Origin: an uncultured Mycoplasmatota bacterium
GTDB lineage: Bacteria > Bacillota_I > Bacilli_A > Mycoplasmatales > Mycoplasmoidaceae
Direction of reading: 5' to 3'
Assembly (NCBI GenBank): GCA_949527715.1
Contig: CATEWF010000001.1
Location: 9,883 to 73,882, forward strand
DNA: 64,000 nucleotides
The position numbers and the translations under genes were made by a program. The notes beneath the pieces are model-generated. The model did no database searches. It worked only from the letters and a program-made list of their open reading frames with translations, and was not told the origin of the DNA. How positions within the stretch are numbered: position 1 is the first letter of the stretch; every line of letters starts with the position of its first letter. Below, in pieces: positions 1 through 64,000 of the stretch.

Positions 1-4
1 TAAA

Positions 5-277
5 ATGACACATACATTAGTAGTTTTATATGATGGTTTCCAACATAATAAAGAATTGGAAATTAAACTAAATGTATTGGGTGATTCTTATATGATATGG
101 AAAAATACATATATCATTAAAACTGAATTTAATCCAAAAGAACTTTATGATAATTTAAAACGTAAAAGTTCTGATTATCGTAACATTTTCATTGCTGAAA
201 TTATTAATGAAGAAGATAGTGGCTACTATGGTTTTATGCAAAAAGAAGTATGGGATTGGCTAAAAGATAAACAATGA
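5..277 (+). CDS. hypothetical protein (90 aa)
   Basis: ATG ORF on the dominant coding strand; no motif recognised. Confidence 0.6.
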   Translation: MTHTLVVLYDGFQHNKELEIKLNVLGDSYMIWKNTYIIKTEFNPKELYDNLKRKSSDYRNIFIAEIINEEDSGYYGFMQKEVWDWLKDKQ

Positions 278-305
278 TGTTTTTAATATTATTTAATAAT
301 AAAAA

Positions 306-337
306 TTTGGATAATACGGAAATTATCGTTACCTTTG
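306..337 (+). promoter_or_regulatory. Bacteroidota-type promoter (-33 TTTG / -7 TAnnTTTG)
   Basis: TTTG 306-309, TAccTTTG 330-337, 20-nt spacer, followed by GCAtcGTCAAA; 29 nt upstream of ATG 366. Confidence 0.7.
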
Positions 338-365
338 CATCGTCAAACAAAAAATAATAGATAAT

Positions 366-659
366 ATGAAAGGAAAAGTACGAGTATTTAAACATTCTTT
401 TATGGGTATCAATGCCATAGATAAGGAGAATAAAGTTTGTTATTTGTTTAGAGGTAACAAATATCAAGTAGTCCCATTTTCTATAATAGAAGAAGTGTGT
501 CAGGAATATAAAGGAGTGAATGTTGTTTATAAACCTTATAATATCCTATGCTATCAGCAATATGTTAAAACTTCTAACTATGGTATAAAGGGAGAAGATG
601 TTAATAGAGAAGAATTTATTGAAAGTCTTAAAGATTATGAAAAAGTTGAATTAAAATAA
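366..659 (+). CDS. hypothetical protein (97 aa)
   Basis: ATG ORF directly downstream of promoter cassette. Confidence 0.65.
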   Translation: MKGKVRVFKHSFMGINAIDKENKVCYLFRGNKYQVVPFSIIEEVCQEYKGVNVVYKPYNILCYQQYVKTSNYGIKGEDVNREEFIESLKDYEKVELK

Positions 660-665
660 AAAAAT

Positions 666-962
666 ATGACATTACCAGTTTGTATCATAATTATTTGCAT
701 TATATTAATCATATTTTGCGGTTATCGCATACTTTATAGAGAAGAAGATAATAGAGAAGATAAAACTATTTCTCTTTTAAATATTATATTACTTACTATA
801 ATATTTACAATATCATTTTTAGATCTGCTTGCTATAAATTACCCAAAACCGACAGCCATAGATGTATATCGTGGAAAAACAGAATTAAATGTAACTAAAA
901 CATTTGCTAATGATAGTATTATTAAATGTGATAGTTCGGTAGTGTTTAAAACTTTAAAATAA
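666..962 (+). CDS. small membrane-anchored protein, paralog of 3287..3586
   Basis: N-terminal hydrophobic segments; C-terminal PTAIDVYRGKTELNVTK..DSIIKCDSSVVFK aligns with PTTLDVYNGKTTLQVTT..DSIVKTDTIVVFK of 3287..3586. Confidence 0.7.
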   Translation: MTLPVCIIIICIILIIFCGYRILYREEDNREDKTISLLNIILLTIIFTISFLDLLAINYPKPTAIDVYRGKTELNVTKTFANDSIIKCDSSVVFKTLK

Positions 963-969
963 TAGGATT

Positions 970-1107
970 ATGATGTACATTGCAGAAATACTTTCTATTA
1001 TATTTGCTATTATGTCCCTTATACTTGACGATGTTAGTTACGCTTGTCTGTTTTTATTGTGGGCAATTTTATTTCATCTTTACGATGATAAAAATAGAAA
1101 AGATTAA
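970..1107 (+). CDS. possible small membrane peptide (45 aa)
   Basis: ATGATG start, hydrophobic sequence, below ORF-track cutoff; hand translated. Confidence 0.35.
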   Translation: MMYIAEILSIIFAIMSLILDDVSYACLFLLWAILFHLYDDKNRKD

Positions 1108-1127
1108 CTTTTATTAATACCAAATAT

Positions 1128-1158
1128 TTTGTTGTTTCCTATTTTCTTTGTATCTTTG
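1128..1158 (+). promoter_or_regulatory. Bacteroidota-type promoter
   Basis: TTTG 1128-1131, TAtcTTTG 1151-1158, 19-nt spacer; inverted repeat TTTCCTATT/AATAGGAAA (about 1135-1173) brackets the -7 box. Confidence 0.6.
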
Positions 1159-1189
1159 CAATGAGAATAGGAAACTTGTTTTTTAATAT

Positions 1190-1816
1190 ATGGCAAAAAA
1201 TAATTCATTGTCTTATATAAGACGATATCTAAATACTTTTGAAAATGCGAAATGTAGTCGTGGTGTGAATAGTTCATATCACATTATTGATGATGTGCAT
1301 ATTAGGGTAAGTAACCATAATAAGAAAGTTACTAAGGACTATAATAAAAACGATATAGATATTGTATCTGCTATCAATAATGATAAATTTTATATTGTAT
1401 CAGTTAAAAATAGTTTAGGTAATATGATTTTGGATTTGAATGGTACAAAAGAATTTATCCGCAATTATATACTAATAAAGAAGTTAAATATCTACAATAA
1501 AACCGAAATTTTTAATGGTAGTGGAGAGAAGAAAAATGAAGAATTTGGTTTAACAAATAGTGATAAAATTTTTGAAGTTGATAGACACGCATTTGGAGAA
1601 TTTTTAACTAAAAAATATAAATGGTATACATATTTAACCGATGGAGCAAGAAAACAACTAAAAATGGCTCTTTTTAGTAAAAAAGATTTAACGATTGGAG
1701 GTTTAGATACTTTTTTAAATTCAAATTTAAATGAAATGGTTAAAAAGAAAATTCGTTTAAACAAAAAAATTGTAACAGAGGATATTATGAGTTGTTTTAA
1801 AATTGAAAGTAAATAA
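1190..1816 (+). CDS. hypothetical protein (208 aa)
   Basis: ATG ORF downstream of promoter; no motif recognised. Confidence 0.7.
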   Translation: MAKNNSLSYIRRYLNTFENAKCSRGVNSSYHIIDDVHIRVSNHNKKVTKDYNKNDIDIVSAINNDKFYIVSVKNSLGNMILDLNGTKEFIRNYILIKKLNIYNKTEIFNGSGEKKNEEFGLTNSDKIFEVDRHAFGEFLTKKYKWYTYLTDGARKQLKMALFSKKDLTIGGLDTFLNSNLNEMVKKKIRLNKKIVTEDIMSCFKIESK

Positions 1817-1822
1817 ATTAAT

Positions 1823-2005
1823 ATGAGAACAATTAAATAAGACGAATGGATAAAACTTAAAAGTTACCATTGTGATAAAGGAAAACATAAGTTTAGAATA
1901 AATGAATTTGGTATCACTTGGTGCGTAATATGTGGTTCTCTTGGAAATTATAATTCAATAAGTAAACCATTGGAAGAAGAAGATAAACTATTAATTAGCA
2001 AATAA
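1823..2005 (+). pseudogene. Cys/His zinc-ribbon-like ORF with an in-frame TAA after codon 5
   Basis: ATG 1823, TAA 1838-1840, then the same frame stays open to TAA 2003-2005 encoding ..HCDKGKHKFRINEFGITWCVICGS..; no in-frame ATG after the stop. Confidence 0.3.
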
Positions 2006-2099
2006 GTTATGGAAATAGGATATGTTATATTCATTTTGATTGTCCTTTATGGGGTATCTATGTATTATTTAAACAAATAACATTTATTAACTAAAAATA

Positions 2100-2131
2100 T
2101 TTGGTCATCTCAAATAATATTATTACCTTTG
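2100..2131 (+). promoter_or_regulatory. Bacteroidota-type promoter
   Basis: TTAAC upstream, TTTG 2100-2103, TAccTTTG 2124-2131, 20-nt spacer, GCAgTATCAAA downstream. Confidence 0.7.
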
Positions 2132-2174
2132 CAGTATCAAATTAAAAACAGAAACAATTTAAAGATATAAAGTT

Positions 2175-2843
2175 ATGAGATACTCAGTTAGAAAACATAG
2201 TTATAACGGAAATAATTGGGACACTTTTGACAAAGTAATGGAATATTTTGCCGAAAAGTATGTCAATGGTTCTATTGATGATGCTAAATGTTTCTTATAT
2301 GACTTTGGTGAATATCTTGAGGAAGAAACAAGATTTCCTTGTGATAGAATTGTTCTTAACATATTCAATGGGTATAATGATAGGTTTGATTTGATATTGC
2401 AGTATAATGGTGAAAAAATTGTATGGTTGCAGATTAAACTTGAAAAATATGGTTTGATTAACCTTTGTAATTTTAGATACGAAAATGAAGGTTTTAAAAA
2501 GACTTTTCATAATTGTATTGAACAATATATTGATTCAATCAATAATAATATCTTTAATGATTGGTTGCGTAAGTGCAAGGTTAAATCTGAAGGTGATAAC
2601 TCTATCAAACTTGTAAAATATGAAGATTATAAAGTGACTGATACAATACAGACTATTGTAGGCACTATTGAGCATATCTTTGATGTATATACTTCATTAA
2701 ACGATAGATTGCGTTATTGTAATGGTACTTATTGGAGATTTGTTGATAATAACATTGATAGTCTTTATCATATATTTGTTAAAAAATTCAAGGGAAATTA
2801 TTTTCTTATGAACGCAGTTAATCGTGGAGCATTGATTGACTAA
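2175..2843 (+). CDS. hypothetical protein (222 aa)
   Basis: ATG ORF downstream of promoter. Confidence 0.7.
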   Translation: MRYSVRKHSYNGNNWDTFDKVMEYFAEKYVNGSIDDAKCFLYDFGEYLEEETRFPCDRIVLNIFNGYNDRFDLILQYNGEKIVWLQIKLEKYGLINLCNFRYENEGFKKTFHNCIEQYIDSINNNIFNDWLRKCKVKSEGDNSIKLVKYEDYKVTDTIQTIVGTIEHIFDVYTSLNDRLRYCNGTYWRFVDNNIDSLYHIFVKKFKGNYFLMNAVNRGALID

Positions 2844-2872
2844 TTAGTAAAAAAATCTTAAAATATAAAAAT

Positions 2873-3229
2873 ATGCTTACAAAGGAAGAACTTGTTAAAA
2901 TCGGTGTCAATGTAGATAACTTAACATATCCGAATGGTGAAATGAATGTAATTGTTCAATGTTTTGGATTTAGCGAAGAAGATATTGAAAATAATGAACG
3001 CACAGAACTTTCACCTGATATTTATCATCCTCGTAAAAATAGTGTTTGGTGTTGTAGCTATAATGGCGATAATATTCCATTTGCTAATAAAGAAGAAAAA
3101 GAAGATTGGGTTAAACATCTTAAAGATTCTGCTGAAAGACTTAAAATTATGTCATACTATCTTTCAAAACAAGCAGAAGAAATTGAAAAATTTGGTTATC
3201 CTAAAACAAATTGTTATTATCCAGAGTAA
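2873..3229 (+). CDS. hypothetical protein (118 aa)
   Basis: ATG ORF, coding strand. Confidence 0.65.
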   Translation: MLTKEELVKIGVNVDNLTYPNGEMNVIVQCFGFSEEDIENNERTELSPDIYHPRKNSVWCCSYNGDNIPFANKEEKEDWVKHLKDSAERLKIMSYYLSKQAEEIEKFGYPKTNCYYPE

Positions 3230-3286
3230 TATTACTTTATTTAATATATTTGTGATTGACTAAAAAAAAATGAATAATAAATTAAT

Positions 3287-3586
3287 ATGGAAACAGGATT
3301 AATTGTAATTATAATTGCTTTAGTAGCAACAGCATTAGGAACTGCCATTGGTTTTTCTTGCGAAGATAAAACTTATGGATGGATTAGTTTAGTATTATTA
3401 GCAATAAATTGTTTTTCTTTAACAACGTATCTTCGTAATAAAGATAATGAAATAAAAGAAGAGACTACTTCGTCAGTTCCTACGACACTTGATGTTTATA
3501 ATGGTAAAACTACCTTACAAGTTACTACTATTATGGAAGGTGACTCAATAGTAAAAACTGATACTATTGTGGTTTTTAAAAAGTAA
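3287..3586 (+). CDS. small membrane-anchored protein, paralog of 666..962
   Basis: Two N-terminal hydrophobic segments plus the conserved C-terminal domain shared with 666..962. Confidence 0.7.
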   Translation: METGLIVIIIALVATALGTAIGFSCEDKTYGWISLVLLAINCFSLTTYLRNKDNEIKEETTSSVPTTLDVYNGKTTLQVTTIMEGDSIVKTDTIVVFKK

Positions 3587-3590
3587 ATTG

Positions 3591-3857
3591 ATGAGTAAAA
3601 AAGTTAAACATAAATGTACTACATTTAGCCATATTGATGAAGATGGTAACATAGTCGAAAAAAATAAAATATGTTATGATACAGATAAAGAAGCGATTGA
3701 AGCCGCTAGACGAGTTAATCTAAAAGAAAAAACTATACATAAGATGGTCGCTTATAAATGTGATGTGTGTCATAAATGGCATATAGGAAAAAGCAAACGT
3801 ATTTTAACAGAAAAAGATAGAGAACATTACAAAAATGTAAAATCAAAACTTATATAA
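3591..3857 (+). CDS. zinc-ribbon protein (88 aa), paralog of the N-terminus of 20429..21133
   Basis: ATG at 3591 preferred over the track start 3567; ..AYKCDVCHKWHIGKS resembles ..AYFCQSCCGWHITSK in 20429..21133. Confidence 0.6.
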   Translation: MSKKVKHKCTTFSHIDEDGNIVEKNKICYDTDKEAIEAARRVNLKEKTIHKMVAYKCDVCHKWHIGKSKRILTEKDREHYKNVKSKLI

Positions 3858-4060
3858 TGAACAAACGTAGTTTTAAGAAGAAAAATAAAGATAACTTTTA
3901 TAATCTTTATTATTTTAAGCAATATCTTGAATGGCTTAATTTATATAAGAGAGAAAAGCAGATGATAAGACTGCAAAAACAAGGAAGATATAAAGATAGA
4001 CTTTTCTTTATTGGGATAACTGAATATTATATACAATGGTGGAAAAATAAAATTAATTAA
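3857..4060 (+). CDS. hypothetical protein (67 aa)
   Basis: ATG overlaps the previous stop (TAATG), suggesting translational coupling. Confidence 0.5.
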   Translation: MNKRSFKKKNKDNFYNLYYFKQYLEWLNLYKREKQMIRLQKQGRYKDRLFFIGITEYYIQWWKNKIN

Positions 4061-4063
4061 TAT

Positions 4064-4468
4064 ATGTGTTCGTTTATTAAAAATATTATTAGTTTATTTA
4101 GAAAGAAAGATAAATGTAATACCTATAATATAGTATCTCGCCCTAAAAATAATATTAAAGATATTATTAATAAGATTAAAAAGGAACGAGAAAGACTATA
4201 TAAATTGGATTGGATGGAAGATGACTATTGCCGAATTAGTGAATGGGAATGGAGAAATATTGAGAGAAGTTTACATAAAATAGAAGATGGTAAATATTCT
4301 CTTGGTGGACATACTTTTAAAGTAGTTAATAATGAGAATGATGATACTTTGGAAGTTAGATATGAGGGTGGAATGACAGGTTATAGAAGGGGTGATATAA
4401 GTGAGGAAGAAGCAGTAATTAAGGTTTATTTAAGTATGTTAGATACTTCACACTATTTCCTATCTTAA
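4064..4468 (+). CDS. hypothetical protein (134 aa)
   Basis: ATG ORF, coding strand. Confidence 0.65.
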   Translation: MCSFIKNIISLFRKKDKCNTYNIVSRPKNNIKDIINKIKKERERLYKLDWMEDDYCRISEWEWRNIERSLHKIEDGKYSLGGHTFKVVNNENDDTLEVRYEGGMTGYRRGDISEEEAVIKVYLSMLDTSHYFLS

Positions 4469-4485
4469 AAATTAAATTAATTAAT

Positions 4486-5013
4486 ATGGGTGTTTTTATT
4501 AAGGCAGTTAAGCCATTAGATTTATTGATAGAAACTGAAAAGAATAATATCAATTTTGAACGATTGAATAATGCAGAAGAAACAACAGGTAATGATACAA
4601 TTATTGTTTTTTCGTTAGATTTTAGTCCATTGGAACATCTAACCAAATTCAAGTATGGTTTGTATGTAGAGGGTGAACATGGCGAAAATGATTGCAGTAT
4701 GGCATATAGCACTTATAATGCTTTTCGTGCTTCCATTTGTAAAATGGTAACTAACGAAGAATATAATGATTATTGCCGTAAAATTATGATGAATGAGATA
4801 GATTCATCAGAGCCATTTGTGGAATTTTTTTGGTTTGCCGATAATGAGGGTTGTTTCGATTATGCAGTTGCAGAAAAACTATATAAAGATTTTGAAAAAT
4901 ATTATAATACAGCATCTGAAATGCTTGATAGTCATTTTTTCAATTATTATAAATCTTATATGGCAGTCCTAAAAGATTGTATTGAATTAAAAGGGGTAGT
5001 TGAATATAGATAA
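4486..5013 (+). CDS. hypothetical protein (175 aa)
   Basis: ATG ORF, coding strand. Confidence 0.7.
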   Translation: MGVFIKAVKPLDLLIETEKNNINFERLNNAEETTGNDTIIVFSLDFSPLEHLTKFKYGLYVEGEHGENDCSMAYSTYNAFRASICKMVTNEEYNDYCRKIMMNEIDSSEPFVEFFWFADNEGCFDYAVAEKLYKDFEKYYNTASEMLDSHFFNYYKSYMAVLKDCIELKGVVEYR

Positions 5014-5042
5014 ATCGTTTTTACATTTATTAACTGAAATAA

Positions 5043-5074
5043 TTTGGTAGTGAATAAAAAATTCACTACCTTTG
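5043..5074 (+). promoter_or_regulatory. Bacteroidota-type promoter with embedded 10-bp hairpin
   Basis: TTTG 5043-5046, TAccTTTG 5067-5074, 20-nt spacer; GGTAGTGAAT(aaaaa)ATTCACTACC hairpin fills the spacer. Confidence 0.65.
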
Positions 5075-5205
5075 TCTTATAATTAAGAGATAATAAATTA
5101 TGAGGTATAAAACTATATTAAAGCATTTAAATAAGGCTTTTAAAAAAGCATTGGGGTGAAATATGTAAAGAATTTAAGTATTTATTCTCCAATAAAAAGT
5201 TTTTA

Positions 5206-5547
5206 ATGTGGAGTTTAATAGTAGGTATATTATCAATAATAACATATAATTATCCTGCTGAAGTTTTTATATTCCTAATAATATCTTGTTTGTTGATATT
5301 AACAATGTGTTTTATGTTTGGTGTTTTTATATGCGTACCTATTATGTTTACTATTTATGTCTTTACATCAATGTGTGTAGATATATGTAAAACAAAGGTA
5401 TATAAACAAATACCTTATATTATAAATTCTTTGATTGCAATATCTAGTATAGGAATAGGTGTAGGGTTTATTTATTATGTAATTAACATTGTTAAGTGGT
5501 ATTGGAATACTTTTGGGCTATCTAATTTAGTGATGAATATTTTTTAA
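5206..5547 (+). CDS. multi-pass membrane protein (113 aa)
   Basis: Almost entirely hydrophobic segments. Confidence 0.6.
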   Translation: MWSLIVGILSIITYNYPAEVFIFLIISCLLILTMCFMFGVFICVPIMFTIYVFTSMCVDICKTKVYKQIPYIINSLIAISSIGIGVGFIYYVINIVKWYWNTFGLSNLVMNIF

Positions 5548-5565
5548 TTTAAAATAAGAAATATA

Positions 5566-6096
5566 ATGAAGAAAGAAATGTTACCATACAGCCATTTAGT
5601 CCTTTATGCAAAAGGTTGGCTTAGATTTCCGTGGATTAAAGAAACTGATTATTATAGGGAATTAAAGGTTGTATTGAATATGTGTGGTTATTGTGTAACT
5701 ACAGAAGAAGATGTATTAAACCATATTCTTAATGCTGTTGATAACTTAAAAGAATTTTATTCTAAAAGAGGAATTAGTTTTATATGGGGATTAAATACCT
5801 ATTTGGAATTAATAAGTGAAGCAAAAAAGTATCAGAGAATTTATGATATTAAAACATTTGAATTAGCATTAATACTTCATTGTATTTCTTGTTTAAGACA
5901 AATTGATTTACATAAACTTAATTGCCTTGTTTATAACATTGATTATAGGGTATATAGGGTTAAGTTAGAAACTTCAAAAGAAGCAATGACATATAAAGAG
6001 TGTCAAAAACATTTCTTTAAAAGTTTTAGTGATATGTTGTCGGGACAATCATACGATGAACAATGGTGGATTAAAAATTTAAAATCAATTCGTTAA
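5566..6096 (+). CDS. hypothetical protein (176 aa)
   Basis: ATG ORF, coding strand. Confidence 0.7.
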   Translation: MKKEMLPYSHLVLYAKGWLRFPWIKETDYYRELKVVLNMCGYCVTTEEDVLNHILNAVDNLKEFYSKRGISFIWGLNTYLELISEAKKYQRIYDIKTFELALILHCISCLRQIDLHKLNCLVYNIDYRVYRVKLETSKEAMTYKECQKHFFKSFSDMLSGQSYDEQWWIKNLKSIR

Positions 6097-6099
6097 AAT

Positions 6100-6693
6100 A
6101 TGAATTTTTTTATTATAACAGATTATTCTTTTAATGTTAAGGAACGTATTACGCCAGCGTTATTTGGTGTGAATTTTCTTTATGAGGTCAATGAAGTAAA
6201 GGTTAGAGATTACCTAAATAAAAGTGCTGATATATTAAAGAAACGAAATAAAGATTTCAATGTTGAAAGTACATTGAAATTTATTAAAGAAAATGTTTCT
6301 TATGTATTATCACACGATTATACAAAACATATAATTGATGTTCCCGAATTATCATATAGAATTATATGTATTGATAGCAAAGAGAGTGAAACACTATATT
6401 TTGAAGATGAAATAAATAAAGAAGATTATTTAGTATATTTTACTTCAAATTGCGGTTATAACATTATTGGTAATGATGTTCTTGTTAGTGGTGCTGTATT
6501 ATCTGCTTTTATTGACGATGGTGTATGTGAATGGAAAGTAGAAAATATGCCATACGTTAAAATTATTGATTGTTTTGATGATATAGAAGAATTAATTGAG
6601 TTAGTTTATTTCAATAATGATAAGAAATATATTAAGGTAGTTAGTGAAGATAAATTTGGAGAATTATTTCTACTTAAAAATTATGTTCATTAA
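6100..6693 (+). CDS. hypothetical protein (197 aa)
   Basis: ATG ORF 4 nt after the previous stop. Confidence 0.7.
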   Translation: MNFFIITDYSFNVKERITPALFGVNFLYEVNEVKVRDYLNKSADILKKRNKDFNVESTLKFIKENVSYVLSHDYTKHIIDVPELSYRIICIDSKESETLYFEDEINKEDYLVYFTSNCGYNIIGNDVLVSGAVLSAFIDDGVCEWKVENMPYVKIIDCFDDIEELIELVYFNNDKKYIKVVSEDKFGELFLLKNYVH

Positions 6694-6724
6694 AAATGAT
6701 ATTAGTATTCTTTAACAAAAATAA

Positions 6725-6756
6725 TTTGGTACTTTAAAATAAAAGTGATACCTTTG
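6725..6756 (+). promoter_or_regulatory. Bacteroidota-type promoter
   Basis: TTTAAC upstream, TTTG 6725-6728, TAccTTTG 6749-6756, 20-nt spacer, GCActATCAAA downstream. Confidence 0.7.
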
Positions 6757-6784
6757 CACTATCAAAATTAAAAGATAAAACAAT

Positions 6785-7195
6785 ATGGAAAAAAGATTTT
6801 TTAAAATCATTAGCAACAAAATTGATTCAATCAATAATGATATCGCAAATCTTCGTGAAGATATTAGTAAGGAACAAGACACTATTATGTTTGTAAAGAA
6901 CCTTCAAATGAATACCGAAGAAGTGTTTGAATTGTGTCGTTATTTGGACTTGCTGACACGTTTGAAGGTATATGTTGAAAATTATATCAGTAGAGAAGAA
7001 AATAAGGATTATAATATCATTATGGTGTTGGAACAAGCAAAAAACCGATATATGAATGACATGTTAAATCTTAAAGTTAATGCTTCTACTAGTAGTGTAA
7101 TGTATAATCTACACGAGATGTGCCGAATGACAGCATATCAGAAGTTAATTAAGTTTATTAATCAACTGATTAGAACTTTAACATCAATTAACTAA
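6785..7195 (+). CDS. hypothetical protein (136 aa)
   Basis: ATG ORF downstream of promoter. Confidence 0.7.
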   Translation: MEKRFFKIISNKIDSINNDIANLREDISKEQDTIMFVKNLQMNTEEVFELCRYLDLLTRLKVYVENYISREENKDYNIIMVLEQAKNRYMNDMLNLKVNASTSSVMYNLHEMCRMTAYQKLIKFINQLIRTLTSIN

Positions 7196-7200
7196 AAACA

Positions 7201-7232
7201 TTTGGATAATTCATATATTCTTACTATCTTTG
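7201..7232 (+). promoter_or_regulatory. Bacteroidota-type promoter
   Basis: TTTG 7201-7204, TAtcTTTG 7225-7232, 20-nt spacer, GCActATCAAA downstream. Confidence 0.7.
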
Positions 7233-7248
7233 CACTATCAAATAAAAT

Positions 7249-7509
7249 ATGAACAATATGAAAGGAATTAAAACTAAATTGTTGAAGATGCTACCTAATA
7301 ACAAGTATGTATCATTCAAGAATAGTCATAGTTTTTCTATTGATGAAGTAACATATCTGTTATGGGGTATTGAAAGAGAAGGTAAGAACATTTGGGTTGA
7401 TATGGAAGATGATAGCGGATTTATGAGCGGAAGGTATTATTATCCTTTTGTTGATATTGATGAGAGATTATATCCATATATTATGAAGTATCTTGAAAAT
7501 GTAAAATAA
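7249..7509 (+). CDS. hypothetical protein (86 aa)
   Basis: ATG ORF downstream of promoter. Confidence 0.65.
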   Translation: MNNMKGIKTKLLKMLPNNKYVSFKNSHSFSIDEVTYLLWGIEREGKNIWVDMEDDSGFMSGRYYYPFVDIDERLYPYIMKYLENVK

Positions 7510-7529
7510 AAATATGAATAAAAAAAGCA

Positions 7530-7805
7530 TTGATTACTAAGATTAATAATCTTTATAACAAGTTTATTACAGAACGTGGTCATGAACCATTTTATGTAGA
7601 ATGTAATGTAAAGTTTAAAGATGATGATGAGATAGAGGAAGGTGTAATCATTTCTTTCAAGGATTTTAATCCTGATACAGATGAATTTATCTTTTATTAT
7701 TGTGAAGATATAAACGATTTGGTTTATATGACTTCAGAAGAATGTGAAAGTGATTTCTATATCGTTGATGTTGTTGAATTTCTCGGCACAATACATAATG
7801 CTTAA
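7530..7805 (+). CDS. hypothetical acidic protein (91 aa as drawn; start uncertain)
   Basis: The frame has only a TTG start at 7530; an ATG at 7514 is out of frame by one base across an A7 run (7520-7526). Confidence 0.55.
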   Translation: MITKINNLYNKFITERGHEPFYVECNVKFKDDDEIEEGVIISFKDFNPDTDEFIFYYCEDINDLVYMTSEECESDFYIVDVVEFLGTIHNA

Positions 7806-7824
7806 CATTCTTTAACTAAATAAA

Positions 7825-7856
7825 TTTGCTCATTATAAATAAATTCACTACCTTTG
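7825..7856 (+). promoter_or_regulatory. Bacteroidota-type promoter
   Basis: TTTAAC upstream, TTTG 7825-7828, TAccTTTG 7849-7856, 20-nt spacer. Confidence 0.7.
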
Positions 7857-7881
7857 TAGTATCAAAATAAAACAATAGAAT

Positions 7882-8472
7882 ATGGAAAAGAAAATTTATC
7901 AAATTGAGGTGCTTAAAGCAACAAAGCAGGAATTGGTTGATAATATCATACCTGATGGTCTTTATTCATTTGATGTTTTTGAAACAAAGGAAGAAGCCGA
8001 GAAATGGATGAGCGTTTATGGATATGGTAGCGGTGTCATTGATTACAAAATAGTTGAATATAACGAAAGTGATATTGAAGACTATAATATCGTAACCGCT
8101 CCGACCGAAGATGATATTTGTGATGAGTGGTGTCCTCATTGTGGAAGTGAAGTTCAACTGAAATGTGAATTTAAAGTACAAAGATGCCCTGAATGTGGAA
8201 AACTGATTGTGCCTTGTAATCTTTGTAATCACGATTTATGCGATTGTTCTAAGTGCAAACTAAATAAGCGTTGTTCTTCAAGCAATAAATGTATTGATGT
8301 GCAGTTAAAGGGAAAATATAAACTTGTTATTTATGAATTTTCTTATGGTTTAAGGGGAGATTTATATGAAATGATTGAACCTAATAAGTATGTAAAGACA
8401 AGTTCCGCAAAATTCTATAATAGTGATTGTGATGCAACTGAATATCGTGTAAAAGAATATTTTGGTTTTTAA
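7882..8472 (+). CDS. Cys-rich zinc-ribbon protein (196 aa)
   Basis: CPHCGS..(n)..CPECGK..CNLCNHDLCDCSKC cluster in the central part. Confidence 0.65.
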   Translation: MEKKIYQIEVLKATKQELVDNIIPDGLYSFDVFETKEEAEKWMSVYGYGSGVIDYKIVEYNESDIEDYNIVTAPTEDDICDEWCPHCGSEVQLKCEFKVQRCPECGKLIVPCNLCNHDLCDCSKCKLNKRCSSSNKCIDVQLKGKYKLVIYEFSYGLRGDLYEMIEPNKYVKTSSAKFYNSDCDATEYRVKEYFGF

Positions 8473-8492
8473 CCATATTTAACTAAAAAATA

Positions 8493-8524
8493 TTTGGTGG
8501 TTTAAGAAATTATTCTTATTTTTG
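8493..8524 (+). promoter_or_regulatory. Bacteroidota-type promoter
   Basis: TTTAAC upstream, TTTG 8493-8496, TAttTTTG 8517-8524, 20-nt spacer, GCAatATCAAA downstream. Confidence 0.7.
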
Positions 8525-8551
8525 CAATATCAAATCAAAAATAATATAACA

Positions 8552-9007
8552 ATGAAAGTATCTTTTTCAAAAATTACATTTGAGCAATTTATCAAACTTC
8601 TTGGTACAATGAATAACGCAGAATTCTGTAATTTTATTAATTGTTTGATGGAAGTCTGCCAAACTGACTACACTTTGTTTAATAATAACAAAATGTTTAA
8701 TGGTAAACACGAATGGGAATGTTATTTCATAGACGATGATGGTACTTTGTTTGATGAAAGTATGTCAAAAATCATTGATAAGTTAAACAAGTTCAAGAAT
8801 GACTATGATTTTTCCCTATTGACAGATAAAAATGAAATTATTTTTTATAAGAATGATAATTTCAAAAAAGAAATAATGGAACTTCCTATTATTAAAAAGT
8901 GTTTTGAAGATAAAGATGCTTGGGCAAATGAAAAACATACGACTGGTTATAGTTGTGATTGTTATCAGTATATAATGGAATATTGCGATATATCTGTTTT
9001 ATTTTAG
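8552..9007 (+). CDS. hypothetical protein (151 aa)
   Basis: ATG at 8552 preferred; the track start 8522 is a TTG lying inside the promoter. Confidence 0.65.
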   Translation: MKVSFSKITFEQFIKLLGTMNNAEFCNFINCLMEVCQTDYTLFNNNKMFNGKHEWECYFIDDDGTLFDESMSKIIDKLNKFKNDYDFSLLTDKNEIIFYKNDNFKKEIMELPIIKKCFEDKDAWANEKHTTGYSCDCYQYIMEYCDISVLF

Positions 9008-9031
9008 TTATTTGTTTTTTTAAATTTTTTA

Positions 9032-9063
9032 ACGTGGAATATTTGGTTATTCCACGTTTTTTT
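9032..9063 (+). terminator. intrinsic terminator hairpin whose loop carries the next -33 box
   Basis: ACGTGGAAT (9032-9040) pairs with ATTCCACGT (9049-9057), followed by a T7 run. Confidence 0.7.
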
Positions 9064-9073
9064 ATTACCTTTG
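9042..9073 (+). promoter_or_regulatory. Bacteroidota-type promoter
   Basis: TTTG 9042-9045 (in the terminator loop), TAccTTTG 9066-9073, 20-nt spacer, GCAttGTCAAA downstream. Confidence 0.7.
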
Positions 9074-9101
9074 CATTGTCAAATTAAAAACAGATATAAC
9101 A

Positions 9102-9416
9102 ATGAATACAATGGTTTTAAAAAAGGAGAGAGAAATTATTAAGTCAGCAAAGAAAGTAGCACTCAAGGATGGCTATGAACAAATTATTTATCTTCAAAGT
9201 GAAAAATATAGCGAGGGACTAACAGAAGAAGAACGCTATTCTTTTAGCCGATTATATAGTAATTTAAATTTGTTTAATTCAAGAGAAGATTTAGTTATCG
9301 GTATCGTTGATATAACTTACAATATATATGGTTGTCCCGTAGTAGAATATATTTCGGCAAGAAAATTTCCTGAGAAAATTAAGAAGATGTTAAAGAATTA
9401 CAATGTTGCTTTTTAA
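9102..9416 (+). CDS. hypothetical protein (104 aa)
   Basis: ATG ORF downstream of promoter. Confidence 0.65.
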   Translation: MNTMVLKKEREIIKSAKKVALKDGYEQIIYLQSEKYSEGLTEEERYSFSRLYSNLNLFNSREDLVIGIVDITYNIYGCPVVEYISARKFPEKIKKMLKNYNVAF

Positions 9417-9435
9417 CATCAATTAACAAAAATAA

Positions 9436-9467
9436 TTTGGTGGTTTCAGAAAAAATGACTACCTTTG
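9436..9467 (+). promoter_or_regulatory. Bacteroidota-type promoter
   Basis: TTAAC upstream, TTTG 9436-9439, TAccTTTG 9460-9467, 20-nt spacer. Confidence 0.7.
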
Positions 9468-9494
9468 CAATGTGAAACTTAAAAGACAAAGAAT

Positions 9495-9683
9495 ATGATA
9501 ATACTTGGTTTTGATAAAGAACAATACAAGAAAGAAGAACTTGATAAACTTAACAAAAAGTATCTTTATGAGGAGGCTTGTGATAATGATATGGTCATAA
9601 TCCTTGAAGATATTAAAGATTTTCAAGATTATCTTAATTCAGTTACTAATCATTCAAACGAATATTGGTGGTATTTCATTTAA
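9495..9683 (+). CDS. hypothetical protein (62 aa)
   Basis: ATG ORF downstream of promoter. Confidence 0.55.
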   Translation: MIILGFDKEQYKKEELDKLNKKYLYEEACDNDMVIILEDIKDFQDYLNSVTNHSNEYWWYFI

Positions 9684-9713
9684 ACATTAAACAAATTAAA
9701 AAACAAACAGATT

Positions 9714-10232
9714 ATGGAAAATAAGAATAGTATCTTTGCAGAAGTAGTAATTGATTTTTTTGATGATATTAAAAATCATTGGACTGTTGACACTTGGAAA
9801 ACCGATGACGATAACGAAGAAGGTGTTGTCGTTGCAAGAATTAATCTGAAAGGTGAAATTGAGTGGGAAGTAGAAGAAGCAAAGAATGACCCCTTTGTAA
9901 AAGAGGAATTGGAGCGTTTCTTTGACGATAGACTTTTCTCCGTTAAAGATGAAAATCGTATCAATGACGAAATTGTTAAATACATTAAGTCAATGAGCAA
10001 TAACGATGAAAAGGGATGGTCAATTCTTTCAAAAGATGGAAATTGTCAATATGATATTGAAAAGAAGTACATCCTAGGCACATATAAACATTGCGCTGGT
10101 TTCGATGGCTGTGATATATTCAGAGTTGAAGAACTATCAAGAGATGATGATTATGAAAGATTTGCCGATTGGATTTTGGAAGATATTAATACAGGTACAG
10201 GAGAGGAATATGTAATTCAGTTGGATTATTAA
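9714..10232 (+). CDS. acidic hypothetical protein (172 aa)
   Basis: ATG ORF rich in D and E. Confidence 0.65.
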   Translation: MENKNSIFAEVVIDFFDDIKNHWTVDTWKTDDDNEEGVVVARINLKGEIEWEVEEAKNDPFVKEELERFFDDRLFSVKDENRINDEIVKYIKSMSNNDEKGWSILSKDGNCQYDIEKKYILGTYKHCAGFDGCDIFRVEELSRDDDYERFADWILEDINTGTGEEYVIQLDY

Positions 10233-10251
10233 TATTTTTTAACAAGAAATA

Positions 10252-10283
10252 TTTGGTAGTGAATTTTTTATTCACTACCTTTG
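10252..10283 (+). promoter_or_regulatory. Bacteroidota-type promoter with embedded 10-bp hairpin
   Basis: TTTG 10252-10255, TAccTTTG 10276-10283, 20-nt spacer; same GGTAGTGAAT/ATTCACTACC stem as at 5046-5070 but with a TTTTT loop. Confidence 0.65.
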
Positions 10284-10329
10284 CATTAACAAATAAAAAA
10301 GTAATAACAATTAAATAATATTTTAAAAT

Positions 10330-11388
10330 ATGTGTTTATGTAGTCATAATGTTAAGCCTTTTGTAAGTGATAAGGATATTGTAGTTTATAAACGATTTGT
10401 TAAAGATGATGATGGAAAGTTTATAACTCCACATCAAATGAAACTTATCAAACTTGGTGAAGTAATGCAAGCAAATGGTACTTTGCCAGAGTTGCCATTG
10501 GATTATTCTGATAATCAAATTGGCGAGGGTGTAATACATGCTTATATTAAAGATGATATTATTGAAAGTGTAAAAAATTGTGGACTTTTTGCAAAAGCAA
10601 TTATTAAGGCAGGTACACCTTTTTTTGTTCAATTTGATATGGAAGAAATTGCATCTCGTGAACTTTTTATTACCGATGAAATTGTAGAGGATAATGGTCA
10701 TTATGATGAAGTTTTTACCAATTTGAAAGAAACTCGTGAGGTTATTTATAATCTTATGAGAGAACAAATTAGTTCAAATAATGGTGTTAAGGTTGGTGAT
10801 GTACTTTTATCTGATAAGAAAACTTTTGTGACCCCTGATAATATCAAGAAAGATATGAAGATTATTGGTGTCGTAAGTTATATTCATACTAATGGTCAAC
10901 CTCATATTATTTCATTGAAACAAGAATGTCGTAGTTGGTATAACGATAGGTATTGTGATACTTTGGTTAATGTAGTTAATTCTTATAATGAAGCGGTTAA
11001 TGATTTTAACGGAAAGGAATATACTGAACGACTTCTTAAAGAAGTTAAGAATAAGTTAAGCGATTATCCTGCCCTTGAATATTGTGCCGAATATTTTACC
11101 GAAGGAACACAGAAAGGTGATTGGGTATTTGATTCAACAGGTGAGATATTGCAAACAATTCGTAATGCCTATTTGGTAAATGTTACTATTGATAAAATTA
11201 ATGAGATTAATCCAAATATTAAGGCAGAACCAATTATCTATGGGACGTATTATTGGGCTTCAGCAGAGTACAGTCAGACGAGTGCTTGGAGTTGCAACAC
11301 TGGCTATGCGTATGTCGGCTACAACTTCAATAAGTGGCATAGCTATTACGTCCGTCCGTCTCTCGCTCTTGACGTAGCGCAAGCGTAG
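10330..11388 (+). CDS. hypothetical protein with DUF1566-like C-terminal domain (352 aa)
   Basis: C-terminal YYWASAEYSQTSAWSCNTGYAYVGYNFNKWHSYYVRP matches the YWSS..AW...G......VRpV pattern of DUF1566/Lcl C-terminal domains. Confidence 0.6.
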   Translation: MCLCSHNVKPFVSDKDIVVYKRFVKDDDGKFITPHQMKLIKLGEVMQANGTLPELPLDYSDNQIGEGVIHAYIKDDIIESVKNCGLFAKAIIKAGTPFFVQFDMEEIASRELFITDEIVEDNGHYDEVFTNLKETREVIYNLMREQISSNNGVKVGDVLLSDKKTFVTPDNIKKDMKIIGVVSYIHTNGQPHIISLKQECRSWYNDRYCDTLVNVVNSYNEAVNDFNGKEYTERLLKEVKNKLSDYPALEYCAEYFTEGTQKGDWVFDSTGEILQTIRNAYLVNVTIDKINEINPNIKAEPIIYGTYYWASAEYSQTSAWSCNTGYAYVGYNFNKWHSYYVRPSLALDVAQA

Positions 11389-11426
11389 TCTTTCTTATTG
11401 CATTTTGCAATTACTTAATTCTCTTT

Positions 11427-11464
11427 ATCTTATGACTTTTCAGAGTCATAAGATATTTTTTATT
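11427..11464 (+). terminator. intrinsic terminator
   Basis: ATCTTATGACT (11427-11437) pairs with AGTCATAAGAT (11444-11454), then ATTTTTTATT. Confidence 0.7.
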
Positions 11465-11497
11465 TAACAAAGAATTAGCATCTTTTAACAAAAATAA

Positions 11498-11529
11498 TTT
11501 GGATAATAAGGAAAATAGTATTACCTTTG
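11498..11529 (+). promoter_or_regulatory. Bacteroidota-type promoter
   Basis: TTTAAC upstream, TTTG 11498-11501, TAccTTTG 11522-11529, 20-nt spacer, GCAttGTCAA downstream. Confidence 0.7.
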
Positions 11530-11568
11530 CATTGTCAATTTAAAGATAATAATTAAAACAATAAGATT

Positions 11569-12150
11569 ATGGGACAAAGAACACAGATTTTGGTAGTAAG
11601 AGAAAATAACAAAGGCGAAAAGAACGCTAAGTTTTATCATCATCAATGGGGTTTTGGCAGAGTTATGTACCTTGCTCTTATGGATGCCTATATGAATGAT
11701 TATAATAAGGAGTCTTTTAAGAGTGGCTATAATTTCCTTAATAACAAGGATTTTACTACCAATGGTAAAATTTATGATGTAACAACAGAGGTACCTAAAG
11801 AAGTATTAAGTGTCGTTGATGTAACTGATTTTGAAACAATTAAAAATGTTTTTGAATTCGGTGACAATAATAATGGAGGTCTTGTTATTTCAATTAAAGA
11901 AGGCACTAAACATTATGATGGTGCAGATTTTAAGATTGGTTTCCTTTTGGGTGAAGAAGATAGTTACACCTATGATAGTAAGACTAATGAACGAATTGAC
12001 ATTGAAAAGCCTTTTTCACGTTATTTGACACCTCAAGAATATGGAAAAATGAATGGCGGTTGTTCATATTCAGACGAGAAATTTGTGAAAATGTTTACTG
12101 ATTTTTGTGAATATTTTGGTATTGAATATTTGTCTAATGTTAATGAATAA
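11569..12150 (+). CDS. hypothetical protein (193 aa)
   Basis: ATG ORF downstream of promoter. Confidence 0.7.
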   Translation: MGQRTQILVVRENNKGEKNAKFYHHQWGFGRVMYLALMDAYMNDYNKESFKSGYNFLNNKDFTTNGKIYDVTTEVPKEVLSVVDVTDFETIKNVFEFGDNNNGGLVISIKEGTKHYDGADFKIGFLLGEEDSYTYDSKTNERIDIEKPFSRYLTPQEYGKMNGGCSYSDEKFVKMFTDFCEYFGIEYLSNVNE

Positions 12151-12154
12151 AGAT

Positions 12155-12274
12155 ATGAAAGATTGTTTTGATTGCAAGTTTATGAAATGTTGTGGTTATA
12201 AGTGTTATATGTGTACTTTACATGACGAACAAGTCAGTAGCGGTCATAAATGTGACGATTTTGAAGAAGAATAA
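12155..12274 (+). CDS. possible Cys-rich mini-protein (39 aa)
   Basis: Hand-translated MKDCFDCKFMKCCGYKCYMCTLHDEQVSSGHKCDDFEEE; 9 Cys; below the track cutoff. Confidence 0.35.
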   Translation: MKDCFDCKFMKCCGYKCYMCTLHDEQVSSGHKCDDFEEE

Positions 12275-12297
12275 TTTTTAATTAAAAAACTTTTGTT

Positions 12298-12648
12298 ATG
12301 AATATAGCATATTATATAATATCTATTTATGTATTGCTTTTTATTGTATATATTATATTGTTTTATAATAGTACATTTTATAATATAGTTTTTAATAGGG
12401 AAGAATATAAAATATTAAAGGAATTAAATCATCTTGATATTAGTGAATTTAGTCATGTTGATATTTTTATGTTTCATAATGAGCAATGGCATAAATTTAA
12501 ATGTAATAAATATCCTAATTGGAGCATTAATGTAGTTAATAATCAACCTGCATTTATTTCAGATGAAAAAACGCATGAATGTATTGTGTCTGATTTTTAT
12601 AAAAAGGGTTATAATAAACTAACTAAAAAATTAATGGCTGTAATTTAA
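12298..12648 (+). CDS. membrane-anchored hypothetical protein (116 aa)
   Basis: N-terminal hydrophobic helix. Confidence 0.6.
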   Translation: MNIAYYIISIYVLLFIVYIILFYNSTFYNIVFNREEYKILKELNHLDISEFSHVDIFMFHNEQWHKFKCNKYPNWSINVVNNQPAFISDEKTHECIVSDFYKKGYNKLTKKLMAVI

Positions 12649-12655
12649 TGATTAT

Positions 12656-12895
12656 ATGTTTGGAATAATGACAGATAAAACAATAATAAATTCACAAGAA
12701 GAATTAAATTTTTATATTAAACAAATAGAAAATGGTGAAATTTATGGTGATAAATTTCTATATTATGGTGATTATTATGCTGAAAAATTTCCTTGTGTTC
12801 TTGGTTTAACTATTGATTTTAATGACTATAGTATGCAATATTCTGCAACTGCCTATGGTGTTATTGTATATATGGATGATTTTAACATCAATTAA
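12656..12895 (+). CDS. hypothetical protein (79 aa)
   Basis: ATG ORF, coding strand. Confidence 0.55.
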   Translation: MFGIMTDKTIINSQEELNFYIKQIENGEIYGDKFLYYGDYYAEKFPCVLGLTIDFNDYSMQYSATAYGVIVYMDDFNIN

Positions 12896-12904
12896 CACGA
12901 AATA

Positions 12905-12936
12905 TTTGGTAGTTTCAAGAAAAATGGCTACCTTTG
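12905..12936 (+). promoter_or_regulatory. Bacteroidota-type promoter
   Basis: TTAAC upstream, TTTG 12905-12908, TAccTTTG 12929-12936, 20-nt spacer, GCAttGTCAAA downstream. Confidence 0.7.
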
Positions 12937-12980
12937 CATTGTCAAATTAAACAAACAAATAACTTTAAAAATAAGAAATT

Positions 12981-13541
12981 ATGGGACAGTATTTTAAACC
13001 ATGTGTATTGAGTAAGAATTACAAAACAAACAAGAAAACACCTGTTATTGCAAGTCTTACTTCTTGGGATTACTCGAATGGTGCTAAACTTATGGAGCAT
13101 TCATGGGTAGGTAACAGATTTGTCAAAGCTGCAATTAAACTAATTGCAATGTATAAAGCACATCCGTTTGTGTGGTGTGGTGATTACGCAGACGAAATCT
13201 TTATCAATCAGGATAACAAAGAGTGTAATGCTTATGAAATCGCCAATTCTTTTGATGTTGAGCGTTTTGACGAAATGACAAAGGAGCATAATGTAGAAGA
13301 AGAATATAAGTATATTATAAATTACACAAAACGACAATATGTAGAAATTCCAGATTATGATGAAAATGTTTGGACTATACATCCGCTTCCGCTTCTTTGT
13401 GCTGATGGAAATGAACGAGGCGGTGGTGATTATCACGGAATTAATATGGATGTTGTTGGTAGTTGGGCATATGACAGAATTGGAGTAACTAATAAGCGAC
13501 CTCATTATAAGAAAATCAAGGTTGAATTTAGCGAAAAGTAA
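12981..13541 (+). CDS. hypothetical protein (186 aa)
   Basis: ATG ORF downstream of promoter. Confidence 0.7.
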   Translation: MGQYFKPCVLSKNYKTNKKTPVIASLTSWDYSNGAKLMEHSWVGNRFVKAAIKLIAMYKAHPFVWCGDYADEIFINQDNKECNAYEIANSFDVERFDEMTKEHNVEEEYKYIINYTKRQYVEIPDYDENVWTIHPLPLLCADGNERGGGDYHGINMDVVGSWAYDRIGVTNKRPHYKKIKVEFSEK

Positions 13542-13563
13542 ATGAGTTAATAATTTTACATTT

Positions 13564-13606
13564 ATCTTATGGTTTATTTTATAAATTTAAGCCATAAGAT
13601 ATTTTA
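13564..13606 (+). terminator. intrinsic terminator
   Basis: ATCTTATGG (13564-13572) pairs with CCATAAGAT (13592-13600), then ATTTTAATTT; stem sequence is related to the terminator at 11427. Confidence 0.6.
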
Positions 13607-13613
13607 ATTTAAT

Positions 13614-14018
13614 ATGAAGTTATTTCATTTATCGGAAGTAAACCATAATAATAAAGTATTTAAACCGAGAGTACCATATTCAGTTTTAAGTAATGGTTGG
13701 GGTAGCATCACTGAAGATGTTAAAACTAAAAGAGTTTGTTTTTCAAAAACAATTACGGGAGCATATTATGCTATAAATTTTGAAGGTGGGTATAATACCT
13801 TATATGTTCACGTTCCTGAAAACCTTAATGAAATTATTGCAAGGAATAAAATATATAAACCTACTGAAAAAGAAGTGCAAGATGCTGACTATACAGATGA
13901 AATATGGGTAAAGTGTCCTGTCAAGATGAAATGTATTGGAAAAATACAAATTGGATATACGTTAAATTATTATGAAAATCGCCCAAAAGTTCATTTTAAA
14001 TATTTGGAGAGATATTAA
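13614..14018 (+). CDS. hypothetical protein (134 aa)
   Basis: ATG ORF, coding strand. Confidence 0.65.
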   Translation: MKLFHLSEVNHNNKVFKPRVPYSVLSNGWGSITEDVKTKRVCFSKTITGAYYAINFEGGYNTLYVHVPENLNEIIARNKIYKPTEKEVQDADYTDEIWVKCPVKMKCIGKIQIGYTLNYYENRPKVHFKYLERY

Positions 14019-14037
14019 GATTTATTAACTATAAAAA

Positions 14038-14069
14038 TTTGCATAGTTCAAAAAAAGTTCATATCTTTG
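14038..14069 (+). promoter_or_regulatory. Bacteroidota-type promoter
   Basis: TTAAC upstream, TTTG 14038-14041, TAtcTTTG 14062-14069, 20-nt spacer, GCAttATCAAA downstream. Confidence 0.7.
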
Positions 14070-14096
14070 CATTATCAAAATTGAAGAGGATATAAT

Positions 14097-14384
14097 ATGA
14101 AAAAAGAAAACAAAAAAGTATATATCTTGACTAGAACCTATAACGGAAGTGATGCTGATGTTTTGGGTGTATATGAAGACAAGGATGCACTATTTAATGA
14201 CTTGAATAATTGGCTATCAGAATATTATATTGAACAAACCAATGATGAAGAAGATGAATATTTGTCTAAGGATGAGTATGTTGAAAACATCATTGATGGT
14301 TTGAAAGAATGTGATAAATACTATGAAGAATTATTTGATGAAACATTCTTTATTTCAGCCCAAGATATGAATACAATGTATTAA
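14097..14384 (+). CDS. highly acidic small protein (95 aa)
   Basis: D/E-rich, for example NDEEDEYLSKDEYVENIIDG and YYEELFDE. Confidence 0.65.
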   Translation: MKKENKKVYILTRTYNGSDADVLGVYEDKDALFNDLNNWLSEYYIEQTNDEEDEYLSKDEYVENIIDGLKECDKYYEELFDETFFISAQDMNTMY

Positions 14385-14406
14385 CAATATTAATTTATAT
14401 AAAAAT

Positions 14407-15108
14407 ATGGAACATAGAACGTACACAAAAATCAACACGCTTTATAAGCGTTATTGTGAGGGTGAACTGAAGAATTGCATTATTATCGGTGATTATTCTG
14501 ATAAGGAAACAGAGTATTTGAAAGATAATAAGTGGCTTTGTTACGAAAAGATTGATGGTACAAATATGTCTTATTATTGGGATGGGCATAATATGGAAAT
14601 TCACGGAAAGAGTGAAAGCGCACAAATCCCTGCTCACCTACTTAATAAGATGAAAAGTATCATTACTTCTGAAATGTTGGCAGATGTATTTCCTATTAAG
14701 TACGATGAGAATGGAAATGAAATTCCTATGAATATTCGTATCTATGGAGAAGGATATGGCAAGAAAATTCAAAAGGGTGGTGGACGATATATTAGTAATG
14801 ATACTGATTTTATTGTATTTGATATTAATATTGATGGATGGTGGCTTTTGCCTGATGCGGTAGAAGAAATCGCTAAGAAACTTGGTTTGAAGGTTGTTCC
14901 GTTTATTGGTGAAATGACTATTGGAGAAGCCGAAGAATACGTTAAAAACGGATTTAAGTCTTGTATTTCAGAAGATAATACATTGATGGCAGAAGGACTT
15001 GTATGCCGTCCTAAAGTTCCTCTATTCAAGCGAAATGGTGAACGTATTATTGTAAAGATTAAGACTTGTGACTATGAAGCATTAAAGAAAAAAAGTGAAA
15101 AATTTTAA
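14407..15108 (+). CDS. ATP-dependent RNA ligase-like nucleotidyltransferase (233 aa)
   Basis: Ligase motifs in order: I EKIDGTN, III FIVFDI, IV EGLVCRP, V IVKIKT; size and N-terminus fit minimal Rnl2/Rnl5-type RNA ligases rather than DNA ligases. Confidence 0.7.
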   Translation: MEHRTYTKINTLYKRYCEGELKNCIIIGDYSDKETEYLKDNKWLCYEKIDGTNMSYYWDGHNMEIHGKSESAQIPAHLLNKMKSIITSEMLADVFPIKYDENGNEIPMNIRIYGEGYGKKIQKGGGRYISNDTDFIVFDINIDGWWLLPDAVEEIAKKLGLKVVPFIGEMTIGEAEEYVKNGFKSCISEDNTLMAEGLVCRPKVPLFKRNGERIIVKIKTCDYEALKKKSEKF

Positions 15109-15120
15109 CACTAATTAAAT

Positions 15121-15306
15121 ATGAGACTATTGATTGCAAAAATTATTTTAGGATATGCAATATTTGGATTTATATTTGCTATCACTATTTTAGGTATGTG
15201 TTTATGCGGATATGAAGTAAGTCCAAAACTTTTAATGGCATCTTTAATTATTAATGGCTCTGCACTTGTATTTAATCTATTGAATATGTCAATACCATAC
15301 GAGTAA
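15121..15306 (+). CDS. small membrane protein (61 aa)
   Basis: Two hydrophobic helices. Confidence 0.55.
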   Translation: MRLLIAKIILGYAIFGFIFAITILGMCLCGYEVSPKLLMASLIINGSALVFNLLNMSIPYE

Positions 15307-15315
15307 AATATTATA

Positions 15316-15347
15316 AAGGTACGAATAAAACTCGTACCTTTGTTTTT
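15316..15347 (+). terminator. intrinsic terminator
   Basis: AAGGTACGA (15316-15324) pairs with TCGTACCTT (15332-15340), then TGTTTTT. Confidence 0.65.
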
Positions 15348-15369
15348 ATAAAATAATAGTTAAAAAAAT

Positions 15370-15549
15370 ATGATATTACCGATTTTTATTTTAGGTTATT
15401 TAGCCGTTGTACTTATTACATTTTTTACTATAACGAAAAAGGCAATAGATAAAACCAATAAAAACTATAAATTTACAATATGTTTATATTGGTTGTGTGT
15501 TGTAATGTATTTTATTGCTTTTTTATATCTTGTATTTATCATTTTTTAA
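15370..15549 (+). CDS. possible small membrane protein (59 aa)
   Basis: Hand-translated MILPIFILGYLAVVLITFF...; two hydrophobic helices; just below the track cutoff. Confidence 0.45.
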   Translation: MILPIFILGYLAVVLITFFTITKKAIDKTNKNYKFTICLYWLCVVMYFIAFLYLVFIIF

Positions 15550-15558
15550 CTAAAAATG

Positions 15559-15590
15559 TTTGCATAGTTCAGTTATTATTCTTATCTTTG
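15559..15590 (+). promoter_or_regulatory. Bacteroidota-type promoter
   Basis: TTTAAC upstream, TTTG 15559-15562, TAtcTTTG 15583-15590, 20-nt spacer. Confidence 0.7.
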
Positions 15591-15616
15591 CAGTGTAATT
15601 AAAAAACAGATATAAT

Positions 15617-16171
15617 ATGACACAGAAAGAAAAAGTTGAGTTGTTTTTGAATTGGTTAATGGATAATAATTACTTTAGTAAGTATTGTAATCAGTTGACA
15701 ATTCAATATAATATCAGACATAATGGATATAGTGGTCTATTAAATAAATTAAATGAAACTAATTATCAAGATTTTGTAGATATCCTTATGAATGATAAGG
15801 AACAAAAGAAAGACTTTGATTTACAAATGATGGTATTGGATTGGAAATCTTTTTATGAAGGGAATGAAGTCCTTAAAACTAAGATAGACTTTGTAAAAGG
15901 TGATTATATTTGTTATGTGTTAGATTCGTATGGTGTTAGAACTGAATATGTAAGCATAGTAAAATCTTGTGAAGATAACTATATTGAAGAATGTTGTAGT
16001 GTCATAAGAAAGTCAGAAGATGAAGAACTTATTGATAATATAAGTTTTAACGAAGGCTTTGATATTTGTGATAAAATTAAGCATTTAAGAAAAGCAACCG
16101 ATGAAGAAAAGAAATGGCTTGATGATTTTCTTTTAGAAGATGGTGTGAAAATAAATGAATTAATTGGATAA
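15617..16171 (+). CDS. hypothetical protein (184 aa)
   Basis: ATG ORF downstream of promoter. Confidence 0.7.
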   Translation: MTQKEKVELFLNWLMDNNYFSKYCNQLTIQYNIRHNGYSGLLNKLNETNYQDFVDILMNDKEQKKDFDLQMMVLDWKSFYEGNEVLKTKIDFVKGDYICYVLDSYGVRTEYVSIVKSCEDNYIEECCSVIRKSEDEELIDNISFNEGFDICDKIKHLRKATDEEKKWLDDFLLEDGVKINELIG

Positions 16172-16181
16172 ATAAAACAAA

Positions 16182-16409
16182 ATGGAGTATACTGTAAAAG
16201 ATTTAATTTTATCCTTAATTGAGGATTGTGATGGTAATCTTAATATGCCATTAAAAGGTATTAGACAGATAAATACACCAAATGAACAAGGTACATTATT
16301 TCATTATCATAATATTGGAATTGAACGAGTAAATGATACTGATTTTGAAGGAAACCCCATAATAACACTTGCGTTAGTTAGTGGTGGTAATAATATTAAA
16401 AGAAATTAA
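16182..16409 (+). CDS. hypothetical protein (75 aa)
   Basis: ATG ORF, coding strand. Confidence 0.55.
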   Translation: MEYTVKDLILSLIEDCDGNLNMPLKGIRQINTPNEQGTLFHYHNIGIERVNDTDFEGNPIITLALVSGGNNIKRN

Positions 16410-16411
16410 TT

Positions 16412-16585
16412 ATGACGATTGGATTAGCATTTCTTCTTTTCTGGATACTTCGTATTTTTGGTAAAGTTATTTACATTATTGAAGAAAAAAATGGTGGCAC
16501 TAGTTGTGGTTCATTTATTATGGGTACAATAATCCTTATCATTTCAATTTGGTTTGTTGTTAGGTTTTGGAATGTTCCATTTTAA
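16412..16585 (+). CDS. possible small membrane protein (57 aa)
   Basis: Hand-translated MTIGLAFLLFWILRIFG...IILIISIWFVVRFW; two hydrophobic helices. Confidence 0.45.
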   Translation: MTIGLAFLLFWILRIFGKVIYIIEEKNGGTSCGSFIMGTIILIISIWFVVRFWNVPF

Positions 16586-16605
16586 TATTTTTTAACTATA
16601 ATAAA

Positions 16606-16637
16606 TTTGGTAGTTGTAAAAAGATTCATTAATTTTG
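16606..16637 (+). promoter_or_regulatory. Bacteroidota-type promoter
   Basis: TTTAAC upstream, TTTG 16606-16609, TAatTTTG 16630-16637, 20-nt spacer. Confidence 0.7.
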
Positions 16638-16673
16638 CATTGTGAAACTTGAATAAACAATATATTAATTAAT

Positions 16674-16919
16674 ATGACAAAGGAAGAACTTATAGATAAG
16701 TGTCAGCAACTTTTTGACCAAGTTACTGAAAGTATGCCGAAAGACTTAGAGAAACTTTTAGCAAGTGGTGGTGTTAATTATGAGGATGCAGATAATGATT
16801 TTATCTTACCTAAAAAGATATTGTGTGCTATTTTAATGGAAGAACAATTCCAATATAAACCACTATCTTCTGACCGAAAGGCAAAAAAGGAAATAGAAAA
16901 TTATTATGCAATGATTTAA
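16674..16919 (+). CDS. hypothetical protein (81 aa)
   Basis: ATG ORF downstream of promoter. Confidence 0.6.
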   Translation: MTKEELIDKCQQLFDQVTESMPKDLEKLLASGGVNYEDADNDFILPKKILCAILMEEQFQYKPLSSDRKAKKEIENYYAMI

Positions 16920-16940
16920 TGTTATTAAAATAAGTTAGTT

Positions 16941-17576
16941 ATGGTTGTATTATATGGTAAAAGAAACGATTTTTTGAAAGACAATGGTTTTATACCAATG
17001 AAAACAAAAAATAAAGAAGGTAAACTTGTTGTAACATCTTACTTTATTAATTCTAACGGAGATATTGTTAGACGGGACGCAAATAGTCAAAATGGTTATA
17101 AGTTTTTAGATTATATTCCTGATAAGAATGGTTATGACCGACAAGGTTATAATGTTTGTGGGGTTAATATGATGAAACGTAGAAATATTCTTGTAGCAGA
17201 AAATTTTATCCCTAATCCAAATAATTATCCGCAAGTAAATCATATTAATCGTAATGTACGAGATAATCGAGTATGTAATCTTGAGTGGGTTACAAATAAA
17301 ATGAATAGTGAACATGAAAAACGGACAAGACATTTACGAGTATCTGTACCCGATTATCCAATCATACAACTTAAACAAGTTAATGAGAATGAATTAGTTT
17401 TTATCAAACGTTTTAATTCTAAAAAAGATATTCCAACATATATGGATAATAATCCGCATAAGATACAAAAATGTAATATTATTGCGGTATGTAATAATAC
17501 AGATGAATTTAAACATAGAAAAACTTATAGAGGATATGTTTGGATGTACGAACAAGATTATTTAAAAAAGTTTTAA
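16941..17576 (+). CDS. free-standing HNH homing endonuclease (211 aa)
   Basis: VNHINRNVRDNRVCNLEWVTNKMNSEH is the HNH_3-type motif (NH..N....NLEWvT...N.eH) seen in phage homing endonucleases. Confidence 0.75.
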   Translation: MVVLYGKRNDFLKDNGFIPMKTKNKEGKLVVTSYFINSNGDIVRRDANSQNGYKFLDYIPDKNGYDRQGYNVCGVNMMKRRNILVAENFIPNPNNYPQVNHINRNVRDNRVCNLEWVTNKMNSEHEKRTRHLRVSVPDYPIIQLKQVNENELVFIKRFNSKKDIPTYMDNNPHKIQKCNIIAVCNNTDEFKHRKTYRGYVWMYEQDYLKKF

Positions 17577-17595
17577 TATCAATTAACAATAAAAA

Positions 17596-17627
17596 TTTGG
17601 TCAGTTCAAAAAATCTTCTTACCTTTG
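17596..17627 (+). promoter_or_regulatory. Bacteroidota-type promoter
   Basis: TTAAC upstream, TTTG 17596-17599, TAccTTTG 17620-17627, 20-nt spacer, GCAgTATCAAA downstream. Confidence 0.7.
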
Positions 17628-17672
17628 CAGTATCAAAATTAAAAACTAGTATTAATATAAAATTTTACAGAA

Positions 17673-18572
17673 ATGGATTTGAATCTCGAACTTTACAAAG
17701 ATGTAACAAGTGACAAAGAAGCAATTACACCTGAAATCGCACAGAAATGGCTTGAAGAAGGATTAAGTGAAAATCGTGATATCAGAAATGGTACGGTAAA
17801 ACGTTACATCAAAGACTTGCAAAATAATAGATGGTTTCTTAATGGTGAAACTTTTGTAGTCGGAAAAAGTGGTAAGTTGCTCAATGGCTATCATCGTTGT
17901 TCTGCGATTGTTGCAAGTGGTATTTCTATTGTAAGTATTGTTGTTCGTGGTGTTGATGATGACGCATATAAAACAATGGATGGCGGTACAAATCGTAATC
18001 CTGCTGATATTCTTAAAGCTTATGGTGTGTTGTCCTATACAAGAGAAAAGGCTGGTTCAGTATCAAAATATCTTTCATTCCTTTGTGGCAAGAGATGTAT
18101 TATTAGTGCTGTCGGTGATACTAATTTGACCGCTTCAGGTAAAATCGGTAATCGTAATATGCAAGTGCTTGATACATATACAGAAAATCAAGAAATCTTT
18201 GATGATGCTATTATGTTTGCCCTTAATATCAAAAAGGCTAATAAAAATTCATTTAGTATGATGAGATTAACCCCTGGTGATATTTCTGCTCTTATTGTTT
18301 ATTTGCATAAAAATATGGGGTATCCTGTGGAAAAAGTAAAAGAGTTTTTCAATGAACTTTATGAAATGGATGGAAAAAGTGATAAACTCTTTATGAATGA
18401 CTTTTGCAATATTATGCGTGATGATTTTAAAAATATAAATAAAATGCTACCTAAAACACGTCAAAGTTTTCTTGCAAAGGCTTGGAATATGTATAACGGC
18501 AAAATTCTTAGTAAAAATAATATGCTTATGCTTACAAGAGAAGAAGAAAAACAAGGAGTTTCTTTTATGTAA
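17673..18572 (+). CDS. ParB N-terminal-domain-like (ParB/Srx superfamily) protein (299 aa)
   Basis: GKLLNGYHRCSAI resembles the DGxHR..A core of ParB-like nuclease/NTPase domains. Confidence 0.5.
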   Translation: MDLNLELYKDVTSDKEAITPEIAQKWLEEGLSENRDIRNGTVKRYIKDLQNNRWFLNGETFVVGKSGKLLNGYHRCSAIVASGISIVSIVVRGVDDDAYKTMDGGTNRNPADILKAYGVLSYTREKAGSVSKYLSFLCGKRCIISAVGDTNLTASGKIGNRNMQVLDTYTENQEIFDDAIMFALNIKKANKNSFSMMRLTPGDISALIVYLHKNMGYPVEKVKEFFNELYEMDGKSDKLFMNDFCNIMRDDFKNINKMLPKTRQSFLAKAWNMYNGKILSKNNMLMLTREEEKQGVSFM

Positions 18573-18593
18573 AGAATAGGTTATACGTTATTA

Positions 18594-18635
18594 AAATCTG
18601 ATACACCTTGTTTAAGTATATCAGATTTTTTTGTT
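18594..18635 (+). terminator. intrinsic terminator
   Basis: AAATCTGATA (18594-18603) pairs with TATCAGATTT (18619-18628), followed by a T-run. Confidence 0.7.
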
Positions 18636-18650
18636 TTTTAACTAAAAACA

Positions 18651-18682
18651 TTTGGGTGTTTCAAATAAAAGTGTTACATTTG
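18651..18682 (+). promoter_or_regulatory. Bacteroidota-type promoter
   Basis: TTTAAC upstream, TTTG 18651-18654, TAcaTTTG 18675-18682, 20-nt spacer. Confidence 0.7.
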
Positions 18683-18731
18683 CAATGTAATTAAGAGAAA
18701 CAAATAGCAACAAATTAAAACATTACATAGT

Positions 18732-19025
18732 ATGAAAGAACATTATAATATTGGTGAAATTACGGCAGAAGATAAGGAAGAAATCTTTAAAGGTATGCCA
18801 AAGGAACTTAAATATGCTGTATTATATGATAAGATGTATCATGATTGTGGGGAACGAATAACAACAAGGTATGGCTTTCCTACTATGGAAAAATATGATA
18901 ATGGAGAAGTAGCATTTCAAGAGACGGATTTTTATGCTACAATGAAAGAAGCATCCGAAAGGTGTTCTATTATCCCAAAGATAACAAATGTAAAATATAG
19001 AAATGCTTTTATTGTAACACGTTAA
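18732..19025 (+). CDS. hypothetical protein (97 aa)
   Basis: ATG ORF downstream of promoter. Confidence 0.6.
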   Translation: MKEHYNIGEITAEDKEEIFKGMPKELKYAVLYDKMYHDCGERITTRYGFPTMEKYDNGEVAFQETDFYATMKEASERCSIIPKITNVKYRNAFIVTR

Positions 19026-19037
19026 TAATAAAAATAT

Positions 19038-19199
19038 ATGGCAAGTAAAAATAAATTTAAAAAAGCACGTAATTCATATTGTTCAAATGCTTTAAAGTTT
19101 GGTAATGATAAACTAAAAAGACTTTATTTCTATACTTCGACACAACGGAAACATATTAAAAATATTGATATGAGTGAAGTGAATGATAAGGATTTTTAA
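19038..19199 (+). CDS. possible small basic protein (53 aa)
   Basis: Hand-translated MASKNKFKKARNSYCSNALKFGNDKLKRLYF...; below the track cutoff. Confidence 0.4.
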   Translation: MASKNKFKKARNSYCSNALKFGNDKLKRLYFYTSTQRKHIKNIDMSEVNDKDF

Positions 19200-19216
19200 A
19201 TAAAATAAAAATAGAT

Positions 19217-19516
19217 ATGGAAACAATTATTACTCGTCAAATGTTTGTGGATAATCCTAAGTTTTATGAGATTATTGAAGAAGAAATTAACAGAACACTT
19301 GGTGAAACTCTTAATGATTTTGTAGAATGTCCAACTACATATCTTAGGTTATTTCTTTCAAAAGTAAATGCTACTTTTTTATCTCCTAAAATGGAAAAGA
19401 AAATTATAGAAATTCTTGTAAAGAAGCATAGTTTTAAAGAGAATGAAATTACAAATGTATATAAATCTTCTGATACTTTTCCTTGTGTAATAGTTGATAT
19501 TAATTTGGATATGTAA
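19217..19516 (+). CDS. hypothetical protein (99 aa)
   Basis: ATG ORF, coding strand. Confidence 0.6.
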   Translation: METIITRQMFVDNPKFYEIIEEEINRTLGETLNDFVECPTTYLRLFLSKVNATFLSPKMEKKIIEILVKKHSFKENEITNVYKSSDTFPCVIVDINLDM

Positions 19517-19540
19517 TTTTACATTCTTTAACTAAAATAA

Positions 19541-19572
19541 TTTGGTTATTCAAGAAAAAGTTTATATCTTTG
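19541..19572 (+). promoter_or_regulatory. Bacteroidota-type promoter
   Basis: TTTAAC upstream, TTTG 19541-19544, TAtcTTTG 19565-19572, 20-nt spacer. Confidence 0.7.
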
Positions 19573-19627
19573 CATAGTCAAAAAGAAATAAAAACGATTG
19601 TTTAATAAATAATAAATTTAATGTATT

Positions 19628-20014
19628 ATGGGAATGTTTTCGTGGTTTACACAAGATACTAATCATCGTATTGTCAATGGAGAAAGACATACAGTCTACA
19701 TGACCGATAACAATGGTAATTCTTATAAAGAAGAATGTTATGAAGGTTATGGTGTATTCGGTGGAAAAGATTATTACGAACTTCTTGCTGAAATGAATGG
19801 TTATCCGTCTGATAGGGATAAAGGTATCGAACTTGCTTTTGCTGATGGATATAGCAATGGTGATAATCCTCACGTATTTCATCCATCATTAACGGAACTT
19901 AAACCTGAATATATGGATGGTGTTGCCCCTGAATCCGACCCAGATCAAGGTTTTCCTTATGACGAATGTGAAGATGAATATGATTATGATGATTATAATG
20001 ATGAGGACGAATAA
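19628..20014 (+). CDS. hypothetical protein with poly-acidic C-terminal tail (128 aa)
   Basis: C-terminus is DECEDEYDYDDYNDEDE. Confidence 0.65.
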   Translation: MGMFSWFTQDTNHRIVNGERHTVYMTDNNGNSYKEECYEGYGVFGGKDYYELLAEMNGYPSDRDKGIELAFADGYSNGDNPHVFHPSLTELKPEYMDGVAPESDPDQGFPYDECEDEYDYDDYNDEDE

Positions 20015-20025
20015 AATTTTCTGTT

Positions 20026-20442
20026 ATGTTTAAAAATCCTAAGTTTATTAAAATATCTGAATTATACAATAAGATTATTAATGATTTTAATCTTGATGAT
20101 GTATATATTACAGATTTTTATCATCCGAGATGCGTTGAACGTGTTTTGTCGATACCTGTTAAAATTGAAGTTGAAACTTATGAAAGTAATGACGATGAAA
20201 TAATTTTTACTTGGGTTGAATCAGACCATTTTTATGGTACTTCTACGTTTCTTGCTGAATATAATAATGTTGATGATGCAATTTTAGATAGTATTATTGA
20301 TTCTTTGAATAACGCATATAACAATTATAAATTGATTAATAATGAAGTAAGTAATTTACTTAAAAATGTTGGTAAAAAGGAATACACTTCTAAAATTGTA
20401 ATGAATGTTCTAAACAAAAGATTTAGAGATGAAACCATCTAA
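20026..20442 (+). CDS. hypothetical protein (138 aa)
   Basis: ATG ORF, coding strand. Confidence 0.65.
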   Translation: MFKNPKFIKISELYNKIINDFNLDDVYITDFYHPRCVERVLSIPVKIEVETYESNDDEIIFTWVESDHFYGTSTFLAEYNNVDDAILDSIIDSLNNAYNNYKLINNEVSNLLKNVGKKEYTSKIVMNVLNKRFRDETI

Positions 20443-21133
20443 AAATAAAGTGCATTGCTATGATTGTGGCAGAAATAAAATGCTATTTGAAAGCGAGAAA
20501 AAGGCTTTGAATTTTATCAAGTTCAATAGTGAAAACATTGAAGAAGAAAATGGTATAAAGCCAATTAGAGCGTATTTCTGTCAATCTTGTTGTGGATGGC
20601 ATATAACAAGTAAACCTGAAAAAACATATAAGAATACACCAACTGAAAGGGTGATAGAACTTTATAATAAAGAAAAGGAGGCTAAAAAGAATGAAGCATT
20701 AAAAAAGAAAATGAATATATCTGAACGTATTGAAAAAGGTAAATTCACATATATAGGATTATTTCTTAATGAAGAACAAAGGGAACAATTAAAAGAAACA
20801 TTTTTTCATTTAATTCCACTTGAATCTAAATTATATCTTGACCATTGTACTATCTTACATAAAAATCAGATAGAAAACCCTAAAAGTCAAGAAATAATAG
20901 ATTATGTTTTGTCTTCTTTTTCCAAAGAGGAAGAAGTAAAGATTACTCATATAGGTATGAGTTATAAAACAATGGCTTTTAAGGTAGAAATTAATGTGCC
21001 TTGTGCAAATGATACACCACATATTACAATCTGCACTATTAATGATGGCAGACCTGTTGATAGTAATTATATTACTAATTGGAATAAATTAAGCAAACCA
21101 ATTAATTTGAAATTGGTATGGAAATTAATGTAA
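20429..21133 (+). CDS. zinc-ribbon / 2H-phosphoesterase (LigT/CPDase-like) fusion protein (234 aa)
   Basis: N-terminal CYDCG..(n)..CQSCCGWH ribbon; C-terminal half carries two H-x-T motifs (DHCTILH and PHITICT), the hallmark of 2H phosphoesterases. Confidence 0.5.
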   Translation: MKPSKNKVHCYDCGRNKMLFESEKKALNFIKFNSENIEEENGIKPIRAYFCQSCCGWHITSKPEKTYKNTPTERVIELYNKEKEAKKNEALKKKMNISERIEKGKFTYIGLFLNEEQREQLKETFFHLIPLESKLYLDHCTILHKNQIENPKSQEIIDYVLSSFSKEEEVKITHIGMSYKTMAFKVEINVPCANDTPHITICTINDGRPVDSNYITNWNKLSKPINLKLVWKLM

Positions 21134-21399
21134 TTAATCAATTTAATATGATTAAAGAAATTTATAATAAGTATAAAGGTAAATTAATTCCTTGTTTAGT
21201 TAATAATGAGTGTGGAAATTTAGTCAATGGTTATGGGGTGGTTTGTGGTTATAAAGAACAATGGTTAGTGTTAGGCTTTAATACAGAAACGGAAGGGTGC
21301 ATTAAGTCATTTACTAAATCAGTATTTATTGATAATCCAAATATGCTTTCGTATAGATTTTGGAATGTTAAACATTTAAAAGAAAAAAATGTAAATTAA
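21118..21399 (+). CDS. hypothetical protein (93 aa)
   Basis: ATG ORF overlapping the previous gene by 16 nt. Confidence 0.55.
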   Translation: MEINVINQFNMIKEIYNKYKGKLIPCLVNNECGNLVNGYGVVCGYKEQWLVLGFNTETEGCIKSFTKSVFIDNPNMLSYRFWNVKHLKEKNVN

Positions 21400-21401
21400 A
21401 A

Positions 21402-21620
21402 ATGGATAAAGAACTATATGATTGGTTAAAAAGAGAATTTATATATTCCAACTTGCCAAAGTATCATAAATTGTTTAAAGTATGGGTCAGCAACATTAAT
21501 AAAGATCAAATAGACGGATTTACTAAGCAAATGGCAATTCAGAAAGAAAAACTGATAGGTAGTGAACGATGGGGCATTATATCTCAAATTAATCTATCTA
21601 AATATAAAAATATGGATTAA
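21402..21620 (+). CDS. hypothetical protein (72 aa)
   Basis: ATG ORF, coding strand. Confidence 0.55.
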   Translation: MDKELYDWLKREFIYSNLPKYHKLFKVWVSNINKDQIDGFTKQMAIQKEKLIGSERWGIISQINLSKYKNMD

Positions 21621-21639
21621 CTTTTATTAACGCAAATAA

Positions 21640-21671
21640 TTTGGTAGTCATAGAAAAAATGACTACCTTTG
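21640..21671 (+). promoter_or_regulatory. Bacteroidota-type promoter with embedded 9-bp hairpin
   Basis: TTAAC upstream, TTTG 21640-21643, TAccTTTG 21664-21671, 20-nt spacer; GGTAGTCAT/ATGACTACC stem in the spacer. Confidence 0.65.
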
Positions 21672-21687
21672 TTGTATAATAATAAAA

Positions 21688-22638
21688 ATGATTATGGCAG
21701 ATATACAATACTTTTATCTTGGCAAAAATAGCCGTTCTAATAAGTTGGAAGGTACTTCTTTCAAAGCCTATAAGTATAAGGATAAAGAAACGAAGAAAGT
21801 TACTTTTTATCCTATTATTCCAGAGTTTAATAATGAATTGCCGAAAGAAATCTTTATATATGACATTGGATGGAAAAAAATCGGTAAAAATATGGTAGAA
21901 ATACCTATTTTTGATAATAATTCAGAGCATTGGGATGAGTATATAGACAAATATGGTGTTTATTGTCTGTTTTATTCTATTGATGGGTCAGATTATGGTA
22001 CAAGGGATTGTTGTGCTATCAAAAAGCAAACAGAATTTAATTCGATTGTTAAGTATGGAATTACAGATTATGTAGGTTTTATGAACAACTTTATGGAATT
22101 TCATAAAATTCAAGTAAGCACAATCAAAGATAAGTATTTGCCTTTAATTAAGGAGTATGGCAGTACATATAAACCTGAATGTGAATTGATAAATGAGTAT
22201 CAATTTACACCTTGTTATACTATGGTATATTCGTTCTTTTCAATGAAATATAGTCCAAATGTATTAGTTGATGATGAACGAATGGAAAAACTTTATAGGG
22301 ATTATAGAAAAGCAGAATTACGCTCTAAAAGCGATATGTATAAAGAATATATCGCTTTGGAGGATTTATGTGTTCAAAAGTATAGAGAATTAACTGAAAA
22401 ATATGGTAGTTCTTTCAGTTATTATACTGATGATAAGAATGTTATAGAATATCTTAATGTTAAAGATAAGACACATAAGTTATTTTGTGAGGTAGAGGAT
22501 ATTATTAATACGCAAATTAACAAGGAAATAGACACAGATAATGATGTATTTCCTACATCTGTTAATGATAGAATTGGTTATTTGTTTGGTAATGAAGCAC
22601 AAATGATATACTCTGATTTAGTTAAAAATTATCTTTAA
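21688..22638 (+). CDS. hypothetical protein (316 aa)
   Basis: ATG ORF downstream of promoter. Confidence 0.75.
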   Translation: MIMADIQYFYLGKNSRSNKLEGTSFKAYKYKDKETKKVTFYPIIPEFNNELPKEIFIYDIGWKKIGKNMVEIPIFDNNSEHWDEYIDKYGVYCLFYSIDGSDYGTRDCCAIKKQTEFNSIVKYGITDYVGFMNNFMEFHKIQVSTIKDKYLPLIKEYGSTYKPECELINEYQFTPCYTMVYSFFSMKYSPNVLVDDERMEKLYRDYRKAELRSKSDMYKEYIALEDLCVQKYRELTEKYGSSFSYYTDDKNVIEYLNVKDKTHKLFCEVEDIINTQINKEIDTDNDVFPTSVNDRIGYLFGNEAQMIYSDLVKNYL

Positions 22639-22658
22639 CATACTTTAACTCGAAATAT

Positions 22659-22689
22659 TTTGCATAATCAAATATTTTTGTTATCTTTG
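22659..22689 (+). promoter_or_regulatory. Bacteroidota-type promoter positioned for a leaderless transcript
   Basis: TTTAAC upstream, TTTG 22659-22662, TAtcTTTG 22682-22689, 19-nt spacer; only 4 nt (CAGT) separate the -7 box from ATG 22694. Confidence 0.6.
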
Positions 22690-22693
22690 CAGT

Positions 22694-22945
22694 ATGAAAA
22701 CGATAGAGAAATTTCAGAAAATAGCACATAAGATTACTTGTGTGTTGCACGAAATAACAGGTATTTATCATCCGTTGTTTGTTAAGGGCATCAATGGTGT
22801 CTATTATTTAGTAGATGAAAATACTGGTGATATTTGCTGCGGAATATGTGAAATAAGTAATGTTAAAGGATATAGTGAAAATGATTTTGAAGCATATCTG
22901 AATAAGTTACTTGTAAATTTTGAAAATGTTAAAAGTAAATTTTAA
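22694..22945 (+). CDS. hypothetical protein (83 aa)
   Basis: ATG ORF immediately after the -7 box. Confidence 0.6.
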   Translation: MKTIEKFQKIAHKITCVLHEITGIYHPLFVKGINGVYYLVDENTGDICCGICEISNVKGYSENDFEAYLNKLLVNFENVKSKF

Positions 22946-22951
22946 TACGTT

Positions 22952-23476
22952 ATGTGTGTTCTTAAAAGCGGAATGGGTGTTATTCTCTCCAATGGAGAAA
23001 AGTTAATTGTAGTTAATGATATGTTAATTAATGAAAACGTATGTATTAACTTAAATAGTTATAAGAATTATGTCAATACATATAATTCACATTTGAATAT
23101 TGAAAAGGTTTATAAACATGTGTCTGATAAATTTAATGTAATTAATTATGGATATATGTATGGTATCTTGAAAGATATTGAAAAAAGTGAATTGATGTTC
23201 AGTTATGATAAGTATATCATCAAGCTATTGGATTACTCATACGAAATAGGGGAAAAGGAATATGTTTGTACTTCTTTAAATGAAGCAATCGAAACGTATA
23301 ATAAGGTAGTTAAAGAAGTAATGAAATATAAAGATAAATTTCCGTTAAATAGTTGTATCCTAGTATCTGATGATATTGGCTATAAGGCAACTATTGTTAC
23401 TTCTGATAGTAAACATTTAGAATATTCGGGAAAAGTGGACACATATATTTCAGTTATAATGAAGAAGGTAGGATAA
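22952..23476 (+). CDS. hypothetical protein (174 aa)
   Basis: ATG ORF, coding strand. Confidence 0.7.
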   Translation: MCVLKSGMGVILSNGEKLIVVNDMLINENVCINLNSYKNYVNTYNSHLNIEKVYKHVSDKFNVINYGYMYGILKDIEKSELMFSYDKYIIKLLDYSYEIGEKEYVCTSLNEAIETYNKVVKEVMKYKDKFPLNSCILVSDDIGYKATIVTSDSKHLEYSGKVDTYISVIMKKVG

Positions 23477-23499
23477 ACAATAATTAAATTATATAGAAT

Positions 23500-23715
23500 A
23501 TGAGAAAGTTAATTGGTACGATTGTAATCATTTTGGTATTGTGGGTAGGATTTTTTGGTTGTGAAAAGTATAATATTGAACCGTTTATTCTTAATTGGTT
23601 TAATAGTGATGAACCTGCAAAGTTGGAGAAGAAAATCAAAAAGGTTAATAAAGTTTTGAAGGAAAAAGAAGATACATTCAAAAATGTAACAGAAAGCATT
23701 AATATTGAAGAATAA
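23500..23715 (+). CDS. small membrane-anchored or secreted protein (71 aa)
   Basis: N-terminal hydrophobic segment LIGTIVIILVLWVGFFGC. Confidence 0.55.
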   Translation: MRKLIGTIVIILVLWVGFFGCEKYNIEPFILNWFNSDEPAKLEKKIKKVNKVLKEKEDTFKNVTESINIEE

Positions 23716-23724
23716 TGATTTTTA

Positions 23725-23742
23725 TGTACTCAAATGAGTACA
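23725..23742. repeat. palindromic motif TGTACTCAAATGAGTACA (copy 1 of 2)
   Basis: 8-bp inverted arms around AA; overlaps ATG 23734; the 19-nt string TATGTACTCAAATGAGTAC recurs at 26495-26513. Confidence 0.6.
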
Positions 23743-24159
23743 AGAGGATATTTTATAATAAGAAAAATAGATAAGATGAAAAATAAATTTTGGGATATAA
23801 TTGAAGAACTTGATTGGAAAGGTGCTTGTAAAGAAACGGAACGTCCGTATATAATTACACGTGAAAGATTTGAGAATATTATTGCAAAATTTGATAGTAC
23901 ATTTGGTTCTGAGATTGAAAAGACTGCAAAAGCATATCGCCAAATTTTGCTTGTAAAACTAAGAGAGTATTCATTTGAAAAATATGATGACAGATATGTA
24001 TTTCCACGAGTAAGTGATGATAGTTTGTGGGATTTAACTGCTCATATCGTTGGTTTGGGTGAAAAGGTCTATAATAATATTATGGAACATCCCGAACAAA
24101 TAGTTGATTATCTGAATGAATATCAAGAGAATTTTGAATACACTTTCAATATTAAGTAA
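23734..24159 (+). CDS. hypothetical protein (141 aa)
   Basis: ATG ORF, coding strand. Confidence 0.65.
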   Translation: MSTRGYFIIRKIDKMKNKFWDIIEELDWKGACKETERPYIITRERFENIIAKFDSTFGSEIEKTAKAYRQILLVKLREYSFEKYDDRYVFPRVSDDSLWDLTAHIVGLGEKVYNNIMEHPEQIVDYLNEYQENFEYTFNIK

Positions 24160-24167
24160 AAAGTATT

Positions 24168-25049
24168 ATGGCAGAATTTAAAGATAAATTATTGGAAAAG
24201 TATAAAGATAAACCATTTTCCGTTGGTGATGATGTTAAAATAAGCCGTAGTTTGTTTACTAACAGCAATAATGATATAGAAAAACTTGTCAATGTTAAAA
24301 TTGTAGATGTTTTAGACAATAACAAATACAAAGTACAACAAGTTAATAAGTATGAAACTTATGGCTTTTCAGATGTTGTTATTGTTGATAAAGATGATTT
24401 GCATAAAGACTTTTATACTATCGGTCATAACCCATTTAAATTTAATAGATATTTGAGAAAACTTGAGAGAGTTCAATTTGACCTTTCTGGAATTTTGTTA
24501 GATTTGAATATTTCTTCAAAAGTAGATCCTTATAAGAAACACGAATATGTAATTAAGGGTTTTACAATTCCTGAATATAATGACAATCCTTACATTTATG
24601 ATGAGAATGGTAATAAAGTTTATTATCAGCGAGATTATGTGTGGTCAGTAGAGGATGAACAACTTTTTATTGAAAGCATTTATAATGGACTTGATTGTGG
24701 TAAAATCGTTATTCGCAAGCACGATTGGAGTTATCTTGAAAAGTGTGTAGTTAATGGTAATACCGAAGGTTTGGCTTTCAAAGATATTGTTGATGGTAAA
24801 CAACGTATTCACACACTTAAAAGATTTTTGAATGACGAATTTAAGGACTTGCACGGATGCTATTATTCAGATTTATCAAAACAGGCAATGCACCAGTTTG
24901 ATAATAGTACAAGTTTAACATATCTTCGTCTTACAGAAGATGCCACAGATAAAGATGTCATTGAAACATTTCTTATGGTTAATTTTAGTGGTAAACCTAT
25001 GTCAAAAGAACATCTTGACTATGTACAGAAAATTAAGGTTAAAGGTTAA
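24168..25049 (+). CDS. DUF262 (ParB-like superfamily) domain protein (293 aa)
   Basis: C-terminal half has YQRDYVWSVEDEQLFIESI..(n)..IVDGKQRIHTL, the QR.yvW / DGqQR signature of DUF262. Confidence 0.55.
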   Translation: MAEFKDKLLEKYKDKPFSVGDDVKISRSLFTNSNNDIEKLVNVKIVDVLDNNKYKVQQVNKYETYGFSDVVIVDKDDLHKDFYTIGHNPFKFNRYLRKLERVQFDLSGILLDLNISSKVDPYKKHEYVIKGFTIPEYNDNPYIYDENGNKVYYQRDYVWSVEDEQLFIESIYNGLDCGKIVIRKHDWSYLEKCVVNGNTEGLAFKDIVDGKQRIHTLKRFLNDEFKDLHGCYYSDLSKQAMHQFDNSTSLTYLRLTEDATDKDVIETFLMVNFSGKPMSKEHLDYVQKIKVKG

Positions 25050-25078
25050 TTCTTTAACTTTAATTATGATAAAATAAA

Positions 25079-25109
25079 TTTGGTTATTCCATAAGATATG
25101 GTATATTTG
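25079..25109 (+). promoter_or_regulatory. Bacteroidota-type promoter
   Basis: TTTAAC upstream, TTTG 25079-25082, TAtaTTTG 25102-25109, 19-nt spacer. Confidence 0.6.
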
Positions 25110-25123
25110 TAGATGTATATAAT

Positions 25124-25441
25124 ATGGTGAAAACTAAGGGTATAAAGAATATCAATTTCAAATTGATTGATAATAAACAGAAATGGTGTTGGATAAACGA
25201 TGATGATGTTGATGATAACATGTTAACACGTTTGTTTAGGGCATTGTATTCCGCAACAACTTATAATGCGCAAGAAGAACTACTATCAAAGGTAACAATA
25301 AATGAAGGACGTAATAGTTCGGCAATATGTACGTTGCAGTTTAATTGTAATGATAGAAATGTAATGGTTCAAGAATGTAAGTATGTGAAGAACGAGAATA
25401 AATATAAACGAGGAAAAAATATTGGAGTAATTAAAATTTAA
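25124..25441 (+). CDS. hypothetical protein (105 aa)
   Basis: ATG ORF downstream of promoter. Confidence 0.6.
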   Translation: MVKTKGIKNINFKLIDNKQKWCWINDDDVDDNMLTRLFRALYSATTYNAQEELLSKVTINEGRNSSAICTLQFNCNDRNVMVQECKYVKNENKYKRGKNIGVIKI

Positions 25442-25447
25442 TAATAA

Positions 25448-26023
25448 ATGAGTAGTAATATTTCATATAAAATAAACTTTAACATTATTGGAGATACTAA
25501 ATCAGTATTAGAAAAATATATTATTGATAGTCTGTTTAATATCGTATGGCTGAAAAGAGAACATATTGATATACCAACTGCACAATATTGTGATAATATT
25601 CGAGAACTTAAACGTAAGTATCACGGACAAACGTACATGTTCTATTCGTTTAAGATTGTAAATGATAAAATCACCCTCTGTGATGACGATGAAGATAGCG
25701 ATGGAATAATTCTTGTTTCCAAGAGAGATGCAAGAGAACGGAATCATATTCTAAAATATGATAAGATAAAAAATGTTAAAGATTATGTAAATGATGAAAT
25801 TGAAAAATTTGTTAATTTTATTAATTGCTTCTTAACTTCTTCCACAATATGTTGCTCTTGTGAAATATTAGATAAAAATAATAATGTATTAGATAACATA
25901 TCAGATATTATCGCTGCTAATGAAGATGAAATGAAAAGGTCAATTCTTAATAAAACTAAAATAATTGAAAAAGAATTTGATGATTTTATAAATACAACTA
26001 ATTTTAGATTTGATTTTAAATGA
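25448..26023 (+). CDS. hypothetical protein (191 aa)
   Basis: ATG ORF, coding strand. Confidence 0.7.
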   Translation: MSSNISYKINFNIIGDTKSVLEKYIIDSLFNIVWLKREHIDIPTAQYCDNIRELKRKYHGQTYMFYSFKIVNDKITLCDDDEDSDGIILVSKRDARERNHILKYDKIKNVKDYVNDEIEKFVNFINCFLTSSTICCSCEILDKNNNVLDNISDIIAANEDEMKRSILNKTKIIEKEFDDFINTTNFRFDFK

Positions 26024-26024
26024 A

Positions 26025-26489
26025 ATGAATAAAAAGTTTATTAAAAATTTAGTATGTTATTTGATAATGGCATTGGTAATGCTGTTATCTTGTTACATGT
26101 TATGTCATATAAACAATAACAAACAAAAGTGTAATGAGCATTGTGAACTAAATCACATTTCAATTGGAATGGATTCTTTAAGTGCGGTCAATGTTCTTAA
26201 AGAAAAATGGTATAAGACTTGTCAAGTAACTGAATGTTATATTCCTTTTGAAATTAAAGGTGATAGTATTGGATATACTTACTATAAAGATAATGAATCA
26301 TTTTTCATTAAAATAAAGAATAGCAAAGTATATGATATTTCATTTAGTACAAATAGTAAAAATAAATTGAATTATTTAATCGCTGATAGTATGATAGTGG
26401 TGAAGAATGATGAACCATTTAAATACATCGGAAAACATATTATAATTGAGTATAATGGTAAGAATACTTACCATTTATATGAAAAATGA
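26025..26489 (+). CDS. membrane-anchored hypothetical protein (154 aa)
   Basis: ATG at 26025 preferred over the TTG at 26010; N-terminal hydrophobic helix. Confidence 0.6.
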   Translation: MNKKFIKNLVCYLIMALVMLLSCYMLCHINNNKQKCNEHCELNHISIGMDSLSAVNVLKEKWYKTCQVTECYIPFEIKGDSIGYTYYKDNESFFIKIKNSKVYDISFSTNSKNKLNYLIADSMIVVKNDEPFKYIGKHIIIEYNGKNTYHLYEK

Positions 26490-26496
26490 TACTCTA

Positions 26497-26513
26497 TGTA
26501 CTCAAATGAGTAC
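26497..26513. repeat. palindromic motif GTACTCAAATGAGTAC (copy 2 of 2)
   Basis: The same 19-nt string as at 23723-23741; lies 16 nt upstream of ATG 26530. Confidence 0.6.
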
Positions 26514-26529
26514 TTTAATGTATTAAATT

Positions 26530-26976
26530 ATGGATAATAATAAATGTATTGTAAATTGTTTTATACGTAAGAATACTGAAAAGTTACGTAAAGAGTTAAT
26601 AAAACTAGGTTATAAGCAAGTAGAGAATGGTGTCGCAGAATGGCATATTCCAATAACAGAACTTTCATATCTGGAAACTGGCTATAGTAAAAATAATGGT
26701 AATTACTTTATGGGAGTTAATGGATATTGGTATAAAGGTATTGTTAACTGTGAAGATAATGAAGTCTTGTTTCTTGCTCTTGCTGCCTTACGGGAAAATG
26801 ATGATTATATGCAATGGTTCACAGATGGTGTTCATTGGGAAATATATCCATTACAAGGAACTATAACACAAGATATGATTAATAAATGGAAAGTACGATA
26901 TGCTGAATTAAATCATACATATATTCCACATAAAGCAACAATCGGAGAAATTGTCAAGCATTTTAAAAGCACATAA
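26530..26976 (+). CDS. hypothetical protein (148 aa)
   Basis: ATG ORF, coding strand. Confidence 0.65.
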   Translation: MDNNKCIVNCFIRKNTEKLRKELIKLGYKQVENGVAEWHIPITELSYLETGYSKNNGNYFMGVNGYWYKGIVNCEDNEVLFLALAALRENDDYMQWFTDGVHWEIYPLQGTITQDMINKWKVRYAELNHTYIPHKATIGEIVKHFKST

Positions 26977-27027
26977 AAATTTTTATTGTAAAAGAAGTTT
27001 TATATAGAAATTAAAATCATAAATTCT

Positions 27028-27426
27028 ATGAGTGAAGTAATAAATCGAGTTAAAGAAATGTTTACAAAGACAGAAGAACCACTTACAGCACAAAGAGCGT
27101 GGATAGAAACAACCTATGGTTCAGGTTCGTATCGTCCAATTGAAAAAAGAATTACTGAGAAACAGGAATACATTAAAAATATTATTAAAGGAAAGTTTTC
27201 CGATGGAGTAAGCGTAGGAAACGTAAGTTCAAGGTCATATCGTTGTGTAATTGATATTGATGAAGACCTTAAAGACCATACAAATGAAATATTTGAACCT
27301 TTTATTAGTGGTGGATTTAATATTATTAATCTATCTGATTATATTGAAGAAGTAAAAGATGAGAATGTATTTCTTATCTCTTGGAAAAATGCGTTTGATA
27401 AGCACGAAGAAATTTTGAAAAAGTAA
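27028..27426 (+). CDS. hypothetical protein (132 aa)
   Basis: ATG ORF, coding strand. Confidence 0.65.
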   Translation: MSEVINRVKEMFTKTEEPLTAQRAWIETTYGSGSYRPIEKRITEKQEYIKNIIKGKFSDGVSVGNVSSRSYRCVIDIDEDLKDHTNEIFEPFISGGFNIINLSDYIEEVKDENVFLISWKNAFDKHEEILKK

Positions 27427-27432
27427 AAATAT

Positions 27433-28035
27433 ATGACACAATTTTATGGTAATATTTGTACCTTTACAATGGTAAAGGGTGATTATCTTAGAGATACAAA
27501 TGATAATACTAAGAAAATATGGAATGATGCTCTAACAAATGGGTATAAGGATATAGTAGATGTTACTGAGAGTGATGATAAGGAAAAAGTATACCTTGTT
27601 GATACATCAGTTTATCATCAATTATTGGAAGCATCAAGAGAAGGAAAAGATATTGACCCATATGGTATTCCGAATGTTAATTTTAGTTTGATTGAACGGA
27701 CTGATGAGAGATGGCAAGCATATAAAGAACAACGTTTGACAAGAGGATTTGACAATAGCGAATTGTGGAATTTAGATACTACAATTGTTAAGTTTATTTT
27801 GCCAAGATTAAAAGTTTTCAGAAGTTTTGAATGTGGACATCCAGGACATATTGATACAATGGAAGAATGGAACGAGATTCTTGATAAAATGATAAAAGGT
27901 TTTGAATATTATCTTGATGAAAATCTTGGTGAAGATAAGAACTTAACTTTTAAGGAAAACAATGCTAATCGTGAAAAAGTTATATCTGAAGGATTAGATT
28001 TATTTCGTAAATATTTCAGTAATTTATGGAATTAA
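27433..28035 (+). CDS. hypothetical protein (200 aa)
   Basis: ATG ORF, coding strand. Confidence 0.7.
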   Translation: MTQFYGNICTFTMVKGDYLRDTNDNTKKIWNDALTNGYKDIVDVTESDDKEKVYLVDTSVYHQLLEASREGKDIDPYGIPNVNFSLIERTDERWQAYKEQRLTRGFDNSELWNLDTTIVKFILPRLKVFRSFECGHPGHIDTMEEWNEILDKMIKGFEYYLDENLGEDKNLTFKENNANREKVISEGLDLFRKYFSNLWN

Positions 28036-28040
28036 AAAAA

Positions 28041-28065
28041 CTATTTATATATAATATATAAATAA
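28041..28065. repeat. perfect 25-bp palindrome CTATTTATATAT-A-ATATATAAATAG
   Basis: All 12 arm positions checked by hand; lies between the stop at 28035 and ATG 28077. Confidence 0.8.
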
Positions 28066-28076
28066 GATAATTAAGA

Positions 28077-28997
28077 ATGAATTTATTTGAAAGTTATTTA
28101 AAAAGACTTGTTAATGAAACGGTTAAAGAATTTTTAAGTGAGAAACGTTTAATTACATTTGATAACAGAGTATATCCTAAATTTGGATGGTGTGTTATCT
28201 TAGCAGGCGGTGGTGGAAGTGGAAAAGGTTATATAAATTCACATAATTTACCGATTGATGGTAAAGTCATTAATGTGGATGACTTCAAAAAATTATATGC
28301 AAGATTAAAAAAGGTAGAATATAATTCGCACAATCCAGAAGATGTCGCTCGTTTACATAAAATGGTATCACAAGCAGATATAAAAGGTATGTATACTGAT
28401 AACATATTTAATCCTGAGGCACATAATACTGAAAGATTACCTAATGTTATCTTTGATATGACAGGTAGAGACCCAGAGCATAATGTTACATATATTGCCA
28501 GATATGCAAAAGAAATGGGTTATAAGACTTGTGTAGTATGGGCTGTTGCTAACAGACATGAAGCATTATTAAGAAATCTAAGAAGAAGTCGAACAGTTCC
28601 TGATAATATCATTCACTCTATACATAATAATCTTGCAACTAATATGCCACCATTTTTAGAAAGTCAGTTAGCAGTCGATTATTTAGATGATGCGTGGATT
28701 ATATTCAGTTCAACTGATAATCTTACTCAATCAGATTTAAGTGGTGATGAAGCAAAAGATATGGCAGTTCATTTAGATAAAAGTAACAATGGATTTATCA
28801 TTTCAAATGATACTTTTGCACGAATAAATAAGTATGTTGGTAAACTTGAGAAAAATCCTTTACACCCAGAAACTTATTTAAGCAGTAAAGAAATTGCTGA
28901 TAAATATGGTACACCACAATTTGATAAAAACGGTAATCAAAATGGCTATGAATTTGATAGAAGCCAATTCAATAAAGATAGTAATTTTTATCGTTAA
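28077..28997 (+). CDS. P-loop kinase, zeta-toxin/AAA_33-like (306 aa)
   Basis: Walker A VILAGGGGSGKGY and Walker-B-like VIFDMTGRD; the family includes small-molecule and polynucleotide kinases. Confidence 0.5.
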   Translation: MNLFESYLKRLVNETVKEFLSEKRLITFDNRVYPKFGWCVILAGGGGSGKGYINSHNLPIDGKVINVDDFKKLYARLKKVEYNSHNPEDVARLHKMVSQADIKGMYTDNIFNPEAHNTERLPNVIFDMTGRDPEHNVTYIARYAKEMGYKTCVVWAVANRHEALLRNLRRSRTVPDNIIHSIHNNLATNMPPFLESQLAVDYLDDAWIIFSSTDNLTQSDLSGDEAKDMAVHLDKSNNGFIISNDTFARINKYVGKLEKNPLHPETYLSSKEIADKYGTPQFDKNGNQNGYEFDRSQFNKDSNFYR

Positions 28998-29016
28998 TTC
29001 TTAAAAATAAAGATAA

Positions 29017-29652
29017 ATGGAACATACATTAAAATTAATTAAACCGATAGAAAATGAATATGATTGTGATTATGTTGGTAATGCACAGTCTTTAATTCAT
29101 CCTATAAATAAAGAAATAACATCATTATTTAAAGATGAATTATATAAGATGATTTTGAATAAGATAAATCATTTTCCTGATATATTTTTATATTTGTCAA
29201 TTAAAAAGGAAGAAGAATATGTAACAAAAATTACGATAAATTTTGATTATGTAGAAAATCTTAATTCAAATAAAAAGGTAATATTTGAAAATGAAGATAT
29301 TATACAAGAATGCTTAAATGAGTTAATGGCAAAGAAAAGTCTTGTTATGCGAGAAAATGAAGAACCCGCATATTATATGTATTCTAATTTAAAAAGGCTA
29401 ATCCCAGAAATAGGTGAATATTTTTCTTCGGTAAGAGAAGATTTTTATAATTTACATACTTCATTGGTTAATCAAATTATACGTTTTTGTAAGGAGCATG
29501 ATTTGAATATCTCAGATTTTTATCTTAGTGCAGATGGTGTTGAACCATCAATAGAAAATGGTGAATGGGTACCATATACTGATAGTAGTTTTGGTATTTA
29601 TGAAACAGATTATAAAAATTTTAAAAAGTATCCCGTTTTATGCTCTATGTAA
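29017..29652 (+). CDS. hypothetical protein (211 aa)
   Basis: ATG ORF, coding strand. Confidence 0.7.
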   Translation: MEHTLKLIKPIENEYDCDYVGNAQSLIHPINKEITSLFKDELYKMILNKINHFPDIFLYLSIKKEEEYVTKITINFDYVENLNSNKKVIFENEDIIQECLNELMAKKSLVMRENEEPAYYMYSNLKRLIPEIGEYFSSVREDFYNLHTSLVNQIIRFCKEHDLNISDFYLSADGVEPSIENGEWVPYTDSSFGIYETDYKNFKKYPVLCSM

Positions 29653-29675
29653 TAATAAATTATACTTATATTTAA

Positions 29676-30143
29676 ATGAAAGAAATATTAACGACAATAT
29701 ATTCGCAACCTTCAATAGAACCGCTTAAAGAATTGGTTAGCAGTTTTTTAACTACATTTGGAATATATGATATATCAATTGATGATATGTTTTATTATAA
29801 TATATTCTGTTCAGCATCTACATATGCCAATTATAATTGGGAATATCTTATTCAAAATAGTGTAGATTTTGATATTCCATTTAATTTATATGCACCTTGT
29901 TCAACATCAGATGAAAGAATAGATTATGTTGAAACTATTATAAAGGATGTACTTTTAGGTAATATAAAAAAACCAGAATGGATGATTTATATTGAAATGG
30001 AAAGTCATTGTGATAATTCACTCTGTGAACAGCAACCATCCAATTTTTTACGACTATTACCAAAAGATGAAAAATATGAAGTAATCGGTAAATCTCTTAT
30101 AAAGTTTCTTTACTCTCCTAATAGAACTTCTGTAGTTTATTAA
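29676..30143 (+). CDS. hypothetical protein (155 aa)
   Basis: ATG ORF, coding strand. Confidence 0.65.
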   Translation: MKEILTTIYSQPSIEPLKELVSSFLTTFGIYDISIDDMFYYNIFCSASTYANYNWEYLIQNSVDFDIPFNLYAPCSTSDERIDYVETIIKDVLLGNIKKPEWMIYIEMESHCDNSLCEQQPSNFLRLLPKDEKYEVIGKSLIKFLYSPNRTSVVY

Positions 30144-30162
30144 TGTTTTTTAATAAGAAAAA

Positions 30163-30194
30163 TTTGTGAGGTACGATAAAAAATCGTACCTTTG
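30163..30194 (+). promoter_or_regulatory. Bacteroidota-type promoter with embedded hairpin (Sir2 operon)
   Basis: TTTG 30163-30166, TAccTTTG 30187-30194, 20-nt spacer; AGGTACGAT/ATCGTACCT stem in the spacer. Confidence 0.65.
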
Positions 30195-30223
30195 TTATAT
30201 ATAAACATTAAACTTTAAAAGAT

Positions 30224-30934
30224 ATGAGTAATAAAAAGAAAATAGTCGTATTAACAGGTGCTGGTATATCAAAAGAATCTGGTATTCCAACATTTCGTGA
30301 TGCTGTTGATGGATTGTGGGAAAATTATGATATAAATGATGTTTGTACGGCTGAAGCGATAAAACGAAATCCAGAATTGGTTCATAATTTTTATAATGAA
30401 CTAAGAGCGAAGTATAAAGATGCTAAACCAAATGAAGCACATAAATTGCTTTATGAATTGGAAAAAGATTATGATGTTGAAATTATTACACAGAATGTGG
30501 ATAATTTACATGAACAAGCAGGCTCTACCAAAGTTCTTCACTTACATGGCGAGATAATGAAATGTCGTGATACTGGTAATACTAATTACATTTTTGATAT
30601 ACCTTGTGATGAAGAAGGTAATTACAATACATATCATGGTATGAAAATAGATGGACATACTGTACGTCCTCATATTGTATTTTTTCACGAAGATGTACCA
30701 AATATAACAAAGGCTGCTTCTTTGATGAAAAAAGCTGATATTTGTGTAGTAATAGGTAGTTCAATGCAAGTTTATCCTGCTGCTGGTTTAATTGACTATG
30801 TTAATGTTGGTAATCCAATATATTATATTGACCCATTTCCATCAATTGACCAAGTATCATATCCTGATGTTCAAGTAATTGATGAAGTAGCAACGAAAGG
30901 AATGGAAATATTAACTGAAAAATTAAAGAAATAA
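30224..30934 (+). CDS. cobB: NAD-dependent protein deacylase, Sir2/CobB family (236 aa)
   Basis: Canonical sirtuin motifs GAGISKESGIPTFRD, QNVDNLHEQAG and catalytic His in HLHGE; only two Cys where the usual four-Cys zinc module sits. Confidence 0.85.
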   Translation: MSNKKKIVVLTGAGISKESGIPTFRDAVDGLWENYDINDVCTAEAIKRNPELVHNFYNELRAKYKDAKPNEAHKLLYELEKDYDVEIITQNVDNLHEQAGSTKVLHLHGEIMKCRDTGNTNYIFDIPCDEEGNYNTYHGMKIDGHTVRPHIVFFHEDVPNITKAASLMKKADICVVIGSSMQVYPAAGLIDYVNVGNPIYYIDPFPSIDQVSYPDVQVIDEVATKGMEILTEKLKK

Positions 30935-30946
30935 CAAGATAAAAGA

Positions 30947-31267
30947 ATGAAGAATTGGTCATATTATAAAAAAGGTTGGTCTATATCGTGGTATAATTTT
31001 AAAAACGAATTAGATGATTCATATGCTAAAACATTTAATGAAGCCTATAAAAATAACCCAGATAAATATTTTAAGAAAGTATTTCATTTATTGAGAAATG
31101 AATATGGCATAGAGTATGTCCACATGTGGAATACTTCTCATTTATTGTGGCAAACACCAAAAAATATATATTGGTTTAAGTTTAGAGTTTCTGACAGATT
31201 TGATAAGAAAGGAAAATGGAAGTTTAAAGTTATGAAAACCACTAATGACCATGTAAGTTGTGGTTAA
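30947..31267 (+). CDS. hypothetical protein (106 aa)
   Basis: ATG ORF between the Sir2 and GmrSD-like genes. Confidence 0.6.
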   Translation: MKNWSYYKKGWSISWYNFKNELDDSYAKTFNEAYKNNPDKYFKKVFHLLRNEYGIEYVHMWNTSHLLWQTPKNIYWFKFRVSDRFDKKGKWKFKVMKTTNDHVSCG

Positions 31268-31302
31268 AATATAATATAACATTTTAAATAAAAAGAATAT
31301 AA

Positions 31303-33021
31303 ATGAAAGACAGTAGAACATTTCACGAAATTTTTGGTATTTATGTAGAAAAACCGTATCAATTGGGTGTATTACGGGCTAAACAAAGAAATTATGAATG
31401 GCGCAGAATTGAGATATTGCAATTATTAAATGATATTTCAGAATTAGCAGAAACACATGATCCTCTTGGATATTTTGTAAATACGGTTGCAATTTTTGAA
31501 AATGTAAAAGAAAATGTTGAAGAAATAATTGATGGTAATCAAAGATTGACAACAACATTATTAATATATCTTACAATAAAAAATTTTATATTAAATAATA
31601 ATTTGGGAAAACAGTATGAGTTTATTCTTAATGATATAGATAGAAGAATTTATCGGCACTATGATAAACGTGTAATTTTAAAACCAATGCCTGTTGATAA
31701 GCCTATTTTTGAGGATGTATTGAATAATTGTCATGAAAAGATTCACAGCAACAATTATGAATATAAGACAACAAGAATTGCTAAAGCCTATAAGTTCATT
31801 TATGAATATTTTACAAATTGTTGTATTGAAAAGGGTTATAATTATATAAATTCATTTTATATGGGTGGGCTTTATAATCTTCGTACCTTGATATTAGAAC
31901 CTCAGAGTGAGAAGGAAGCCGCTAATTTGTTTCAGAAATCTAATACTTGTGGTTTAGAACTGAATAACAATACAAAAATTACAGTTTTTGTAAATCAGAT
32001 TCTTGCGGACTATGTTGATGATAATGATTTACCATTAGAAAAGTATGTAGAGTATAATACAAAATTTGCTAACGCTGTGGATAGTGTAAAAGATTTTAAA
32101 AAATCTTTTGTCTATTTTTTATATTATTTAAATAACACTTATGTTACATATACAAGAATTTATGATTCATTTTATAATTATTTGAATAATGTCCTTGTTT
32201 ATGGTAAACAAAAATCAGATAAATTTAGTAATATATTCGAATTAATTGATAAATTCTGTTATTTTACCAACTTCATTTATTCGTTACAAAACAATTATTT
32301 TGAAAATGAAACTAAAAAGATAAACTATTTGTTAAGTTTGTGTGGTACTTGTGTCTATACTGAAATCGCTATAATAGATATGTTTAGTGATAAATATGAT
32401 TATGCCTTTAGTAACACAGAAAAATATAATATTATTGAAATGTTAATGATAATAACATTTCGTAGTAAATATCTCGTTAGTGGATTAAGTCATCCAGAGA
32501 AAAGAATGGCTTGCTTGATTAACAAATGTTTGGAAATTAACAGTAAAACTAATGAAAGAATAGATAAAATTTTTAAAGAATATATTATAAATAGTGGTCT
32601 TTTAGAAGAAATGGGATATGTTTCTGATGAAACTTTTGTAAGAGGTATTATTTATAAACCAATCTATAATAAACGTATTACTTCAGTTTTAAAATATGTT
32701 TTAACTAAATTAAATAATTATTTTGGTGATGAACAAATTATTTTTGGAACCAATATAGATAATACTATTGAACATGTAATTCCACAAATAAATAATCAAA
32801 ATGAAAAATTGTTACATACAATAGGTAATTTGACTGTTTTATCAAGAAGTAATAATTCTTCATTAAAAAATGAAACATATGTAAATAAAAAATCAACATT
32901 AAATAAAAGTTCAATTCATTTAAACCAGTACTTTATAGATAAAGACGATTTTAATTGGACTGATGTTGAAGAACGTAGCAAATATTTAGCACCAATAATG
33001 TGTGAAATTTTTAAAATATAA
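31303..33021 (+). CDS. GmrSD-like DUF262/DUF1524 protein, candidate type IV (modification-dependent) endonuclease (572 aa)
   Basis: N-terminal DUF262 signature (..YEWRR.., IIDGNQRLTT); C-terminal DUF1524 His-Me signature (IEHVIPQ..(n)..IGNLTVLSRSNNSSLKN). Confidence 0.75.
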   Translation: MKDSRTFHEIFGIYVEKPYQLGVLRAKQRNYEWRRIEILQLLNDISELAETHDPLGYFVNTVAIFENVKENVEEIIDGNQRLTTTLLIYLTIKNFILNNNLGKQYEFILNDIDRRIYRHYDKRVILKPMPVDKPIFEDVLNNCHEKIHSNNYEYKTTRIAKAYKFIYEYFTNCCIEKGYNYINSFYMGGLYNLRTLILEPQSEKEAANLFQKSNTCGLELNNNTKITVFVNQILADYVDDNDLPLEKYVEYNTKFANAVDSVKDFKKSFVYFLYYLNNTYVTYTRIYDSFYNYLNNVLVYGKQKSDKFSNIFELIDKFCYFTNFIYSLQNNYFENETKKINYLLSLCGTCVYTEIAIIDMFSDKYDYAFSNTEKYNIIEMLMIITFRSKYLVSGLSHPEKRMACLINKCLEINSKTNERIDKIFKEYIINSGLLEEMGYVSDETFVRGIIYKPIYNKRITSVLKYVLTKLNNYFGDEQIIFGTNIDNTIEHVIPQINNQNEKLLHTIGNLTVLSRSNNSSLKNETYVNKKSTLNKSSIHLNQYFIDKDDFNWTDVEERSKYLAPIMCEIFKI

Positions 33022-33034
33022 TATAGGTTTGTTT

Positions 33035-33652
33035 ATGAAAATAGGATTATATTTTGGTAGTTTTAACCCGATACACGAAGGACATATCTTTGTGGTAAAG
33101 AAAGCATTGGAAACAGGAATAGATAAGTTATTCCTTGTTGTTTCACCCCAATCTCCATTCAAACCATTATCTGAACTTGCTTCTTTTAAGGACAGATTGG
33201 AAATGGCAAAAATTGCTATAAAATCACATAATATTGAAGATAAAGTTGAAGCCGTAGATTGGGAAGAATATATGTATCCATCATATACGGCACATACATT
33301 ACAGAAGTCTGTACCAATGTTACAAGAAAATGATACAACCATTTTTATGGGGTTAGATAATTTCCTTACAATAGATAAATGGAAAGAACCTAATTACATT
33401 CTTGAAAATTATGGAATACATATTATTCCAAGAGGTGATGATTTTGAAGAACGATTAATTACCGATAAGATAAAACAATTGAGGGAAAATGTTACTCCTA
33501 ACCTTAAAAGTGTTACATTTTCTATAATTGAACATACAATTAACATTTCTGCAACAGAGATTAGAAATAGAGTCAGAAATAATGAAAAAATTGAAAATAT
33601 TATAGACTGTAATGTATTAAACTACATCATTAATAATGATTTATATAAATAA
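33035..33652 (+). CDS. nadD: nicotinate/nicotinamide mononucleotide adenylyltransferase, NadD family (205 aa)
   Basis: GSFNPIHEGH (HxGH), PSYTAHTL and ISATEIR motifs; ATG at 33035 preferred over the GTG at 33002. Confidence 0.85.
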   Translation: MKIGLYFGSFNPIHEGHIFVVKKALETGIDKLFLVVSPQSPFKPLSELASFKDRLEMAKIAIKSHNIEDKVEAVDWEEYMYPSYTAHTLQKSVPMLQENDTTIFMGLDNFLTIDKWKEPNYILENYGIHIIPRGDDFEERLITDKIKQLRENVTPNLKSVTFSIIEHTINISATEIRNRVRNNEKIENIIDCNVLNYIINNDLYK

Positions 33653-33671
33653 GAATTTTTAACATAAAAAA

Positions 33672-33703
33672 TTTGTTTTATTGGAATAAAAGTGTTACCT
33701 TTG
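33672..33703 (+). promoter_or_regulatory. Bacteroidota-type promoter
   Basis: TTTAAC upstream, TTTG 33672-33675, TAccTTTG 33696-33703, 20-nt spacer. Confidence 0.7.
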
Positions 33704-33722
33704 TAACATCAATGAAAAAGAT

Positions 33723-33860
33723 ATGAATATGATAATTTTTTTATTATTTTTGATAGCCATATTAATCGGAATTATATGGTTTTATCGTTTGGTTGCTGAA
33801 TGCAATCATGATGAAAGAATATATAAATTGTTATATACCATATTTTTTATTAATTTGTGA
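33723..33860 (+). CDS. possible small membrane peptide (45 aa)
   Basis: Hand-translated MNMIIFLLFLIAILIGIIWFYRL...; below the track cutoff. Confidence 0.4.
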   Translation: MNMIIFLLFLIAILIGIIWFYRLVAECNHDERIYKLLYTIFFINL

Positions 33861-33902
33861 TATAGTAATATTAATTTTTTTAATTGTTAATTTAATAATA
33901 AA

Positions 33903-34445
33903 ATGAGTAAAAACGTTATTACAACAATTGTTATTGTGGCAGTATTTGCCATTGTGGGATTTACATTGTTCTCAATGGGTGTATCTTATCAGAATCAAGA
34001 GGTACGTTATGTAAATCAGTTTAAGGCAGAAAATCAGAAGATTGAAGCCGTGTATGATAATATGTGGAAATCTATCAAGCAGATTGCTGAAGTTTCTGAC
34101 AAGTATCAGGATTCGTTTAAGGACATTTATGTACAGATTACTGATGCAAGGTATAATAAAGATAATGGTGTACTTATGAAGTGGATTACAGAGTCCAATC
34201 CTAATTTTGACCCATCTTTGTATCAGAAACTTGCTGGCGTAATTGAGGTAGAACGTAAGCGTTTCCTTAATGCACAGACTAAAATTATTGACATTGTAAG
34301 AGAACATAATAATATGCTTGATGTCATTCCATCTAAATGGTTTTTAAGTGGACGAGAATATCTTGAGTATGAAGTTATTTCTTCAAGTCGTTCTAAGCAA
34401 GTAATGGATACTCGTATGGATGATGATGTTCAAGTATTTAACTAA
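33903..34445 (+). CDS. LemA-like membrane-anchored protein (180 aa)
   Basis: N-terminal TM helix, helical body, and C-terminal ..ERKRFLNAQ..(n)..EHNNMLDVIPSKWF resembling the LemA E.R.YN....yN....P end motif. Confidence 0.45.
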   Translation: MSKNVITTIVIVAVFAIVGFTLFSMGVSYQNQEVRYVNQFKAENQKIEAVYDNMWKSIKQIAEVSDKYQDSFKDIYVQITDARYNKDNGVLMKWITESNPNFDPSLYQKLAGVIEVERKRFLNAQTKIIDIVREHNNMLDVIPSKWFLSGREYLEYEVISSSRSKQVMDTRMDDDVQVFN

Positions 34446-34457
34446 AGTCAAATAAAA

Positions 34458-34844
34458 ATGACAAAGAAAGAATACATCAAATTTATTGATAAGTTATTTA
34501 ATAGTACAAGTGAAATATATAATATTTACATAACATATTATGATAAAATAACAAGTAAAGTAGCATATAAGGTCATCAATTCACCAAGAGGTATAATTGG
34601 TGAACCTTATGTAAATCAATTAAATATACTTATTGACCCAGAGTCTATATTTGATGTAATTAATCCTAATACTGATATAGAAATTAACGGGAATAATATT
34701 TTATTTCATTGTGGAAAAAGGATAAGACAAAAACAAGAAAAAATATTGAATGGAATAAAATATAACGGAATGGTTACAGTAGGCTATGAAACCTATAATT
34801 TTTCAATTAACAGTAAATATATTGTAAAATATCATATAAATTAA
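34458..34844 (+). CDS. hypothetical protein (128 aa)
   Basis: ATG ORF, coding strand. Confidence 0.65.
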   Translation: MTKKEYIKFIDKLFNSTSEIYNIYITYYDKITSKVAYKVINSPRGIIGEPYVNQLNILIDPESIFDVINPNTDIEINGNNILFHCGKRIRQKQEKILNGIKYNGMVTVGYETYNFSINSKYIVKYHIN

Positions 34845-34851
34845 ATATATA

Positions 34852-36015
34852 ATGATTTGGTTTAGTTTATTCATACCTTTTATTTTATCAATTCTCTTTC
34901 TTCTTTATTTTAATAAAGATAGTTTTAGTGATAGATTTAATTCAGATGAGTTAAAATTTAATTTGGTTGTATTATTTGTGCCTACTTTGATTGTTGGTAT
35001 AGTTATGTTAATTATGAACTTGGCTATGATTAGTAATAATACTGATGATGTAGAATATCTTTCATATTACTATACTAAAATATATCACGAAGATAAGTGG
35101 AATGAAAGAGTATGGGTAACTAAGACCAGAACCGTTACTGATAGCAAAGGAAATACACATACAGAAACCTATCAAGAACGAGAAACACGCACCCATCCAG
35201 AAAAATGGTATGGATATTTGAATAATGGTTCGGAGTTATCATTAACACCAAATGAGTATAATAATATTAGAAAACGATGGAATGTACCAGAACATTTTAT
35301 TGACAAACATCGAAATTATTATACGATTGATGGCGATGCACAAGAATATATATGGGATAAGAATAATGAAACCATAAAAACATATGTTAAGAAACATCAT
35401 TATACTAATAAGGTAATTGGTACAGAAACTGCTTTTAAATTTAATGAAATAACACAAGAAGAAGCAAAAACATTGGGTTTATATGATTATCCTAACATAG
35501 ATAATAATGATGAACAAGACCCGATAATAGGTTACAAAAAGTTTATATCATTTAATGATATTAAACAAATTAAATTGTATAATGCGCTTAATGGTTATAA
35601 AAAACAAATAGGTGTTTATGTTTTAATATATCCAAATTCTTCTTCAAGCATTGTAGAAGACCAACGTTCTTATTGGCAAGGTGGAAATAAAAACGAATTT
35701 GTAATATGTGTTGGAATTGACTCATTAACAAATAAAGTACAATGGTCACAATGTTTTAGTTGGCTTGATGATATTACAATGGAAGTAGAGTGCCGAAACT
35801 TTATTAACAGTCAAGATAAGTTGAATATCACCGTTTTAAATAATTGGTTAGAAAAAAACAGTAATCTATGGAAACGTAAAGAATTTAGTGATTTCAATTA
35901 TCTTAATGTAAGTTTAAGTGATAGTCAGGAAATTACGATTTTATGGACGGTCATTATATTATCATTGATAATGGCAATATCTGGGGTCATAATGATTAAA
36001 TCAAATGATTTATAA
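34852..36015 (+). CDS. membrane protein with N- and C-terminal TM helices (387 aa)
   Basis: Two N-terminal and one C-terminal hydrophobic helices flank a large soluble domain. Confidence 0.7.
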   Translation: MIWFSLFIPFILSILFLLYFNKDSFSDRFNSDELKFNLVVLFVPTLIVGIVMLIMNLAMISNNTDDVEYLSYYYTKIYHEDKWNERVWVTKTRTVTDSKGNTHTETYQERETRTHPEKWYGYLNNGSELSLTPNEYNNIRKRWNVPEHFIDKHRNYYTIDGDAQEYIWDKNNETIKTYVKKHHYTNKVIGTETAFKFNEITQEEAKTLGLYDYPNIDNNDEQDPIIGYKKFISFNDIKQIKLYNALNGYKKQIGVYVLIYPNSSSSIVEDQRSYWQGGNKNEFVICVGIDSLTNKVQWSQCFSWLDDITMEVECRNFINSQDKLNITVLNNWLEKNSNLWKRKEFSDFNYLNVSLSDSQEITILWTVIILSLIMAISGVIMIKSNDL

Positions 36016-36190
36016 TTAACATATAATAATAGGAATACACTGAATGGGAGACTGATGCCACAACAGTTGCAGGAAGTTGCGAAAGCACAATATAATAGCA
36101 CAAATGTTAGCAGAAGAGTGCGCCCTAATGTCTGTTGAACAAACTATATACAGAAGGTAAGTGTTATTTCTATTATTTTTTTTTATTAAT

Positions 36191-36874
36191 ATGAAAAAAG
36201 ATAATCCAAGTCAACAAAAGATTGTTGATACTATTTCCTTAAAACAAAGGAAAGATAGTCATAAAAAATATAAAATAGAAAGTCTTGAATCGCTTAAAAC
36301 TTTAAGAACACGTTGGTTTAATGAAACCAACTATTATTATAGGGATAAAGATAGTTTAAGTGATAAAAGAGAAGTCTTTAATTTTATGGTTGAACATATT
36401 AATCATAGTAAAGATTGGTATGCTAACTGTTTTACTTCTTCTGATAGAAAATTATATAAAACATTAATTAGATTAGATTATAGTAGAGAATATAATAAAG
36501 AAAAACCATCTTCTATTTCGTATGTTCATTGGGATTACGAAAAATTTGGTTTTGGTGATGCTATCATTCTTAATAAACGAAACAATAGAAGAAGTTGGTT
36601 TATAACTGATAATGAATGGAAAGAAATTATTAAAACTGTGAAACATATTGCTCCGTGGGTAAAACGGCTTATCTATGCAAGTAATAATAATTACGTTTCT
36701 AAAAAGGATATAAACAATATTATCAATAGTGGTTGTGAATTAATCGGGGAAACAAATGCCAAAATATATAGACGTTCATTTGATATAGAAATATTCGGAG
36801 GTTGTGAAGGTAGATATATTAAACATATACCAGAGGAGGTAAAAGAATTTAAAGGTTATGAATTTATTATTTAG
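36191..36874 (+). CDS. hypothetical protein (227 aa)
   Basis: ATG at 36191 preferred over the GTG at 36161. Confidence 0.65.
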   Translation: MKKDNPSQQKIVDTISLKQRKDSHKKYKIESLESLKTLRTRWFNETNYYYRDKDSLSDKREVFNFMVEHINHSKDWYANCFTSSDRKLYKTLIRLDYSREYNKEKPSSISYVHWDYEKFGFGDAIILNKRNNRRSWFITDNEWKEIIKTVKHIAPWVKRLIYASNNNYVSKKDINNIINSGCELIGETNAKIYRRSFDIEIFGGCEGRYIKHIPEEVKEFKGYEFII

Positions 36875-36894
36875 CAATATTTAACACAAAAATA

Positions 36895-36926
36895 TTTGTT
36901 TATATTAAAGAAAAATCGTACCTTTG
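36895..36926 (+). promoter_or_regulatory. Bacteroidota-type promoter (Thg1-like / RNA ligase unit)
   Basis: TTTAAC upstream, TTTG 36895-36898, TAccTTTG 36919-36926, 20-nt spacer. Confidence 0.7.
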
Positions 36927-36954
36927 CATTGTTAAATATAAAAATCATAAGTAT

Positions 36955-37779
36955 ATGAAATTCGATAGTTTAAAAGAAAAATGTGAGTATTATCGTGGTC
37001 TTAACGATTCAAGGCTTGTACCAAATTCATATGTGATGGTAATGCTTGATGGCAGGTCGTTTTCAAAAAACATTAAAAATCATTTTAAGAAACCTTTTGA
37101 TGAAGATTTTATTGAAATGATGAATGAAACGGCTAAATATGTTTGTGCAAATGTACAAGGTTGTAAGATGGCATATACACAAAGTGATGAAATTAGTCTA
37201 ATTATTACTGATTTTGAAGATATTAATACAGATTCATTCTTTGGTTTACGTAATAATAAACTACATTCAATCATTGCTTCCCTTGCTACTTCAAAATTTA
37301 ATCAACTTATGATAGAGTATGCCTTTGAAAATGCAGCAATTGTTAAAGCAGAATTTAATCTTAAAAATATTAAGAATATAATTAATGCAACTAAACTTTA
37401 TCAGTTTGATTGTAAATGTTGGAATGTACCTTCTTGGAATGATACATTTGCTTGGTTGCTATATCGTCAAATTGATTGTATTCGTAATTCAAAACAGCAA
37501 GCAGCACAGTCTTATTTATCACATAAAGAATTAGTAGGTAATGAATGTGATAAACAAATTGAAATGCTTAAAGATGCACATGGTATTGATTGGTATACAG
37601 AATATAATGATGGTATGAAATACGGACGTTTTATTTATCGTGATAAGGAACATTTTGTATCTGATAAATATGGCGAATACGAAAGAACTGTATGGAATAG
37701 TCATTATGCATTTCCTTTAATGGAAGACGGTGGGAAAGAGCGTTTTAATGAACTTAATTTAATACCAAAGTTGTCATGA
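36955..37779 (+). CDS. Thg1-like protein (tRNA-His guanylyltransferase family 3'-5' nucleotidyl polymerase, 274 aa)
   Basis: VMVMLDGRSFSK..FKKPFDEDF..(n)..AYTQSDEISLI matches the conserved Thg1/TLP catalytic core (R.DG..F...f.kP.D ... qSDEiS). Confidence 0.8.
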   Translation: MKFDSLKEKCEYYRGLNDSRLVPNSYVMVMLDGRSFSKNIKNHFKKPFDEDFIEMMNETAKYVCANVQGCKMAYTQSDEISLIITDFEDINTDSFFGLRNNKLHSIIASLATSKFNQLMIEYAFENAAIVKAEFNLKNIKNIINATKLYQFDCKCWNVPSWNDTFAWLLYRQIDCIRNSKQQAAQSYLSHKELVGNECDKQIEMLKDAHGIDWYTEYNDGMKYGRFIYRDKEHFVSDKYGEYERTVWNSHYAFPLMEDGGKERFNELNLIPKLS

Positions 37780-37973
37780 AAGTAATTATAACAGAAGTTA
37801 AAATAGGATGGTTCAAGAATGAATATTCTAAAATTAGAGAGTTTGATGAATGGAAATATGAATATCTTCCTGTAATAGATGATGTATTGTTTATTAATGA
37901 TGAACAATATAAAGTTCTTCAAAGAAGTTTTCATTGTATAGATATAGTACAAATTTATGTAAGAAAGGTCTAA
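37776..37973 (+). CDS. hypothetical protein (65 aa)
   Basis: ATGA overlap with the Thg1-like stop codon. Confidence 0.5.
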   Translation: MKVIITEVKIGWFKNEYSKIREFDEWKYEYLPVIDDVLFINDEQYKVLQRSFHCIDIVQIYVRKV

Positions 37974-37979
37974 ATTATT

Positions 37980-38657
37980 ATGAAAAGATACGATTCAATA
38001 GATAATGTAAGATATGACAAAACCCTTATGGGTGAAGAAGTTTGGGCTTTTAACAAACTTGATGGACAAAATTTTGGTGTTAAGTATTCACCTAAAAATA
38101 AAGAGTTTACAGATTTTACATCAAGAAATTGTAATGTCGATGAAACACATTCTCAATTTGGTGATGCTGTAAAGTATTTTAAAGAACATTATGCTGATAG
38201 ACTGAAAGAAATTATTAATAGTAATTCTGGTAAAAATCAAATTTTCAAGGGAGTTGAAGAAATAATGTTTTTCTTTGAGTGGTATGGTGAAAACTCATTT
38301 GCTGGTTTTCACACCGAAGGTGATGAACTTAAACTTGCTTTGATTGATGTCTTTATGAAAAAGAAGGGTTATATAGAGCCAAAAGAATTTTATGAATTAT
38401 TTTGTAATGATCCAATAATTCTAACTCCAGAAGTAATTTATAAAGGCAAATTAACACAAGAGTTTATTAATTCTATTAATGAAAATGATTGGACACAGGA
38501 TGGCTGTCAATACCCTAATGTAAAAGAAGGTGTAGTTATTAGACGTTCTACTAGAATGAAAGGTCAAAGAATGCCTAAAACGAAAACAAAGACTAAATGG
38601 TGGATAAATAAATTACACGAGAACTTTACTGAGGAAGAATGTAAGAAATTGGAGTAA
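37980..38657 (+). CDS. ATP-dependent RNA ligase-like nucleotidyltransferase (225 aa)
   Basis: Motif I NKLDGQN, motif IIIa-like FFFEWYGENSFAG, motif IV EGVVIRR, Lys-rich motif V KTKTKTK. Confidence 0.7.
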   Translation: MKRYDSIDNVRYDKTLMGEEVWAFNKLDGQNFGVKYSPKNKEFTDFTSRNCNVDETHSQFGDAVKYFKEHYADRLKEIINSNSGKNQIFKGVEEIMFFFEWYGENSFAGFHTEGDELKLALIDVFMKKKGYIEPKEFYELFCNDPIILTPEVIYKGKLTQEFINSINENDWTQDGCQYPNVKEGVVIRRSTRMKGQRMPKTKTKTKWWINKLHENFTEEECKKLE

Positions 38658-38685
38658 TAAACTATTACATTAAGAAGTTTTAAAA

Positions 38686-38961
38686 ATGGAAGTTAAATCT
38701 AAAAGAGCCGAAGGTGTTTTGAAAGAAATACTTGATAAAATTGATGAAGTAGAACTTACAAGAACCCGTAAACGTATGATGTTAGCAGTAAAGATTAGTG
38801 AAGCAATGATTAAATGTGGCTATAGTAAAGAACAATTCGCTCATCTTATGAACAAGGATGTATCTATTATTTCAGATTGGTTATCTGGCGATGAAAATTT
38901 TACGATTAACACTTTAATGGATATCGAGAATATTCTTGGAATAAAACTTCTTAATGTATAA
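38686..38961 (+). CDS. XRE-family helix-turn-helix protein (91 aa)
   Basis: ..YSKEQFAHLMNKDVSIISDWLSG..NFTINTLMDIENILG.. is a typical HTH_3 pattern. Confidence 0.65.
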   Translation: MEVKSKRAEGVLKEILDKIDEVELTRTRKRMMLAVKISEAMIKCGYSKEQFAHLMNKDVSIISDWLSGDENFTINTLMDIENILGIKLLNV

Positions 38962-39388
38962 TTTTTTTATTATGGAATATATTGTAGAAAAAGAGTTTCT
39001 ATCTAAATTAGGTAGAATGAATGGAAAAGTACGAGAAGAAATTGTTAAAAAATTTCCTGAAATATACAATGATGAGGCTAAATTTTGCTATATTGGTCAA
39101 ATAATTTATTCAAAGAAAAAAGAATCCTTTTATACTATTGTAAAAGTAAAAAATGAAATAAAGTTTCTTAATATTACTAATAGTAGTTTTTGGAAGAATA
39201 CTATAAAGTTAGATTACGATAAATATCCGACATATACTCCTGGTAGTGATGATGATAAGATTATAACTAAAGGTATGTTCCGTGATTTGTTAGGAGAATT
39301 TTCTTATAGATTTGAAGAATTTATACCAATTAGAAATAATGATATGCTTCGTTTAAGAAATAGCCTTATGACTGATAAAAATTGTTAA
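38954..39388 (+). CDS. hypothetical protein (144 aa; alternative ATG at 38972)
   Basis: ATG ORF overlapping the previous stop. Confidence 0.6.
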   Translation: MYNFFIMEYIVEKEFLSKLGRMNGKVREEIVKKFPEIYNDEAKFCYIGQIIYSKKKESFYTIVKVKNEIKFLNITNSSFWKNTIKLDYDKYPTYTPGSDDDKIITKGMFRDLLGEFSYRFEEFIPIRNNDMLRLRNSLMTDKNC

Positions 39389-39393
39389 GAATA

Positions 39394-41052
39394 ATGAGTC
39401 GAATTAGTATTACAGATAGCAAAGGATTTCGTTATACAGTTGATGATACGAAATCTATTGGTAGTGGTGGAGAAGCCTGCATTTATTCGTTAAATAATGG
39501 TAATGTAGTTAAACTTTATCATAACATTTCAGATGCAATTTCTCCTAAGAAAATAAATGAATTAACTGTACTTGATGACACTTTATTTGTAAAACCATTA
39601 ATGCCAGTACATGGTGATAAGAATGGCTATATAATGAAAGAATTAGATTTAAGCAAATATTACCCTATCTATTCGTTATATAGTTCATCATTTGTACTTA
39701 AAAATGGTTTTCCACGAGATTATAAGAAAGTTATATCTGAAAAGTTAGTTAAAGCGGTTAAAAATGCCCACGACAATAATATTGTTATTGGAGATTTAAA
39801 TCCATTCAATATTATGGTGAATAATCAATTGGATGTTAAGTTTATTGATGTTGATTCATATCAGACAATATCATATAAACATAATGATAAATTATTAGAA
39901 GATATACGTGATTATTACTATAATGGAAAGGTATCAAAGGAAAGTGATTATTTTTCGTTATCAATCATAGTATTTTGTTTATTCACTGGTATTCATCCAT
40001 ATAAAGGAATACATAATGTATATAGGGATAAACTAAAAGATAGGGAAATAAATAACATATCACTTCTTAATGAAAAAGAAATCAATAATATAAAAGTACC
40101 TAAATTTTATGTCCCGATTGATAATTCATTAAAGGATATGTTCTATCAATTGTATCAATTGAATAAACGTTTCCTTATCAATATGGAAGGAAAAACAATC
40201 GCTGATGTTAAGTTCGATGCCATTGTTGCTTCAAATGAATTGCTCATTCGCAGTCTATTTAAAGGTAATATTTTAAATGTATGCTGTTCTAACAAGTTTA
40301 TGGCAATATTCAATGATAAAGATACTCAACTTTATTCATTGGAAAGCAAAGGTATAATTGTAAGAATTGGAAATATTGACAAAAAATATCCTTTAATATT
40401 AACAGATAAGAATATATTCACAATATATAATAATCATTTATATCTATGTAATGTTAAAGAACAAAAATTTACTGCATTTAAATCATTAATGTTCAATAAT
40501 GTTTATCTAATAAAACAATATGAAAATATATTGGTAGTGATTACAAAAGATGATAAACGTTATACAATTTATCTTGATGAGATATTTGCCAATAACATAA
40601 GATATACAGTAGATGATGTTTATCATAAGACGTTTACCAAAGTGAACGGTTTGATACAACGGATAAATAACAGTTCTACAAATATATTTTATAATTCAAA
40701 TGGTAAGTTGATGCAGAATATGATACCTGAAAAGGTAGTAGATATTATACAAAATCGTAATACTGGTATTTATACTGTTATTGAGAATAATAATGTAATT
40801 CATAAACTATTCTATATTAATCAGTATGGAAACATGAAGACTAAATCATTGACTGAAATGTACCCATTTACATCTAATGATAAGTTTGTAATTCTATATT
40901 GTGATGATAAATTACATTTCCTTGATAAAGAAACCTTAAATGAAGTAGTATCTTTTGAAGCCAATGGATTGGATAATTGTCAAATAATGTCAACACAATC
41001 TGGCATTGTAACATTTAATAATAGTGAATGTCAGATTTTAAATACTAAATAA
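39394..41052 (+). CDS. eukaryotic-type Ser/Thr protein kinase with large C-terminal repeat-like domain (552 aa)
   Basis: Gly-loop GSGGEACIY, Lys in VVKLY, catalytic loop IVIGDLNPFNIMV, DFG-like FIDVDSY, ESDYFSLSI; ATG at 39394 preferred over the TTG at 39382. Confidence 0.7.
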   Translation: MSRISITDSKGFRYTVDDTKSIGSGGEACIYSLNNGNVVKLYHNISDAISPKKINELTVLDDTLFVKPLMPVHGDKNGYIMKELDLSKYYPIYSLYSSSFVLKNGFPRDYKKVISEKLVKAVKNAHDNNIVIGDLNPFNIMVNNQLDVKFIDVDSYQTISYKHNDKLLEDIRDYYYNGKVSKESDYFSLSIIVFCLFTGIHPYKGIHNVYRDKLKDREINNISLLNEKEINNIKVPKFYVPIDNSLKDMFYQLYQLNKRFLINMEGKTIADVKFDAIVASNELLIRSLFKGNILNVCCSNKFMAIFNDKDTQLYSLESKGIIVRIGNIDKKYPLILTDKNIFTIYNNHLYLCNVKEQKFTAFKSLMFNNVYLIKQYENILVVITKDDKRYTIYLDEIFANNIRYTVDDVYHKTFTKVNGLIQRINNSSTNIFYNSNGKLMQNMIPEKVVDIIQNRNTGIYTVIENNNVIHKLFYINQYGNMKTKSLTEMYPFTSNDKFVILYCDDKLHFLDKETLNEVVSFEANGLDNCQIMSTQSGIVTFNNSECQILNTK

Positions 41053-41135
41053 ATTTTGTTTTATCAAAAATAAAACGTATATTTGAAAAGTAATAAAAAA
41101 AAAATATTGTTTAACAGAATAAAAATTTTTGGATA

Positions 41136-41627
41136 ATGAGAAAATTAACACTTATCGGAAGAATCGTTGCAGATGCCGAAAAACAAGTAACAAGTAATGG
41201 TCGTGAATATCTTACATTCAGACTGGCTAATAATGAATTTGCTGACCCAAAAGACTCTGATGGAAAACAGACCCCTTATTGGTTTAGAGTAACTTCTTGG
41301 GAGGCAAAACATATTAATCTAACTAAGTATTTGACTAAGGGAAAGCCTGTAATCGTTATTGGTGATTATAAGGATAGTATCTACGAAAGTAAGAATACAG
41401 GTAAATGGGAAATCAGTCGAGATATTATCGCTGATAGCATCAACTTTGTTGAGGGTTCTGCAAGTAATAATGGAACACAACCAACGACTACTACACAGAA
41501 GAATGATGCAGCACCTGTTAATACGACAAAGACTACAATCCCACAAGTAACTTCTACACCAGTTACTCCACAGGTTATTATGACAAACACATCTAATAGT
41601 AATGACGATGATGAATTGCCATTCTAA
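41136..41627 (+). CDS. ssb: single-stranded DNA-binding protein (163 aa)
   Basis: OB-fold N-terminus (LIGRIVADAE..YWFRVTSW), low-complexity T/P/Q linker and acidic tip DDDELPF. Confidence 0.85.
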   Translation: MRKLTLIGRIVADAEKQVTSNGREYLTFRLANNEFADPKDSDGKQTPYWFRVTSWEAKHINLTKYLTKGKPVIVIGDYKDSIYESKNTGKWEISRDIIADSINFVEGSASNNGTQPTTTTQKNDAAPVNTTKTTIPQVTSTPVTPQVIMTNTSNSNDDDELPF

Positions 41628-41639
41628 TATAAAAACTAT

Positions 41640-41762
41640 ATGATTAATAGTATGAAAAATAAGAAAATGATTTCTTTCAATTGGGAAACTAAGGAAATAC
41701 GTAATGCAGAACGTATTGGTGCTATGTATTGTTTTAAACGTTGTGATGTAAATCAGAATTAA
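41640..41762 (+). CDS. possible mini-protein (40 aa)
   Basis: Hand-translated MINSMKNKKMISFNWETKEIRNAERIGAMYCFKRCDVNQN; followed by a terminator. Confidence 0.35.
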   Translation: MINSMKNKKMISFNWETKEIRNAERIGAMYCFKRCDVNQN

Positions 41763-41792
41763 TTTTGTAGCCGATTGAAATTAAGTGTGTTA

Positions 41793-41830
41793 AAAGGAAT
41801 AACTCTTTCGTTATTCCTTTTATATTTTAT
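41793..41830 (+). terminator. intrinsic terminator
   Basis: AAAGGAATAAC (41793-41803) pairs with GTTATTCCTTT (41810-41820), followed by a T-rich tail. Confidence 0.7.
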
Positions 41831-41852
41831 TAGTTTAATTTAACACAAAATA

Positions 41853-41884
41853 TTTGGTTATATAAAATTTTTGTAGTAACTTTG
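41853..41884 (+). promoter_or_regulatory. Bacteroidota-type promoter
   Basis: TTTAAC upstream, TTTG 41853-41856, TAacTTTG 41877-41884, 20-nt spacer. Confidence 0.7.
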
Positions 41885-41908
41885 TATTATAAAATAAAAG
41901 AAGACAGT

Positions 41909-42352
41909 ATGGTAGAAAAAGATTACACATATTTGTTTGATATACTTGTAAATGGTAAATCAAATACAAAAGTTAGTGATGATAAACGAAATCACATTAA
42001 AATGGCAATTACAGAAATGAATAATTGGTATGATTTATTCATTAAACGTATTGAAGAAGAAAAAGATAAAAAGCAATTTATGCGAAATATGGGAGATAAA
42101 CCTATTTCTAATATAACGGATATTCAATTTGAAGAAGATAAATTCTTTAAAGATGATAATGAAATTAAACAATTAATTGTTTATCATTGGTTTGCTTATC
42201 TATTGCGTTATAGATTGCCGAGATTTCCTGATGGTAAAACACTTAGAGCAAATAGAAAAAAGTTGCTTAAAGAACTAAGTGATGGAAAAATGACAACTAC
42301 AAAAACAATTGAAATGCTGAATTCAATATATAGTCAATTAAAAAATATTTAA
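41909..42352 (+). CDS. hypothetical protein (147 aa)
   Basis: ATG at 41909 preferred; the track start is a TTG inside the -7 box. Confidence 0.65.
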   Translation: MVEKDYTYLFDILVNGKSNTKVSDDKRNHIKMAITEMNNWYDLFIKRIEEEKDKKQFMRNMGDKPISNITDIQFEEDKFFKDDNEIKQLIVYHWFAYLLRYRLPRFPDGKTLRANRKKLLKELSDGKMTTTKTIEMLNSIYSQLKNI

Positions 42353-42363
42353 TACATTTGTAT

Positions 42364-42777
42364 ATGAAAGAAATTATTAAAGGAACAAAAGAACAACGCA
42401 TTAATCGAATGACAAGAATGGCACTTGAGTGGCAAGATGATGCAAGAACACCAAGTCAGTTAAAAAATAGTTCTTACTATTTTAGAAAATACCATATCGG
42501 TCCTTATAAGGTTGATTTTTTTGATGACATCAAGACAGCCAATATTAACCGAGAGTGGGTACTAAATAAGATGCAAATATGTTCTGAACATAAAAGACTT
42601 CTTAAACATAAATTGATACAACGTAAGTTAAATGAAGTTCAGCAGCCTACATTGTTTGATGAAATTAATAAAGAAGAAAATGTAGAAGTCGTTTCAAATA
42701 GTCTTGAAAAATACAATGATTTAGAGTTAATAGATGAATTGAAAAGACGTGAGTATATGGTTTTTAAAAAGTGTTAA
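42364..42777 (+). CDS. hypothetical protein (137 aa)
   Basis: ATG at 42364 preferred over the TTG at 42358. Confidence 0.65.
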   Translation: MKEIIKGTKEQRINRMTRMALEWQDDARTPSQLKNSSYYFRKYHIGPYKVDFFDDIKTANINREWVLNKMQICSEHKRLLKHKLIQRKLNEVQQPTLFDEINKEENVEVVSNSLEKYNDLELIDELKRREYMVFKKC

Positions 42778-42808
42778 AAATATAATAACAATTTTTTAAC
42801 ATTAAAAA

Positions 42809-42840
42809 TTTGGTTATGTAGAAAATTTTCCATACCTTTG
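42809..42840 (+). promoter_or_regulatory. Bacteroidota-type promoter
   Basis: TTTAAC upstream, TTTG 42809-42812, TAccTTTG 42833-42840, 20-nt spacer. Confidence 0.7.
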
Positions 42841-42895
42841 TATTGTAATTAAAAAGAAGAAAATAAATAGTATTAACAATTAAAAAAGAGAAATT

Positions 42896-43678
42896 ATGAC
42901 AAACGCAATGTTGATTGTAGACATGCAGAATGATTTTGTCTGCACAAATGGCACACTTTCAGTTCCAGGTGCCGAAGAAGATGCAAAAAGAACAGCTGAT
43001 TTTATTAAAAAAAATGCTCGAAACATTTATCATATTTCAGCAACTCTTGATAGTCATCACCCTATTCATATAGCAAATGCTATTTTTTGGAAAGATGCAA
43101 ATGGTAATCATCCTTCACCATTTACTACCATTACTGCACAGGATATTAAGGATGGAAAATGGCAAACAGCATTTAATCCTCAGTGGGCTGTACATTATGT
43201 TGAGGAACTTGAGAAAAAAGGGAAAATTCTTACTATATGGACTGATCATTGCATTATTGGAAGTGAAGGATGGGCTTTGTATAAAGATATTGCTAATGCA
43301 TTGATCGATTGGGAAAAGGAAACTTCACGTCCTTATCATCTTGAGTTTAAGGGAAGCAATTGGTATACTGAACATTATAGTATCTTTAAGGGTGAAGTAG
43401 AAGTTCCTAATTGTCCTGAGACACAGTTGAATCAGAATCTTATTAATATTCTTAATAAATTTGACCGAATATTTCTTTTGGGTGAAGCATCCTCAGTATG
43501 TGTAAAAAATTCACTTAACGACCTTAACAACTATGCTCCTGACCTTGTAAGCAAGTTGGTTATTCTCGAAGACTGTATGTCACCTATCGGTCCTTGGGAT
43601 ATTAATACTGATGCCGTTTATCAGAAAGCAGTATCTTTGGGTGCAAAGATTATGAAATCAACAGATGTTACATTTTAA
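42896..43678 (+). CDS. pncA: isochorismatase-family cysteine hydrolase, probable nicotinamidase (260 aa)
   Basis: MLIVDMQNDF (catalytic Asp), His cluster LDSHHPIH, and nucleophile Cys in GEASSVCV. Confidence 0.6.
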   Translation: MTNAMLIVDMQNDFVCTNGTLSVPGAEEDAKRTADFIKKNARNIYHISATLDSHHPIHIANAIFWKDANGNHPSPFTTITAQDIKDGKWQTAFNPQWAVHYVEELEKKGKILTIWTDHCIIGSEGWALYKDIANALIDWEKETSRPYHLEFKGSNWYTEHYSIFKGEVEVPNCPETQLNQNLINILNKFDRIFLLGEASSVCVKNSLNDLNNYAPDLVSKLVILEDCMSPIGPWDINTDAVYQKAVSLGAKIMKSTDVTF

Positions 43679-43684
43679 CTTAAA

Positions 43685-43948
43685 ATGAGTGCTAAATGTA
43701 TAAATAAAAATACTTGTATATTATTAATACATTTTCCAGTTTCTTTATTGCCAGTAGAACAAATGGTAGATTTTACAGAAGATTTACATCGTTATTGTGA
43801 TGATACTGTATTTCCATTTGTAATCGCTGACAATGTTGAGAAAGTTGAAATCGAATTTATTAATAATGAAACTCTTTCAGAAAAAGAAAGAGAAAAGTTA
43901 AATACAACAATAGAGAATTTATTAACAAAAAATAAAAATAAAGAGTAA
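43685..43948 (+). CDS. hypothetical protein (87 aa)
   Basis: ATG ORF; stop overlaps the next start (TAATG). Confidence 0.55.
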   Translation: MSAKCINKNTCILLIHFPVSLLPVEQMVDFTEDLHRYCDDTVFPFVIADNVEKVEIEFINNETLSEKEREKLNTTIENLLTKNKNKE

Positions 43949-44637
43949 TGGACGAATTTAATTTTATGTCAAGTATGGGATTGAATTTTACTAACTTTAA
44001 TCCCGAAAATATTCAGGTATCGGAAACAATTAATGTAACTTTTGTAATTGATAAGTCTGGTTCAGTTAATAATTATGTTGATGACCTTAACAATATTCTG
44101 AACGAGTTTTTGCACGAACTTCAAAGGTCACATGTTGCTGACCGCGTAATGGTTTCGGTAGTTGAATTTAATGAGAACATTGATGTTGTTTCAGCCTTCC
44201 ACCCTATTGCAGATGTTAAGGATTTTGAGATTAAGCCTGGTGGTATGACCAATCTTTATGGTGCAACGCTTTCTGCTCTTGAAAATGCAATTGCCTATAA
44301 GGAAGAACAGGAGAATAATGGTTTGACTTCTAAATCTCTTGTATTCATTATTACTGACGGTATGGATAATATGAATGCAACTAATGCTTCTAATATCGCA
44401 CAGAAACTGCGTGAGATTTATTCAAACGAAATGAATAGTTTCTCTTTCTCAGTTATTATGTTCGGTCTTGGTAATGAAGCAGATTTTGATAGTGCCCGTA
44501 ATGCAATGGGTATCAAACCTGAAATGCTTGCTAAGTTGGGTACTACTGCAAAGGAACTTCGTAAGATGGTTGGCTTTATTTCTTCTTCAGTTTCTTCAAG
44601 TGCCGCTGGTAATAGTATCAGTGCAGTCACTTTCTAA
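43948..44637 (+). CDS. von Willebrand factor A (vWA) domain protein, TerY-like (229 aa)
   Basis: MIDAS motif VIDKSGS, then T in GGMTNLY and D in IITDGMDN. Confidence 0.7.
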   Translation: MDEFNFMSSMGLNFTNFNPENIQVSETINVTFVIDKSGSVNNYVDDLNNILNEFLHELQRSHVADRVMVSVVEFNENIDVVSAFHPIADVKDFEIKPGGMTNLYGATLSALENAIAYKEEQENNGLTSKSLVFIITDGMDNMNATNASNIAQKLREIYSNEMNSFSFSVIMFGLGNEADFDSARNAMGIKPEMLAKLGTTAKELRKMVGFISSSVSSSAAGNSISAVTF

Positions 44638-44667
44638 GAAATGACAATATATTTTCTTAGTTTTCAT

Positions 44668-44700
44668 AAATCTACTCATTGTTTAATGGGTAGATTTTTG
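44668..44700 (+). terminator. intrinsic terminator
   Basis: AAATCTAC (44668-44675) pairs with GTAGATTT (44690-44697), running into a T-run. Confidence 0.6.
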
Positions 44701-44741
44701 CTATTTATAACTACTTATAAATATAGAATTTTTTAATAGAA

Positions 44742-47444
44742 ATGAAGTTATTTTGTGATTTAAATAAAAAGACTATTGTCATATCAGATAAGCAACAAAA
44801 AATAATAAATGAAACGATTGCTTATCACGGTTCAAAAGCAAATTTTGAAGAATTTAATATTGCGTACATTGGTTATGGTACTGGTGCGCAAGAGTTTGGC
44901 GAAGGTATATATCTTACATTCGATAAAGAAACTGCTTATAGTTATGGTGGAACTGTCTATACAGTAGAAATACCAGACATCAATGATGGAAATTATATCT
45001 ATTACGATAGACCTGTATCAGGAGAGATTTTTCCTTCAATTGTTGATGGCATTATTGCAGATTTAAAATATCAGTATCCTGATGAATATGAAACAGAAGA
45101 AAGTATTAAAGAAATTAGAAATGAATTATATGAGATATTAAATCCTTCGGAAGGAAGGTATCTTATGTATAATATACATAGATATGTAGATGACCCAGTA
45201 GTCATACCTAAAATATTAAAAAGGGCTGGTGTTACAGGGTTTATATATAATAATGGTAAAGTAACTAATGTCGTAATGTTTTCTTCAAAAGATGTTAAAA
45301 TACTTAATAAAGAACATATAGAAGAAAATAAACATTATAATGAAGACTATTTCAATCCATCTGAATTATTATCTGAAAGTAAAACATATTATGCTAATAT
45401 GGATGAAAAATTGATAATTAAAGATGGAAGAACTGCAATAAAAACTACACCGACACAATTAGAGGATAAGATAAAAGAAATTTGGAAACTTAATAAAGAA
45501 GATGAATATACTAAACTTAAATATGCACTTCATCAATTAATGGCATATCCAAAAGGTAAAAAAGGCTTGGAACAATATGCAAAAGATATTTCAAAAATAA
45601 AGTTTGATGGTGAAAATTTTGAAATAATTGGCGATATAAGGACAAATAATAATGGTATATCTTATATTATTGCTGAGTCTGGCGGTGATTGGGAAATTCC
45701 TTTGTTAGTCTTTATCTATTTTGATGGAAAACATATCAGAGGATATATACCCACATATGGTAATTGTTTTGACCAAGATAAGAAAACGGCATTTGGTAAC
45801 GGAGATGACTTAGATTATGAGTTTATTAAAAATGAATTTAAAGATGAAAAAGCAAGCCCTTATGATATAAAAAATCATTTGAAATTTAATATTGATGCTT
45901 GTATTAAAGATTTTAATAAACATATTAAAGTTACTAAAGGTAAATTAAAAGAAAGCAGAAATATCATTACAGAATGTACATTTAGAGATTTATTGATTGA
46001 AGCCGCAACAATACAAGATATATATTCAAAATACTATTCAGATATACCAGAAGATGAATTTCAACAGATAATTCAATCTGACCCTACGTGGCGAGAAGAT
46101 AAACCAGATAAAATGGGAAAGTATGGTAAATGGTTGCTTAATTTATATAAACAAAATAAATTAAAAAATGAAGATTTATATAAAGCAAAAGATTATTTAT
46201 CTTATTTTGTTAAATATTATAATAAAGTATCTGAAAAAGATATTAATAAAATAAGTGATTTACCTTCTTTATATAATATAATTCAACAATTCAAAGAAGC
46301 ATCTGATAACGGAGAAGAAATTGCTACCTCTAAATCTGATGAAGTACGAAAGATTAAGAAAGATGCCGAAAAGTTTTATGAAGATGATACTTGGTTAGTT
46401 GTAATTCCACATACACAAGAAGCATCTTGTTATTACGGAAAGAATACCCAATGGTGTACTGCTGCTACTGATAGTTATAATATGTTTCATCAATATTATA
46501 AAGATGGTTTACTTTATATTAATATAAATAAGAAAACGAACCATAAATATCAGTTCCATTTTGAAGATGCACAATTTATGGATGAACGAGACCAATTTAT
46601 TAATACACCCATTGCAAAATCTATTGGTTTAACTAGTGGTTTACTACAAGCATATATATCTAAATATGGTGGTAGGGCAGCAATAGCATTGACTTGTACA
46701 GTTGATTGGGATGCAGACGAACCAATAGAAGGTGATGACCCATTTTATGTATATGTAGATTATGATGGCTATTATCATATAGTTCAAGTAAATGGTATAA
46801 ATGTTATGCCGTGTAAAGGCTTAACAACTGATAGTCTAACTTATGATAATGATGTAAGATATTTAGGTAATGGCATTTTCTATTATCACGACTATGAGGA
46901 AAACGAATATTATGATGAAGAAACTGATGAGTATTATATTGATGGAGAATATTCTGTTAGTGATGATTGGATAATGTTTGATGCTAAAACACAAAAACGC
47001 ATTAATCTATCTGAAAATGTTGGAAGTATTACACCAATAAATGATAGTTATTTTCAATATAGAGAGAATAATATTTATCATGTATTATCTTTCTATAATA
47101 TGCAAAAATGTTTTGAAACCAAAGAATTAGTGCAATCAACAAAGTATTTTATGGAATCATACAGATACCGAAATCCTAATCGTAAATTTACTCAATATGA
47201 TGATGACCTTATTGTATTAAGAAGTTATACTAAAGATGGTAGTCAAAATAAAATTTATAATATATATGAACAAAAATATATAATACCACCATTTAAAGAC
47301 TGGTATGTAAGTATTGAACTTGATGAAAATGGTTATGAATATATTGCATTCAGAGAATATAGTCCTGGTAATGGACATTCCAATTATTGTTTACTATTAT
47401 CAGACGGAACATTAAGTCAAGTTTATGACAAAATTAATAAATGA
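44742..47444 (+). CDS. large multidomain (polyvalent-like) protein (900 aa)
   Basis: Longest ORF in the window. N-terminal AYHGS..F..F....G.GIYLT...AYSYGG.VYTVE is reminiscent of ART-like modules of phage polyvalent proteins. A central conserved Cys/Trp module reads SCYYGKNTQWCTAA. Confidence 0.75.
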   Translation: MKLFCDLNKKTIVISDKQQKIINETIAYHGSKANFEEFNIAYIGYGTGAQEFGEGIYLTFDKETAYSYGGTVYTVEIPDINDGNYIYYDRPVSGEIFPSIVDGIIADLKYQYPDEYETEESIKEIRNELYEILNPSEGRYLMYNIHRYVDDPVVIPKILKRAGVTGFIYNNGKVTNVVMFSSKDVKILNKEHIEENKHYNEDYFNPSELLSESKTYYANMDEKLIIKDGRTAIKTTPTQLEDKIKEIWKLNKEDEYTKLKYALHQLMAYPKGKKGLEQYAKDISKIKFDGENFEIIGDIRTNNNGISYIIAESGGDWEIPLLVFIYFDGKHIRGYIPTYGNCFDQDKKTAFGNGDDLDYEFIKNEFKDEKASPYDIKNHLKFNIDACIKDFNKHIKVTKGKLKESRNIITECTFRDLLIEAATIQDIYSKYYSDIPEDEFQQIIQSDPTWREDKPDKMGKYGKWLLNLYKQNKLKNEDLYKAKDYLSYFVKYYNKVSEKDINKISDLPSLYNIIQQFKEASDNGEEIATSKSDEVRKIKKDAEKFYEDDTWLVVIPHTQEASCYYGKNTQWCTAATDSYNMFHQYYKDGLLYININKKTNHKYQFHFEDAQFMDERDQFINTPIAKSIGLTSGLLQAYISKYGGRAAIALTCTVDWDADEPIEGDDPFYVYVDYDGYYHIVQVNGINVMPCKGLTTDSLTYDNDVRYLGNGIFYYHDYEENEYYDEETDEYYIDGEYSVSDDWIMFDAKTQKRINLSENVGSITPINDSYFQYRENNIYHVLSFYNMQKCFETKELVQSTKYFMESYRYRNPNRKFTQYDDDLIVLRSYTKDGSQNKIYNIYEQKYIIPPFKDWYVSIELDENGYEYIAFREYSPGNGHSNYCLLLSDGTLSQVYDKINK

Positions 47445-47929
47445 TAAATAAATATGTTTTTATGTTTAAAGAACTTATACAATTAATCAAGTGGCTTTTT
47501 AGTGGTAATCCAAATGATTACGAAGGACTTGAGTTAGTCCAAATGAAATATTTCCCATTTAAAAATTATTCTGCAATGTCTTGGTGTGGTAGAATAATTA
47601 CTCGTGAACCAGATAAGATAGACGATGTAACAATCAATCATGAAACTATACACCTTAAACAAGCACAATGTTATGGAACTTGGTTTTCATATTATCTTCG
47701 TTATTGTATCGAATGGTTAAAGGGAAATCCATTTACTAAGCCATTTAGGTCTGCTTATTATACAATACCTTATGAGGTTGAAGCATATGCTAACGAGAAT
47801 GATTTTAATTATGCATTTGTATATAATCCCGATTTAATTAGATTAAAATATAATTTAAAAAATCGAAAGAAATTATTTAAGAGTTTCAAAACCCTTAGAG
47901 AGTGGAAACAATATATTAAAACTTTATAA
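47441..47929 (+). CDS. putative HExxH zinc metallopeptidase-like protein (162 aa)
   Basis: INHETIHLKQ (HExxH) and downstream YEVEAY; ATGA overlap with the 900-aa ORF. Confidence 0.5.
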   Translation: MINKYVFMFKELIQLIKWLFSGNPNDYEGLELVQMKYFPFKNYSAMSWCGRIITREPDKIDDVTINHETIHLKQAQCYGTWFSYYLRYCIEWLKGNPFTKPFRSAYYTIPYEVEAYANENDFNYAFVYNPDLIRLKYNLKNRKKLFKSFKTLREWKQYIKTL

Positions 47930-47935
47930 GACAAA

Positions 47936-47973
47936 AGAGAGTAAGATTTGAGACTAGTCTTACTCTCTTTTTT
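47936..47973. terminator. bidirectional intrinsic terminator at the strand switch
   Basis: AGAGAGTAAGA (47936-47946) pairs with TCTTACTCTCT (47958-47968), flanked by AAAA on the left and TTTTT on the right. Confidence 0.75.
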
Positions 47974-47983
47974 TATCATATTG

Positions 47984-49918
47984 TTACTTACTATAATGTT
48001 TTATCAGTTTATCCGTAATATCTGGTAGTGATATTTTTTCATAATTTCCATCGTTTTTAAGCCATATTAGTTTTCTGTCAATTACTTTATATCCTAAATT
48101 CATTAACATTAGTGCATAGGCAGATAATTGGAATGTATAATGTGATTTAGGTTCATCAATAAAATTATCAAATGGTGATAACATTGTTACATTAAAATTT
48201 TGATTATAATCGTTTATAATAGTCTTATTTGTATTATGTGTCACAAGCATATCATAACCACAACAATATGTGTGTGTTGGACTGTCAACTTCTATACATT
48301 TAGTTTGTACAGTTTCACAATATTCAACAGACTTTATATTTCTAAAGGTATTTCTTATACTTTTTTTGTTACTAATTTTTAGTCGTCTTATTTTAAAAGG
48401 ATATATATCAGTAGCAAAACTAATATCCCACTTATCAAATATTTTTTTATTTTTACAATTATTACATTTACCTTTTGCTTTAATAACGGTTGGCTTTATA
48501 CCTAAAGAATAAAGCAGTTTCATACTAAATTCAATTTGTTCTAACTTAGTTGTTGTTAACACATATCTATTTCTGGTAGCATTATAATATCCATCAGTAT
48601 CCATTAATCCTCTAAGGATATCTAATCTTTGTTCATAAGAAGCCCTAAGATATATATTAGGAATGTGTTTATTACCTAATAAACCAAGTAATTTTAATTG
48701 GTGTGCCAACCCAAAGATAGTTCTGGTTTGTGCTTTACCAGAGCCACCCTGTGAAACATCTTTTCCGATACTATAGCCGCATTTTATTATTTCATCCCAC
48801 AATTCTTGATACATATTAGTAACTTTCCCATCTATTTTATTACCATCACCTAACCATATTCCTAACACATACGGATGAATCGGTAAATCTACTTTAGGTA
48901 ATTCTATTGGTTTAGAATTCAATATTTTAGGTACTAAATGAGGTTTTAAATTTTTTTTACCTGTTTTTTTGTTAATAGTAAAATTATTTTCATTATGTAT
49001 AAAATTAAACAATTCTTTACCTGTCATTACAATAGTTTTAAAATATCTTTCTTTAACACCATTTGGAAATCTTTCTTGAAAAAATGAAATTTCCCATCTA
49101 TGTTCTTCATCACAAATTATTTCCGTATTATTATCAAATTTGATTTTTAAACATGGATTGTTATGTATTTGAGATACATTTAATACTTTTGTTGGTTGTC
49201 CATTTTTATCAAAAACAATATCGTTTTTCTCTATATCACCCATATTTTTCCATCCATCAATTGTAGCAATGGGTGTATCAAGTGGTAGTCCTTTATAATC
49301 GTGTAAAAGAATACACCATTCACCTTTATATTTCATTGCAAAAGTAATATCAGCAGTACCACAATATAACTTTTTAATACCAAATTTATTATCCTTTGGC
49401 ATATACATTTTTACTTCAGGTATTAAAGGATAGATTTCATTAATTTTAAATATATCTTCCCAGTATTTAGATATAGCCTCTTGTTTAGAAGCACAAGGTA
49501 TTAAATATCCTTCTTCATATTGTTTAATACATGAATTACAAAATGTAGATGGTTCTAACCCACGAACAAAATTCATATAACTTTCACCAAATTCATGATG
49601 TTGGGTACCTGAATTGGTTGCTTTTAAGTTAGTTTCTCTCCATCTTCGTTTAATTACCTCAACAGGTACATCTTCTCTAATTGCAACATTTTCGGCTTTT
49701 AAATCCCAATCAACATAAGGTTCAAACTCTTTTATTAAACCACTTACTGAAACAGGGGTATCAACGCTTCCATCTTCATTGTGAATGTAATATTTATGTC
49801 CTTCTTCAATAAATTCAAGATTACTAAAAGCAGATAAAATATTTTCTCTCATTTCAGTAACTTCTTTTGGTTCAGGATTTTTCTTTAATCGTTCTTTTAT
49901 ATCAGTTATATTTATCAT
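47984..49918 (-). CDS. PD-(D/E)XK (RecB/Cas4-like) nuclease interrupted by an intein (644-aa precursor)
   Basis: Exteins carry GTADI..(n)..LLHDYK | TNKT and QLSAYAL (D...DxK...QxxxY nuclease motifs); residues about 210-562 are an intein. Confidence 0.8.
   Translation of the reverse strand: MINITDIKERLKKNPEPKEVTEMRENILSAFSNLEFIEEGHKYYIHNEDGSVDTPVSVSGLIKEFEPYVDWDLKAENVAIREDVPVEVIKRRWRETNLKATNSGTQHHEFGESYMNFVRGLEPSTFCNSCIKQYEEGYLIPCASKQEAISKYWEDIFKINEIYPLIPEVKMYMPKDNKFGIKKLYCGTADITFAMKYKGEWCILLHDYKGLPLDTPIATIDGWKNMGDIEKNDIVFDKNGQPTKVLNVSQIHNNPCLKIKFDNNTEIICDEEHRWEISFFQERFPNGVKERYFKTIVMTGKELFNFIHNENNFTINKKTGKKNLKPHLVPKILNSKPIELPKVDLPIHPYVLGIWLGDGNKIDGKVTNMYQELWDEIIKCGYSIGKDVSQGGSGKAQTRTIFGLAHQLKLLGLLGNKHIPNIYLRASYEQRLDILRGLMDTDGYYNATRNRYVLTTTKLEQIEFSMKLLYSLGIKPTVIKAKGKCNNCKNKKIFDKWDISFATDIYPFKIRRLKISNKKSIRNTFRNIKSVEYCETVQTKCIEVDSPTHTYCCGYDMLVTHNTNKTIINDYNQNFNVTMLSPFDNFIDEPKSHYTFQLSAYALMLMNLGYKVIDRKLIWLKNDGNYEKISLPDITDKLIKHYSK
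48233..49291 (-). mobile_element. intein with LAGLIDADG homing endonuclease domain, class-3-like
   Basis: Block A GLPLDTPIATIDG (Gly in place of Cys1), block B DEEHRW, LAGLIDADG motifs LGIWLGDGN and LRGLMDTDGY, block F KCIEVDSPTHTY, block G LVTHN followed by Thr+1. Confidence 0.75.
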
Positions 49919-49944
49919 AAATTATTAATTTTTCTTTATATTAA

Positions 49945-49976
49945 CAAATATACAATAAAAAATTGGTATTGCCAAA
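49945..49976 (-). promoter_or_regulatory. Bacteroidota-type promoter for the nuclease gene
   Basis: On the - strand: TTTG (49976-49973), TAtaTTTG (49952-49945), 20-nt spacer, 27 nt upstream of ATG 49918. Confidence 0.65.
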
Positions 49977-49991
49977 CTAACAATACCAATT
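49961..49991 (-). terminator. terminator hairpin with the -33 box in its loop
   Basis: AATTGGTATTG (49961-49971) pairs with CAATACCAATT (49981-49991), an 11-bp stem; a T-run follows on the - strand. Confidence 0.6.
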
Positions 49992-50023
49992 TATATTTTT
50001 TGCTAAGATATTATTTACCTAAC

Positions 50024-50353
50024 TTACTGCTTAATACAGAAATCATATATTTTTTCTACATGTTTTAAAAAATCCTCTTTCTGTAAAGTATGTTTCATAT
50101 AATTACAAATAGTACAACACGGAACACAGTTATCTTTTTGATAGCCTATATTAGGATTTAGTCTGTCTATTCCATTATAGGCAATTGGTGGTTGATGTGT
50201 ATCACCTCTTCTTTTTAGAATTTCTTTAGTCACCATTTTTGGTTCTATACCACAATAATGACAAGGTTGACTTATTAAATTATCAAATTCTTCAAAATTA
50301 AGATTAAAAGAATGATTTCTCTTATGTGCATTCCTTTTAGTAGTTCTATACAA
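50024..50353 (-). CDS. HNH endonuclease (109 aa as drawn; no ATG start)
   Basis: ..HSFNLNFEEFDNLISQPCHYCG..(n)..GIDRLNPNIGYQKDNCVPCCTICNYMKH is a phage HNH family pattern; the frame starts at a TTG and is open back to the tnpB stop codon. Confidence 0.7.
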   Translation of the reverse strand: MYRTTKRNAHKRNHSFNLNFEEFDNLISQPCHYCGIEPKMVTKEILKRRGDTHQPPIAYNGIDRLNPNIGYQKDNCVPCCTICNYMKHTLQKEDFLKHVEKIYDFCIKQ

Positions 50354-50560
50354 CCATTTTCTTAACCGTATATAAAAATCTAAGAAAAACTATGAGTTTA
50401 ACTTAGTTTCCATTTCTTGCTTCAACGAACCACTGCTTTTTAGGTTGTTTTCACAACGGTCATCCACTGTTGGGTTCTCCACAAGCGTTAATTCGGCAGT
50501 ACGGCTACCTACTAATATCTTATTCCCCTCAATCAATATGTTAATCGCAGCATTCAAATC
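50354..50560 (-). ncRNA. predicted TnpB omega-RNA (reRNA) region; boundaries not determined
   Basis: By analogy with characterised TnpB systems, the guide RNA scaffold overlaps the 3' end of tnpB and runs to the element right end; this stretch is locally GC-richer. Confidence 0.3.
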
Positions 50561-51646
50561 TCTGTCGTGATGTTCTCCACACATAGGGCAAGTCCACTCT
50601 CGCTCACCAAGTGACAAGTTCTTGTAAACATAACCACATTCGTGACAAGTTTTGGAACTCGCAAACCATCGGTCAACTTCGATAATAAACTTATCATTCA
50701 ACATTGCCTTATTCTTCAATGTATTCTTGAATGTGTAAAACCCAAGGTCTTGAATGGCTTTCGCCAATTTGTGGTTTTTCAACATTCCTTGAACATTGAG
50801 ATTTTCCATAAAAACATAATCATATGTTTTAAGTAGTGAATTTGCAATGAAATGGATATAGTCTAAACGTTGATTACTTAAATGTTCAAATACTTTCGCA
50901 AGTTTCCTTCTTGCTTTATTTCTGTTATTTGAACCTTTGGTTTTCTTGGAAAGTTGACGTTGGAGTTGCTTAATTTTATCTTCACTTCTTTTAAAGAAAT
51001 GTTTATTTTCAAACACTTCTCCATCAGAAGTTATAACAAAATCCTTGATGCCAAGGTCAATACCAACACGATTATCAGTATGTCTGAATTGTTTGAATTC
51101 CTTTTCGTTCATTGATAAAAGGACTGACAAAAAGAAATTACCACTCTTGGTTTTCGATAAGGTAGCACTCTTGATATTGTCTTTATATCTTTGCAATCTC
51201 TCAAAATAGAGATTTGAACAACGGAATTTAATGTTTTTCAGACTTTTGGTTAAGGAAATATGTTTCGTTTCAAATGTATTTGATTTGGATATTGCTTCAC
51301 AAGGGAACAATGCTGAGTTATTATCATGTTTGGACTTGAATTTTGGAAACCCTTTACCAAGTTTAAAGAAGCCGTCATAGGCAGATAACATTTGTCTTAT
51401 GGCTTGTTTCATCACTTTGGTATTTTGTTCTTTTAACCAAACATAATTTTCATCTTTCAGTAAAGTTCCATGAAAATATTTAGATAAATCAGTTAAACCT
51501 AAATTTGTTTTATTTTCGTTATATGTATTTTGTTTAAGAGCGAGCATTTGATTATAGACAAAACGATAACTACCAAGCACCTTATTAAGTGTTTGTTCTT
51601 GTGTCTTGTTAGGGTATAATCTTATTTTAACTGCTCTTAACATCAT
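50390..51646 (-). CDS. tnpB: TnpB RNA-guided endonuclease (IS605 OrfB family, 418 aa)
   Basis: N-terminal MLRAVKIRLYPNKTQEQ.L, RuvC-I VGIDLGIKDF, RuvC-II VFMENLNV, zinc finger CHECGYV..(n)..CPMCGEHHDRDLNAAINI containing the RuvC-III Asp. Confidence 0.9.
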   Translation of the reverse strand: MMLRAVKIRLYPNKTQEQTLNKVLGSYRFVYNQMLALKQNTYNENKTNLGLTDLSKYFHGTLLKDENYVWLKEQNTKVMKQAIRQMLSAYDGFFKLGKGFPKFKSKHDNNSALFPCEAISKSNTFETKHISLTKSLKNIKFRCSNLYFERLQRYKDNIKSATLSKTKSGNFFLSVLLSMNEKEFKQFRHTDNRVGIDLGIKDFVITSDGEVFENKHFFKRSEDKIKQLQRQLSKKTKGSNNRNKARRKLAKVFEHLSNQRLDYIHFIANSLLKTYDYVFMENLNVQGMLKNHKLAKAIQDLGFYTFKNTLKNKAMLNDKFIIEVDRWFASSKTCHECGYVYKNLSLGEREWTCPMCGEHHDRDLNAAINILIEGNKILVGSRTAELTLVENPTVDDRCENNLKSSGSLKQEMETKLNS

Positions 51647-51718
51647 AAATCAAACAAATGGGTTGATAACCCTTTCTATATATAAATATATTGTTAACAT
51701 AAAAAATGCCAAAAATTA

Positions 51719-52009
51719 TCAATTTTTCTTAATTTTTATGTTAACAGTTCTTAACCCTAATTGATGTTCTTTATTAAATTTAGCATCAACTCTTTCCTTC
51801 AATTTATAAAGATAACACCCTTGACTAATATATTCTTGACCAGTGTTCATATTAATACACTTCCACTTAGTTATAAAACATTTATTTGTAGGTATTCTAA
51901 TTTCTTCTATTACTTTATATACACCAAACACATCTCCAATTTTAACTGGGTATTTTAAAGCATTTTTCTTTATACTTCTATAATTAACACATGATTGTTG
52001 ATTTTCCAT
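51719..52009 (-). CDS. hypothetical protein (96 aa)
   Basis: ATG ORF ending 72 nt upstream of tnpB. Confidence 0.55.
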   Translation of the reverse strand: MENQQSCVNYRSIKKNALKYPVKIGDVFGVYKVIEEIRIPTNKCFITKWKCINMNTGQEYISQGCYLYKLKERVDAKFNKEHQLGLRTVNIKIKKN

Positions 52010-52032
52010 AATCAGGTTTAAAAATACTATTT

Positions 52033-52473
52033 TTATTCTTCATAATTGAAATCATTTTTAATCATATCATCTATATCATCTTGGTCTATTCCCCAATCTT
52101 GTATGAAACCATTTTCATCAATCGTCATTAAAACATAATCACCATATCCGCTATCGTCAATAGCGAAACAATCTGGAACATAAGAACTTATTTTCTTGAT
52201 TACATTTTTGTTCTCGTCAAATAGGGTATATTCACCATCATCACACACTTTATAATGTGTACAAGCAGTATTTCCTTTAACCCAGTTAAGTATCTGACCG
52301 TTATCAACATTAATCTCTAATACCCATCTATCATCTTCAATACAAGGCATTTTTGGTTCATCTGCATCATCTTCTTTACCATTTAAATAAGCATCTTCCC
52401 AATATCTAACACCAAAATCGGCTTTAATATATTTTAAATCATACTCTTTTTTAATTTTAAGTTCAACTTTCAT
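52033..52473 (-). CDS. acidic hypothetical protein (146 aa)
   Basis: ATG ORF on the - coding strand; D/E-rich. Confidence 0.65.
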   Translation of the reverse strand: MKVELKIKKEYDLKYIKADFGVRYWEDAYLNGKEDDADEPKMPCIEDDRWVLEINVDNGQILNWVKGNTACTHYKVCDDGEYTLFDENKNVIKKISSYVPDCFAIDDSGYGDYVLMTIDENGFIQDWGIDQDDIDDMIKNDFNYEE

Positions 52474-52476
52474 AAT

Positions 52477-52719
52477 TTATTCTACTATTTTAATATTATT
52501 TATAACTTCTTCTGGACTATCAAAAAGTACCTTTTCAGAAATTAAAGACTTTGACGGAATAAAATTTATCATTCCACTATGTGCAATAATTTCATATTTA
52601 GTTTCAATTGCATCTATATCTACAAAAATATGTATTTGCTTAATAGTTACTTGATAAATTGAATTATCAAGAATTGTATATGCTTTATCGTCAATATTAT
52701 ATTTTGTTTTAATATTCAT
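52477..52719 (-). CDS. hypothetical protein (80 aa)
   Basis: ATG ORF, - coding strand. Confidence 0.55.
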   Translation of the reverse strand: MNIKTKYNIDDKAYTILDNSIYQVTIKQIHIFVDIDAIETKYEIIAHSGMINFIPSKSLISEKVLFDSPEEVINNIKIVE

Positions 52720-52722
52720 ATT

Positions 52723-53091
52723 TTAATTAATTTTAATCGTTATTTCGCAATCTGAATTAATGTATTTGTGTCTTAATGTAATAATAAAACATACAAAATC
52801 ATCTATTATAACCGTATCATTAAAATAATATGTAGAATATTTACTGCTATAATGTTTTTTCTTTATTTCATAATCAAAATGATAGTCATATAGGTTGTCT
52901 TGAATGATTTTGTCTATTATATTTTCAATAAATACAAATGTTTGTGACATTATTGCTGTACATAATAATGAAGAAATATTATTACATATATCATAATATA
53001 CTTGATAATATAGTTCTTCATTATTTTTATATTTGTCGTTAATTATCAAACCAAAAGACTGCTCGGCATTCATATTCACCTGATAACTCAT
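52723..53091 (-). CDS. hypothetical protein (122 aa; start uncertain)
   Basis: Overlaps the upstream gene by 53 nt (35 nt if the second ATG at 53073 is used). Confidence 0.55.
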   Translation of the reverse strand: MSYQVNMNAEQSFGLIINDKYKNNEELYYQVYYDICNNISSLLCTAIMSQTFVFIENIIDKIIQDNLYDYHFDYEIKKKHYSSKYSTYYFNDTVIIDDFVCFIITLRHKYINSDCEITIKIN

Positions 53092-53695
53092 AACCTTTCA
53101 TTGTATTTAATAAAGCAACCCATTCTATATAATCACCATTCCAATTTCCATTTTCATCTTTGAAAATTTGGTTTATACATTTTTCCATTTCTTCTGTCGT
53201 ACACCATGAAGGTGAATGTGCATCTGGGTCAGAAACTAAATATTCTTCATCATTTTCACCTGTTCGTATATCAGTTAAATATACCTTAGTAGAATAACCT
53301 TTTTCAAGCCATTCATTTGCTATTTTTTGAGAAACATATCCATTATCTTCAGCCCAATCTGGCAATTCTTCATCTTTATCCCATATTTTTACTGAATAAC
53401 ATTCCTTTGTGTGATTACAGGCATCAATTGGAAATCCTCTATCTTCAAGTGGTTTTAGTTCATTTTTCCATTGATTTCGAACATTATTTAATAGTGCAAA
53501 CATACCATAGCATCTATCTCCCCACGTATTATCACTATCGAAAATATAACAATTATGCCACACTTTTGATGAACGAATACGACTGATTTCTTTTCTAATC
53601 ACATTTCCATTTTCATCTTTTTCTTCTGGAAGAATAACTACTTTTTTATCTTTTTTTAATCTTCTTTCAAGTCTTAAATGTATATCACATCCCAT
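53039..53695 (-). CDS. hypothetical protein (218 aa)
   Basis: ATG ORF starting MGCDIHLRLERR. Confidence 0.7.
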   Translation of the reverse strand: MGCDIHLRLERRLKKDKKVVILPEEKDENGNVIRKEISRIRSSKVWHNCYIFDSDNTWGDRCYGMFALLNNVRNQWKNELKPLEDRGFPIDACNHTKECYSVKIWDKDEELPDWAEDNGYVSQKIANEWLEKGYSTKVYLTDIRTGENDEEYLVSDPDAHSPSWCTTEEMEKCINQIFKDENGNWNGDYIEWVALLNTMKGYELSGEYECRAVFWFDN

Positions 53696-53696
53696 A

Positions 53697-54713
53697 TTAG
53701 CATCCTGTTTGCTCTGTTATAAAATTAATGTTTCCTTTGCCAACTACATGAACAGAATCATTTTCCCACTTTTGACCTTTTTTGTGCCAACTTGTATCAT
53801 CTTCATATATACCTTCATGATGATGGACTTCAAACCATACATCACCTGTGAAATTTTCAATAACGGTTGTTGTCCATTTTTTATCAAGATATTCTTTAAA
53901 GTCTGGGTTATATGCCAATACTTCGTCAAGAATAAATACCCCTACCATACCAGCATCAGCACAAAATTCACCGATTGCTTCATTTGTATCACTATTAAAT
54001 GTTGTACATGACCAATCACCATATATAGTACTTCTTGCAATACCGTTCAAACCAATAGCGGATAAGTTTTCTCCCCATTCACATTTATCCCAATCATTTG
54101 TTGGTACATAATTTTTGTCACATTCATCCCAATATTCTTCTTGTTTAGAATGATACTCTCGATTACTTTTTCGTACTTCATACGCTTGTTCAAGAGTTAA
54201 ATTGTTTTCATCCCATCCATTTTCTTTAACAACGTCACGTTTTTCTATTACTTTGGTTTCATCTTCATCAACTGTTGTTGGACGTTCTTTCTTAACTACA
54301 TAGCAGGGGTCAGTAATGATAATAGTCTTATTATCAATATGCATTTTTTGTTGATTTTTCATAGAATTATTAATAATATAAGTAAAAATTTGAGTTAATG
54401 TATCACATATTTGGAACAAATCACATCCATATTTAAAAACTAATTTTTTTAAGGTGATTTTTTCATTTTCTTCAGTTGTGAATACGATAATATTGCCCAA
54501 AATAGTTTCAATAAAATCTTTTCTAAACTTTGTTAGTTCAATTGACTTAATTTTCAAAGGTTTAGCATAACTCATAGATATGAAACTTATTGGTCTTTTA
54601 AAATCATGTTTAGTTAGATTTGATTGAACAAGTAAATTAAATATGTAATCTACATAATCTTCATATGCATTTTTAAAATTACGGTCTAATTTAAATATAT
54701 TTTTTTCAATCAT
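53697..54713 (-). CDS. hypothetical protein (338 aa)
   Basis: ATG ORF, - coding strand. Confidence 0.75.
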   Translation of the reverse strand: MIEKNIFKLDRNFKNAYEDYVDYIFNLLVQSNLTKHDFKRPISFISMSYAKPLKIKSIELTKFRKDFIETILGNIIVFTTEENEKITLKKLVFKYGCDLFQICDTLTQIFTYIINNSMKNQQKMHIDNKTIIITDPCYVVKKERPTTVDEDETKVIEKRDVVKENGWDENNLTLEQAYEVRKSNREYHSKQEEYWDECDKNYVPTNDWDKCEWGENLSAIGLNGIARSTIYGDWSCTTFNSDTNEAIGEFCADAGMVGVFILDEVLAYNPDFKEYLDKKWTTTVIENFTGDVWFEVHHHEGIYEDDTSWHKKGQKWENDSVHVVGKGNINFITEQTGC

Positions 54714-54715
54714 CT

Positions 54716-55030
54716 TTATTTCTTTAATAAATCTTTAATATCATAAATTCTTAAACCATATATATTAGCAGTAAATCGTTCAACTTGACAACCCTTAGAT
54801 TTCTGCCAACCTTCAACTGATACGATACCATCACATTCCATTAGTTTTTCGATTTCTCGACCCATATAATATGAATCTGGTTTGTTCTTTTCAAGATTAA
54901 TCTCAAATGGTGTGATAAAATCAATTGATGGGTATTTCTCGCTTAATTGCTTCTTATATTCTTTACATAGAACCTTTGCAGTTTCTTCTTGTCCTGTAAT
55001 AGGAATGCTTATAAAAAATTTCTTATTCAT
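54716..55030 (-). CDS. DUF4406 / nucleoside 2-deoxyribosyltransferase-like protein (104 aa)
   Basis: FISIPITGQ..(n)..ECDGIVSVEGWQKSKGCQVE fits the iaGPitg ... cDai..l.gWe.S.Ga..E pattern. Confidence 0.5.
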   Translation of the reverse strand: MNKKFFISIPITGQEETAKVLCKEYKKQLSEKYPSIDFITPFEINLEKNKPDSYYMGREIEKLMECDGIVSVEGWQKSKGCQVERFTANIYGLRIYDIKDLLKK

Positions 55031-55304
55031 CTTTATTTTCTTTTTTATTTTTTAAATGTTCTATAAATAAATTTATTTCATCTCTCATTAAAATCATTTT
55101 ATTTAAAAAATCTTCTTCGGTGTCATATTCTGCTTTATGTATATTTGCTATATGATAACAATCAGAAATTTTAAAAAATTGACTTATATATGGTTTACCG
55201 TCAATAGTTTCAATACCATCAAAAGCGATTATATTACCTGTAGATGGACTATTATTTGGATTTAACCATACTCTTTTACTATAAAAAGTATTAACAGTTT
55301 CCAT
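55023..55304 (-). CDS. hypothetical protein (93 aa)
   Basis: ATG ORF, - coding strand. Confidence 0.55.
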   Translation of the reverse strand: METVNTFYSKRVWLNPNNSPSTGNIIAFDGIETIDGKPYISQFFKISDCYHIANIHKAEYDTEEDFLNKMILMRDEINLFIEHLKNKKENKDE

Positions 55305-56052
55305 TGCTACTTAATCTATTTAATGCATATTTACATTGTTCTGATGATATTTCACTACCAATATAGTTCAATTTCATCATTTTACAAGCAACTGCCGTTG
55401 TCCCTGTTCCCATAAATGGGTCATATACAATAGAATTAGGAAGAGCGTATATATCAAGTAATTGTTTACATAAATCACTTGAGAAAGTCGCTTGATTTAA
55501 TGTACATTTTCCATCATTATTTGCTGCTTCAATATGATTATATTTTACTTCATAATATTTTTGTCCAGTTTTTTCAGAAATAGATTTGACTTGTCTATTT
55601 GTATTAAATGTATTAGTTTCATTTTTCCTTGCGAATACAAATATATTTTCAAATAAACGAGATAATCTTCTTTTATTAGCAGGAAATGGAATACCATTTT
55701 TCTTTTTCCATATAATCGTATCAACAAGACTAAAATTAGTCATTTTATCTATCTCACAGATTACTTTATATGGTAATATCGGATTTTCAATTGAATAATT
55801 TATATTAAAAATAATGACACCATCTTTTTTCAATACATTATCAATTTTATTGAAAATTGATACCATCCAATTGATATATTCTTCTTCTGTTTTCCAATCT
55901 TGATAGACATCATATCTTCCAGTATCTGCATATCCACCTTTACGTTTTGTCATATTATAAGGCGGTGATGTTAAAACAATATCAATAGAATTTTTATCGA
56001 ACCTATCTAAAGTTAATATACAATCTTCATTATAAATCTGATTTATTTCCAT
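55291..56052 (-). CDS. DNA methyltransferase, beta-class N4-cytosine or N6-adenine (253 aa)
   Basis: Motif IV DIVLTSPPYN precedes motif I VYDPFMGTGTT, which is the beta-class order. Confidence 0.85.
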   Translation of the reverse strand: MEINQIYNEDCILTLDRFDKNSIDIVLTSPPYNMTKRKGGYADTGRYDVYQDWKTEEEYINWMVSIFNKIDNVLKKDGVIIFNINYSIENPILPYKVICEIDKMTNFSLVDTIIWKKKNGIPFPANKRRLSRLFENIFVFARKNETNTFNTNRQVKSISEKTGQKYYEVKYNHIEAANNDGKCTLNQATFSSDLCKQLLDIYALPNSIVYDPFMGTGTTAVACKMMKLNYIGSEISSEQCKYALNRLSSNGNC

Positions 56053-56062
56053 TTATATAATT

Positions 56063-56939
56063 CTATTTTTTATAATTTGTTATGAATACCTCATCAGTTG
56101 TAGTTTCCTTATTTTTACCGTGATAACTGCAATTTGAATAACTATTATTTAAATGGTAAACAACATAGTTATTGTTTTCTATCCATTCATTTAATATTGT
56201 GTTTTGTTTACCTTTATTTTCAAGAACGTTAGACAAACCAAAATATACACCTTTTTCGTCTAATGTGTCAAGTAATTTTAATAAATCTCTTTCATCATTC
56301 TCATTCCACCCATCTTTTTCATTATAAGATGCACAAGTAATTAAATATGGCGGGTCACAATACACATAATCACCTTTTTTCAGATTATGTACTTTTAATT
56401 TTCTAAAATCAATTGAATTAAAATTCACTTCTTTTATAGCATTATGGAATTTTAACAAGTTATTTTCAATTGTTTTGTTATAACAACTACGTTCTTTACC
56501 AAACGGCATATTAAATTCACCTTTTGAATTAAAACGTATTTGATGGTTAAAAGAAAAACAAATCAATATGAACAAATCCAATGGATTTCTTATTTCACTT
56601 TCATTAAAATGTTTTCTAAATAAGTTATAACCCTCAGTATTGCTAATGGTTAAATCATATTCTTTAATCTTTTCATTAATATATTTAATAATATCATCGA
56701 CAGTAGAACTTTGAAAAGACTTATAAATATTTACAACATTGCTATTAATATCATTAGCATATAATTTATAGCCATTAATGTTTGCAATTACATTTGCTCC
56801 ACCAGTAAATAAATCTATAAATGCTTGATTACCAATCATTTCGTCCGATGGGGGGGGGTAACAATGGAATTATTTGTGGTAATAGTTTATGTTTACCACC
56901 TGTATAATTTAATGGAGATTTAATAAAATTATTTTTCAT
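56063..56939 (-). pseudogene. dam: Dam-like (D12-class) N6-adenine DNA methyltransferase interrupted by a frameshift in a C9 tract
   Basis: ATG 56939 encodes MKNNFIKSPLNYTGGKHKLLPQIIPLLPPP, then stops at 56831-56829. The body (56839 downward) encodes IDLFTGGANV..VYCDPPYL. Removing one C from the C9 run (56850-56858) joins both parts in frame. Confidence 0.8.
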
Positions 56940-56954
56940 ACTTTTTTATTATAT

Positions 56955-57134
56955 TTATGCCATACTATCTTTTTCATTTTCAACTTTAATTACTATAGGT
57001 ATATTTCTTCCTCGAACACCAAAACTACACCTATAATATTCACCTTCATAATTAAAAACGCATCCACTCATTATGCCTGCATAATTTCCATCACCTAAAC
57101 TTGTAATGTGAGGTAATTTTTCAAAATCAATCAT
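56955..57134 (-). CDS. possible small protein (59 aa)
   Basis: Hand-translated MIDFEKLPHITSLGDGNYAGIMSGCVFNYEGEYYRCSFGVRGRNIPIVIKVENEKDSMA; just below the track cutoff. Confidence 0.45.
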   Translation of the reverse strand: MIDFEKLPHITSLGDGNYAGIMSGCVFNYEGEYYRCSFGVRGRNIPIVIKVENEKDSMA

Positions 57135-57146
57135 ATTTTTTTCTTT

Positions 57147-57746
57147 TTAATTATTTTTATTTATTATTTCCCATTCTGGTATTATATCATTATAAAATAA
57201 TTTACCACATGGTTCAGATACTTTGAACGGCTTAGAAAATGCTTTTTTCATTCTTCGGCATATATTACAACAATAAATTAAAGAATCTTTTTTTGAATAG
57301 CGATTATAATCATAGTAAATATCCTTTACTGTTTTATCATATTTACAAAATTCTTTTTCAATAAAATAGTCTTTATTTTCTTTATTATCATCATTGTAAC
57401 ATATATAATATATTTTACTATCAATATAATATTTTTCTATATTATCATAATCCAATTCAGAACCAAGTGCTATTGTAGAACTAAAATATTTTCTTTTATC
57501 TTCTTCATATTCTTTTTTTATTTTGTCCATTCTTTGTAATAAATCATCGGTAAATTTATCACATTTAATTGGTATATGTGTTAAAATATCATCTTTTGGA
57601 ACATTATTTAATAATGCCTTATTGATTATTTCTTTACATCTTGGACAATAATTTTCATCATTTGTTTCTCTAAAACATCCATTACCACTTGCTTGATAAT
57701 GGTATACTTTATCACAATATTTACAACGTTTTAAATGAATATCCAT
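57147..57746 (-). CDS. zinc-ribbon-containing hypothetical protein (199 aa)
   Basis: CKYCDK..(n)..CPRCKE near the N-terminus, plus further Cys pairs. Confidence 0.65.
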   Translation of the reverse strand: MDIHLKRCKYCDKVYHYQASGNGCFRETNDENYCPRCKEIINKALLNNVPKDDILTHIPIKCDKFTDDLLQRMDKIKKEYEEDKRKYFSSTIALGSELDYDNIEKYYIDSKIYYICYNDDNKENKDYFIEKEFCKYDKTVKDIYYDYNRYSKKDSLIYCCNICRRMKKAFSKPFKVSEPCGKLFYNDIIPEWEIINKNN

Positions 57747-57752
57747 ATCTAT

Positions 57753-58334
57753 TTATCTATATTTTCCACCATTTTTTATATACTCTTTAGTATGTTCAAC
57801 AAACATATCAAATTCATTTTCTCTATTAATGTAAACACGATTAGGAAATTCTTTACCTGTTCTAAAAGATGTTCTTCTTAATCTATCAGAAATTAAATAA
57901 GAAATAGATTTATCTGGTCTAAATTTATCATCCTTATAAGTAATATATGAAATTATATCCGAATAAACCATTAAATCGTTAAATGCTTTATGTCTTTCTT
58001 CTATATTTAGAGTTTCATCACAAATTGTCGTAAAATTATTTTTACATTTTAAATAAAAATTATCTAAATTTTCATTACCATCTATTTTTAGTTGATATTC
58101 TTTAAGAATATATAATAATTCCTTAATAATGGCTATTAAATTTTCCTGTGTATGTTGACGAAATTCTATACAAGGAGGTTCTCCAATATTTTGGTTAATA
58201 TTTAATCTATTACCAAGACATTCTTGTTCTTTTTTTAACAATGGTATTAAGATATTATTTTCATAGTGTTTTGCCATATTTTCATTATCAAAACACATTC
58301 CATCAAATGTTTTATAATAGATAAGTTTTTCCAT
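57753..58334 (-). CDS. hypothetical protein (193 aa)
   Basis: ATG ORF, - coding strand. Confidence 0.7.
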   Translation of the reverse strand: MEKLIYYKTFDGMCFDNENMAKHYENNILIPLLKKEQECLGNRLNINQNIGEPPCIEFRQHTQENLIAIIKELLYILKEYQLKIDGNENLDNFYLKCKNNFTTICDETLNIEERHKAFNDLMVYSDIISYITYKDDKFRPDKSISYLISDRLRRTSFRTGKEFPNRVYINRENEFDMFVEHTKEYIKNGGKYR

Positions 58335-58347
58335 TATCCTTATATTT

Positions 58348-58671
58348 TTATAATTGAAAGGTTAAATACATATGCATCCGATTTGCGAAATGATAATGAT
58401 GTTTTTTCAAAATTTCTTCAAAAATATTTTTAGATTCATTGTTCAATGCCCAAAAATTATAAGAATAGTTTCGATACTTAACATCATTAATCGTCAAACC
58501 AGAATTTTTAACATATACAGTACATACATCAGAATCAGAAATATATATAATAAATTCAACAGTTTCTTGATTGATATTAGGAATTGTTTCTATAATATCA
58601 TTACATAAAGCATCTATCGTATGTTGCCAAATTAGCCAACTATATTCAGTTTCTTTAATAGTAATCTTCAT
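58348..58671 (-). CDS. hypothetical protein (107 aa)
   Basis: ATG ORF, - coding strand. Confidence 0.6.
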   Translation of the reverse strand: MKITIKETEYSWLIWQHTIDALCNDIIETIPNINQETVEFIIYISDSDVCTVYVKNSGLTINDVKYRNYSYNFWALNNESKNIFEEILKKHHYHFANRMHMYLTFQL

Positions 58672-58687
58672 TTTATTTTAATTAATT

Positions 58688-59314
58688 TTATCCACCAATC
58701 AAAACAATATTATAGTGCTTCCAATCCATCATATGATATATATGGCATAAATTAACGATACCTAATGAAAAACTCCAAGATTTCGTTGCACACCACTTAT
58801 TTTTAAAAACTTTATCTATATAGTCCGCATCAATTTTTAACATATCAAGGCTCATTAAATCATTTCTGAAATTTTCAACCAAGACATCAATGACCGTTCT
58901 TGTTTCACTATACCGCTCATTATATCGTATGATAACTTCATCATCAAGATGTTCTTTTAAATCTTTCCTTCTATATTCTGGGAGAGATAATTTTTCTTTT
59001 CTTTCAATATCATTTTGACAAAATTTTTTAATAATATTTTCAAATTGTTGTTTATCAACAACTCTAAAAAGCATATCCGTTCCAAGAATATTCTCAGATG
59101 CAAGTTTAGTACAATAATTTTTGTTATCAGATAATTCAAGAAACCAATCTGTAAAACAATCATAAACAATTTCTTCTTTACTACAAGTACTATATATTTT
59201 ATCAAATGTTTCGGAAACGGCTTCTTTTAAATTTGTATCTGTATCTCTTGCCAACTTCTTTAATTCTCTTATGTCTTTCTTTTTGACGTTGTATAAACTA
59301 ATTCTGAATCCCAT
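58688..59314 (-). CDS. hypothetical protein (208 aa)
   Basis: ATG ORF, - coding strand. Confidence 0.7.
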   Translation of the reverse strand: MGFRISLYNVKKKDIRELKKLARDTDTNLKEAVSETFDKIYSTCSKEEIVYDCFTDWFLELSDNKNYCTKLASENILGTDMLFRVVDKQQFENIIKKFCQNDIERKEKLSLPEYRRKDLKEHLDDEVIIRYNERYSETRTVIDVLVENFRNDLMSLDMLKIDADYIDKVFKNKWCATKSWSFSLGIVNLCHIYHMMDWKHYNIVLIGG

Positions 59315-59326
59315 AATAACAGTTGT

Positions 59327-59977
59327 TTAATTAGCATTTTTAAGTTTAGTTTGAAGTAATTTAAAAAGAGCACTACACTTATTTTCAAATTCATCAAGTT
59401 CTATATATTTAGCGGTTTCGTTTAACCATTCACTTTCAGTTTTCTTTTGAATATTTATAAATGTATGTTCAACAGTAAGATTACGTACTAATTCTTTACT
59501 ATGTGTTATAATCAGAACACCTTTATTATCTTTTAATATTGTTGGAAGTTTATCACTTAAAAATTTTCCAACTGATAATTGAAGGTCTTGAGACATACCT
59601 ATTTCTGGTTCATCAAGGACAACAAAACGGTCTGTAATTCCATTCAGAATACTTTTAAGAAAACCTAAACTATTTGATGAAGTTGCACACCAACTAGTAT
59701 CACGTAAAAATACACCGCCACCACCTAATTCAGAATGTAAACCTGTACGTCTTTCCATTGAAATATCAGATACTTTAATTGTATTATCATTTTCTCTTTC
59801 TCTTAATGTTGTACATAATACTTTTCTTATTAAAGATTTACCAGACCCATTATCACCTGTAAGAACTTGTATTTGTCCTACTTTGATTTGGTTAAGTGCA
59901 TCTAAAATATTTTGGAATGTTTGTTCTGCCCATTCTGTATAAACATTTTTGGTGGTATTATCTTTATTATCTGTCAT
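59327..59977 (-). CDS. small ABC/AAA-like P-loop ATPase (216 aa)
   Basis: Walker A LTGDNGSGKS, Walker B VVLDEPEIGM, followed by LIITHS. Confidence 0.7.
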   Translation of the reverse strand: MTDNKDNTTKNVYTEWAEQTFQNILDALNQIKVGQIQVLTGDNGSGKSLIRKVLCTTLRERENDNTIKVSDISMERRTGLHSELGGGGVFLRDTSWCATSSNSLGFLKSILNGITDRFVVLDEPEIGMSQDLQLSVGKFLSDKLPTILKDNKGVLIITHSKELVRNLTVEHTFINIQKKTESEWLNETAKYIELDEFENKCSALFKLLQTKLKNAN

Positions 59978-60012
59978 TTATGTTTTTTTTTATTTTACTT
60001 CATTTTATAATG

Positions 60013-60044
60013 CAAATATACAAAATAATATTGAACTAACCAAA
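60013..60044 (-). promoter_or_regulatory. Bacteroidota-type promoter
   Basis: On the - strand: TTTG (60044-60041), TAtaTTTG (60020-60013), 20-nt spacer, GCA downstream. Confidence 0.65.
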
Positions 60045-60050
60045 TAAATA

Positions 60051-60094
60051 AAAAGAAAAATCACCATATTAAACATTTTTAACATAGTGATTTT
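60051..60094 (-). terminator. possible imperfect terminator hairpin
   Basis: AATCAC (60059-60064) pairs with GTGATT (60087-60092), with extra interrupted pairs; a T-rich tail follows on the - strand. Confidence 0.35.
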
Positions 60095-60111
60095 CTATAA
60101 AGTTATCTTAT

Positions 60112-60396
60112 TTAGTCTCCTTCATAAAAATGATATTCTTTTCCATTTACAATAATTGAATGTTCTTTCTTATCATCTTCGTCTAAATATTCCCAAAGGT
60201 CTTCCTCGTCATCAAAATCTGGACCGTCAGTAATTAATAAACCACTCCATCCATCTCTTCCACCTAAATAATGCTCAAACTTATGCATCCATCCAGCATC
60301 ATCGAAATATCTAATATATTTAAGTCTTTCTTCTTCTACATCTAAGGCTTTAAGCACTTCAAGTGCTTCTTCTCGTCTATCATTCTCCAACCACAT
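60112..60396 (-). CDS. acidic hypothetical protein (94 aa)
   Basis: D/E-rich, for example DFDDEEDLWEYLDEDDKKE. Confidence 0.6.
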   Translation of the reverse strand: MWLENDRREEALEVLKALDVEEERLKYIRYFDDAGWMHKFEHYLGGRDGWSGLLITDGPDFDDEEDLWEYLDEDDKKEHSIIVNGKEYHFYEGD

Positions 60397-60709
60397 ATTC
60401 AGTTCTTTTTATTTCATTATCACAATCTAAAATATCTTCTCCTATATTCCATTCAGAATAAATTTTACCATTAATATGTTTTATATTTTCATATGGAAAA
60501 CTTTCAAAATTAACCGTATATACTTCATATAATGCATCATAGAATTTTTTTGTAATACTAATAATTCTATCATATAACCAATCTAAAGTAATACCTTTAA
60601 CAATATAGACATTAGTTTTTTTATAACTAAAATTAAAATCTTTTGAAGATTTCTTTATACCATGTAGTATATTTTTCTCTTTGTCGATTGTAAAACAAGT
60701 ACCATACAA
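60380..60709 (-). CDS. hypothetical protein; no ATG, frame open upstream to 60865
   Basis: The track start is a TTG; the same frame is open for 52 more codons upstream and overlaps the end of 60844..61227 across an A8 run. Confidence 0.55.
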   Translation of the reverse strand: MYGTCFTIDKEKNILHGIKKSSKDFNFSYKKTNVYIVKGITLDWLYDRIISITKKFYDALYEVYTVNFESFPYENIKHINGKIYSEWNIGEDILDCDNEIKRTEYVVGE

Positions 60710-60843
60710 ATTAACTGAATATGTTTTATTCGTTTCTGTTAACCATTGATAAAAATCTTCTTCCTGTGGTATAGCATTTTCATTTTTATTATATTCAGTA
60801 TCGTGAAGTTCAAGAAATATAAGTTTATCTTCTGTTACACTTA

Positions 60844-61227
60844 CTAAAATATCGTTTTTTTTAATTCAACATTTAAATGTGTATCATCAACATAATAAAG
60901 CGGTGTTATTTCCTTAACACGTAGAGATGAAGCATAAAGTTTATAAAGTTTAGATACATTATTTTTATAATCATAATATGCCAATCTCAATTTTTTAGCA
61001 TCATATGGGTTAAGAAAATCTTTAAATATCCATTCTTCATTTTTAGTATCACGGTATTTCATATGAGATAATGGACCGTGATATGAATGTACTGGCATTA
61101 TATTATAATATTCAGCTTTTACATCACCCTCACCTGGATAATCATAATAAATATTAAATACTAATTTTAAATTTTCTTTTTTCAATCTAACATCACCAAG
61201 ACAAATCTCATTTGCATTTTTTTCCAT
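60844..61227 (-). CDS. hypothetical protein (127 aa), possible upstream part of a frameshifted or fused gene
   Basis: ATG ORF ending ..GAA TTA AAA AAA ACG ATA TTT TAG. Confidence 0.6.
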   Translation of the reverse strand: MEKNANEICLGDVRLKKENLKLVFNIYYDYPGEGDVKAEYYNIMPVHSYHGPLSHMKYRDTKNEEWIFKDFLNPYDAKKLRLAYYDYKNNVSKLYKLYASSLRVKEITPLYYVDDTHLNVELKKTIF

Positions 61228-61228
61228 A

Positions 61229-62248
61229 TTAATTTAATAATTTTTTATATTCATTAAAAATATTAAAATATTCGTTTCTATTAGAATAATTTTTCCAACG
61301 ATATTTTGATTCTCTTTGTAACTTGTCTAAACTATAACCTAATATTTTATAAAATTGTTTTTCCGCATACAATGTACTTGAATTTATTCTTGTACGAAGT
61401 TTTTTTACACAATCGTTATATGTGAACTTTTTATTTTTATAAAATGGATTATCTTGATAAATTTTACTTATATTTTTACCAACTGTGTCAATAAATTTTT
61501 TATTCTTATAAAAATCAGGATTATTATATATAATTGATAAATCTTTTAAATGTTTAAGTATGTCATAACCAGGTATAACATTTAAATATTCTTTGTAATT
61601 CTTAAAATTAATTTCTTTATGCTTTTCGAGATATGGTATCATTTCATTTAAATGAGAATTAATTTCATTAATATCTGTAAAATATAAAGTATTTTTAATC
61701 ACTTGAAGAATTTCTTGTTCATTTTCTCTTTTATTATATAAATCACGATAATTCTGTTCTTTGTAATTTATTTGGTCGGAAATTTCTTCATTTTTTAATA
61801 CTTGGTATTGACGATATATATGTTGCATTTCATGCCATAAGCATTCTTTTAAAAAATCCTCATTTATATTTGGGTATTCTTTAGTTGTTTCATAATACGT
61901 TATAAAAACATTATTAAGTTTATTATTATCATAATAACAATTTCCTAATTTTGAAACGGCATCAGAAATACTATTTTCATCCCATATAATGTTTAATGTA
62001 GGTTTATTCAAAAAAGTATTATCAATTATAATATTTTTAGATATTATTGCATCACAATTATTTTCTTTATATGGTATGGCATATTCTAAAGAAATTGTCA
62101 TTGTGTCTATAATTGTTTTAAAAGCATCATAGTTTGTACCACGTGCTTCAAAAAGTTCAGAAATGAATAATGACTTACCATTATTGTCTAATAAATTTTG
62201 TAAGTCATTTTCATATTCTTCAAAAATTTTATTAAAAACGTCAATCAT
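61229..62248 (-). CDS. hypothetical protein with HExxH motif (339 aa)
   Basis: ECLWHEMQHIY is a possible metallopeptidase motif; nothing else recognised. Confidence 0.65.
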   Translation of the reverse strand: MIDVFNKIFEEYENDLQNLLDNNGKSLFISELFEARGTNYDAFKTIIDTMTISLEYAIPYKENNCDAIISKNIIIDNTFLNKPTLNIIWDENSISDAVSKLGNCYYDNNKLNNVFITYYETTKEYPNINEDFLKECLWHEMQHIYRQYQVLKNEEISDQINYKEQNYRDLYNKRENEQEILQVIKNTLYFTDINEINSHLNEMIPYLEKHKEINFKNYKEYLNVIPGYDILKHLKDLSIIYNNPDFYKNKKFIDTVGKNISKIYQDNPFYKNKKFTYNDCVKKLRTRINSSTLYAEKQFYKILGYSLDKLQRESKYRWKNYSNRNEYFNIFNEYKKLLN

Positions 62249-62250
62249 TT

Positions 62251-63369
62251 TTATTTATTAATTGCATTTTGTGTATTATTGGAGATAACATTGCAAATAA
62301 CGTGTTGAGGATTAAAGTCCATAACATCTTTAACATTGCAATAACTCATTGCAGAACACAAATAAGAAGCCATATTATCTACCCATTGAGGTACAGTACC
62401 ACTTACACGAAAATCTTTATGTATTCCTTCAGAAGTCTTGGTCTTTTTACCATTGATTGAACATTGTCCTTCTTTTGAAGCCATACCATAAAATTCTTTC
62501 ATTATGACATTTTTTTCATTTAGTTTCAGGAACGAATTCCAATCAGTATTATATTTTAAACGACCCCAAGAATATGTACTGCCATCTTCATATAAACGAT
62601 ATGTTTCACCTGCGCTTTCAATACATGAAGCAAACAAACCACCAATCATTACATAATCTGCTCCCAAAGATAATGCCTTAATTACATCGGAATAGTTTCG
62701 TATTCCACCATCAGCAATAATTTTAGGCATTTCATCCCATTCTTTTTTCAAATAGTTATTGTTATGATACGTGTTCAATTTCAATTCATATGCTTCATTT
62801 ATAAGTGAAGCCATTGGATAATGAATTGATGTATTACTTGAAGTGATACACCCAGAACCACCACCAATACCACATCTTACATAATCAATATCATATTTAT
62901 AACATTCAAAATAAGTTTCTGGATTAGCGATATTTCCTATCATAACAATAAGTTTATCTTTACCATGTAACTTTTTGGCATATTTAACTGCCTCATATAA
63001 CTGTTTCATATGTCCATTTGCCACATCAATAAGAACTTTCCAAGGAGTTTCGTGAATACTATCATATTCGTTAAAACACAATTCCTTAAATTCTTTTAGT
63101 GAAAACGCAGCCCATTTACCTGATTTAGCATAATTTATTCTTGTTACCAAATCAATATTTCTTGGTAAAATACTGTAAATACCATTATCCTCAAAATATT
63201 GACAATTTAAAGTATCTACCACAGTACTCATTGGTGCAGTAAATATAGGTAGCATTTTATTTTCCTTATCAATATAAGGATTACATTCTTTTCGTGAATT
63301 AATTTCAGATAGAACACAAGGTTCTACCATAATATCATTATATGAATATAGAATTTTTGTATGTAGCAT
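62251..63369 (-). CDS. IMP dehydrogenase / GMP reductase family enzyme without CBS insert (372 aa)
   Basis: Catalytic loop GIGGGSGCITSS, phosphate-binding IADGGIRNYSDVIKALSLGADYVMIGG; size fits GMP-reductase-like members. Confidence 0.8.
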   Translation of the reverse strand: MLHTKILYSYNDIMVEPCVLSEINSRKECNPYIDKENKMLPIFTAPMSTVVDTLNCQYFEDNGIYSILPRNIDLVTRINYAKSGKWAAFSLKEFKELCFNEYDSIHETPWKVLIDVANGHMKQLYEAVKYAKKLHGKDKLIVMIGNIANPETYFECYKYDIDYVRCGIGGGSGCITSSNTSIHYPMASLINEAYELKLNTYHNNNYLKKEWDEMPKIIADGGIRNYSDVIKALSLGADYVMIGGLFASCIESAGETYRLYEDGSTYSWGRLKYNTDWNSFLKLNEKNVIMKEFYGMASKEGQCSINGKKTKTSEGIHKDFRVSGTVPQWVDNMASYLCSAMSYCNVKDVMDFNPQHVICNVISNNTQNAINK

Positions 63370-63411
63370 AATTACGTTTTTGTTTAATTAATATTTAAAA
63401 TAAATCTATTG

Positions 63412-63442
63412 CAAATATACAAATTATATGTTGAAAAACAAA
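63412..63442 (-). promoter_or_regulatory. Bacteroidota-type promoter
   Basis: On the - strand: TTTG (63442-63439), TAtaTTTG (63419-63412), 19-nt spacer, GCA downstream. Confidence 0.6.
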
Positions 63443-63474
63443 AATATTTCTATTAAAAAAATCTAACCGAATAA

Positions 63475-64000
63475 TCTTAATGAAGGATCTGCTTTAACTT
63501 CTGTTTTTTCATAACTACCATTCATTATAAGTGGTTGTTCATTGATTAGTTCTTTTGTGATTAAACTATTGAAATTATCAATATGTTCTTCCAATGAATA
63601 TGAAGATACTTTCTCAGAAAAAGCATAACAATTAGCATTATATGTGTCATAAAAAAATTGTGCTAATTTATTTTCATCACCACCAACATATTCAATTGAA
63701 CGATTAAAAACAAGGTCTAATTCTTGTAAAAATATCCAATATTCACTTATTAAGATATTTTTGATTTTTTGATAATTGACCCATGTTTCACGTTCACTTT
63801 CAATTGTACCACCAGCAATCGGATTACAGATACTTATTCCATTACTTACTAAATGTTGATTATCGGCAATCTTTAAACTAATCCATTTATTGACCTTTTT
63901 ATTGTTAGTGCCTCTATATGTTTCAAATTTTTCTTTAAATTTAACACATATTATACTAACATTTTGTGTTTTGTAACGTTTAATAGAAAAATCTATAATA
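63475..64000 (-). CDS. hypothetical protein, 5'-truncated by the window edge
   Basis: Hand translation of the - strand frame is open from 63999 (..IIDFSIKRYKTQNVSIICVKF..) to TAA at 63477-63475 (..TEVKADPSH*); not in the ORF track. Confidence 0.6.

What the first reader, a model, noticed from the sequence alone, without database searches (positions are those of the whole stretch)
30163..33652. One operon encodes Sir2, a hypothetical protein, a GmrSD-like nuclease and NadD; a nicotinamidase lies 9 kb downstream
One promoter (30163-30194) precedes four genes with no canonical promoter cassette between them. They are a canonical class-III-type sirtuin (GAGIS.ESGIPTFRD, QNVDNLH, HLHG), a 106-aa unknown, a DUF262/DUF1524 GmrSD-like endonuclease, and a NadD-type NaMN/NMN adenylyltransferase. 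A probable nicotinamidase (42896..43678) has its own promoter. Sirtuins consume NAD+ and are inhibited by their product, nicotinamide. Nicotinamidase removes nicotinamide and NadD rebuilds the dinucleotide. The phage therefore carries three steps of an NAD+ consumption and salvage loop; the phosphoribosyltransferase step is not in this window. One interpretation is a phage-run sirtuin activity (deacylation or ADP-ribosylation of host or phage targets) with its own cofactor supply. Another is a counter-measure to NAD+-depleting immunity, as in the phage NAD+ reconstitution pathways reported recently, but with different enzymes. A third is an inter-phage warfare cassette centred on the type IV nuclease. 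I do not know of a described system with this gene combination.
Basis: partly seen in the sequence, partly recalled or inferred. Interest (0 to 1): 0.7.

Follow-up and report, generated by a model that had tools for sequence, protein, structure and literature searches.

The report
Phage NAD+ genes with swappable nuclease
A large gut phage of Bacteroidota transcribes a sirtuin (which consumes NAD+) together with an NAD+-building enzyme, while the restriction nuclease between them is mobile cargo; this NAD+ gene set in gut jumbo phages was already described in 2024, so it is a good example, not a new kind of system.

Summary
Sir2, a 106-aa orphan, GmrSD and NadD lie behind one Bacteroidota-type promoter with no internal promoter of that class, and a bona fide nicotinamidase with its own promoter lies 9 kb downstream.

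The four genes are not one system. GmrSD is a discrete insert flanked by a 15-nt direct repeat. In close relatives it is absent, or relocated and only 26% identical, or the neighbouring slot holds a type I-Fv CRISPR-Cas module.

The real theme is NAD+ economy. NadD and PncA form a partial Preiss-Handler route; no NAPRT, NadE or NAMPT was found in about 73 kb examined. Relatives carry PncA-NAPRT-Tad2-NadD, or a full PncA-PncB-NadE-NadD cluster beside Sir2. Of 80 unrelated Sir2-bearing viral loci, 19 have NAD+-synthesis genes within 10 kb.

Preiss-Handler genes in gut Bacteroidota "NAD-jumbo phages" were published in 2024 (PMC11662467), and NARP1-3 establish NAD+ rebuilding as counter-defence. 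What Sir2 acts on is open: acyl-lysines, or RNA 2'-phosphates, since a fungal-type tRNA repair kit without Tpt1 lies nearby.

Verdict: a new member of a known kind, of moderate interest.

The parts
30163..30194 (+). Bacteroidota-type promoter (-33 TTTG, 20-nt spacer, -7 TACCTTTG). The spacer forms a 10-bp hairpin at 30168-30192.
   Evidence: The motif is enriched, 35 sites against 7.4 expected. This site scores 31 bits on the weight matrix. Hairpin. The site is conserved upstream of Sir2 in L007 and L009.
30224..30934 (+). CobB-like sirtuin (Sir2), an NAD+-consuming enzyme of a phage-borne clade
   Evidence: Pfam SIR2 4.5e-42. PHROG 2162 8.7e-48. E. coli CobB 7e-39 with the catalytic His conserved. 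The NAD-binding and catalytic motifs are invariant across the clade. It scores below the NCBIfam CobB cut-offs.
30947..31267 (+). Orphan 106-aa protein (p106), always directly downstream of Sir2 in this lineage; function unknown
   Evidence: No family match. Seven homologues among 5.8 billion proteins. Eighteen representatives among 1.84 billion clusters. AlphaFold2 pLDDT 43. It also occurs without Sir2 in L008.
31264..31278 (+). Left copy of the 15-nt direct repeat TTAAAATATAATATA that brackets the GmrSD cassette
   Evidence: There are only two exact copies in the 64-kb window, one at each border of GmrSD. The empty site is seen in L022.
31303..33021 (+). GmrSD-type (DUF262 + DUF1524) type IV restriction nuclease; inserted, swappable defence cargo
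   Evidence: Pfam GmrSD_N and GmrSD_C. PADLOC HEC-06 5e-34. Absent from L007. Relocated and only 26% identical in L009. The neighbouring slot holds a Cas3fv-Cas7fv-Cas6 module in L022 and L024.
33011..33025 (+). Right copy of the 15-nt direct repeat
33035..33652 (+). NadD-type nicotinate (nicotinamide) mononucleotide adenylyltransferase
   Evidence: TIGR00482 130 bits, above the cut-off of 112. HxGH and ISATxIR motifs aligned to E. coli NadD 1K4K. It belongs to a phage clade running from 100% down to 45% identity; the nearest cellular homologues (38% or less) are NadD of Bacteroidota.
33672..33703 (+). Next promoter, marking the downstream limit of the transcription unit
42809..42840 (+). Promoter of the nicotinamidase unit (PncA, 87 aa, VWA, 900 aa, 162 aa)
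   Evidence: There is no further site of this class on the + strand before the strand switch near 47.9 kb.
42896..43678 (+). Nicotinamidase (PncA/Pnc1-like, with an insertion)
   Evidence: The best solved match is yeast Pnc1 2H0R, 3e-9. The motifs VDMQNDF, LDSHHPIH, WTDHC, FKG..YSIF and SSVCVK align to the catalytic and metal-binding residues. Pfam Isochorismatase 30.1 bits against 27. The same protein is found on 11 contigs.
20429..21133 (+). Context: 2H-type tRNA-ligase cyclic phosphodiesterase domain protein
   Evidence: Pfam tRNA_lig_CPD 1.5e-6, 28.3 bits against a cut-off of 23.
28077..28997 (+). Context: P-loop kinase (zeta-toxin-like; faint polynucleotide-kinase relation)
   Evidence: Pfam Zeta_toxin 6.5e-7. 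PHROG 5268 1.7e-34, and PHROG 505 (polynucleotide kinase) 0.003.
36955..37779 (+). Context: Thg1-like 3'-5' nucleotidyltransferase
   Evidence: Pfam Thg1 2.8e-28. A Thg1-like gene lies within 10 kb of Sir2 in 12 of 80 IMG/VR loci.
37980..38657 (+). Context: RNA ligase; a second one lies at 14407-15108
   Evidence: Pfam RNA_ligase 5.9e-12 and 8.4e-20.

Best explanation
The locus is a composite, not a four-part machine.

(1) Sir2 and NadD, with the separately transcribed nicotinamidase, are this phage's NAD+ economy genes.
- Sir2 is an NAD+ consumer that releases nicotinamide.
- PncA deamidates nicotinamide to nicotinate. That removes the product inhibitor of sirtuins and ADP-ribosyltransferases, and it is also the breakdown product left by host NADase defences.
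- NadD adenylates NaMN to NaAD.
- NAPRT and NadE must come from the host or from unseen parts of the genome.
- The net effect is to keep NAD+ available during infection, both for the phage's own NAD+ users and against NAD+-depleting immunity.

(2) GmrSD is unrelated cargo: a type IV restriction nuclease that landed in a hotspot between p106 and NadD and acts on its own, probably against competing phages with modified DNA.

(3) p106 is a lineage-restricted orphan of unknown role.

Shown here: the gene identities, the integrity of the active-site motifs, the promoter layout, the variability and repeat-flanking of GmrSD, and the recurrence of Sir2 next to NAD+-synthesis genes.

Inferred: co-transcription, all enzyme activities, the direction of NAD+ flux, the counter-defence benefit and the target of GmrSD.
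For: - Domains and motifs.
- One promoter ahead of the block and none of that class inside it. The layout is conserved in L007 and L009.
- GmrSD as cargo. L007 has flanking genes 98-100% identical, Sir2 94% and NadD 86%, but no GmrSD. L009 has the order Sir2, p106, NadD, GmrSD, with GmrSD only 26% identical. L022 and L024 have Cas3fv-Cas7fv-Cas6 inserted after NadD. A 15-nt direct repeat occurs only at the two GmrSD borders, and L022 shows the empty site.
- NAD+ theme. L029 (NadD 52% identical) carries PncA, NAPRT, a Tad2-like anti-Thoeris gene and NadD. NAPRT lies within 10 kb of NadD in 5 of 14 unrelated NadD loci. L044-L046 carry Metallophos, PncA, NAPRT (437 bits), NadE (131 bits), NadD-like, Nudix and then Sir2. 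Of 80 IMG/VR Sir2 loci, 19 have an NAD+-synthesis gene within the flanks, of different enzyme types.
- Literature. Gut Bacteroidota NAD-jumbo phages with Preiss-Handler clusters are described in PMC11662467. NARP1 and NARP2 (10.1101/2024.02.11.579819) and NARP3 (PMC13464706) show that rebuilding NAD+ counters NADase defences.
- Established knowledge: CobB is inhibited by nicotinamide (title of PMC5734772, seen). That nicotinamidase relieves this inhibition, as in the yeast Pnc1-Sir2 axis, is from my own knowledge.
Against: - No NAPRT, NadE, NAMPT, NadR or PnuC was found in the window or in about 10 kb upstream, so the encoded pathway is incomplete as seen. If the host lacks PncB, nicotinate would be a dead end.
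- From the NadD side, none of 14 unrelated NadD loci has Sir2 within 10 kb.
- Many phage sirtuins have no NAD+-synthesis neighbour. These include KVP40, a T5-like phage, a V5-like phage, and an abundant crAss-like phage in which Sir2 sits between Metallophos and YqeY.
- Sharing a transcription unit is weak evidence of shared function in a phage.
- The 19-of-80 count is not corrected for relatedness (at least 5 lineages) and has no formal null model.
- No expression, activity or NAD+ data exist.
Confidence: 0.6

Rival explanations
1. The sirtuin is an RNA-repair enzyme, not a protein deacylase. It would use NAD+ to remove the 2'-phosphate left by a fungal or plant (Trl1-type) tRNA healing-and-sealing pathway, acting as a functional analogue of Tpt1/KptA. 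NadD and PncA would keep that repair supplied with NAD+. This changes the substrate of Sir2; the NAD+ supply logic and the cargo status of GmrSD stay the same.
For: - The window encodes the rest of such a pathway on the same strand within 16 kb. It has a 2H tRNA-ligase CPD domain (20429-21133), a P-loop kinase (28077-28997), two RNA ligases (14407-15108 and 37980-38657) and a Thg1-like enzyme (36955-37779). No KptA/Tpt1 was found among the scanned ORFs.
- Iyer et al. 2022 (PMC9503650, sections 3.3.2 and 3.7.3) predict this role for the main viral sirtuin clade, from neighbourhoods with tRNA ligase, kinase, 2H, cREC and phosphoesterases.
- The 62%-identical Sir2 in an abundant crAss-like phage overlaps a calcineurin-like phosphoesterase gene and is followed by a YqeY (GatB-like) gene.
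- A Thg1-like gene lies within 10 kb of Sir2 in 12 of 80 loci. L028 has RtcB, YqeY and NadD in a row. A V5-like phage has a phosphoesterase, a phosphatase, tRNA genes and a ligase near its Sir2.
Against: - I found no report of any sirtuin removing RNA 2'-phosphates, and no experimental test of the prediction in the searchable literature.
- Overall the protein resembles bona fide deacylases: CobB, Sir2Af and SIRT5 are its top solved matches.
- The RNA-repair genes are 2-16 kb away, in other transcription units, not adjacent.
- The kinase's relation to polynucleotide kinase is faint (E 0.003).
Confidence: 0.2
2. The adjacency is incidental. Sir2, p106, GmrSD and NadD are independent accessory genes that sit together only because this region is an accessory-gene hotspot. 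Sir2 has no functional tie to NadD or PncA.
For: - The region is demonstrably plastic. GmrSD is present, absent or relocated, CRISPR-Cas is inserted, and small ORFs are swapped. p106 is only 63% identical in L007, where the flanking genes are 98-100% identical.
- None of 14 unrelated NadD loci has Sir2 nearby.
- Several Sir2 phages lack neighbouring NAD+ genes.
Against: - Sir2 and NadD stay together, behind one promoter, in every variant of the lineage.
- Sir2 recurs next to NAD+-synthesis genes of different, non-homologous types in at least 5 lineages: 19 of 80 loci, against a rough chance expectation of a few percent.
Confidence: 0.15
3. The four genes form one integrated system, in which Sir2, p106, GmrSD and NadD act together. 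An example would be an NAD+-linked restriction or exclusion module with NadD as its antidote or supplier.
For: - All four share one promoter with no internal site of that class.
- A GmrSD gene was recruited to this neighbourhood twice independently, in the window and in L009.
- Sir2 domains do occur in defence systems.
Against: - Relatives keep Sir2, p106 and NadD without GmrSD. L007/L025 is one case. L022 and L024 are others, although there Sir2 and NadD appear frameshifted, which may be an assembly artefact.
- GmrSD is repeat-flanked and has an empty site in a relative.
- The neighbouring slot is taken by CRISPR-Cas in other relatives.
- This Sir2 is CobB-like and matches no defence-type Sir2 model in PADLOC.
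Confidence: 0.04

Closest known systems
'NAD-jumbo phages' of animal and human guts (Li et al., Microbiome 2024, PMC11662467)
   Same: These are gut phages, with Bacteroidota hosts for the Kuafu clade, that carry Preiss-Handler genes (pncB, nadD, nadE; pncA is mentioned) together with NAD+-consuming enzymes. The authors propose both cofactor supply and counter-defence. Relatives of this window lie on contigs of 219 and 323 kb. L044 reproduces their pncB-nadD-nadE cluster.
   Different: Only NadD and PncA are seen here, so the pathway is incomplete in about 73 kb examined, and nadD is not clustered with pncB or nadE. The paper's main text does not discuss a phage CobB-type sirtuin or its linkage to nadD. 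Their definition needs a complete pathway and a genome above 200 kb; neither is shown for this 115.6-kb contig.
NAD+ reconstitution pathways: NARP1 (Adps + Namat), NARP2 (Nampt + Nmnat) and NARP3 (PnuC + NadR)
   Same: These are phage-encoded enzymes that rebuild NAD+ from the debris of NADase defences or from precursors. They are experimentally shown to rescue phages from Thoeris, DSR and Sir2-HerA-type defences.
   Different: The enzymes and the route differ: here it is the deamidated route through nicotinate, NaMN and NaAD. None of the three papers mentions NadD, PncA or NaMN. The route is not self-sufficient as seen, and no functional data exist.
Vibrio phage KVP40 (NadV/NatV salvage plus a Sir2/CobB gene)
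   Same: It is a large phage that encodes both a sirtuin and NAD+ salvage enzymes.
   Different: Its salvage is the amidated route (NAMPT plus NMNAT/Nudix). No NAD+ salvage gene is annotated within 8 kb of the KVP40 Sir2. In the related T4-like contigs L112 and L121 they are about 6 kb apart.
Viral sirtuin clade predicted to act in RNA repair (Iyer et al., Viruses 2022, PMC9503650)
   Same: It is a phage sirtuin encoded in the same genome region as an RNA ligase, a kinase, a 2H phosphodiesterase and phosphoesterases, with no KptA.
   Different: Here the repair genes are kilobases away in other transcription units, and the immediate partners are NadD and p106. That survey lists only NadV, NadM and NadR as viral NAD+-synthesis enzymes and does not contain the words NadD, PncA or nicotinamidase.
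Nicotinamide clearance in sirtuin regulation: the yeast Pnc1-Sir2 axis and nicotinamide inhibition of bacterial CobB
   Same: A nicotinamidase encoded alongside a sirtuin removes the sirtuin's product inhibitor. The closest solved relative of the phage enzyme is yeast Pnc1.
   Different: Those are cellular regulatory circuits. Here the two genes are in separate phage transcription units and nothing has been tested.
GmrSD/BrxU-type type IV restriction enzymes, and accessory defence hotspots in phage genomes
   Same: The two-domain DUF262 + DUF1524 architecture is present. A variable slot between conserved flanking genes carries alternative defence cargo: GmrSD or CRISPR-Cas I-Fv.
   Different: It is encoded by a lytic-looking large phage, not by a bacterium or a satellite. 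Its target modification is unknown, and it has no sequence-level match to any solved structure.

Membership tests
Sirtuin (Sir2/CobB-type NAD+-dependent deacylase) | Rossmann NAD-binding motifs (GAGxS...GIPxFR, QNxDxLH) and the catalytic His (HxHG) | tested here: met
   Pfam SIR2 4.5e-42 over the full profile. The alignment to E. coli CobB shows HLHG against HMHG. The motifs are invariant in the 10-sequence alignment.
Sirtuin (Sir2/CobB-type NAD+-dependent deacylase) | Equivalog-level match to cellular CobB (NCBIfam cut-offs) | tested here: not met
   The best scores are 189 bits (cut-off 243) and 186 bits (cut-off 320). It is CobB-like but not an equivalog. Its nearest relatives are unnamed phage-borne proteins at 60-100% identity.
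Sirtuin (Sir2/CobB-type NAD+-dependent deacylase) | Class III YxxR acyl-carboxylate pocket and a Cys4 zinc ribbon | tested here: not met
   The Arg of YxxR aligns to Leu; the next residue is Arg and is invariant. Only two Cys remain in the ribbon region and they are not conserved: P0204 has none, and an Acinetobacter CobB also lacks them. Residue roles are from established knowledge of SIRT5 and CobB.
NadD (NaMN/NMN adenylyltransferase) | Curated family score, plus the HxGH and ISxxxxR motifs | tested here: met
   TIGR00482 130.1 bits, above the cut-off of 112.45. FNPIHEGH and ISATEIR align to E. coli NadD 1K4K and are invariant across the phage clade.
NadD (NaMN/NMN adenylyltransferase) | Preference for NaMN over NMN | not testable with these tools
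   This needs kinetics.
Nicotinamidase (PncA/Pnc1) | Asp-Lys-Cys catalytic triad and Asp/His metal site in an isochorismatase fold | tested here: met
   The alignment to yeast Pnc1 2H0R (3e-9) shows D (VDMQNDF), D-x-H (LDSHH), H (WTDHC), K (FKG) and C (SSVCVK). Pfam Isochorismatase scores 30.1 bits against a cut-off of 27.
Nicotinamidase (PncA/Pnc1) | NCBIfam PncA equivalog cut-off | tested here: not met
   NF008623 scores 43.9 bits against a cut-off of 174. The protein is divergent and carries an insertion of roughly 50 aa.
GmrSD type IV restriction endonuclease | N-terminal DUF262 (DGQQR-type motif) plus C-terminal DUF1524 His-Me finger in one polypeptide | tested here: met
   Both Pfam domains score above their cut-offs. 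IDGNQR and EHVIP...GNL...N are visible in the translation. PADLOC HEC-06 5e-34. Activity and modification specificity were not tested.
NARP-type NAD+ reconstitution counter-defence | The phage encodes a self-sufficient route from available precursors to NAD+ | tested here: not met
   No NAPRT, NadE, NAMPT or NadM was found in the window or in about 10 kb upstream; NadR and PnuC were covered only by the Pfam/NCBIfam scans, which found none. About 42 kb of the source contig, and any further genome, were not examined.
NARP-type NAD+ reconstitution counter-defence | Restores NAD+ and plating in the presence of NADase defence systems | not testable with these tools
   This needs infection experiments. 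The only indirect hint is a Tad2-like anti-Thoeris gene inside the PncA-NAPRT-NadD cluster of L029.
NAD-jumbo phage (definition of Li et al. 2024) | Genome above 200 kb and at least one complete NAD+ synthesis pathway | tested here: inconclusive
   The source contig is 115.6 kb. Closely related contigs of 218.9 and 322.8 kb carry the same genes. The pathway is incomplete in the part examined.
Phage accessory or defence hotspot | Different cargo genes between the same conserved flanking genes in close relatives | tested here: met
   Window type: GmrSD. L007/L025: 65-aa and 123-aa ORFs. L009: a different GmrSD after NadD. L022/L024: Cas3fv-Cas7fv-340aa-Cas6 after NadD. A direct repeat sits at the cassette borders.
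Sirtuin-centred RNA-repair neighbourhood (Iyer et al. 2022) | The sirtuin gene is linked to genes for tRNA ligase, nucleotide kinase, and 2H, cREC or other phosphoesterases | tested here: inconclusive
   All component types are in the window, but 2-16 kb from Sir2 and in other transcription units. Linkage is tight in the related crAss-like Sir2 lineage, with the order Metallophos, Sir2, YqeY.

The most novel reading that the evidence does not exclude
The phage sirtuin is the missing NAD+-dependent 2'-phosphate remover, a functional analogue of Tpt1/KptA. It would complete a fungal-type (CPD + kinase + ligase) tRNA healing-and-sealing pathway encoded in the same genome region. NadD and the nicotinamidase would exist to keep that repair running when host anticodon nucleases and NADase defences strike together. 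This would be the first sirtuin shown to act on RNA, and it would tie two arms of counter-defence together.
Probability: 0.15. Interest if true: 0.7.

Novelty: new member of a known kind. Interest (0 to 1): 0.35.

Why it matters
- **A tractable example.** Phage sirtuins are very common (1020 deposited phage records match this one), yet I found no experimentally established function for them. NAD+ is now recognised as a central battleground between phages and bacterial immunity. This locus is compact and promoter-defined, and it places a sirtuin, a deamidated-route NAD+ enzyme and a nicotinamidase in one Bacteroidota phage.
- **A lead for the open question.** The survey here shows the sirtuin as the constant partner of several non-homologous NAD+-synthesis modules across phage lineages. 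I did not find this stated in the papers I could read, and it gives a handle on what phage sirtuins do.
- **A natural hotspot.** The same site accepts either a type IV restriction enzyme or a CRISPR-Cas system. This is useful for studying how large phages acquire weapons against competitors.
- **No new principle.** The Preiss-Handler theme was published in 2024 and the counter-defence logic in 2024-2026.

Tried and rejected
- **Close DNA relatives:** a megablast of 4.9 kb against 50,697 phage records found nothing. Single-protein scans of IMG/VR found no close relatives.
- **Mislabelled record:** the 'Acinetobacter phage MD-2021a' Sir2 hit is a bacterial contig carrying cobB, so I disregarded it.
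- **An inference I had to retract:** from the NadD side, none of 14 loci has Sir2 nearby. I first concluded that the Sir2-NadD linkage was confined to one lineage. The Sir2-side survey showed that was too strong, and I withdrew it.
- **False NadD hits:** the short 'NadD' matches in L075, L078 and L083 belong to a CoaD-like transferase. I removed them from the count.
- **p106:** the AlphaFold2 model has pLDDT 43, so no fold search was run. The exhaustive profile search found only 18 representatives, and the one fused relative has no known domain.
- **GmrSD structure:** there is no sequence-level match in the PDB.
- **ADP-ribosyltransferase in the 900-aa protein:** only a sub-threshold Pfam ART-PolyVal hit (E 1.2e-3), with no PHROG or PDB support. 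I treat it as a hint only.
- **Apparent pseudogenes:** Sir2, NadD, PncA, Thg1 and the RNA ligase all appear frameshifted in L022 and L024. I did not read these as pseudogenes, because so many genes are affected that assembly error is likely.
- **Downstream flank:** the look-up with the 371-aa protein failed, so about 37 kb downstream and 5.7 kb upstream of the source contig remain unseen.
- **Other phages:** neither KVP40 nor a T5-like phage has NAD+ salvage genes next to Sir2.
- **Supplementary tables:** those of PMC11662467 are not held, so I could not check whether this phage, or a phage cobB gene, is listed there.

Full report
**Observation.**
- Sir2 (30224-30934) matches Pfam SIR2 at 4.5e-42 and PHROG 2162 at 8.7e-48. 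It aligns end to end with E. coli CobB (7e-39) with the catalytic His in place.
- The 106-aa ORF (p106) matches nothing in Pfam, NCBIfam, PHROGs or PADLOC.
- The 572-aa protein has both GmrSD domains above Pfam's cut-offs and matches PADLOC HEC-06 at 5e-34.
- NadD passes the curated TIGR00482 threshold (130 bits against 112) and has the HxGH and ISATxIR motifs. Its likely start is ATG 33035, as in public gene calls, not the overlapping GTG 33002.
- The 260-aa protein is a divergent but convincing nicotinamidase. Its best solved match is yeast Pnc1, and the Asp/Lys/Cys triad and metal ligands all align.

**Promoters.** The window has 35 matches against 7.4 expected, almost all intergenic and on the coding strand. 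A weight matrix built from 25 sites scores genuine sites at 31-54 bits, and the best position inside 30195-33660 scores -2.8. One promoter at 30163-30194 therefore precedes the four genes and the next is at 33672-33703. The same layout holds in two diverged relatives. Co-transcription is inferred, and other promoter classes cannot be excluded. PncA has its own site at 42809-42840. No further site of this class follows before the strand switch, so PncA would be co-transcribed with the 87-aa, VWA, 900-aa and 162-aa genes.

**What the genome is.** GC content is 27%. There is no close DNA relative among deposited phages. The window comes from a 115.6-kb metagenome contig, ENA ERZ781220 NODE_69. 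Contigs carrying identical or near-identical proteins reach 218.9 and 322.8 kb, so this lineage may be a jumbo phage. A Bacteroidota host is suggested by the promoter type and by NadD's nearest cellular homologues, which are from Bacteroidales, Rikenellaceae and Chitinophagaceae at 38% identity or less.

**GmrSD is cargo.** p106 has only seven homologues among 5.8 billion proteins, and their contigs gave the synteny test.
- L007/L025 has flanking genes 98-100% identical to the window's, Sir2 at 94% and NadD at 86%. It has no GmrSD; instead it has 65-aa and 123-aa ORFs and a p106 that is only 63% identical.
- L009 has the order Sir2, p106, NadD, GmrSD. That GmrSD is a bona fide but different family member, 26% identical.
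- L022 and L024 have p106 running directly into NadD, followed by a 5.3-kb insert encoding Cas3fv (1e-34), Cas7fv (3e-17), a 340-aa protein and Cas6 (7e-31).
- In the window, the 15-mer TTAAAATATAATATA occurs exactly twice in 64 kb, at the two borders of GmrSD.

GmrSD is therefore a discrete insert in a hotspot that also accepts CRISPR-Cas. It is not a component of a Sir2/NadD machine.

**NadD's wider company.** NadD belongs to a phage-borne clade running from 100% down to 45% identity. In more distant members, Sir2 is not within 10 kb (L027, L028, L029). L029 has PncA, NAPRT, a Tad2-like anti-Thoeris gene and NadD in one cluster. NAPRT accompanies NadD in 5 of 14 unrelated NadD loci, and Sir2 in none. 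From this I first concluded that the Sir2-NadD pairing was peculiar to one lineage.

**Correction from the Sir2 side.** A scan of IMG/VR with a Sir2 alignment returned 80 loci.
- With strict criteria, 19 have at least one NAD+-synthesis gene within the flanks and 16 have a PRPP synthetase.
- The enzymes differ by lineage. L044-L046 (Sir2 58% identical) have Metallophos, PncA, NAPRT (437 bits), NadE (131 bits), a P-loop protein, NadD-like, Nudix and then Sir2. A large group has NadV upstream, then Sir2, a CoaD-like transferase, Prs and a Thg1-like gene. T4-like contigs have NadM and NadV about 6 kb from Sir2.
- A rough chance expectation is a few percent. The count is not corrected for relatedness (at least 5 lineages) and has no formal null.

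The sirtuin is thus a recurrent neighbour of NAD+ synthesis, whichever route is used. The association is partial, however. KVP40, a T5-like phage, a V5-like phage and an abundant crAss-like phage (with the order Metallophos, Sir2, YqeY) show no NAD+ genes near Sir2.

**Missing steps.** No NAPRT, NadE, NAMPT, NadM or Tad2 is present in the window or in about 10 kb upstream. NadR and PnuC were covered only by the family scans, which found none. All ORFs of 250 aa or more were checked, directly or through precomputed Pfam records. About 42 kb of the source contig, and any genome beyond it, were not seen.

**Literature.**
- Li et al. 2024 (PMC11662467) report 174 gut jumbo phages with complete salvage or Preiss-Handler pathways. 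These include pncB-nadD-nadE clusters and a Kuafu clade whose predicted hosts are all Bacteroidota. The phages also carry NAD+ consumers, and the authors propose both cofactor supply and counter-defence. Their main text does not discuss a phage CobB-type sirtuin, and their supplements were not available.
- NARP1 and NARP2 (10.1101/2024.02.11.579819) and NARP3 (PMC13464706) establish NAD+ rebuilding as counter-defence, but they use other enzymes and never mention NadD, PncA or NaMN.
- The 2022 survey by Iyer et al. (PMC9503650) lists only NadV, NadM and NadR as viral NAD+-synthesis enzymes. It predicts that most viral sirtuins act in RNA repair, like KptA.

**The RNA-repair rival.** The window also encodes a 2H tRNA-ligase-type cyclic phosphodiesterase (20429-21133), a P-loop kinase (28077-28997), two RNA ligases (14407-15108 and 37980-38657) and a Thg1-like enzyme (36955-37779). 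There is no KptA/Tpt1. From established knowledge of Trl1 and Tpt1, a CPD + kinase + ligase pathway leaves a 2'-phosphate at the junction, and removing it needs NAD+. Thg1-like genes lie near Sir2 in 12 of 80 loci. I found no experimental test of a sirtuin in this role. This rival changes Sir2's substrate but not the NAD+ supply logic.

**Synthesis.** The best-supported reading (confidence about 0.6) is a composite of three parts.
- An NAD+ economy set: Sir2 as consumer, PncA as nicotinamide remover, and NadD as a flux booster on the deamidated route.
- Independent type IV restriction cargo.
- An orphan small protein.

Sir2's substrate is unresolved. The class III Arg of the YxxR motif is replaced by Leu, and the zinc-ribbon cysteines are not conserved in the clade. 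Acyl specificity therefore cannot be read from the sequence.

**Novelty and score.** This is a new member of a known kind. The Preiss-Handler theme in gut Bacteroidota jumbo phages and the counter-defence logic are both published. Two things add modest value: the recurrent partnership between sirtuins and NAD+-synthesis modules, and the hotspot that swaps GmrSD for CRISPR-Cas. Interest 0.35.

Noticed in passing
window 306-42840, + strand; for example 5043-5074, 10252-10283, 21640-21671 and 30163-30194: The promoter cassettes share an extended consensus, AAAAAtAtTTTGG-N20-TACCTTTGCAtTgTCA. Many have a perfect palindrome bridging the -33 and -7 elements, for example GGTAGTGAAT-loop-ATTCACTACC. 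In L007 the Sir2 promoter keeps the stem but its loop is reverse-complemented. This could be an operator, or a combined terminator and promoter.
   Followed up: partly
L022 4253-9517 (also L024); L027 1-6725: Close relatives carry type I-Fv-like CRISPR-Cas genes (Cas3fv, Cas7fv, a 340-aa protein and Cas6) with no Cas1 or Cas2 in view. L027 has an array of about 20 repeats (ATTGTATAACATATCTATTTGTTAGATAATTACAAC, period 66). L022 has a 3-repeat mini-array at 8661-8811.
   Followed up: partly
window 14407-15108, 20429-21133, 28077-28997, 36955-37779 and 37980-38657: The window holds a near-complete fungal or plant-type tRNA healing-and-sealing kit: two RNA ligases, a 2H cyclic phosphodiesterase, a P-loop kinase and a Thg1-like 3'-5' polymerase. 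No KptA/Tpt1 was found in the window.
   Followed up: partly
window 42896-47929: The nicotinamidase appears to head a transcription unit with an 87-aa protein, a VWA-domain protein, a 900-aa protein whose N-terminus has a sub-threshold ART-PolyVal (ADP-ribosyltransferase) hit, and a 162-aa protease-like protein. If the ART hit is real, PncA is co-transcribed with a second producer of nicotinamide.
   Followed up: partly
L029 350-10663: A distant relative clusters PncA, a DUF723 gene, NAPRT, a Tad2-like (anti-Thoeris sponge) gene and NadD. This places a known anti-defence gene inside a Preiss-Handler cluster.
   Followed up: partly
window 50390-51646 (-), 47984-49918 (-) and 16941-17576 (+); relatives L014, L019, L021 and L026, just upstream of PncA: There are many selfish elements: an IS605/TnpB-like transposase, a LAGLIDADG domain inserted in the 644-aa terminase- or exonuclease-like protein, an HNH protein, and a DUF723 gene that is present or absent next to PncA in relatives and also sits between PncA and NAPRT in L029.
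   Followed up: no
window 24168-25049 and 39382-41052: A second protein with only a DUF262 domain (GmrSD_N; PADLOC NsnA-like, 7e-9) and a 556-aa Ser/Thr kinase with weak PADLOC PD-T4-6 matches. Both may be further conflict genes.
   Followed up: no
L040-L042 (9318-11167): In a very abundant crAss-like phage (the Sir2 protein is seen on more than 224 contigs), the Sir2 gene overlaps a calcineurin-like phosphoesterase gene and is followed by a YqeY (GatB-like) gene. L028 has RtcB, YqeY and NadD in a row. YqeY recurs with both Sir2 and NadD.
   Followed up: partly
L075 9998-15347 (also L083): A conserved block in another phage group runs Sir2, a SET-domain-like 98-aa protein, a CoaD-like 146-aa nucleotidyltransferase, PRPP synthetase and a Thg1-like gene, with NadV about 5 kb upstream.
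   Followed up: partly
window 62251-63369 (-) and 55291-56839 (-): An IMPDH/GMP-reductase-like gene and two adjacent DNA methyltransferase genes.
   Followed up: no
L022 and L024: Sir2, NadD, PncA, Thg1 and the RNA ligase all appear frameshifted in these two assemblies. With so many genes affected, assembly error is more likely than decay, but this is not resolved.
   Followed up: partly

Follow-up and report, generated by a model that had tools for sequence, protein, structure and literature searches.

The locus at 36895..38657 raises the question of whether a Thg1-like protein (TLP) and an RNA ligase, whose genes share a strand and a predicted operon and are separated by ~200 bp, act together in RNA repair or serve separate ends. 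We addressed this question within the window, i.e., the whole 64,000-nucleotide stretch of DNA that was analysed, which derives from a phage related to the Lak megaphages of Prevotella; this phage occurs in SRR4116674, SRR23105297, and ERZ781220. When the locus was searched at the nucleotide level against GenBank phages, no match was obtained, and relatives were found at the protein level only; a literature search on megaphages and guanylyltransferase likewise found nothing.

Identity of the encoded enzymes

All ORFs named in the first-pass annotation were present in the window at the coordinates given below, and profile and fold searches bore out the gene identities it had proposed. The first gene (36955..37779, + strand) encodes a 274-aa protein, a predicted templated 3'-5' RNA nucleotidyltransferase, that matched Pfam PF04446 (E=2.8e-28; score 98.9 bits, cutoff 29.2) and PHROG 4717, "tRNA-His guanylyltransferase" (E=4.6e-55), with no match in NCBIfam. 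Its translation contains VMLDGRSF, KKPFD, and TQSDEIS. Across 26 homologues, D32, R34, P47, F48, and S77-D78-E79 were invariant and G33 and D49 nearly so. The best solved structure by sequence was 4KGK, a "Thg1-like uncharacterized protein" (E=3.2e-24), which we take to be the TLP of Bacillus thuringiensis (PDB 4KGK/4KGM), and K46 lies within a KPFD motif that aligns with KPFD of that protein. In human Thg1, D29, D76, and E77 are the palm-domain metal carboxylates and K44 and S75 the activation residues; the window protein has the metal-carboxylate (D32, D78, E79) and activation (K46, S77) residues of the Thg1/TLP superfamily. More specifically as to subclass, the 4KGK protein was matched at E=3e-24, ahead of 7cv1 and 3otb, both entered as "tRNA(His) guanylyltransferase" (~2e-7), and of 3wbz (9e-7), and the window protein has RQIDCIRNSKQQ at the position where eukaryotic Thg1 has HINNLYN, the anticodon-recognition motif of eukaryote-type Thg1 (PMC6471195). 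As HINNLYN is lacking and a bacterial TLP is closest, the protein is, judged by its sequence, of the bacterial TLP type and not a eukaryote-type, tRNA-His-specific Thg1. It shares with the 4KGK/4KGM protein the DG...KPFD...QSDEIS signature, the absence of HINNLYN, and a similar size (274 versus 245 aa), and differs in having ~20 extra residues between ~122 and 148 (a stretch that is variable in the Lak clade), in being phage-encoded, and in that its activity is predicted only.

The TLP gene is followed by a 65-aa ORF (orf65; 37776..37973, +), the ATG of which overlaps the Thg1 stop codon (ATGA), so that translational coupling of orf65 to the Thg1 gene is likely. This ORF has a syntenic counterpart of 67 aa (48% identity) in the related loci L018 and L019, in which the overlap is conserved, and had no family match in Pfam, PHROG, or NCBIfam. 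A role for orf65 as a partner conserved with the TLP or with the ligase was rejected, as its homologues are confined to the window's own lineage; the small ORFs that follow TLP genes elsewhere show no relation to it, and ligase homologues elsewhere are preceded by other genes.

The third gene (37980..38657, +) encodes a 225-aa ATP-dependent RNA ligase, Rnl2/REL1-like and consisting of a nucleotidyltransferase (NTase) domain only. It matched PF09414 (E=5.9e-12; motif I, NKLDGQN) and carries motifs I (K26-L-D-G-Q-N), III, IIIa, IV, and V; across 31 ligase sequences, including the paralogue described below, K26/D28/G29/N31, E94, G103, D123, E183-G184, and K202/K204 were invariant and E100 nearly so. 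NCBIfam gave no match, and no solved structure was matched by sequence. Its AF2 model (pLDDT 92.4) has the adenylyltransferase fold: by Foldseek it matched Trypanosoma brucei REL1 (8e-9) and T4 Rnl2 (8.5e-8), with TM-scores of 0.62-0.66 when normalised to the query, as well as T4 Rnl1, NgrRnl, and viral "RNA ligase 2" models. We found no appended domain of either kind sought (Rnl2 C-terminal or Rnl5 N-terminal OB), the NTase domain filling all 225 residues, and the protein is therefore a minimal variant rather than a canonical Rnl2 or Rnl5. In its fold (nucleotidyltransferase) and in motifs I, III, IIIa, IV, and V it agrees with T4 Rnl2 and REL1, whereas it has no C-terminal domain and is only 15-17% identical to them. 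The C-terminal domain of T4 Rnl2 is required for adenylate transfer to the nick, and REL1, which likewise has no OB domain in cis, receives an OB fold in trans; REL1, T4 Rnl2, and NgrRnl are all sealers of nicks in duplex RNA.

Three further genes had been grouped with this locus. A second NTase-only, Rnl2-like RNA ligase (14407..15108, +; PF09414, E=8.4e-20; T4 Rnl2, E=2e-6) has its own promoter at 14038-14069 and, at 22% identity to the 225-aa ligase, is its distant paralogue. The product of 20429..21133 (+) joins a Cys-rich N-terminal segment (CxxC...CxxCC, Zn-ribbon-like by eye) to a short domain that matched tRNA_lig_CPD (E=1.5e-6; residues 143-217; 28.3 bits against a cutoff of 23) and has two HxT motifs, DHCTI and PHITI (H139-C-T and H198-I-T), and by these motifs it is a predicted 2H phosphoesterase (CPDase-like). 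The gene at 28077..28997 (+), 8 kb upstream of the TLP operon, encodes the sole P-loop kinase candidate, a member of the zeta-toxin/AvrRxo1/PNK clade (Walker A, GGGGSGKG; Zeta_toxin, E=6.5e-7), which matched no solved structure by sequence; a fold search ranked zeta toxins and AvrRxo1 above polynucleotide kinases (PNKs), with ambiguous TM-scores of about 0.4. The protein can therefore not be assigned as a polynucleotide kinase, and the TLP-ligase operon itself contains no 5'-kinase or 3'-phosphatase. The five genes are spread over 24 kb in separate transcription units, which we counted against grouping them as one set.

Predicted transcription unit and gene order in relatives

A Bacteroidota-type promoter motif (36895..36926, +; -33 TTTG and -7 TAccTTTG) lies 28 nt 5' of the TLP start codon. 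When the window was searched for the pattern TTTG-N17-23-TAnnTTTG, we counted 35 matches versus 7.4 expected, a number attained in 0/100 shuffles; nearly all matches are intergenic and 5' of + strand genes, and one copy sits exactly at 36895-36926. A scan for the sigma-70 consensus was uninformative (38 found versus 44.7 expected); the motif relevant here is the Bacteroidota one. The three genes that follow the ligase gene are tightly packed or overlapping, namely, those for a 91-aa HTH_3 (Cro/C1-type) protein (38686..38961, +), for a 144-aa product (orf144; 38954..39388, +, overlapping the HTH stop codon), and for a protein-kinase-like protein (39394..41052, +) with Pkinase/RIO1 matches at residues ~110-260 and a long C-terminal region beyond. 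As these genes are so closely spaced, no terminator is predicted after 38657 in this stretch, and the next intergenic promoter motif (41055..41085, +) lies 5' of the SSB gene, the predicted unit probably runs past the ligase gene to 41052, the protein-kinase-like gene being its last. A weaker internal promoter-like match (39286-39314) could also drive the latter gene. Accordingly, of the claim that the promoter drives the TLP gene, the 65-aa ORF, and the ligase gene, the motif is real and cotranscription is plausible, while the implied end of the unit at 38657 is probably wrong.

The arrangement of the first three genes (an ATGA overlap followed by a 6-nt spacer) is conserved in L018 and L019, as is orf144 after the ligase gene, whereas the HTH gene is missing from that syntenic block. 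The block Thg1-small ORF-ligase-orf144-kinase-SSB is found in a lineage with TLP and ligase identities of 74% and 87%, respectively. In the complete Lak-A1 and Lak-B2 genomes, in contrast, 43-44 kb separate the TLP and 225-type ligase genes, which lie on opposite strands, and the ligase gene is absent beside Thg1 in L014 and L016 (two of the closest lineages, at 70% and 74% identity), with a C10 peptidase or unknown genes at its position in L016 and L014. Three ligase-homologue loci have no TLP gene within 6 kb. The region 3' of Thg1 varies between close lineages and contains mobile genes (TnpB/IS605, LAGLIDADG). The adjacency of TLP and ligase genes seen here is a lineage-specific rearrangement in a variable accessory-gene region rather than a conserved feature.

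Phage TLP neighborhoods and competing readings

A wider link between TLP and RNA-repair genes is supported, in that phage TLP genes lie near such genes more often than background density predicts. In 98 dereplicated phage loci, ligase density fell from 4.7 per 100 kb at distances of up to 1 kb from the TLP gene to 0.95 at 5-10 kb (~5-fold), and 13 ligase genes lay within 2.5 kb versus 4.5 expected (Poisson P=7e-4, an optimistic value because the loci are phylogenetically related). By sequence, these ligases form three groups, and their domain architectures are of two kinds (NTase-only 225-type and 233-type; OB+NTase Rnl5-like); they stand up- or downstream of the TLP gene, and at least five arrangements occur. 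When near neighbors were surveyed with Pfam in an unbiased way, RNA_ligase ranked first upstream (7/138); the 145 downstream neighbors were highly varied and included 115 Pfam families, and AAA_33 kinases accounted for 5/145 downstream ORFs (82 TLP loci). Both surveys combined gave RNA_ligase 11, PHA02142-OB 6, AAA_33 5, Tpt1 2, and RlaP 2. RlaP was present within 10 kb in 9/72 TLP loci, and a ligase and/or RlaP in 29/72, with neither in the other 43/72. In addition, a PolyA_pol+HD protein that is probably a CCA-adding enzyme accompanies the TLP of Vibrio phage 1.170.O, and mycobacteriophage Hannaconda has a polynucleotide kinase gene ~0.9 kb downstream of its TLP gene. Such repair-family neighbors recur across unrelated phage groups (gut, freshwater, and sediment samples, Vibrio phages, and mycobacteriophages).

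We think it somewhat likelier right than wrong that the locus encodes a cotranscribed pair of RNA-end repair enzymes, which would belong to a wider set of tRNA repair genes that Lak-like megaphages carry in loose clusters; the window contains 0 tRNA genes, which we counted against a tRNA-repair pair. A rival account, in which independent accessory genes were shuffled together in a hypervariable early region and share no biology, or in which the substrates of the TLP are RNAs other than tRNA (e.g., phage transcripts or small RNAs), would fit the variability and mobile genes 3' of Thg1 and the diversity of downstream families, and at least one TLP of Dictyostelium reportedly acts on non-tRNA RNA. 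We nevertheless judge it improbable, given the fall in ligase density with distance from the TLP gene and the recurrence of repair-family neighbors in unrelated phages. Maintenance of tRNA-His, with the TLP adding or restoring G-1 opposite C73 on phage or host tRNA-His and the ligase unrelated to that job, is the function under which many phage records annotate the TLP homologue; bacterial-type TLPs are able to add G-1 opposite C73, and a tRNA-His gene in L177, with T rather than G at -1 and C at 73, would need posttranscriptional G-1 addition. A tRNA-His role has also been proposed for phage CBB (PMC5259590). This function is unlikely here, as the TLP lacks the anticodon-reading HINNLYN (PMC6471195) and the recurrent TLP neighbors are ligases, RlaP, PNK-like kinases, and Tpt1 rather than tRNA-His or HisRS genes. 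Linkage to tRNA-His was rejected as well: the window has no tRNA genes, tRNA-His genes are not enriched near TLP genes (4/86 tRNAs), and 3/4 of those within 10 kb encode G-1, as in bacteria.

Alternatively, the two enzymes could form an obligatory coupled pathway, in which the TLP fills a gap in a duplex RNA stem 3'-5' and the NTase-only ligase seals the remaining nick, possibly with orf65 as its partner in trans. The nick-sealing habit of the closest structural relatives of the ligase and the contiguity of the three genes, conserved in L018/L019, speak for such coupling, and some described immune tRNases remove nucleotides or entire arms, damage that ligation alone does not mend (PMC12776372; bioRxiv 10.64898/2026.07.10.737580). 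If true, the scheme would mirror, in RNA (a tRNA stem), the repair of gaps in DNA, and megaphages could reverse damage by nucleotide-excising nucleases that beats simple religation. This pathway is nonetheless distinctly unlikely: TLP products bear a 5'-triphosphate, whereas the ligase requires a 5'-monophosphate (PMC6471195), the two genes lie far apart in the reference Lak genomes, and orf65 is restricted to one lineage.

Proposed mechanism and known repair systems

For the pair of RNA-end repair enzymes that we favor, the motif and the gene packing suggest that the promoter would give one mRNA for the TLP, orf65, the ligase, the HTH protein, orf144, and the kinase-like protein. The TLP would bind structured RNA with a recessed 5' strand, most likely tRNA, activate the 5'-phosphate with ATP or GTP (or use a 5'-triphosphate), and then extend that 5' end in the 3'-to-5' direction, pairing each added nucleotide with the 3' strand, until the stem is whole again. 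Bacterial and archaeal TLPs are established to work in this way (PMC3061083, PMC4820378), and we ascribe such chemistry to the window protein from its conserved catalytic residues. The ligase, by its motifs and fold, would self-adenylylate at K26 and seal 3'-OH/5'-PO4 breaks and, as it has no appended domain, may require a partner in trans or a pre-adenylylated end. Most likely, the lesions that the TLP and the ligase repair, caused by host or competitor tRNases, would differ from or complement one another, and the two enzymes probably do not form an obligatory pathway of two steps.

The lesion that the TLP would repair is a 5'-truncated acceptor stem, and no immune nuclease leaving such a stem was found in the literature examined, in which antiphage tRNases cut anticodon arms, T-/D-loops, or the acceptor-stem 3' strand or tail. 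The proposal of a counter-defense against RNases that damage the tRNA 5' acceptor end is not supported by the antiphage tRNases described there, which spare the 5' strand. Editing of mis-encoded phage tRNA 5' ends, as in amoebal mitochondria, was unsupported: acceptor-stem mismatches at positions 1-3 were present in 0/75 unique phage tRNA genes from the collected TLP loci, as called by ARAGORN, which may miss mismatched tRNAs. The recurrence of phage TLP genes beside genes for RNA ligases, RlaP, PNK-like kinases, and Tpt1 points to damage repair in biological conflict as their natural context, and suggests that some host or competitor nuclease, not yet described, makes 5'-recessed tRNA ends. 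If so, phage answers to tRNA-targeting immunity would gain the rebuilding of 5' nucleotides beside religation (as in T4) and the replacement of tRNAs. Since Lak phages are, to our knowledge, uncultivated, practical value is limited; TLP homologues in cultivable Bacillus, Mycobacterium, Vibrio, and Caulobacter phages, e.g., Bacillus phage TsarBomba, Omegavirus mycobacteriophages, Vibrio phage 1.170.O, and Caulobacter phage CcrSC, are better test beds.

This kind of RNA-repair kit has already been predicted, and the Lak-like locus is a further predicted case of it. Thg1 with PNK, Macro, and RNA ligase was put forward as RNA repair, including phage Thg1 as a possible counter-defense, in 2010 (PMC2904730) and 2021 (PMC7824862), and TLP homologues occur in 155 GenBank phage records, many already annotated as tRNA-His guanylyltransferase; the set is therefore not the unusual one it had been called. 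A 2019 review of the TLP family (PMC6471195) mentions no viruses, phages, RNA ligase, or polynucleotide kinase. In the bacterial Thg1-PNK(-Macro, -RNA ligase) neighborhoods and the sporadic jumbo-phage Thg1 genes of the two earlier studies, repair was likewise inferred from the adjacency of Thg1 and ligase genes, whereas Lak megaphages, an NTase-only ligase, and co-localization with RlaP do not feature in them; moreover, PNK is the most persistent bacterial Thg1 partner (PMC2904730, PMC7824862), and no PNK gene is present in the TLP operon. Like anticodon-loop repair by T4 Pnkp and Rnl1, the locus would let a phage counter tRNA damage with the help of an ATP-dependent RNA ligase; in contrast to T4, the window has neither a bifunctional Pnkp nor an Rnl1-type ligase (no match to either among the window ORFs examined) and would instead use a nucleotide-restoring polymerase. 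Repair by RlaP and RNA ligase (PF10127; PMC12776372) is similar in that lost nucleotides are replaced before ligation, and a ligase of the same family adjoins RlaP in the relatives L009 and L101, while the window has no RlaP homologue. The two differ in the end that is rebuilt: RlaP adds 1-2 untemplated nucleotides at 3' ends, whereas the TLP would add templated nucleotides at 5' ends.

The Thg1-like protein and its predicted transcription unit

The window is AT-rich phage DNA, and a nucleotide search against GenBank phages returned no match to it. All ORFs named in the first-pass annotation are present at the coordinates assigned there. In profile searches, the Thg1-like protein (TLP; 36955-37779, + strand) matched the Pfam family Thg1 (E = 2.8e-28) and PHROG 4717 (E = 4.6e-55). 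The nearest solved structure in a sequence search was 4KGK, a Thg1-like protein (E = 3.2e-24), with structures titled tRNA(His) guanylyltransferase matching more weakly (only ~1e-7). D32 and S77-D78-E79 are invariant across 26 homologues, and K46 lies within the conserved KPFD motif. Because the protein carries RQIDCIRNSKQQ where HINNLYN, the eukaryote-specific anticodon-reading motif of Thg1 (PMC6471195), would stand, we regard it as a bacterial-type TLP. It is 54-56% identical to proteins of the Prevotella megaphages Lak-A1, Lak-B, and Lak-C; 1850 database proteins (more distant phages included) matched it at E ≤ 1e-20, and contigs of several public assemblies carry the gene in identical form amid the same neighbours. 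Our analysis adds that TLPs, as judged by sequence similarity, are widespread among Lak-like megaphages.

The Bacteroidota promoter pattern TTTG-N17-23-TAnnTTTG was observed 35 times in the window (7.4 expected), nearly always directly 5' of genes. More specifically, it precedes nearly all + strand gene clusters up to 42.8 kb (e.g., at 5043, 10252, 21640, and 30163), gene polarity being on the - strand after ~48 kb, and one copy (36895-36926) lies ahead of the TLP gene. In a few copies, the -33 and -7 elements enclose a perfect inverted repeat of 9-10 bp (GGTAGTGAAT...ATTCACTACC) that looks like an operator; the Thg1 promoter retains the right half only (ATCGTACC), and the same half occurs in the promoter at 30163.

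The 65-aa ORF (37776-37973, +) overlaps the Thg1 stop codon with its start (ATGA) and ends 6 nt upstream of the ligase start (37980-38657, +). It is 48% identical to the syntenic 67-aa ORF of a related lineage, in which the overlap is kept, and is probably a genuine gene that evolves fast. Downstream of the ligase are an HTH gene (38686-38961), a 144-aa ORF (38954-39388), and a protein-kinase-like gene, joined by a 28-nt junction and then two overlapping ones. No terminator was predicted from the ligase up to the kinase-like gene; a weaker internal promoter motif lies at 39286, and the next intergenic promoter (41055) precedes the SSB gene. Because of these tight or overlapping junctions, the lack of a predicted terminator, and the position of that next promoter, the transcription unit probably comprises six genes. 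Thus, the promoter motif that the first-pass annotation placed ahead of TLP, 65-aa ORF, and ligase is upheld, but the proposed three-gene extent is likely too short. The kinase-like protein (39394-41052, 552 aa) has a long C-terminal region and belongs to the same predicted operon as the TLP; its gene is kept after the ligase in the syntenic lineage L018/L019, and in Vibrio phage 1.170.O, too, a protein kinase gene lies three genes 5' of the TLP.

The adjacent ligase and other genes in the window

The ligase matched PF09414 in a profile search, and a sequence search against solved structures gave no match. Its AlphaFold model (pLDDT 92.4, from an alignment of 31 sequences) matched T. brucei REL1 (8e-9), T4 Rnl2, T4 Rnl1, and the Naegleria nick-sealing ligase, as well as models of viral 'RNA ligase 2'. 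The nucleotidyltransferase (NTase) motifs are conserved (K26 in KLDGQN, E94, E100, G103, D123, E183-G184, and K202/K204), and the adenylyltransferase domain alone fills the 225 residues. A further addition of our analysis is that this 225-type ligase, from its predicted domain content and homologues, is a minimal NTase-only family nearly restricted to huge phages.

Three other genes, scattered across 24 kb in different transcription units, had been linked to repair. The second ligase (14407-15108) is Rnl2-like and distantly paralogous to the 225-aa one. The 2H protein (20429-21133) combines a Cys-rich N-terminus (a Zn-ribbon, read by eye) with a short 2H domain bearing two HxT motifs and a tRNA-ligase-CPDase match barely over threshold. 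The P-loop protein (28077-28997; model pLDDT 88) is structurally closest to zeta toxins and the NAD kinase AvrRxo1, with the Clostridium thermocellum and T4 polynucleotide kinases ranking lower and TM scores of ~0.4 throughout, and its gene adjoins SIR2- and NMNAT-like genes.

NAD+-/defence-related genes lie around the Thg1 operon (30224-33652, 42896-43678, and 24168-25049, the last encoding a second GmrSD_N protein). A cluster directly upstream of the operon encodes SIR2, an NMNAT-like cytidylyltransferase, and a 572-aa GmrSD_N/C-like protein, which contig L011, identical apart from this, carries as two pieces of 136 and 442 aa; an isochorismatase-like gene lies downstream.

Ligases and other repair genes near phage TLPs

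The comparison drew on 179 loci taken from GenBank phages, IMG/VR, metagenomes, and Logan/ENA assemblies; a TLP gene was present in 177 sources (window included), and clustering of TLPs at 90% identity left 98 loci with usable flanks. Across these, ligase density pointed to a functional association: ligases per 100 kb numbered 4.7 at <1 kb from the TLP, 1.4-2.3 at 1-5 kb, and 0.95 at 5-10 kb, with 13 ligases within 2.5 kb versus 4.5 expected (P = 7e-4, a value that takes loci as unrelated). By sequence the ligases form three groups; by domain architecture they divide into NTase-only (225-type and 233-type) and OB+NTase (Rnl5-like, ~500 aa). Since they occur upstream or downstream of the TLP in at least five arrangements, we argue that TLP and ligase were juxtaposed repeatedly.

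Likewise, RNA_ligase ranked first upstream when 283 near-neighbour ORFs were scanned against Pfam in an unbiased way, and PHA02142-OB, AAA_33 kinases, Tpt1, and RlaP were also recovered. In 9 of 72 loci, RlaP, which adds 1-2 nucleotides onto damaged RNA 3' ends (PMC12776372), is no more than 10 kb from the TLP; 43 of the 72 have neither a ligase nor RlaP at that distance, which speaks against tight coupling. Two Lak-like contigs encode RlaP (PF10127) and a 225-aa ligase homologue (L009, 4468-5832 and 6001-6681; L101, 6764-7993 and 8465-9142). In L009, RlaP lies 35 bp upstream of the TLP-ligase-type gene; in L101, one gene intervenes, and RlaP, ligase, and TLP together fit within 4 kb. No RlaP homologue was found in the window. 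That RlaP, the 3'-end counterpart, occurs in the TLP neighbourhood is also added here. In addition, a polynucleotide kinase lies ~0.9 kb from the TLP in mycobacteriophage Hannaconda, and a PolyA_pol+HD protein, probably a CCA-adding enzyme, ~1.3 kb from that of Vibrio phage 1.170.O.

In several environmental non-Lak phage contigs, an FtsH-like AAA+/Peptidase_M41 protein follows the TLP gene (L082, 10831-12765; L085, 12247-14187; L165, 12298-14223), in L085 and L165 after a conserved ~455-aa protein; in L154, genes for a microbial PARG and an NAD-dependent DNA ligase come after the TLP.

Synteny also argues against tight coupling. The full block (TLP, small ORF, ligase, 144-aa ORF, kinase, and SSB) was found in the window's lineage and one other only, whose TLP and ligase are 74% and 87% identical to the window's. 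In two other close lineages, L014 and L016, a C10 peptidase or unknown genes follow the TLP, and TnpB/IS605-family and LAGLIDADG genes flank the region (L014, 16595-16825; L016, 10231-11361 and 12210-14126), consistent with a hotspot of accessory-gene turnover in close relatives. Orthologues of the TLP and the 225-type ligase lie on opposite strands in the complete genomes of Lak-A1 and Lak-B2, separated by 43-44 kb, although an Rnl5-like ligase is found ~2.6 kb from the TLP there.

A proposed repair role and its alternatives

Bacterial-type TLPs restore 5'-truncated tRNAs in vitro by templated 3'-5' addition. An RNA-repair role is, on balance, the best reading of the TLP-ligase locus; an obligatory pathway formed by the two enzymes is unlikely. 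Were the TLP instead to add G-1 to tRNA-His, this activity would be mostly unneeded and is unreflected in the neighbourhoods: G-1 is encoded, in bacterial fashion, in 3 of 4 phage tRNA-His genes near TLP genes, although the fourth, a tRNA-His(GUG) gene at 20178-20250 of contig L177 and less than 10 kb from a TLP gene, carries T rather than G at -1 together with C73 and would require posttranscriptional G-1 addition. A role in 5'-editing of mismatched tRNAs is unsupported, as none of 75 phage tRNAs has a mismatch at positions 1-3.

Regarding the damage that such repair would address, the antiphage tRNases reported of late either act on the acceptor stem, nicking or trimming its 3' strand or tail, or target other loops or arms, and these papers describe none that leaves a 5'-recessed TLP substrate (PMC12916289, PMC12851939, PMC13462974, bioRxiv 10.64898/2026.07.10.737580), which is both a weakness of the repair model and its most interesting implication. 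The phage is uncultivated and literature precedent exists; the TLP-ligase pair is a solid starting point for an enzymological question that is still open.

The first-pass annotation had presented Thg1 and ligase as an unusual repair set; the gene identities, and repair as the best reading, stand, but the concept had been put forward before. In 2010, Anantharaman, Iyer, and Aravind described Thg1 genes neighboured by polynucleotide kinase, Macro, and RNA ligase and viewed the Thg1 of phage 201phi2-1 as a possible repair answer to host defences (PMC2904730), and Thg1 was later included among jumbo-phage RNA-repair enzymes (Iyer et al. 2021, PMC7824862). The first-pass idea thus rediscovers a prediction already in print.
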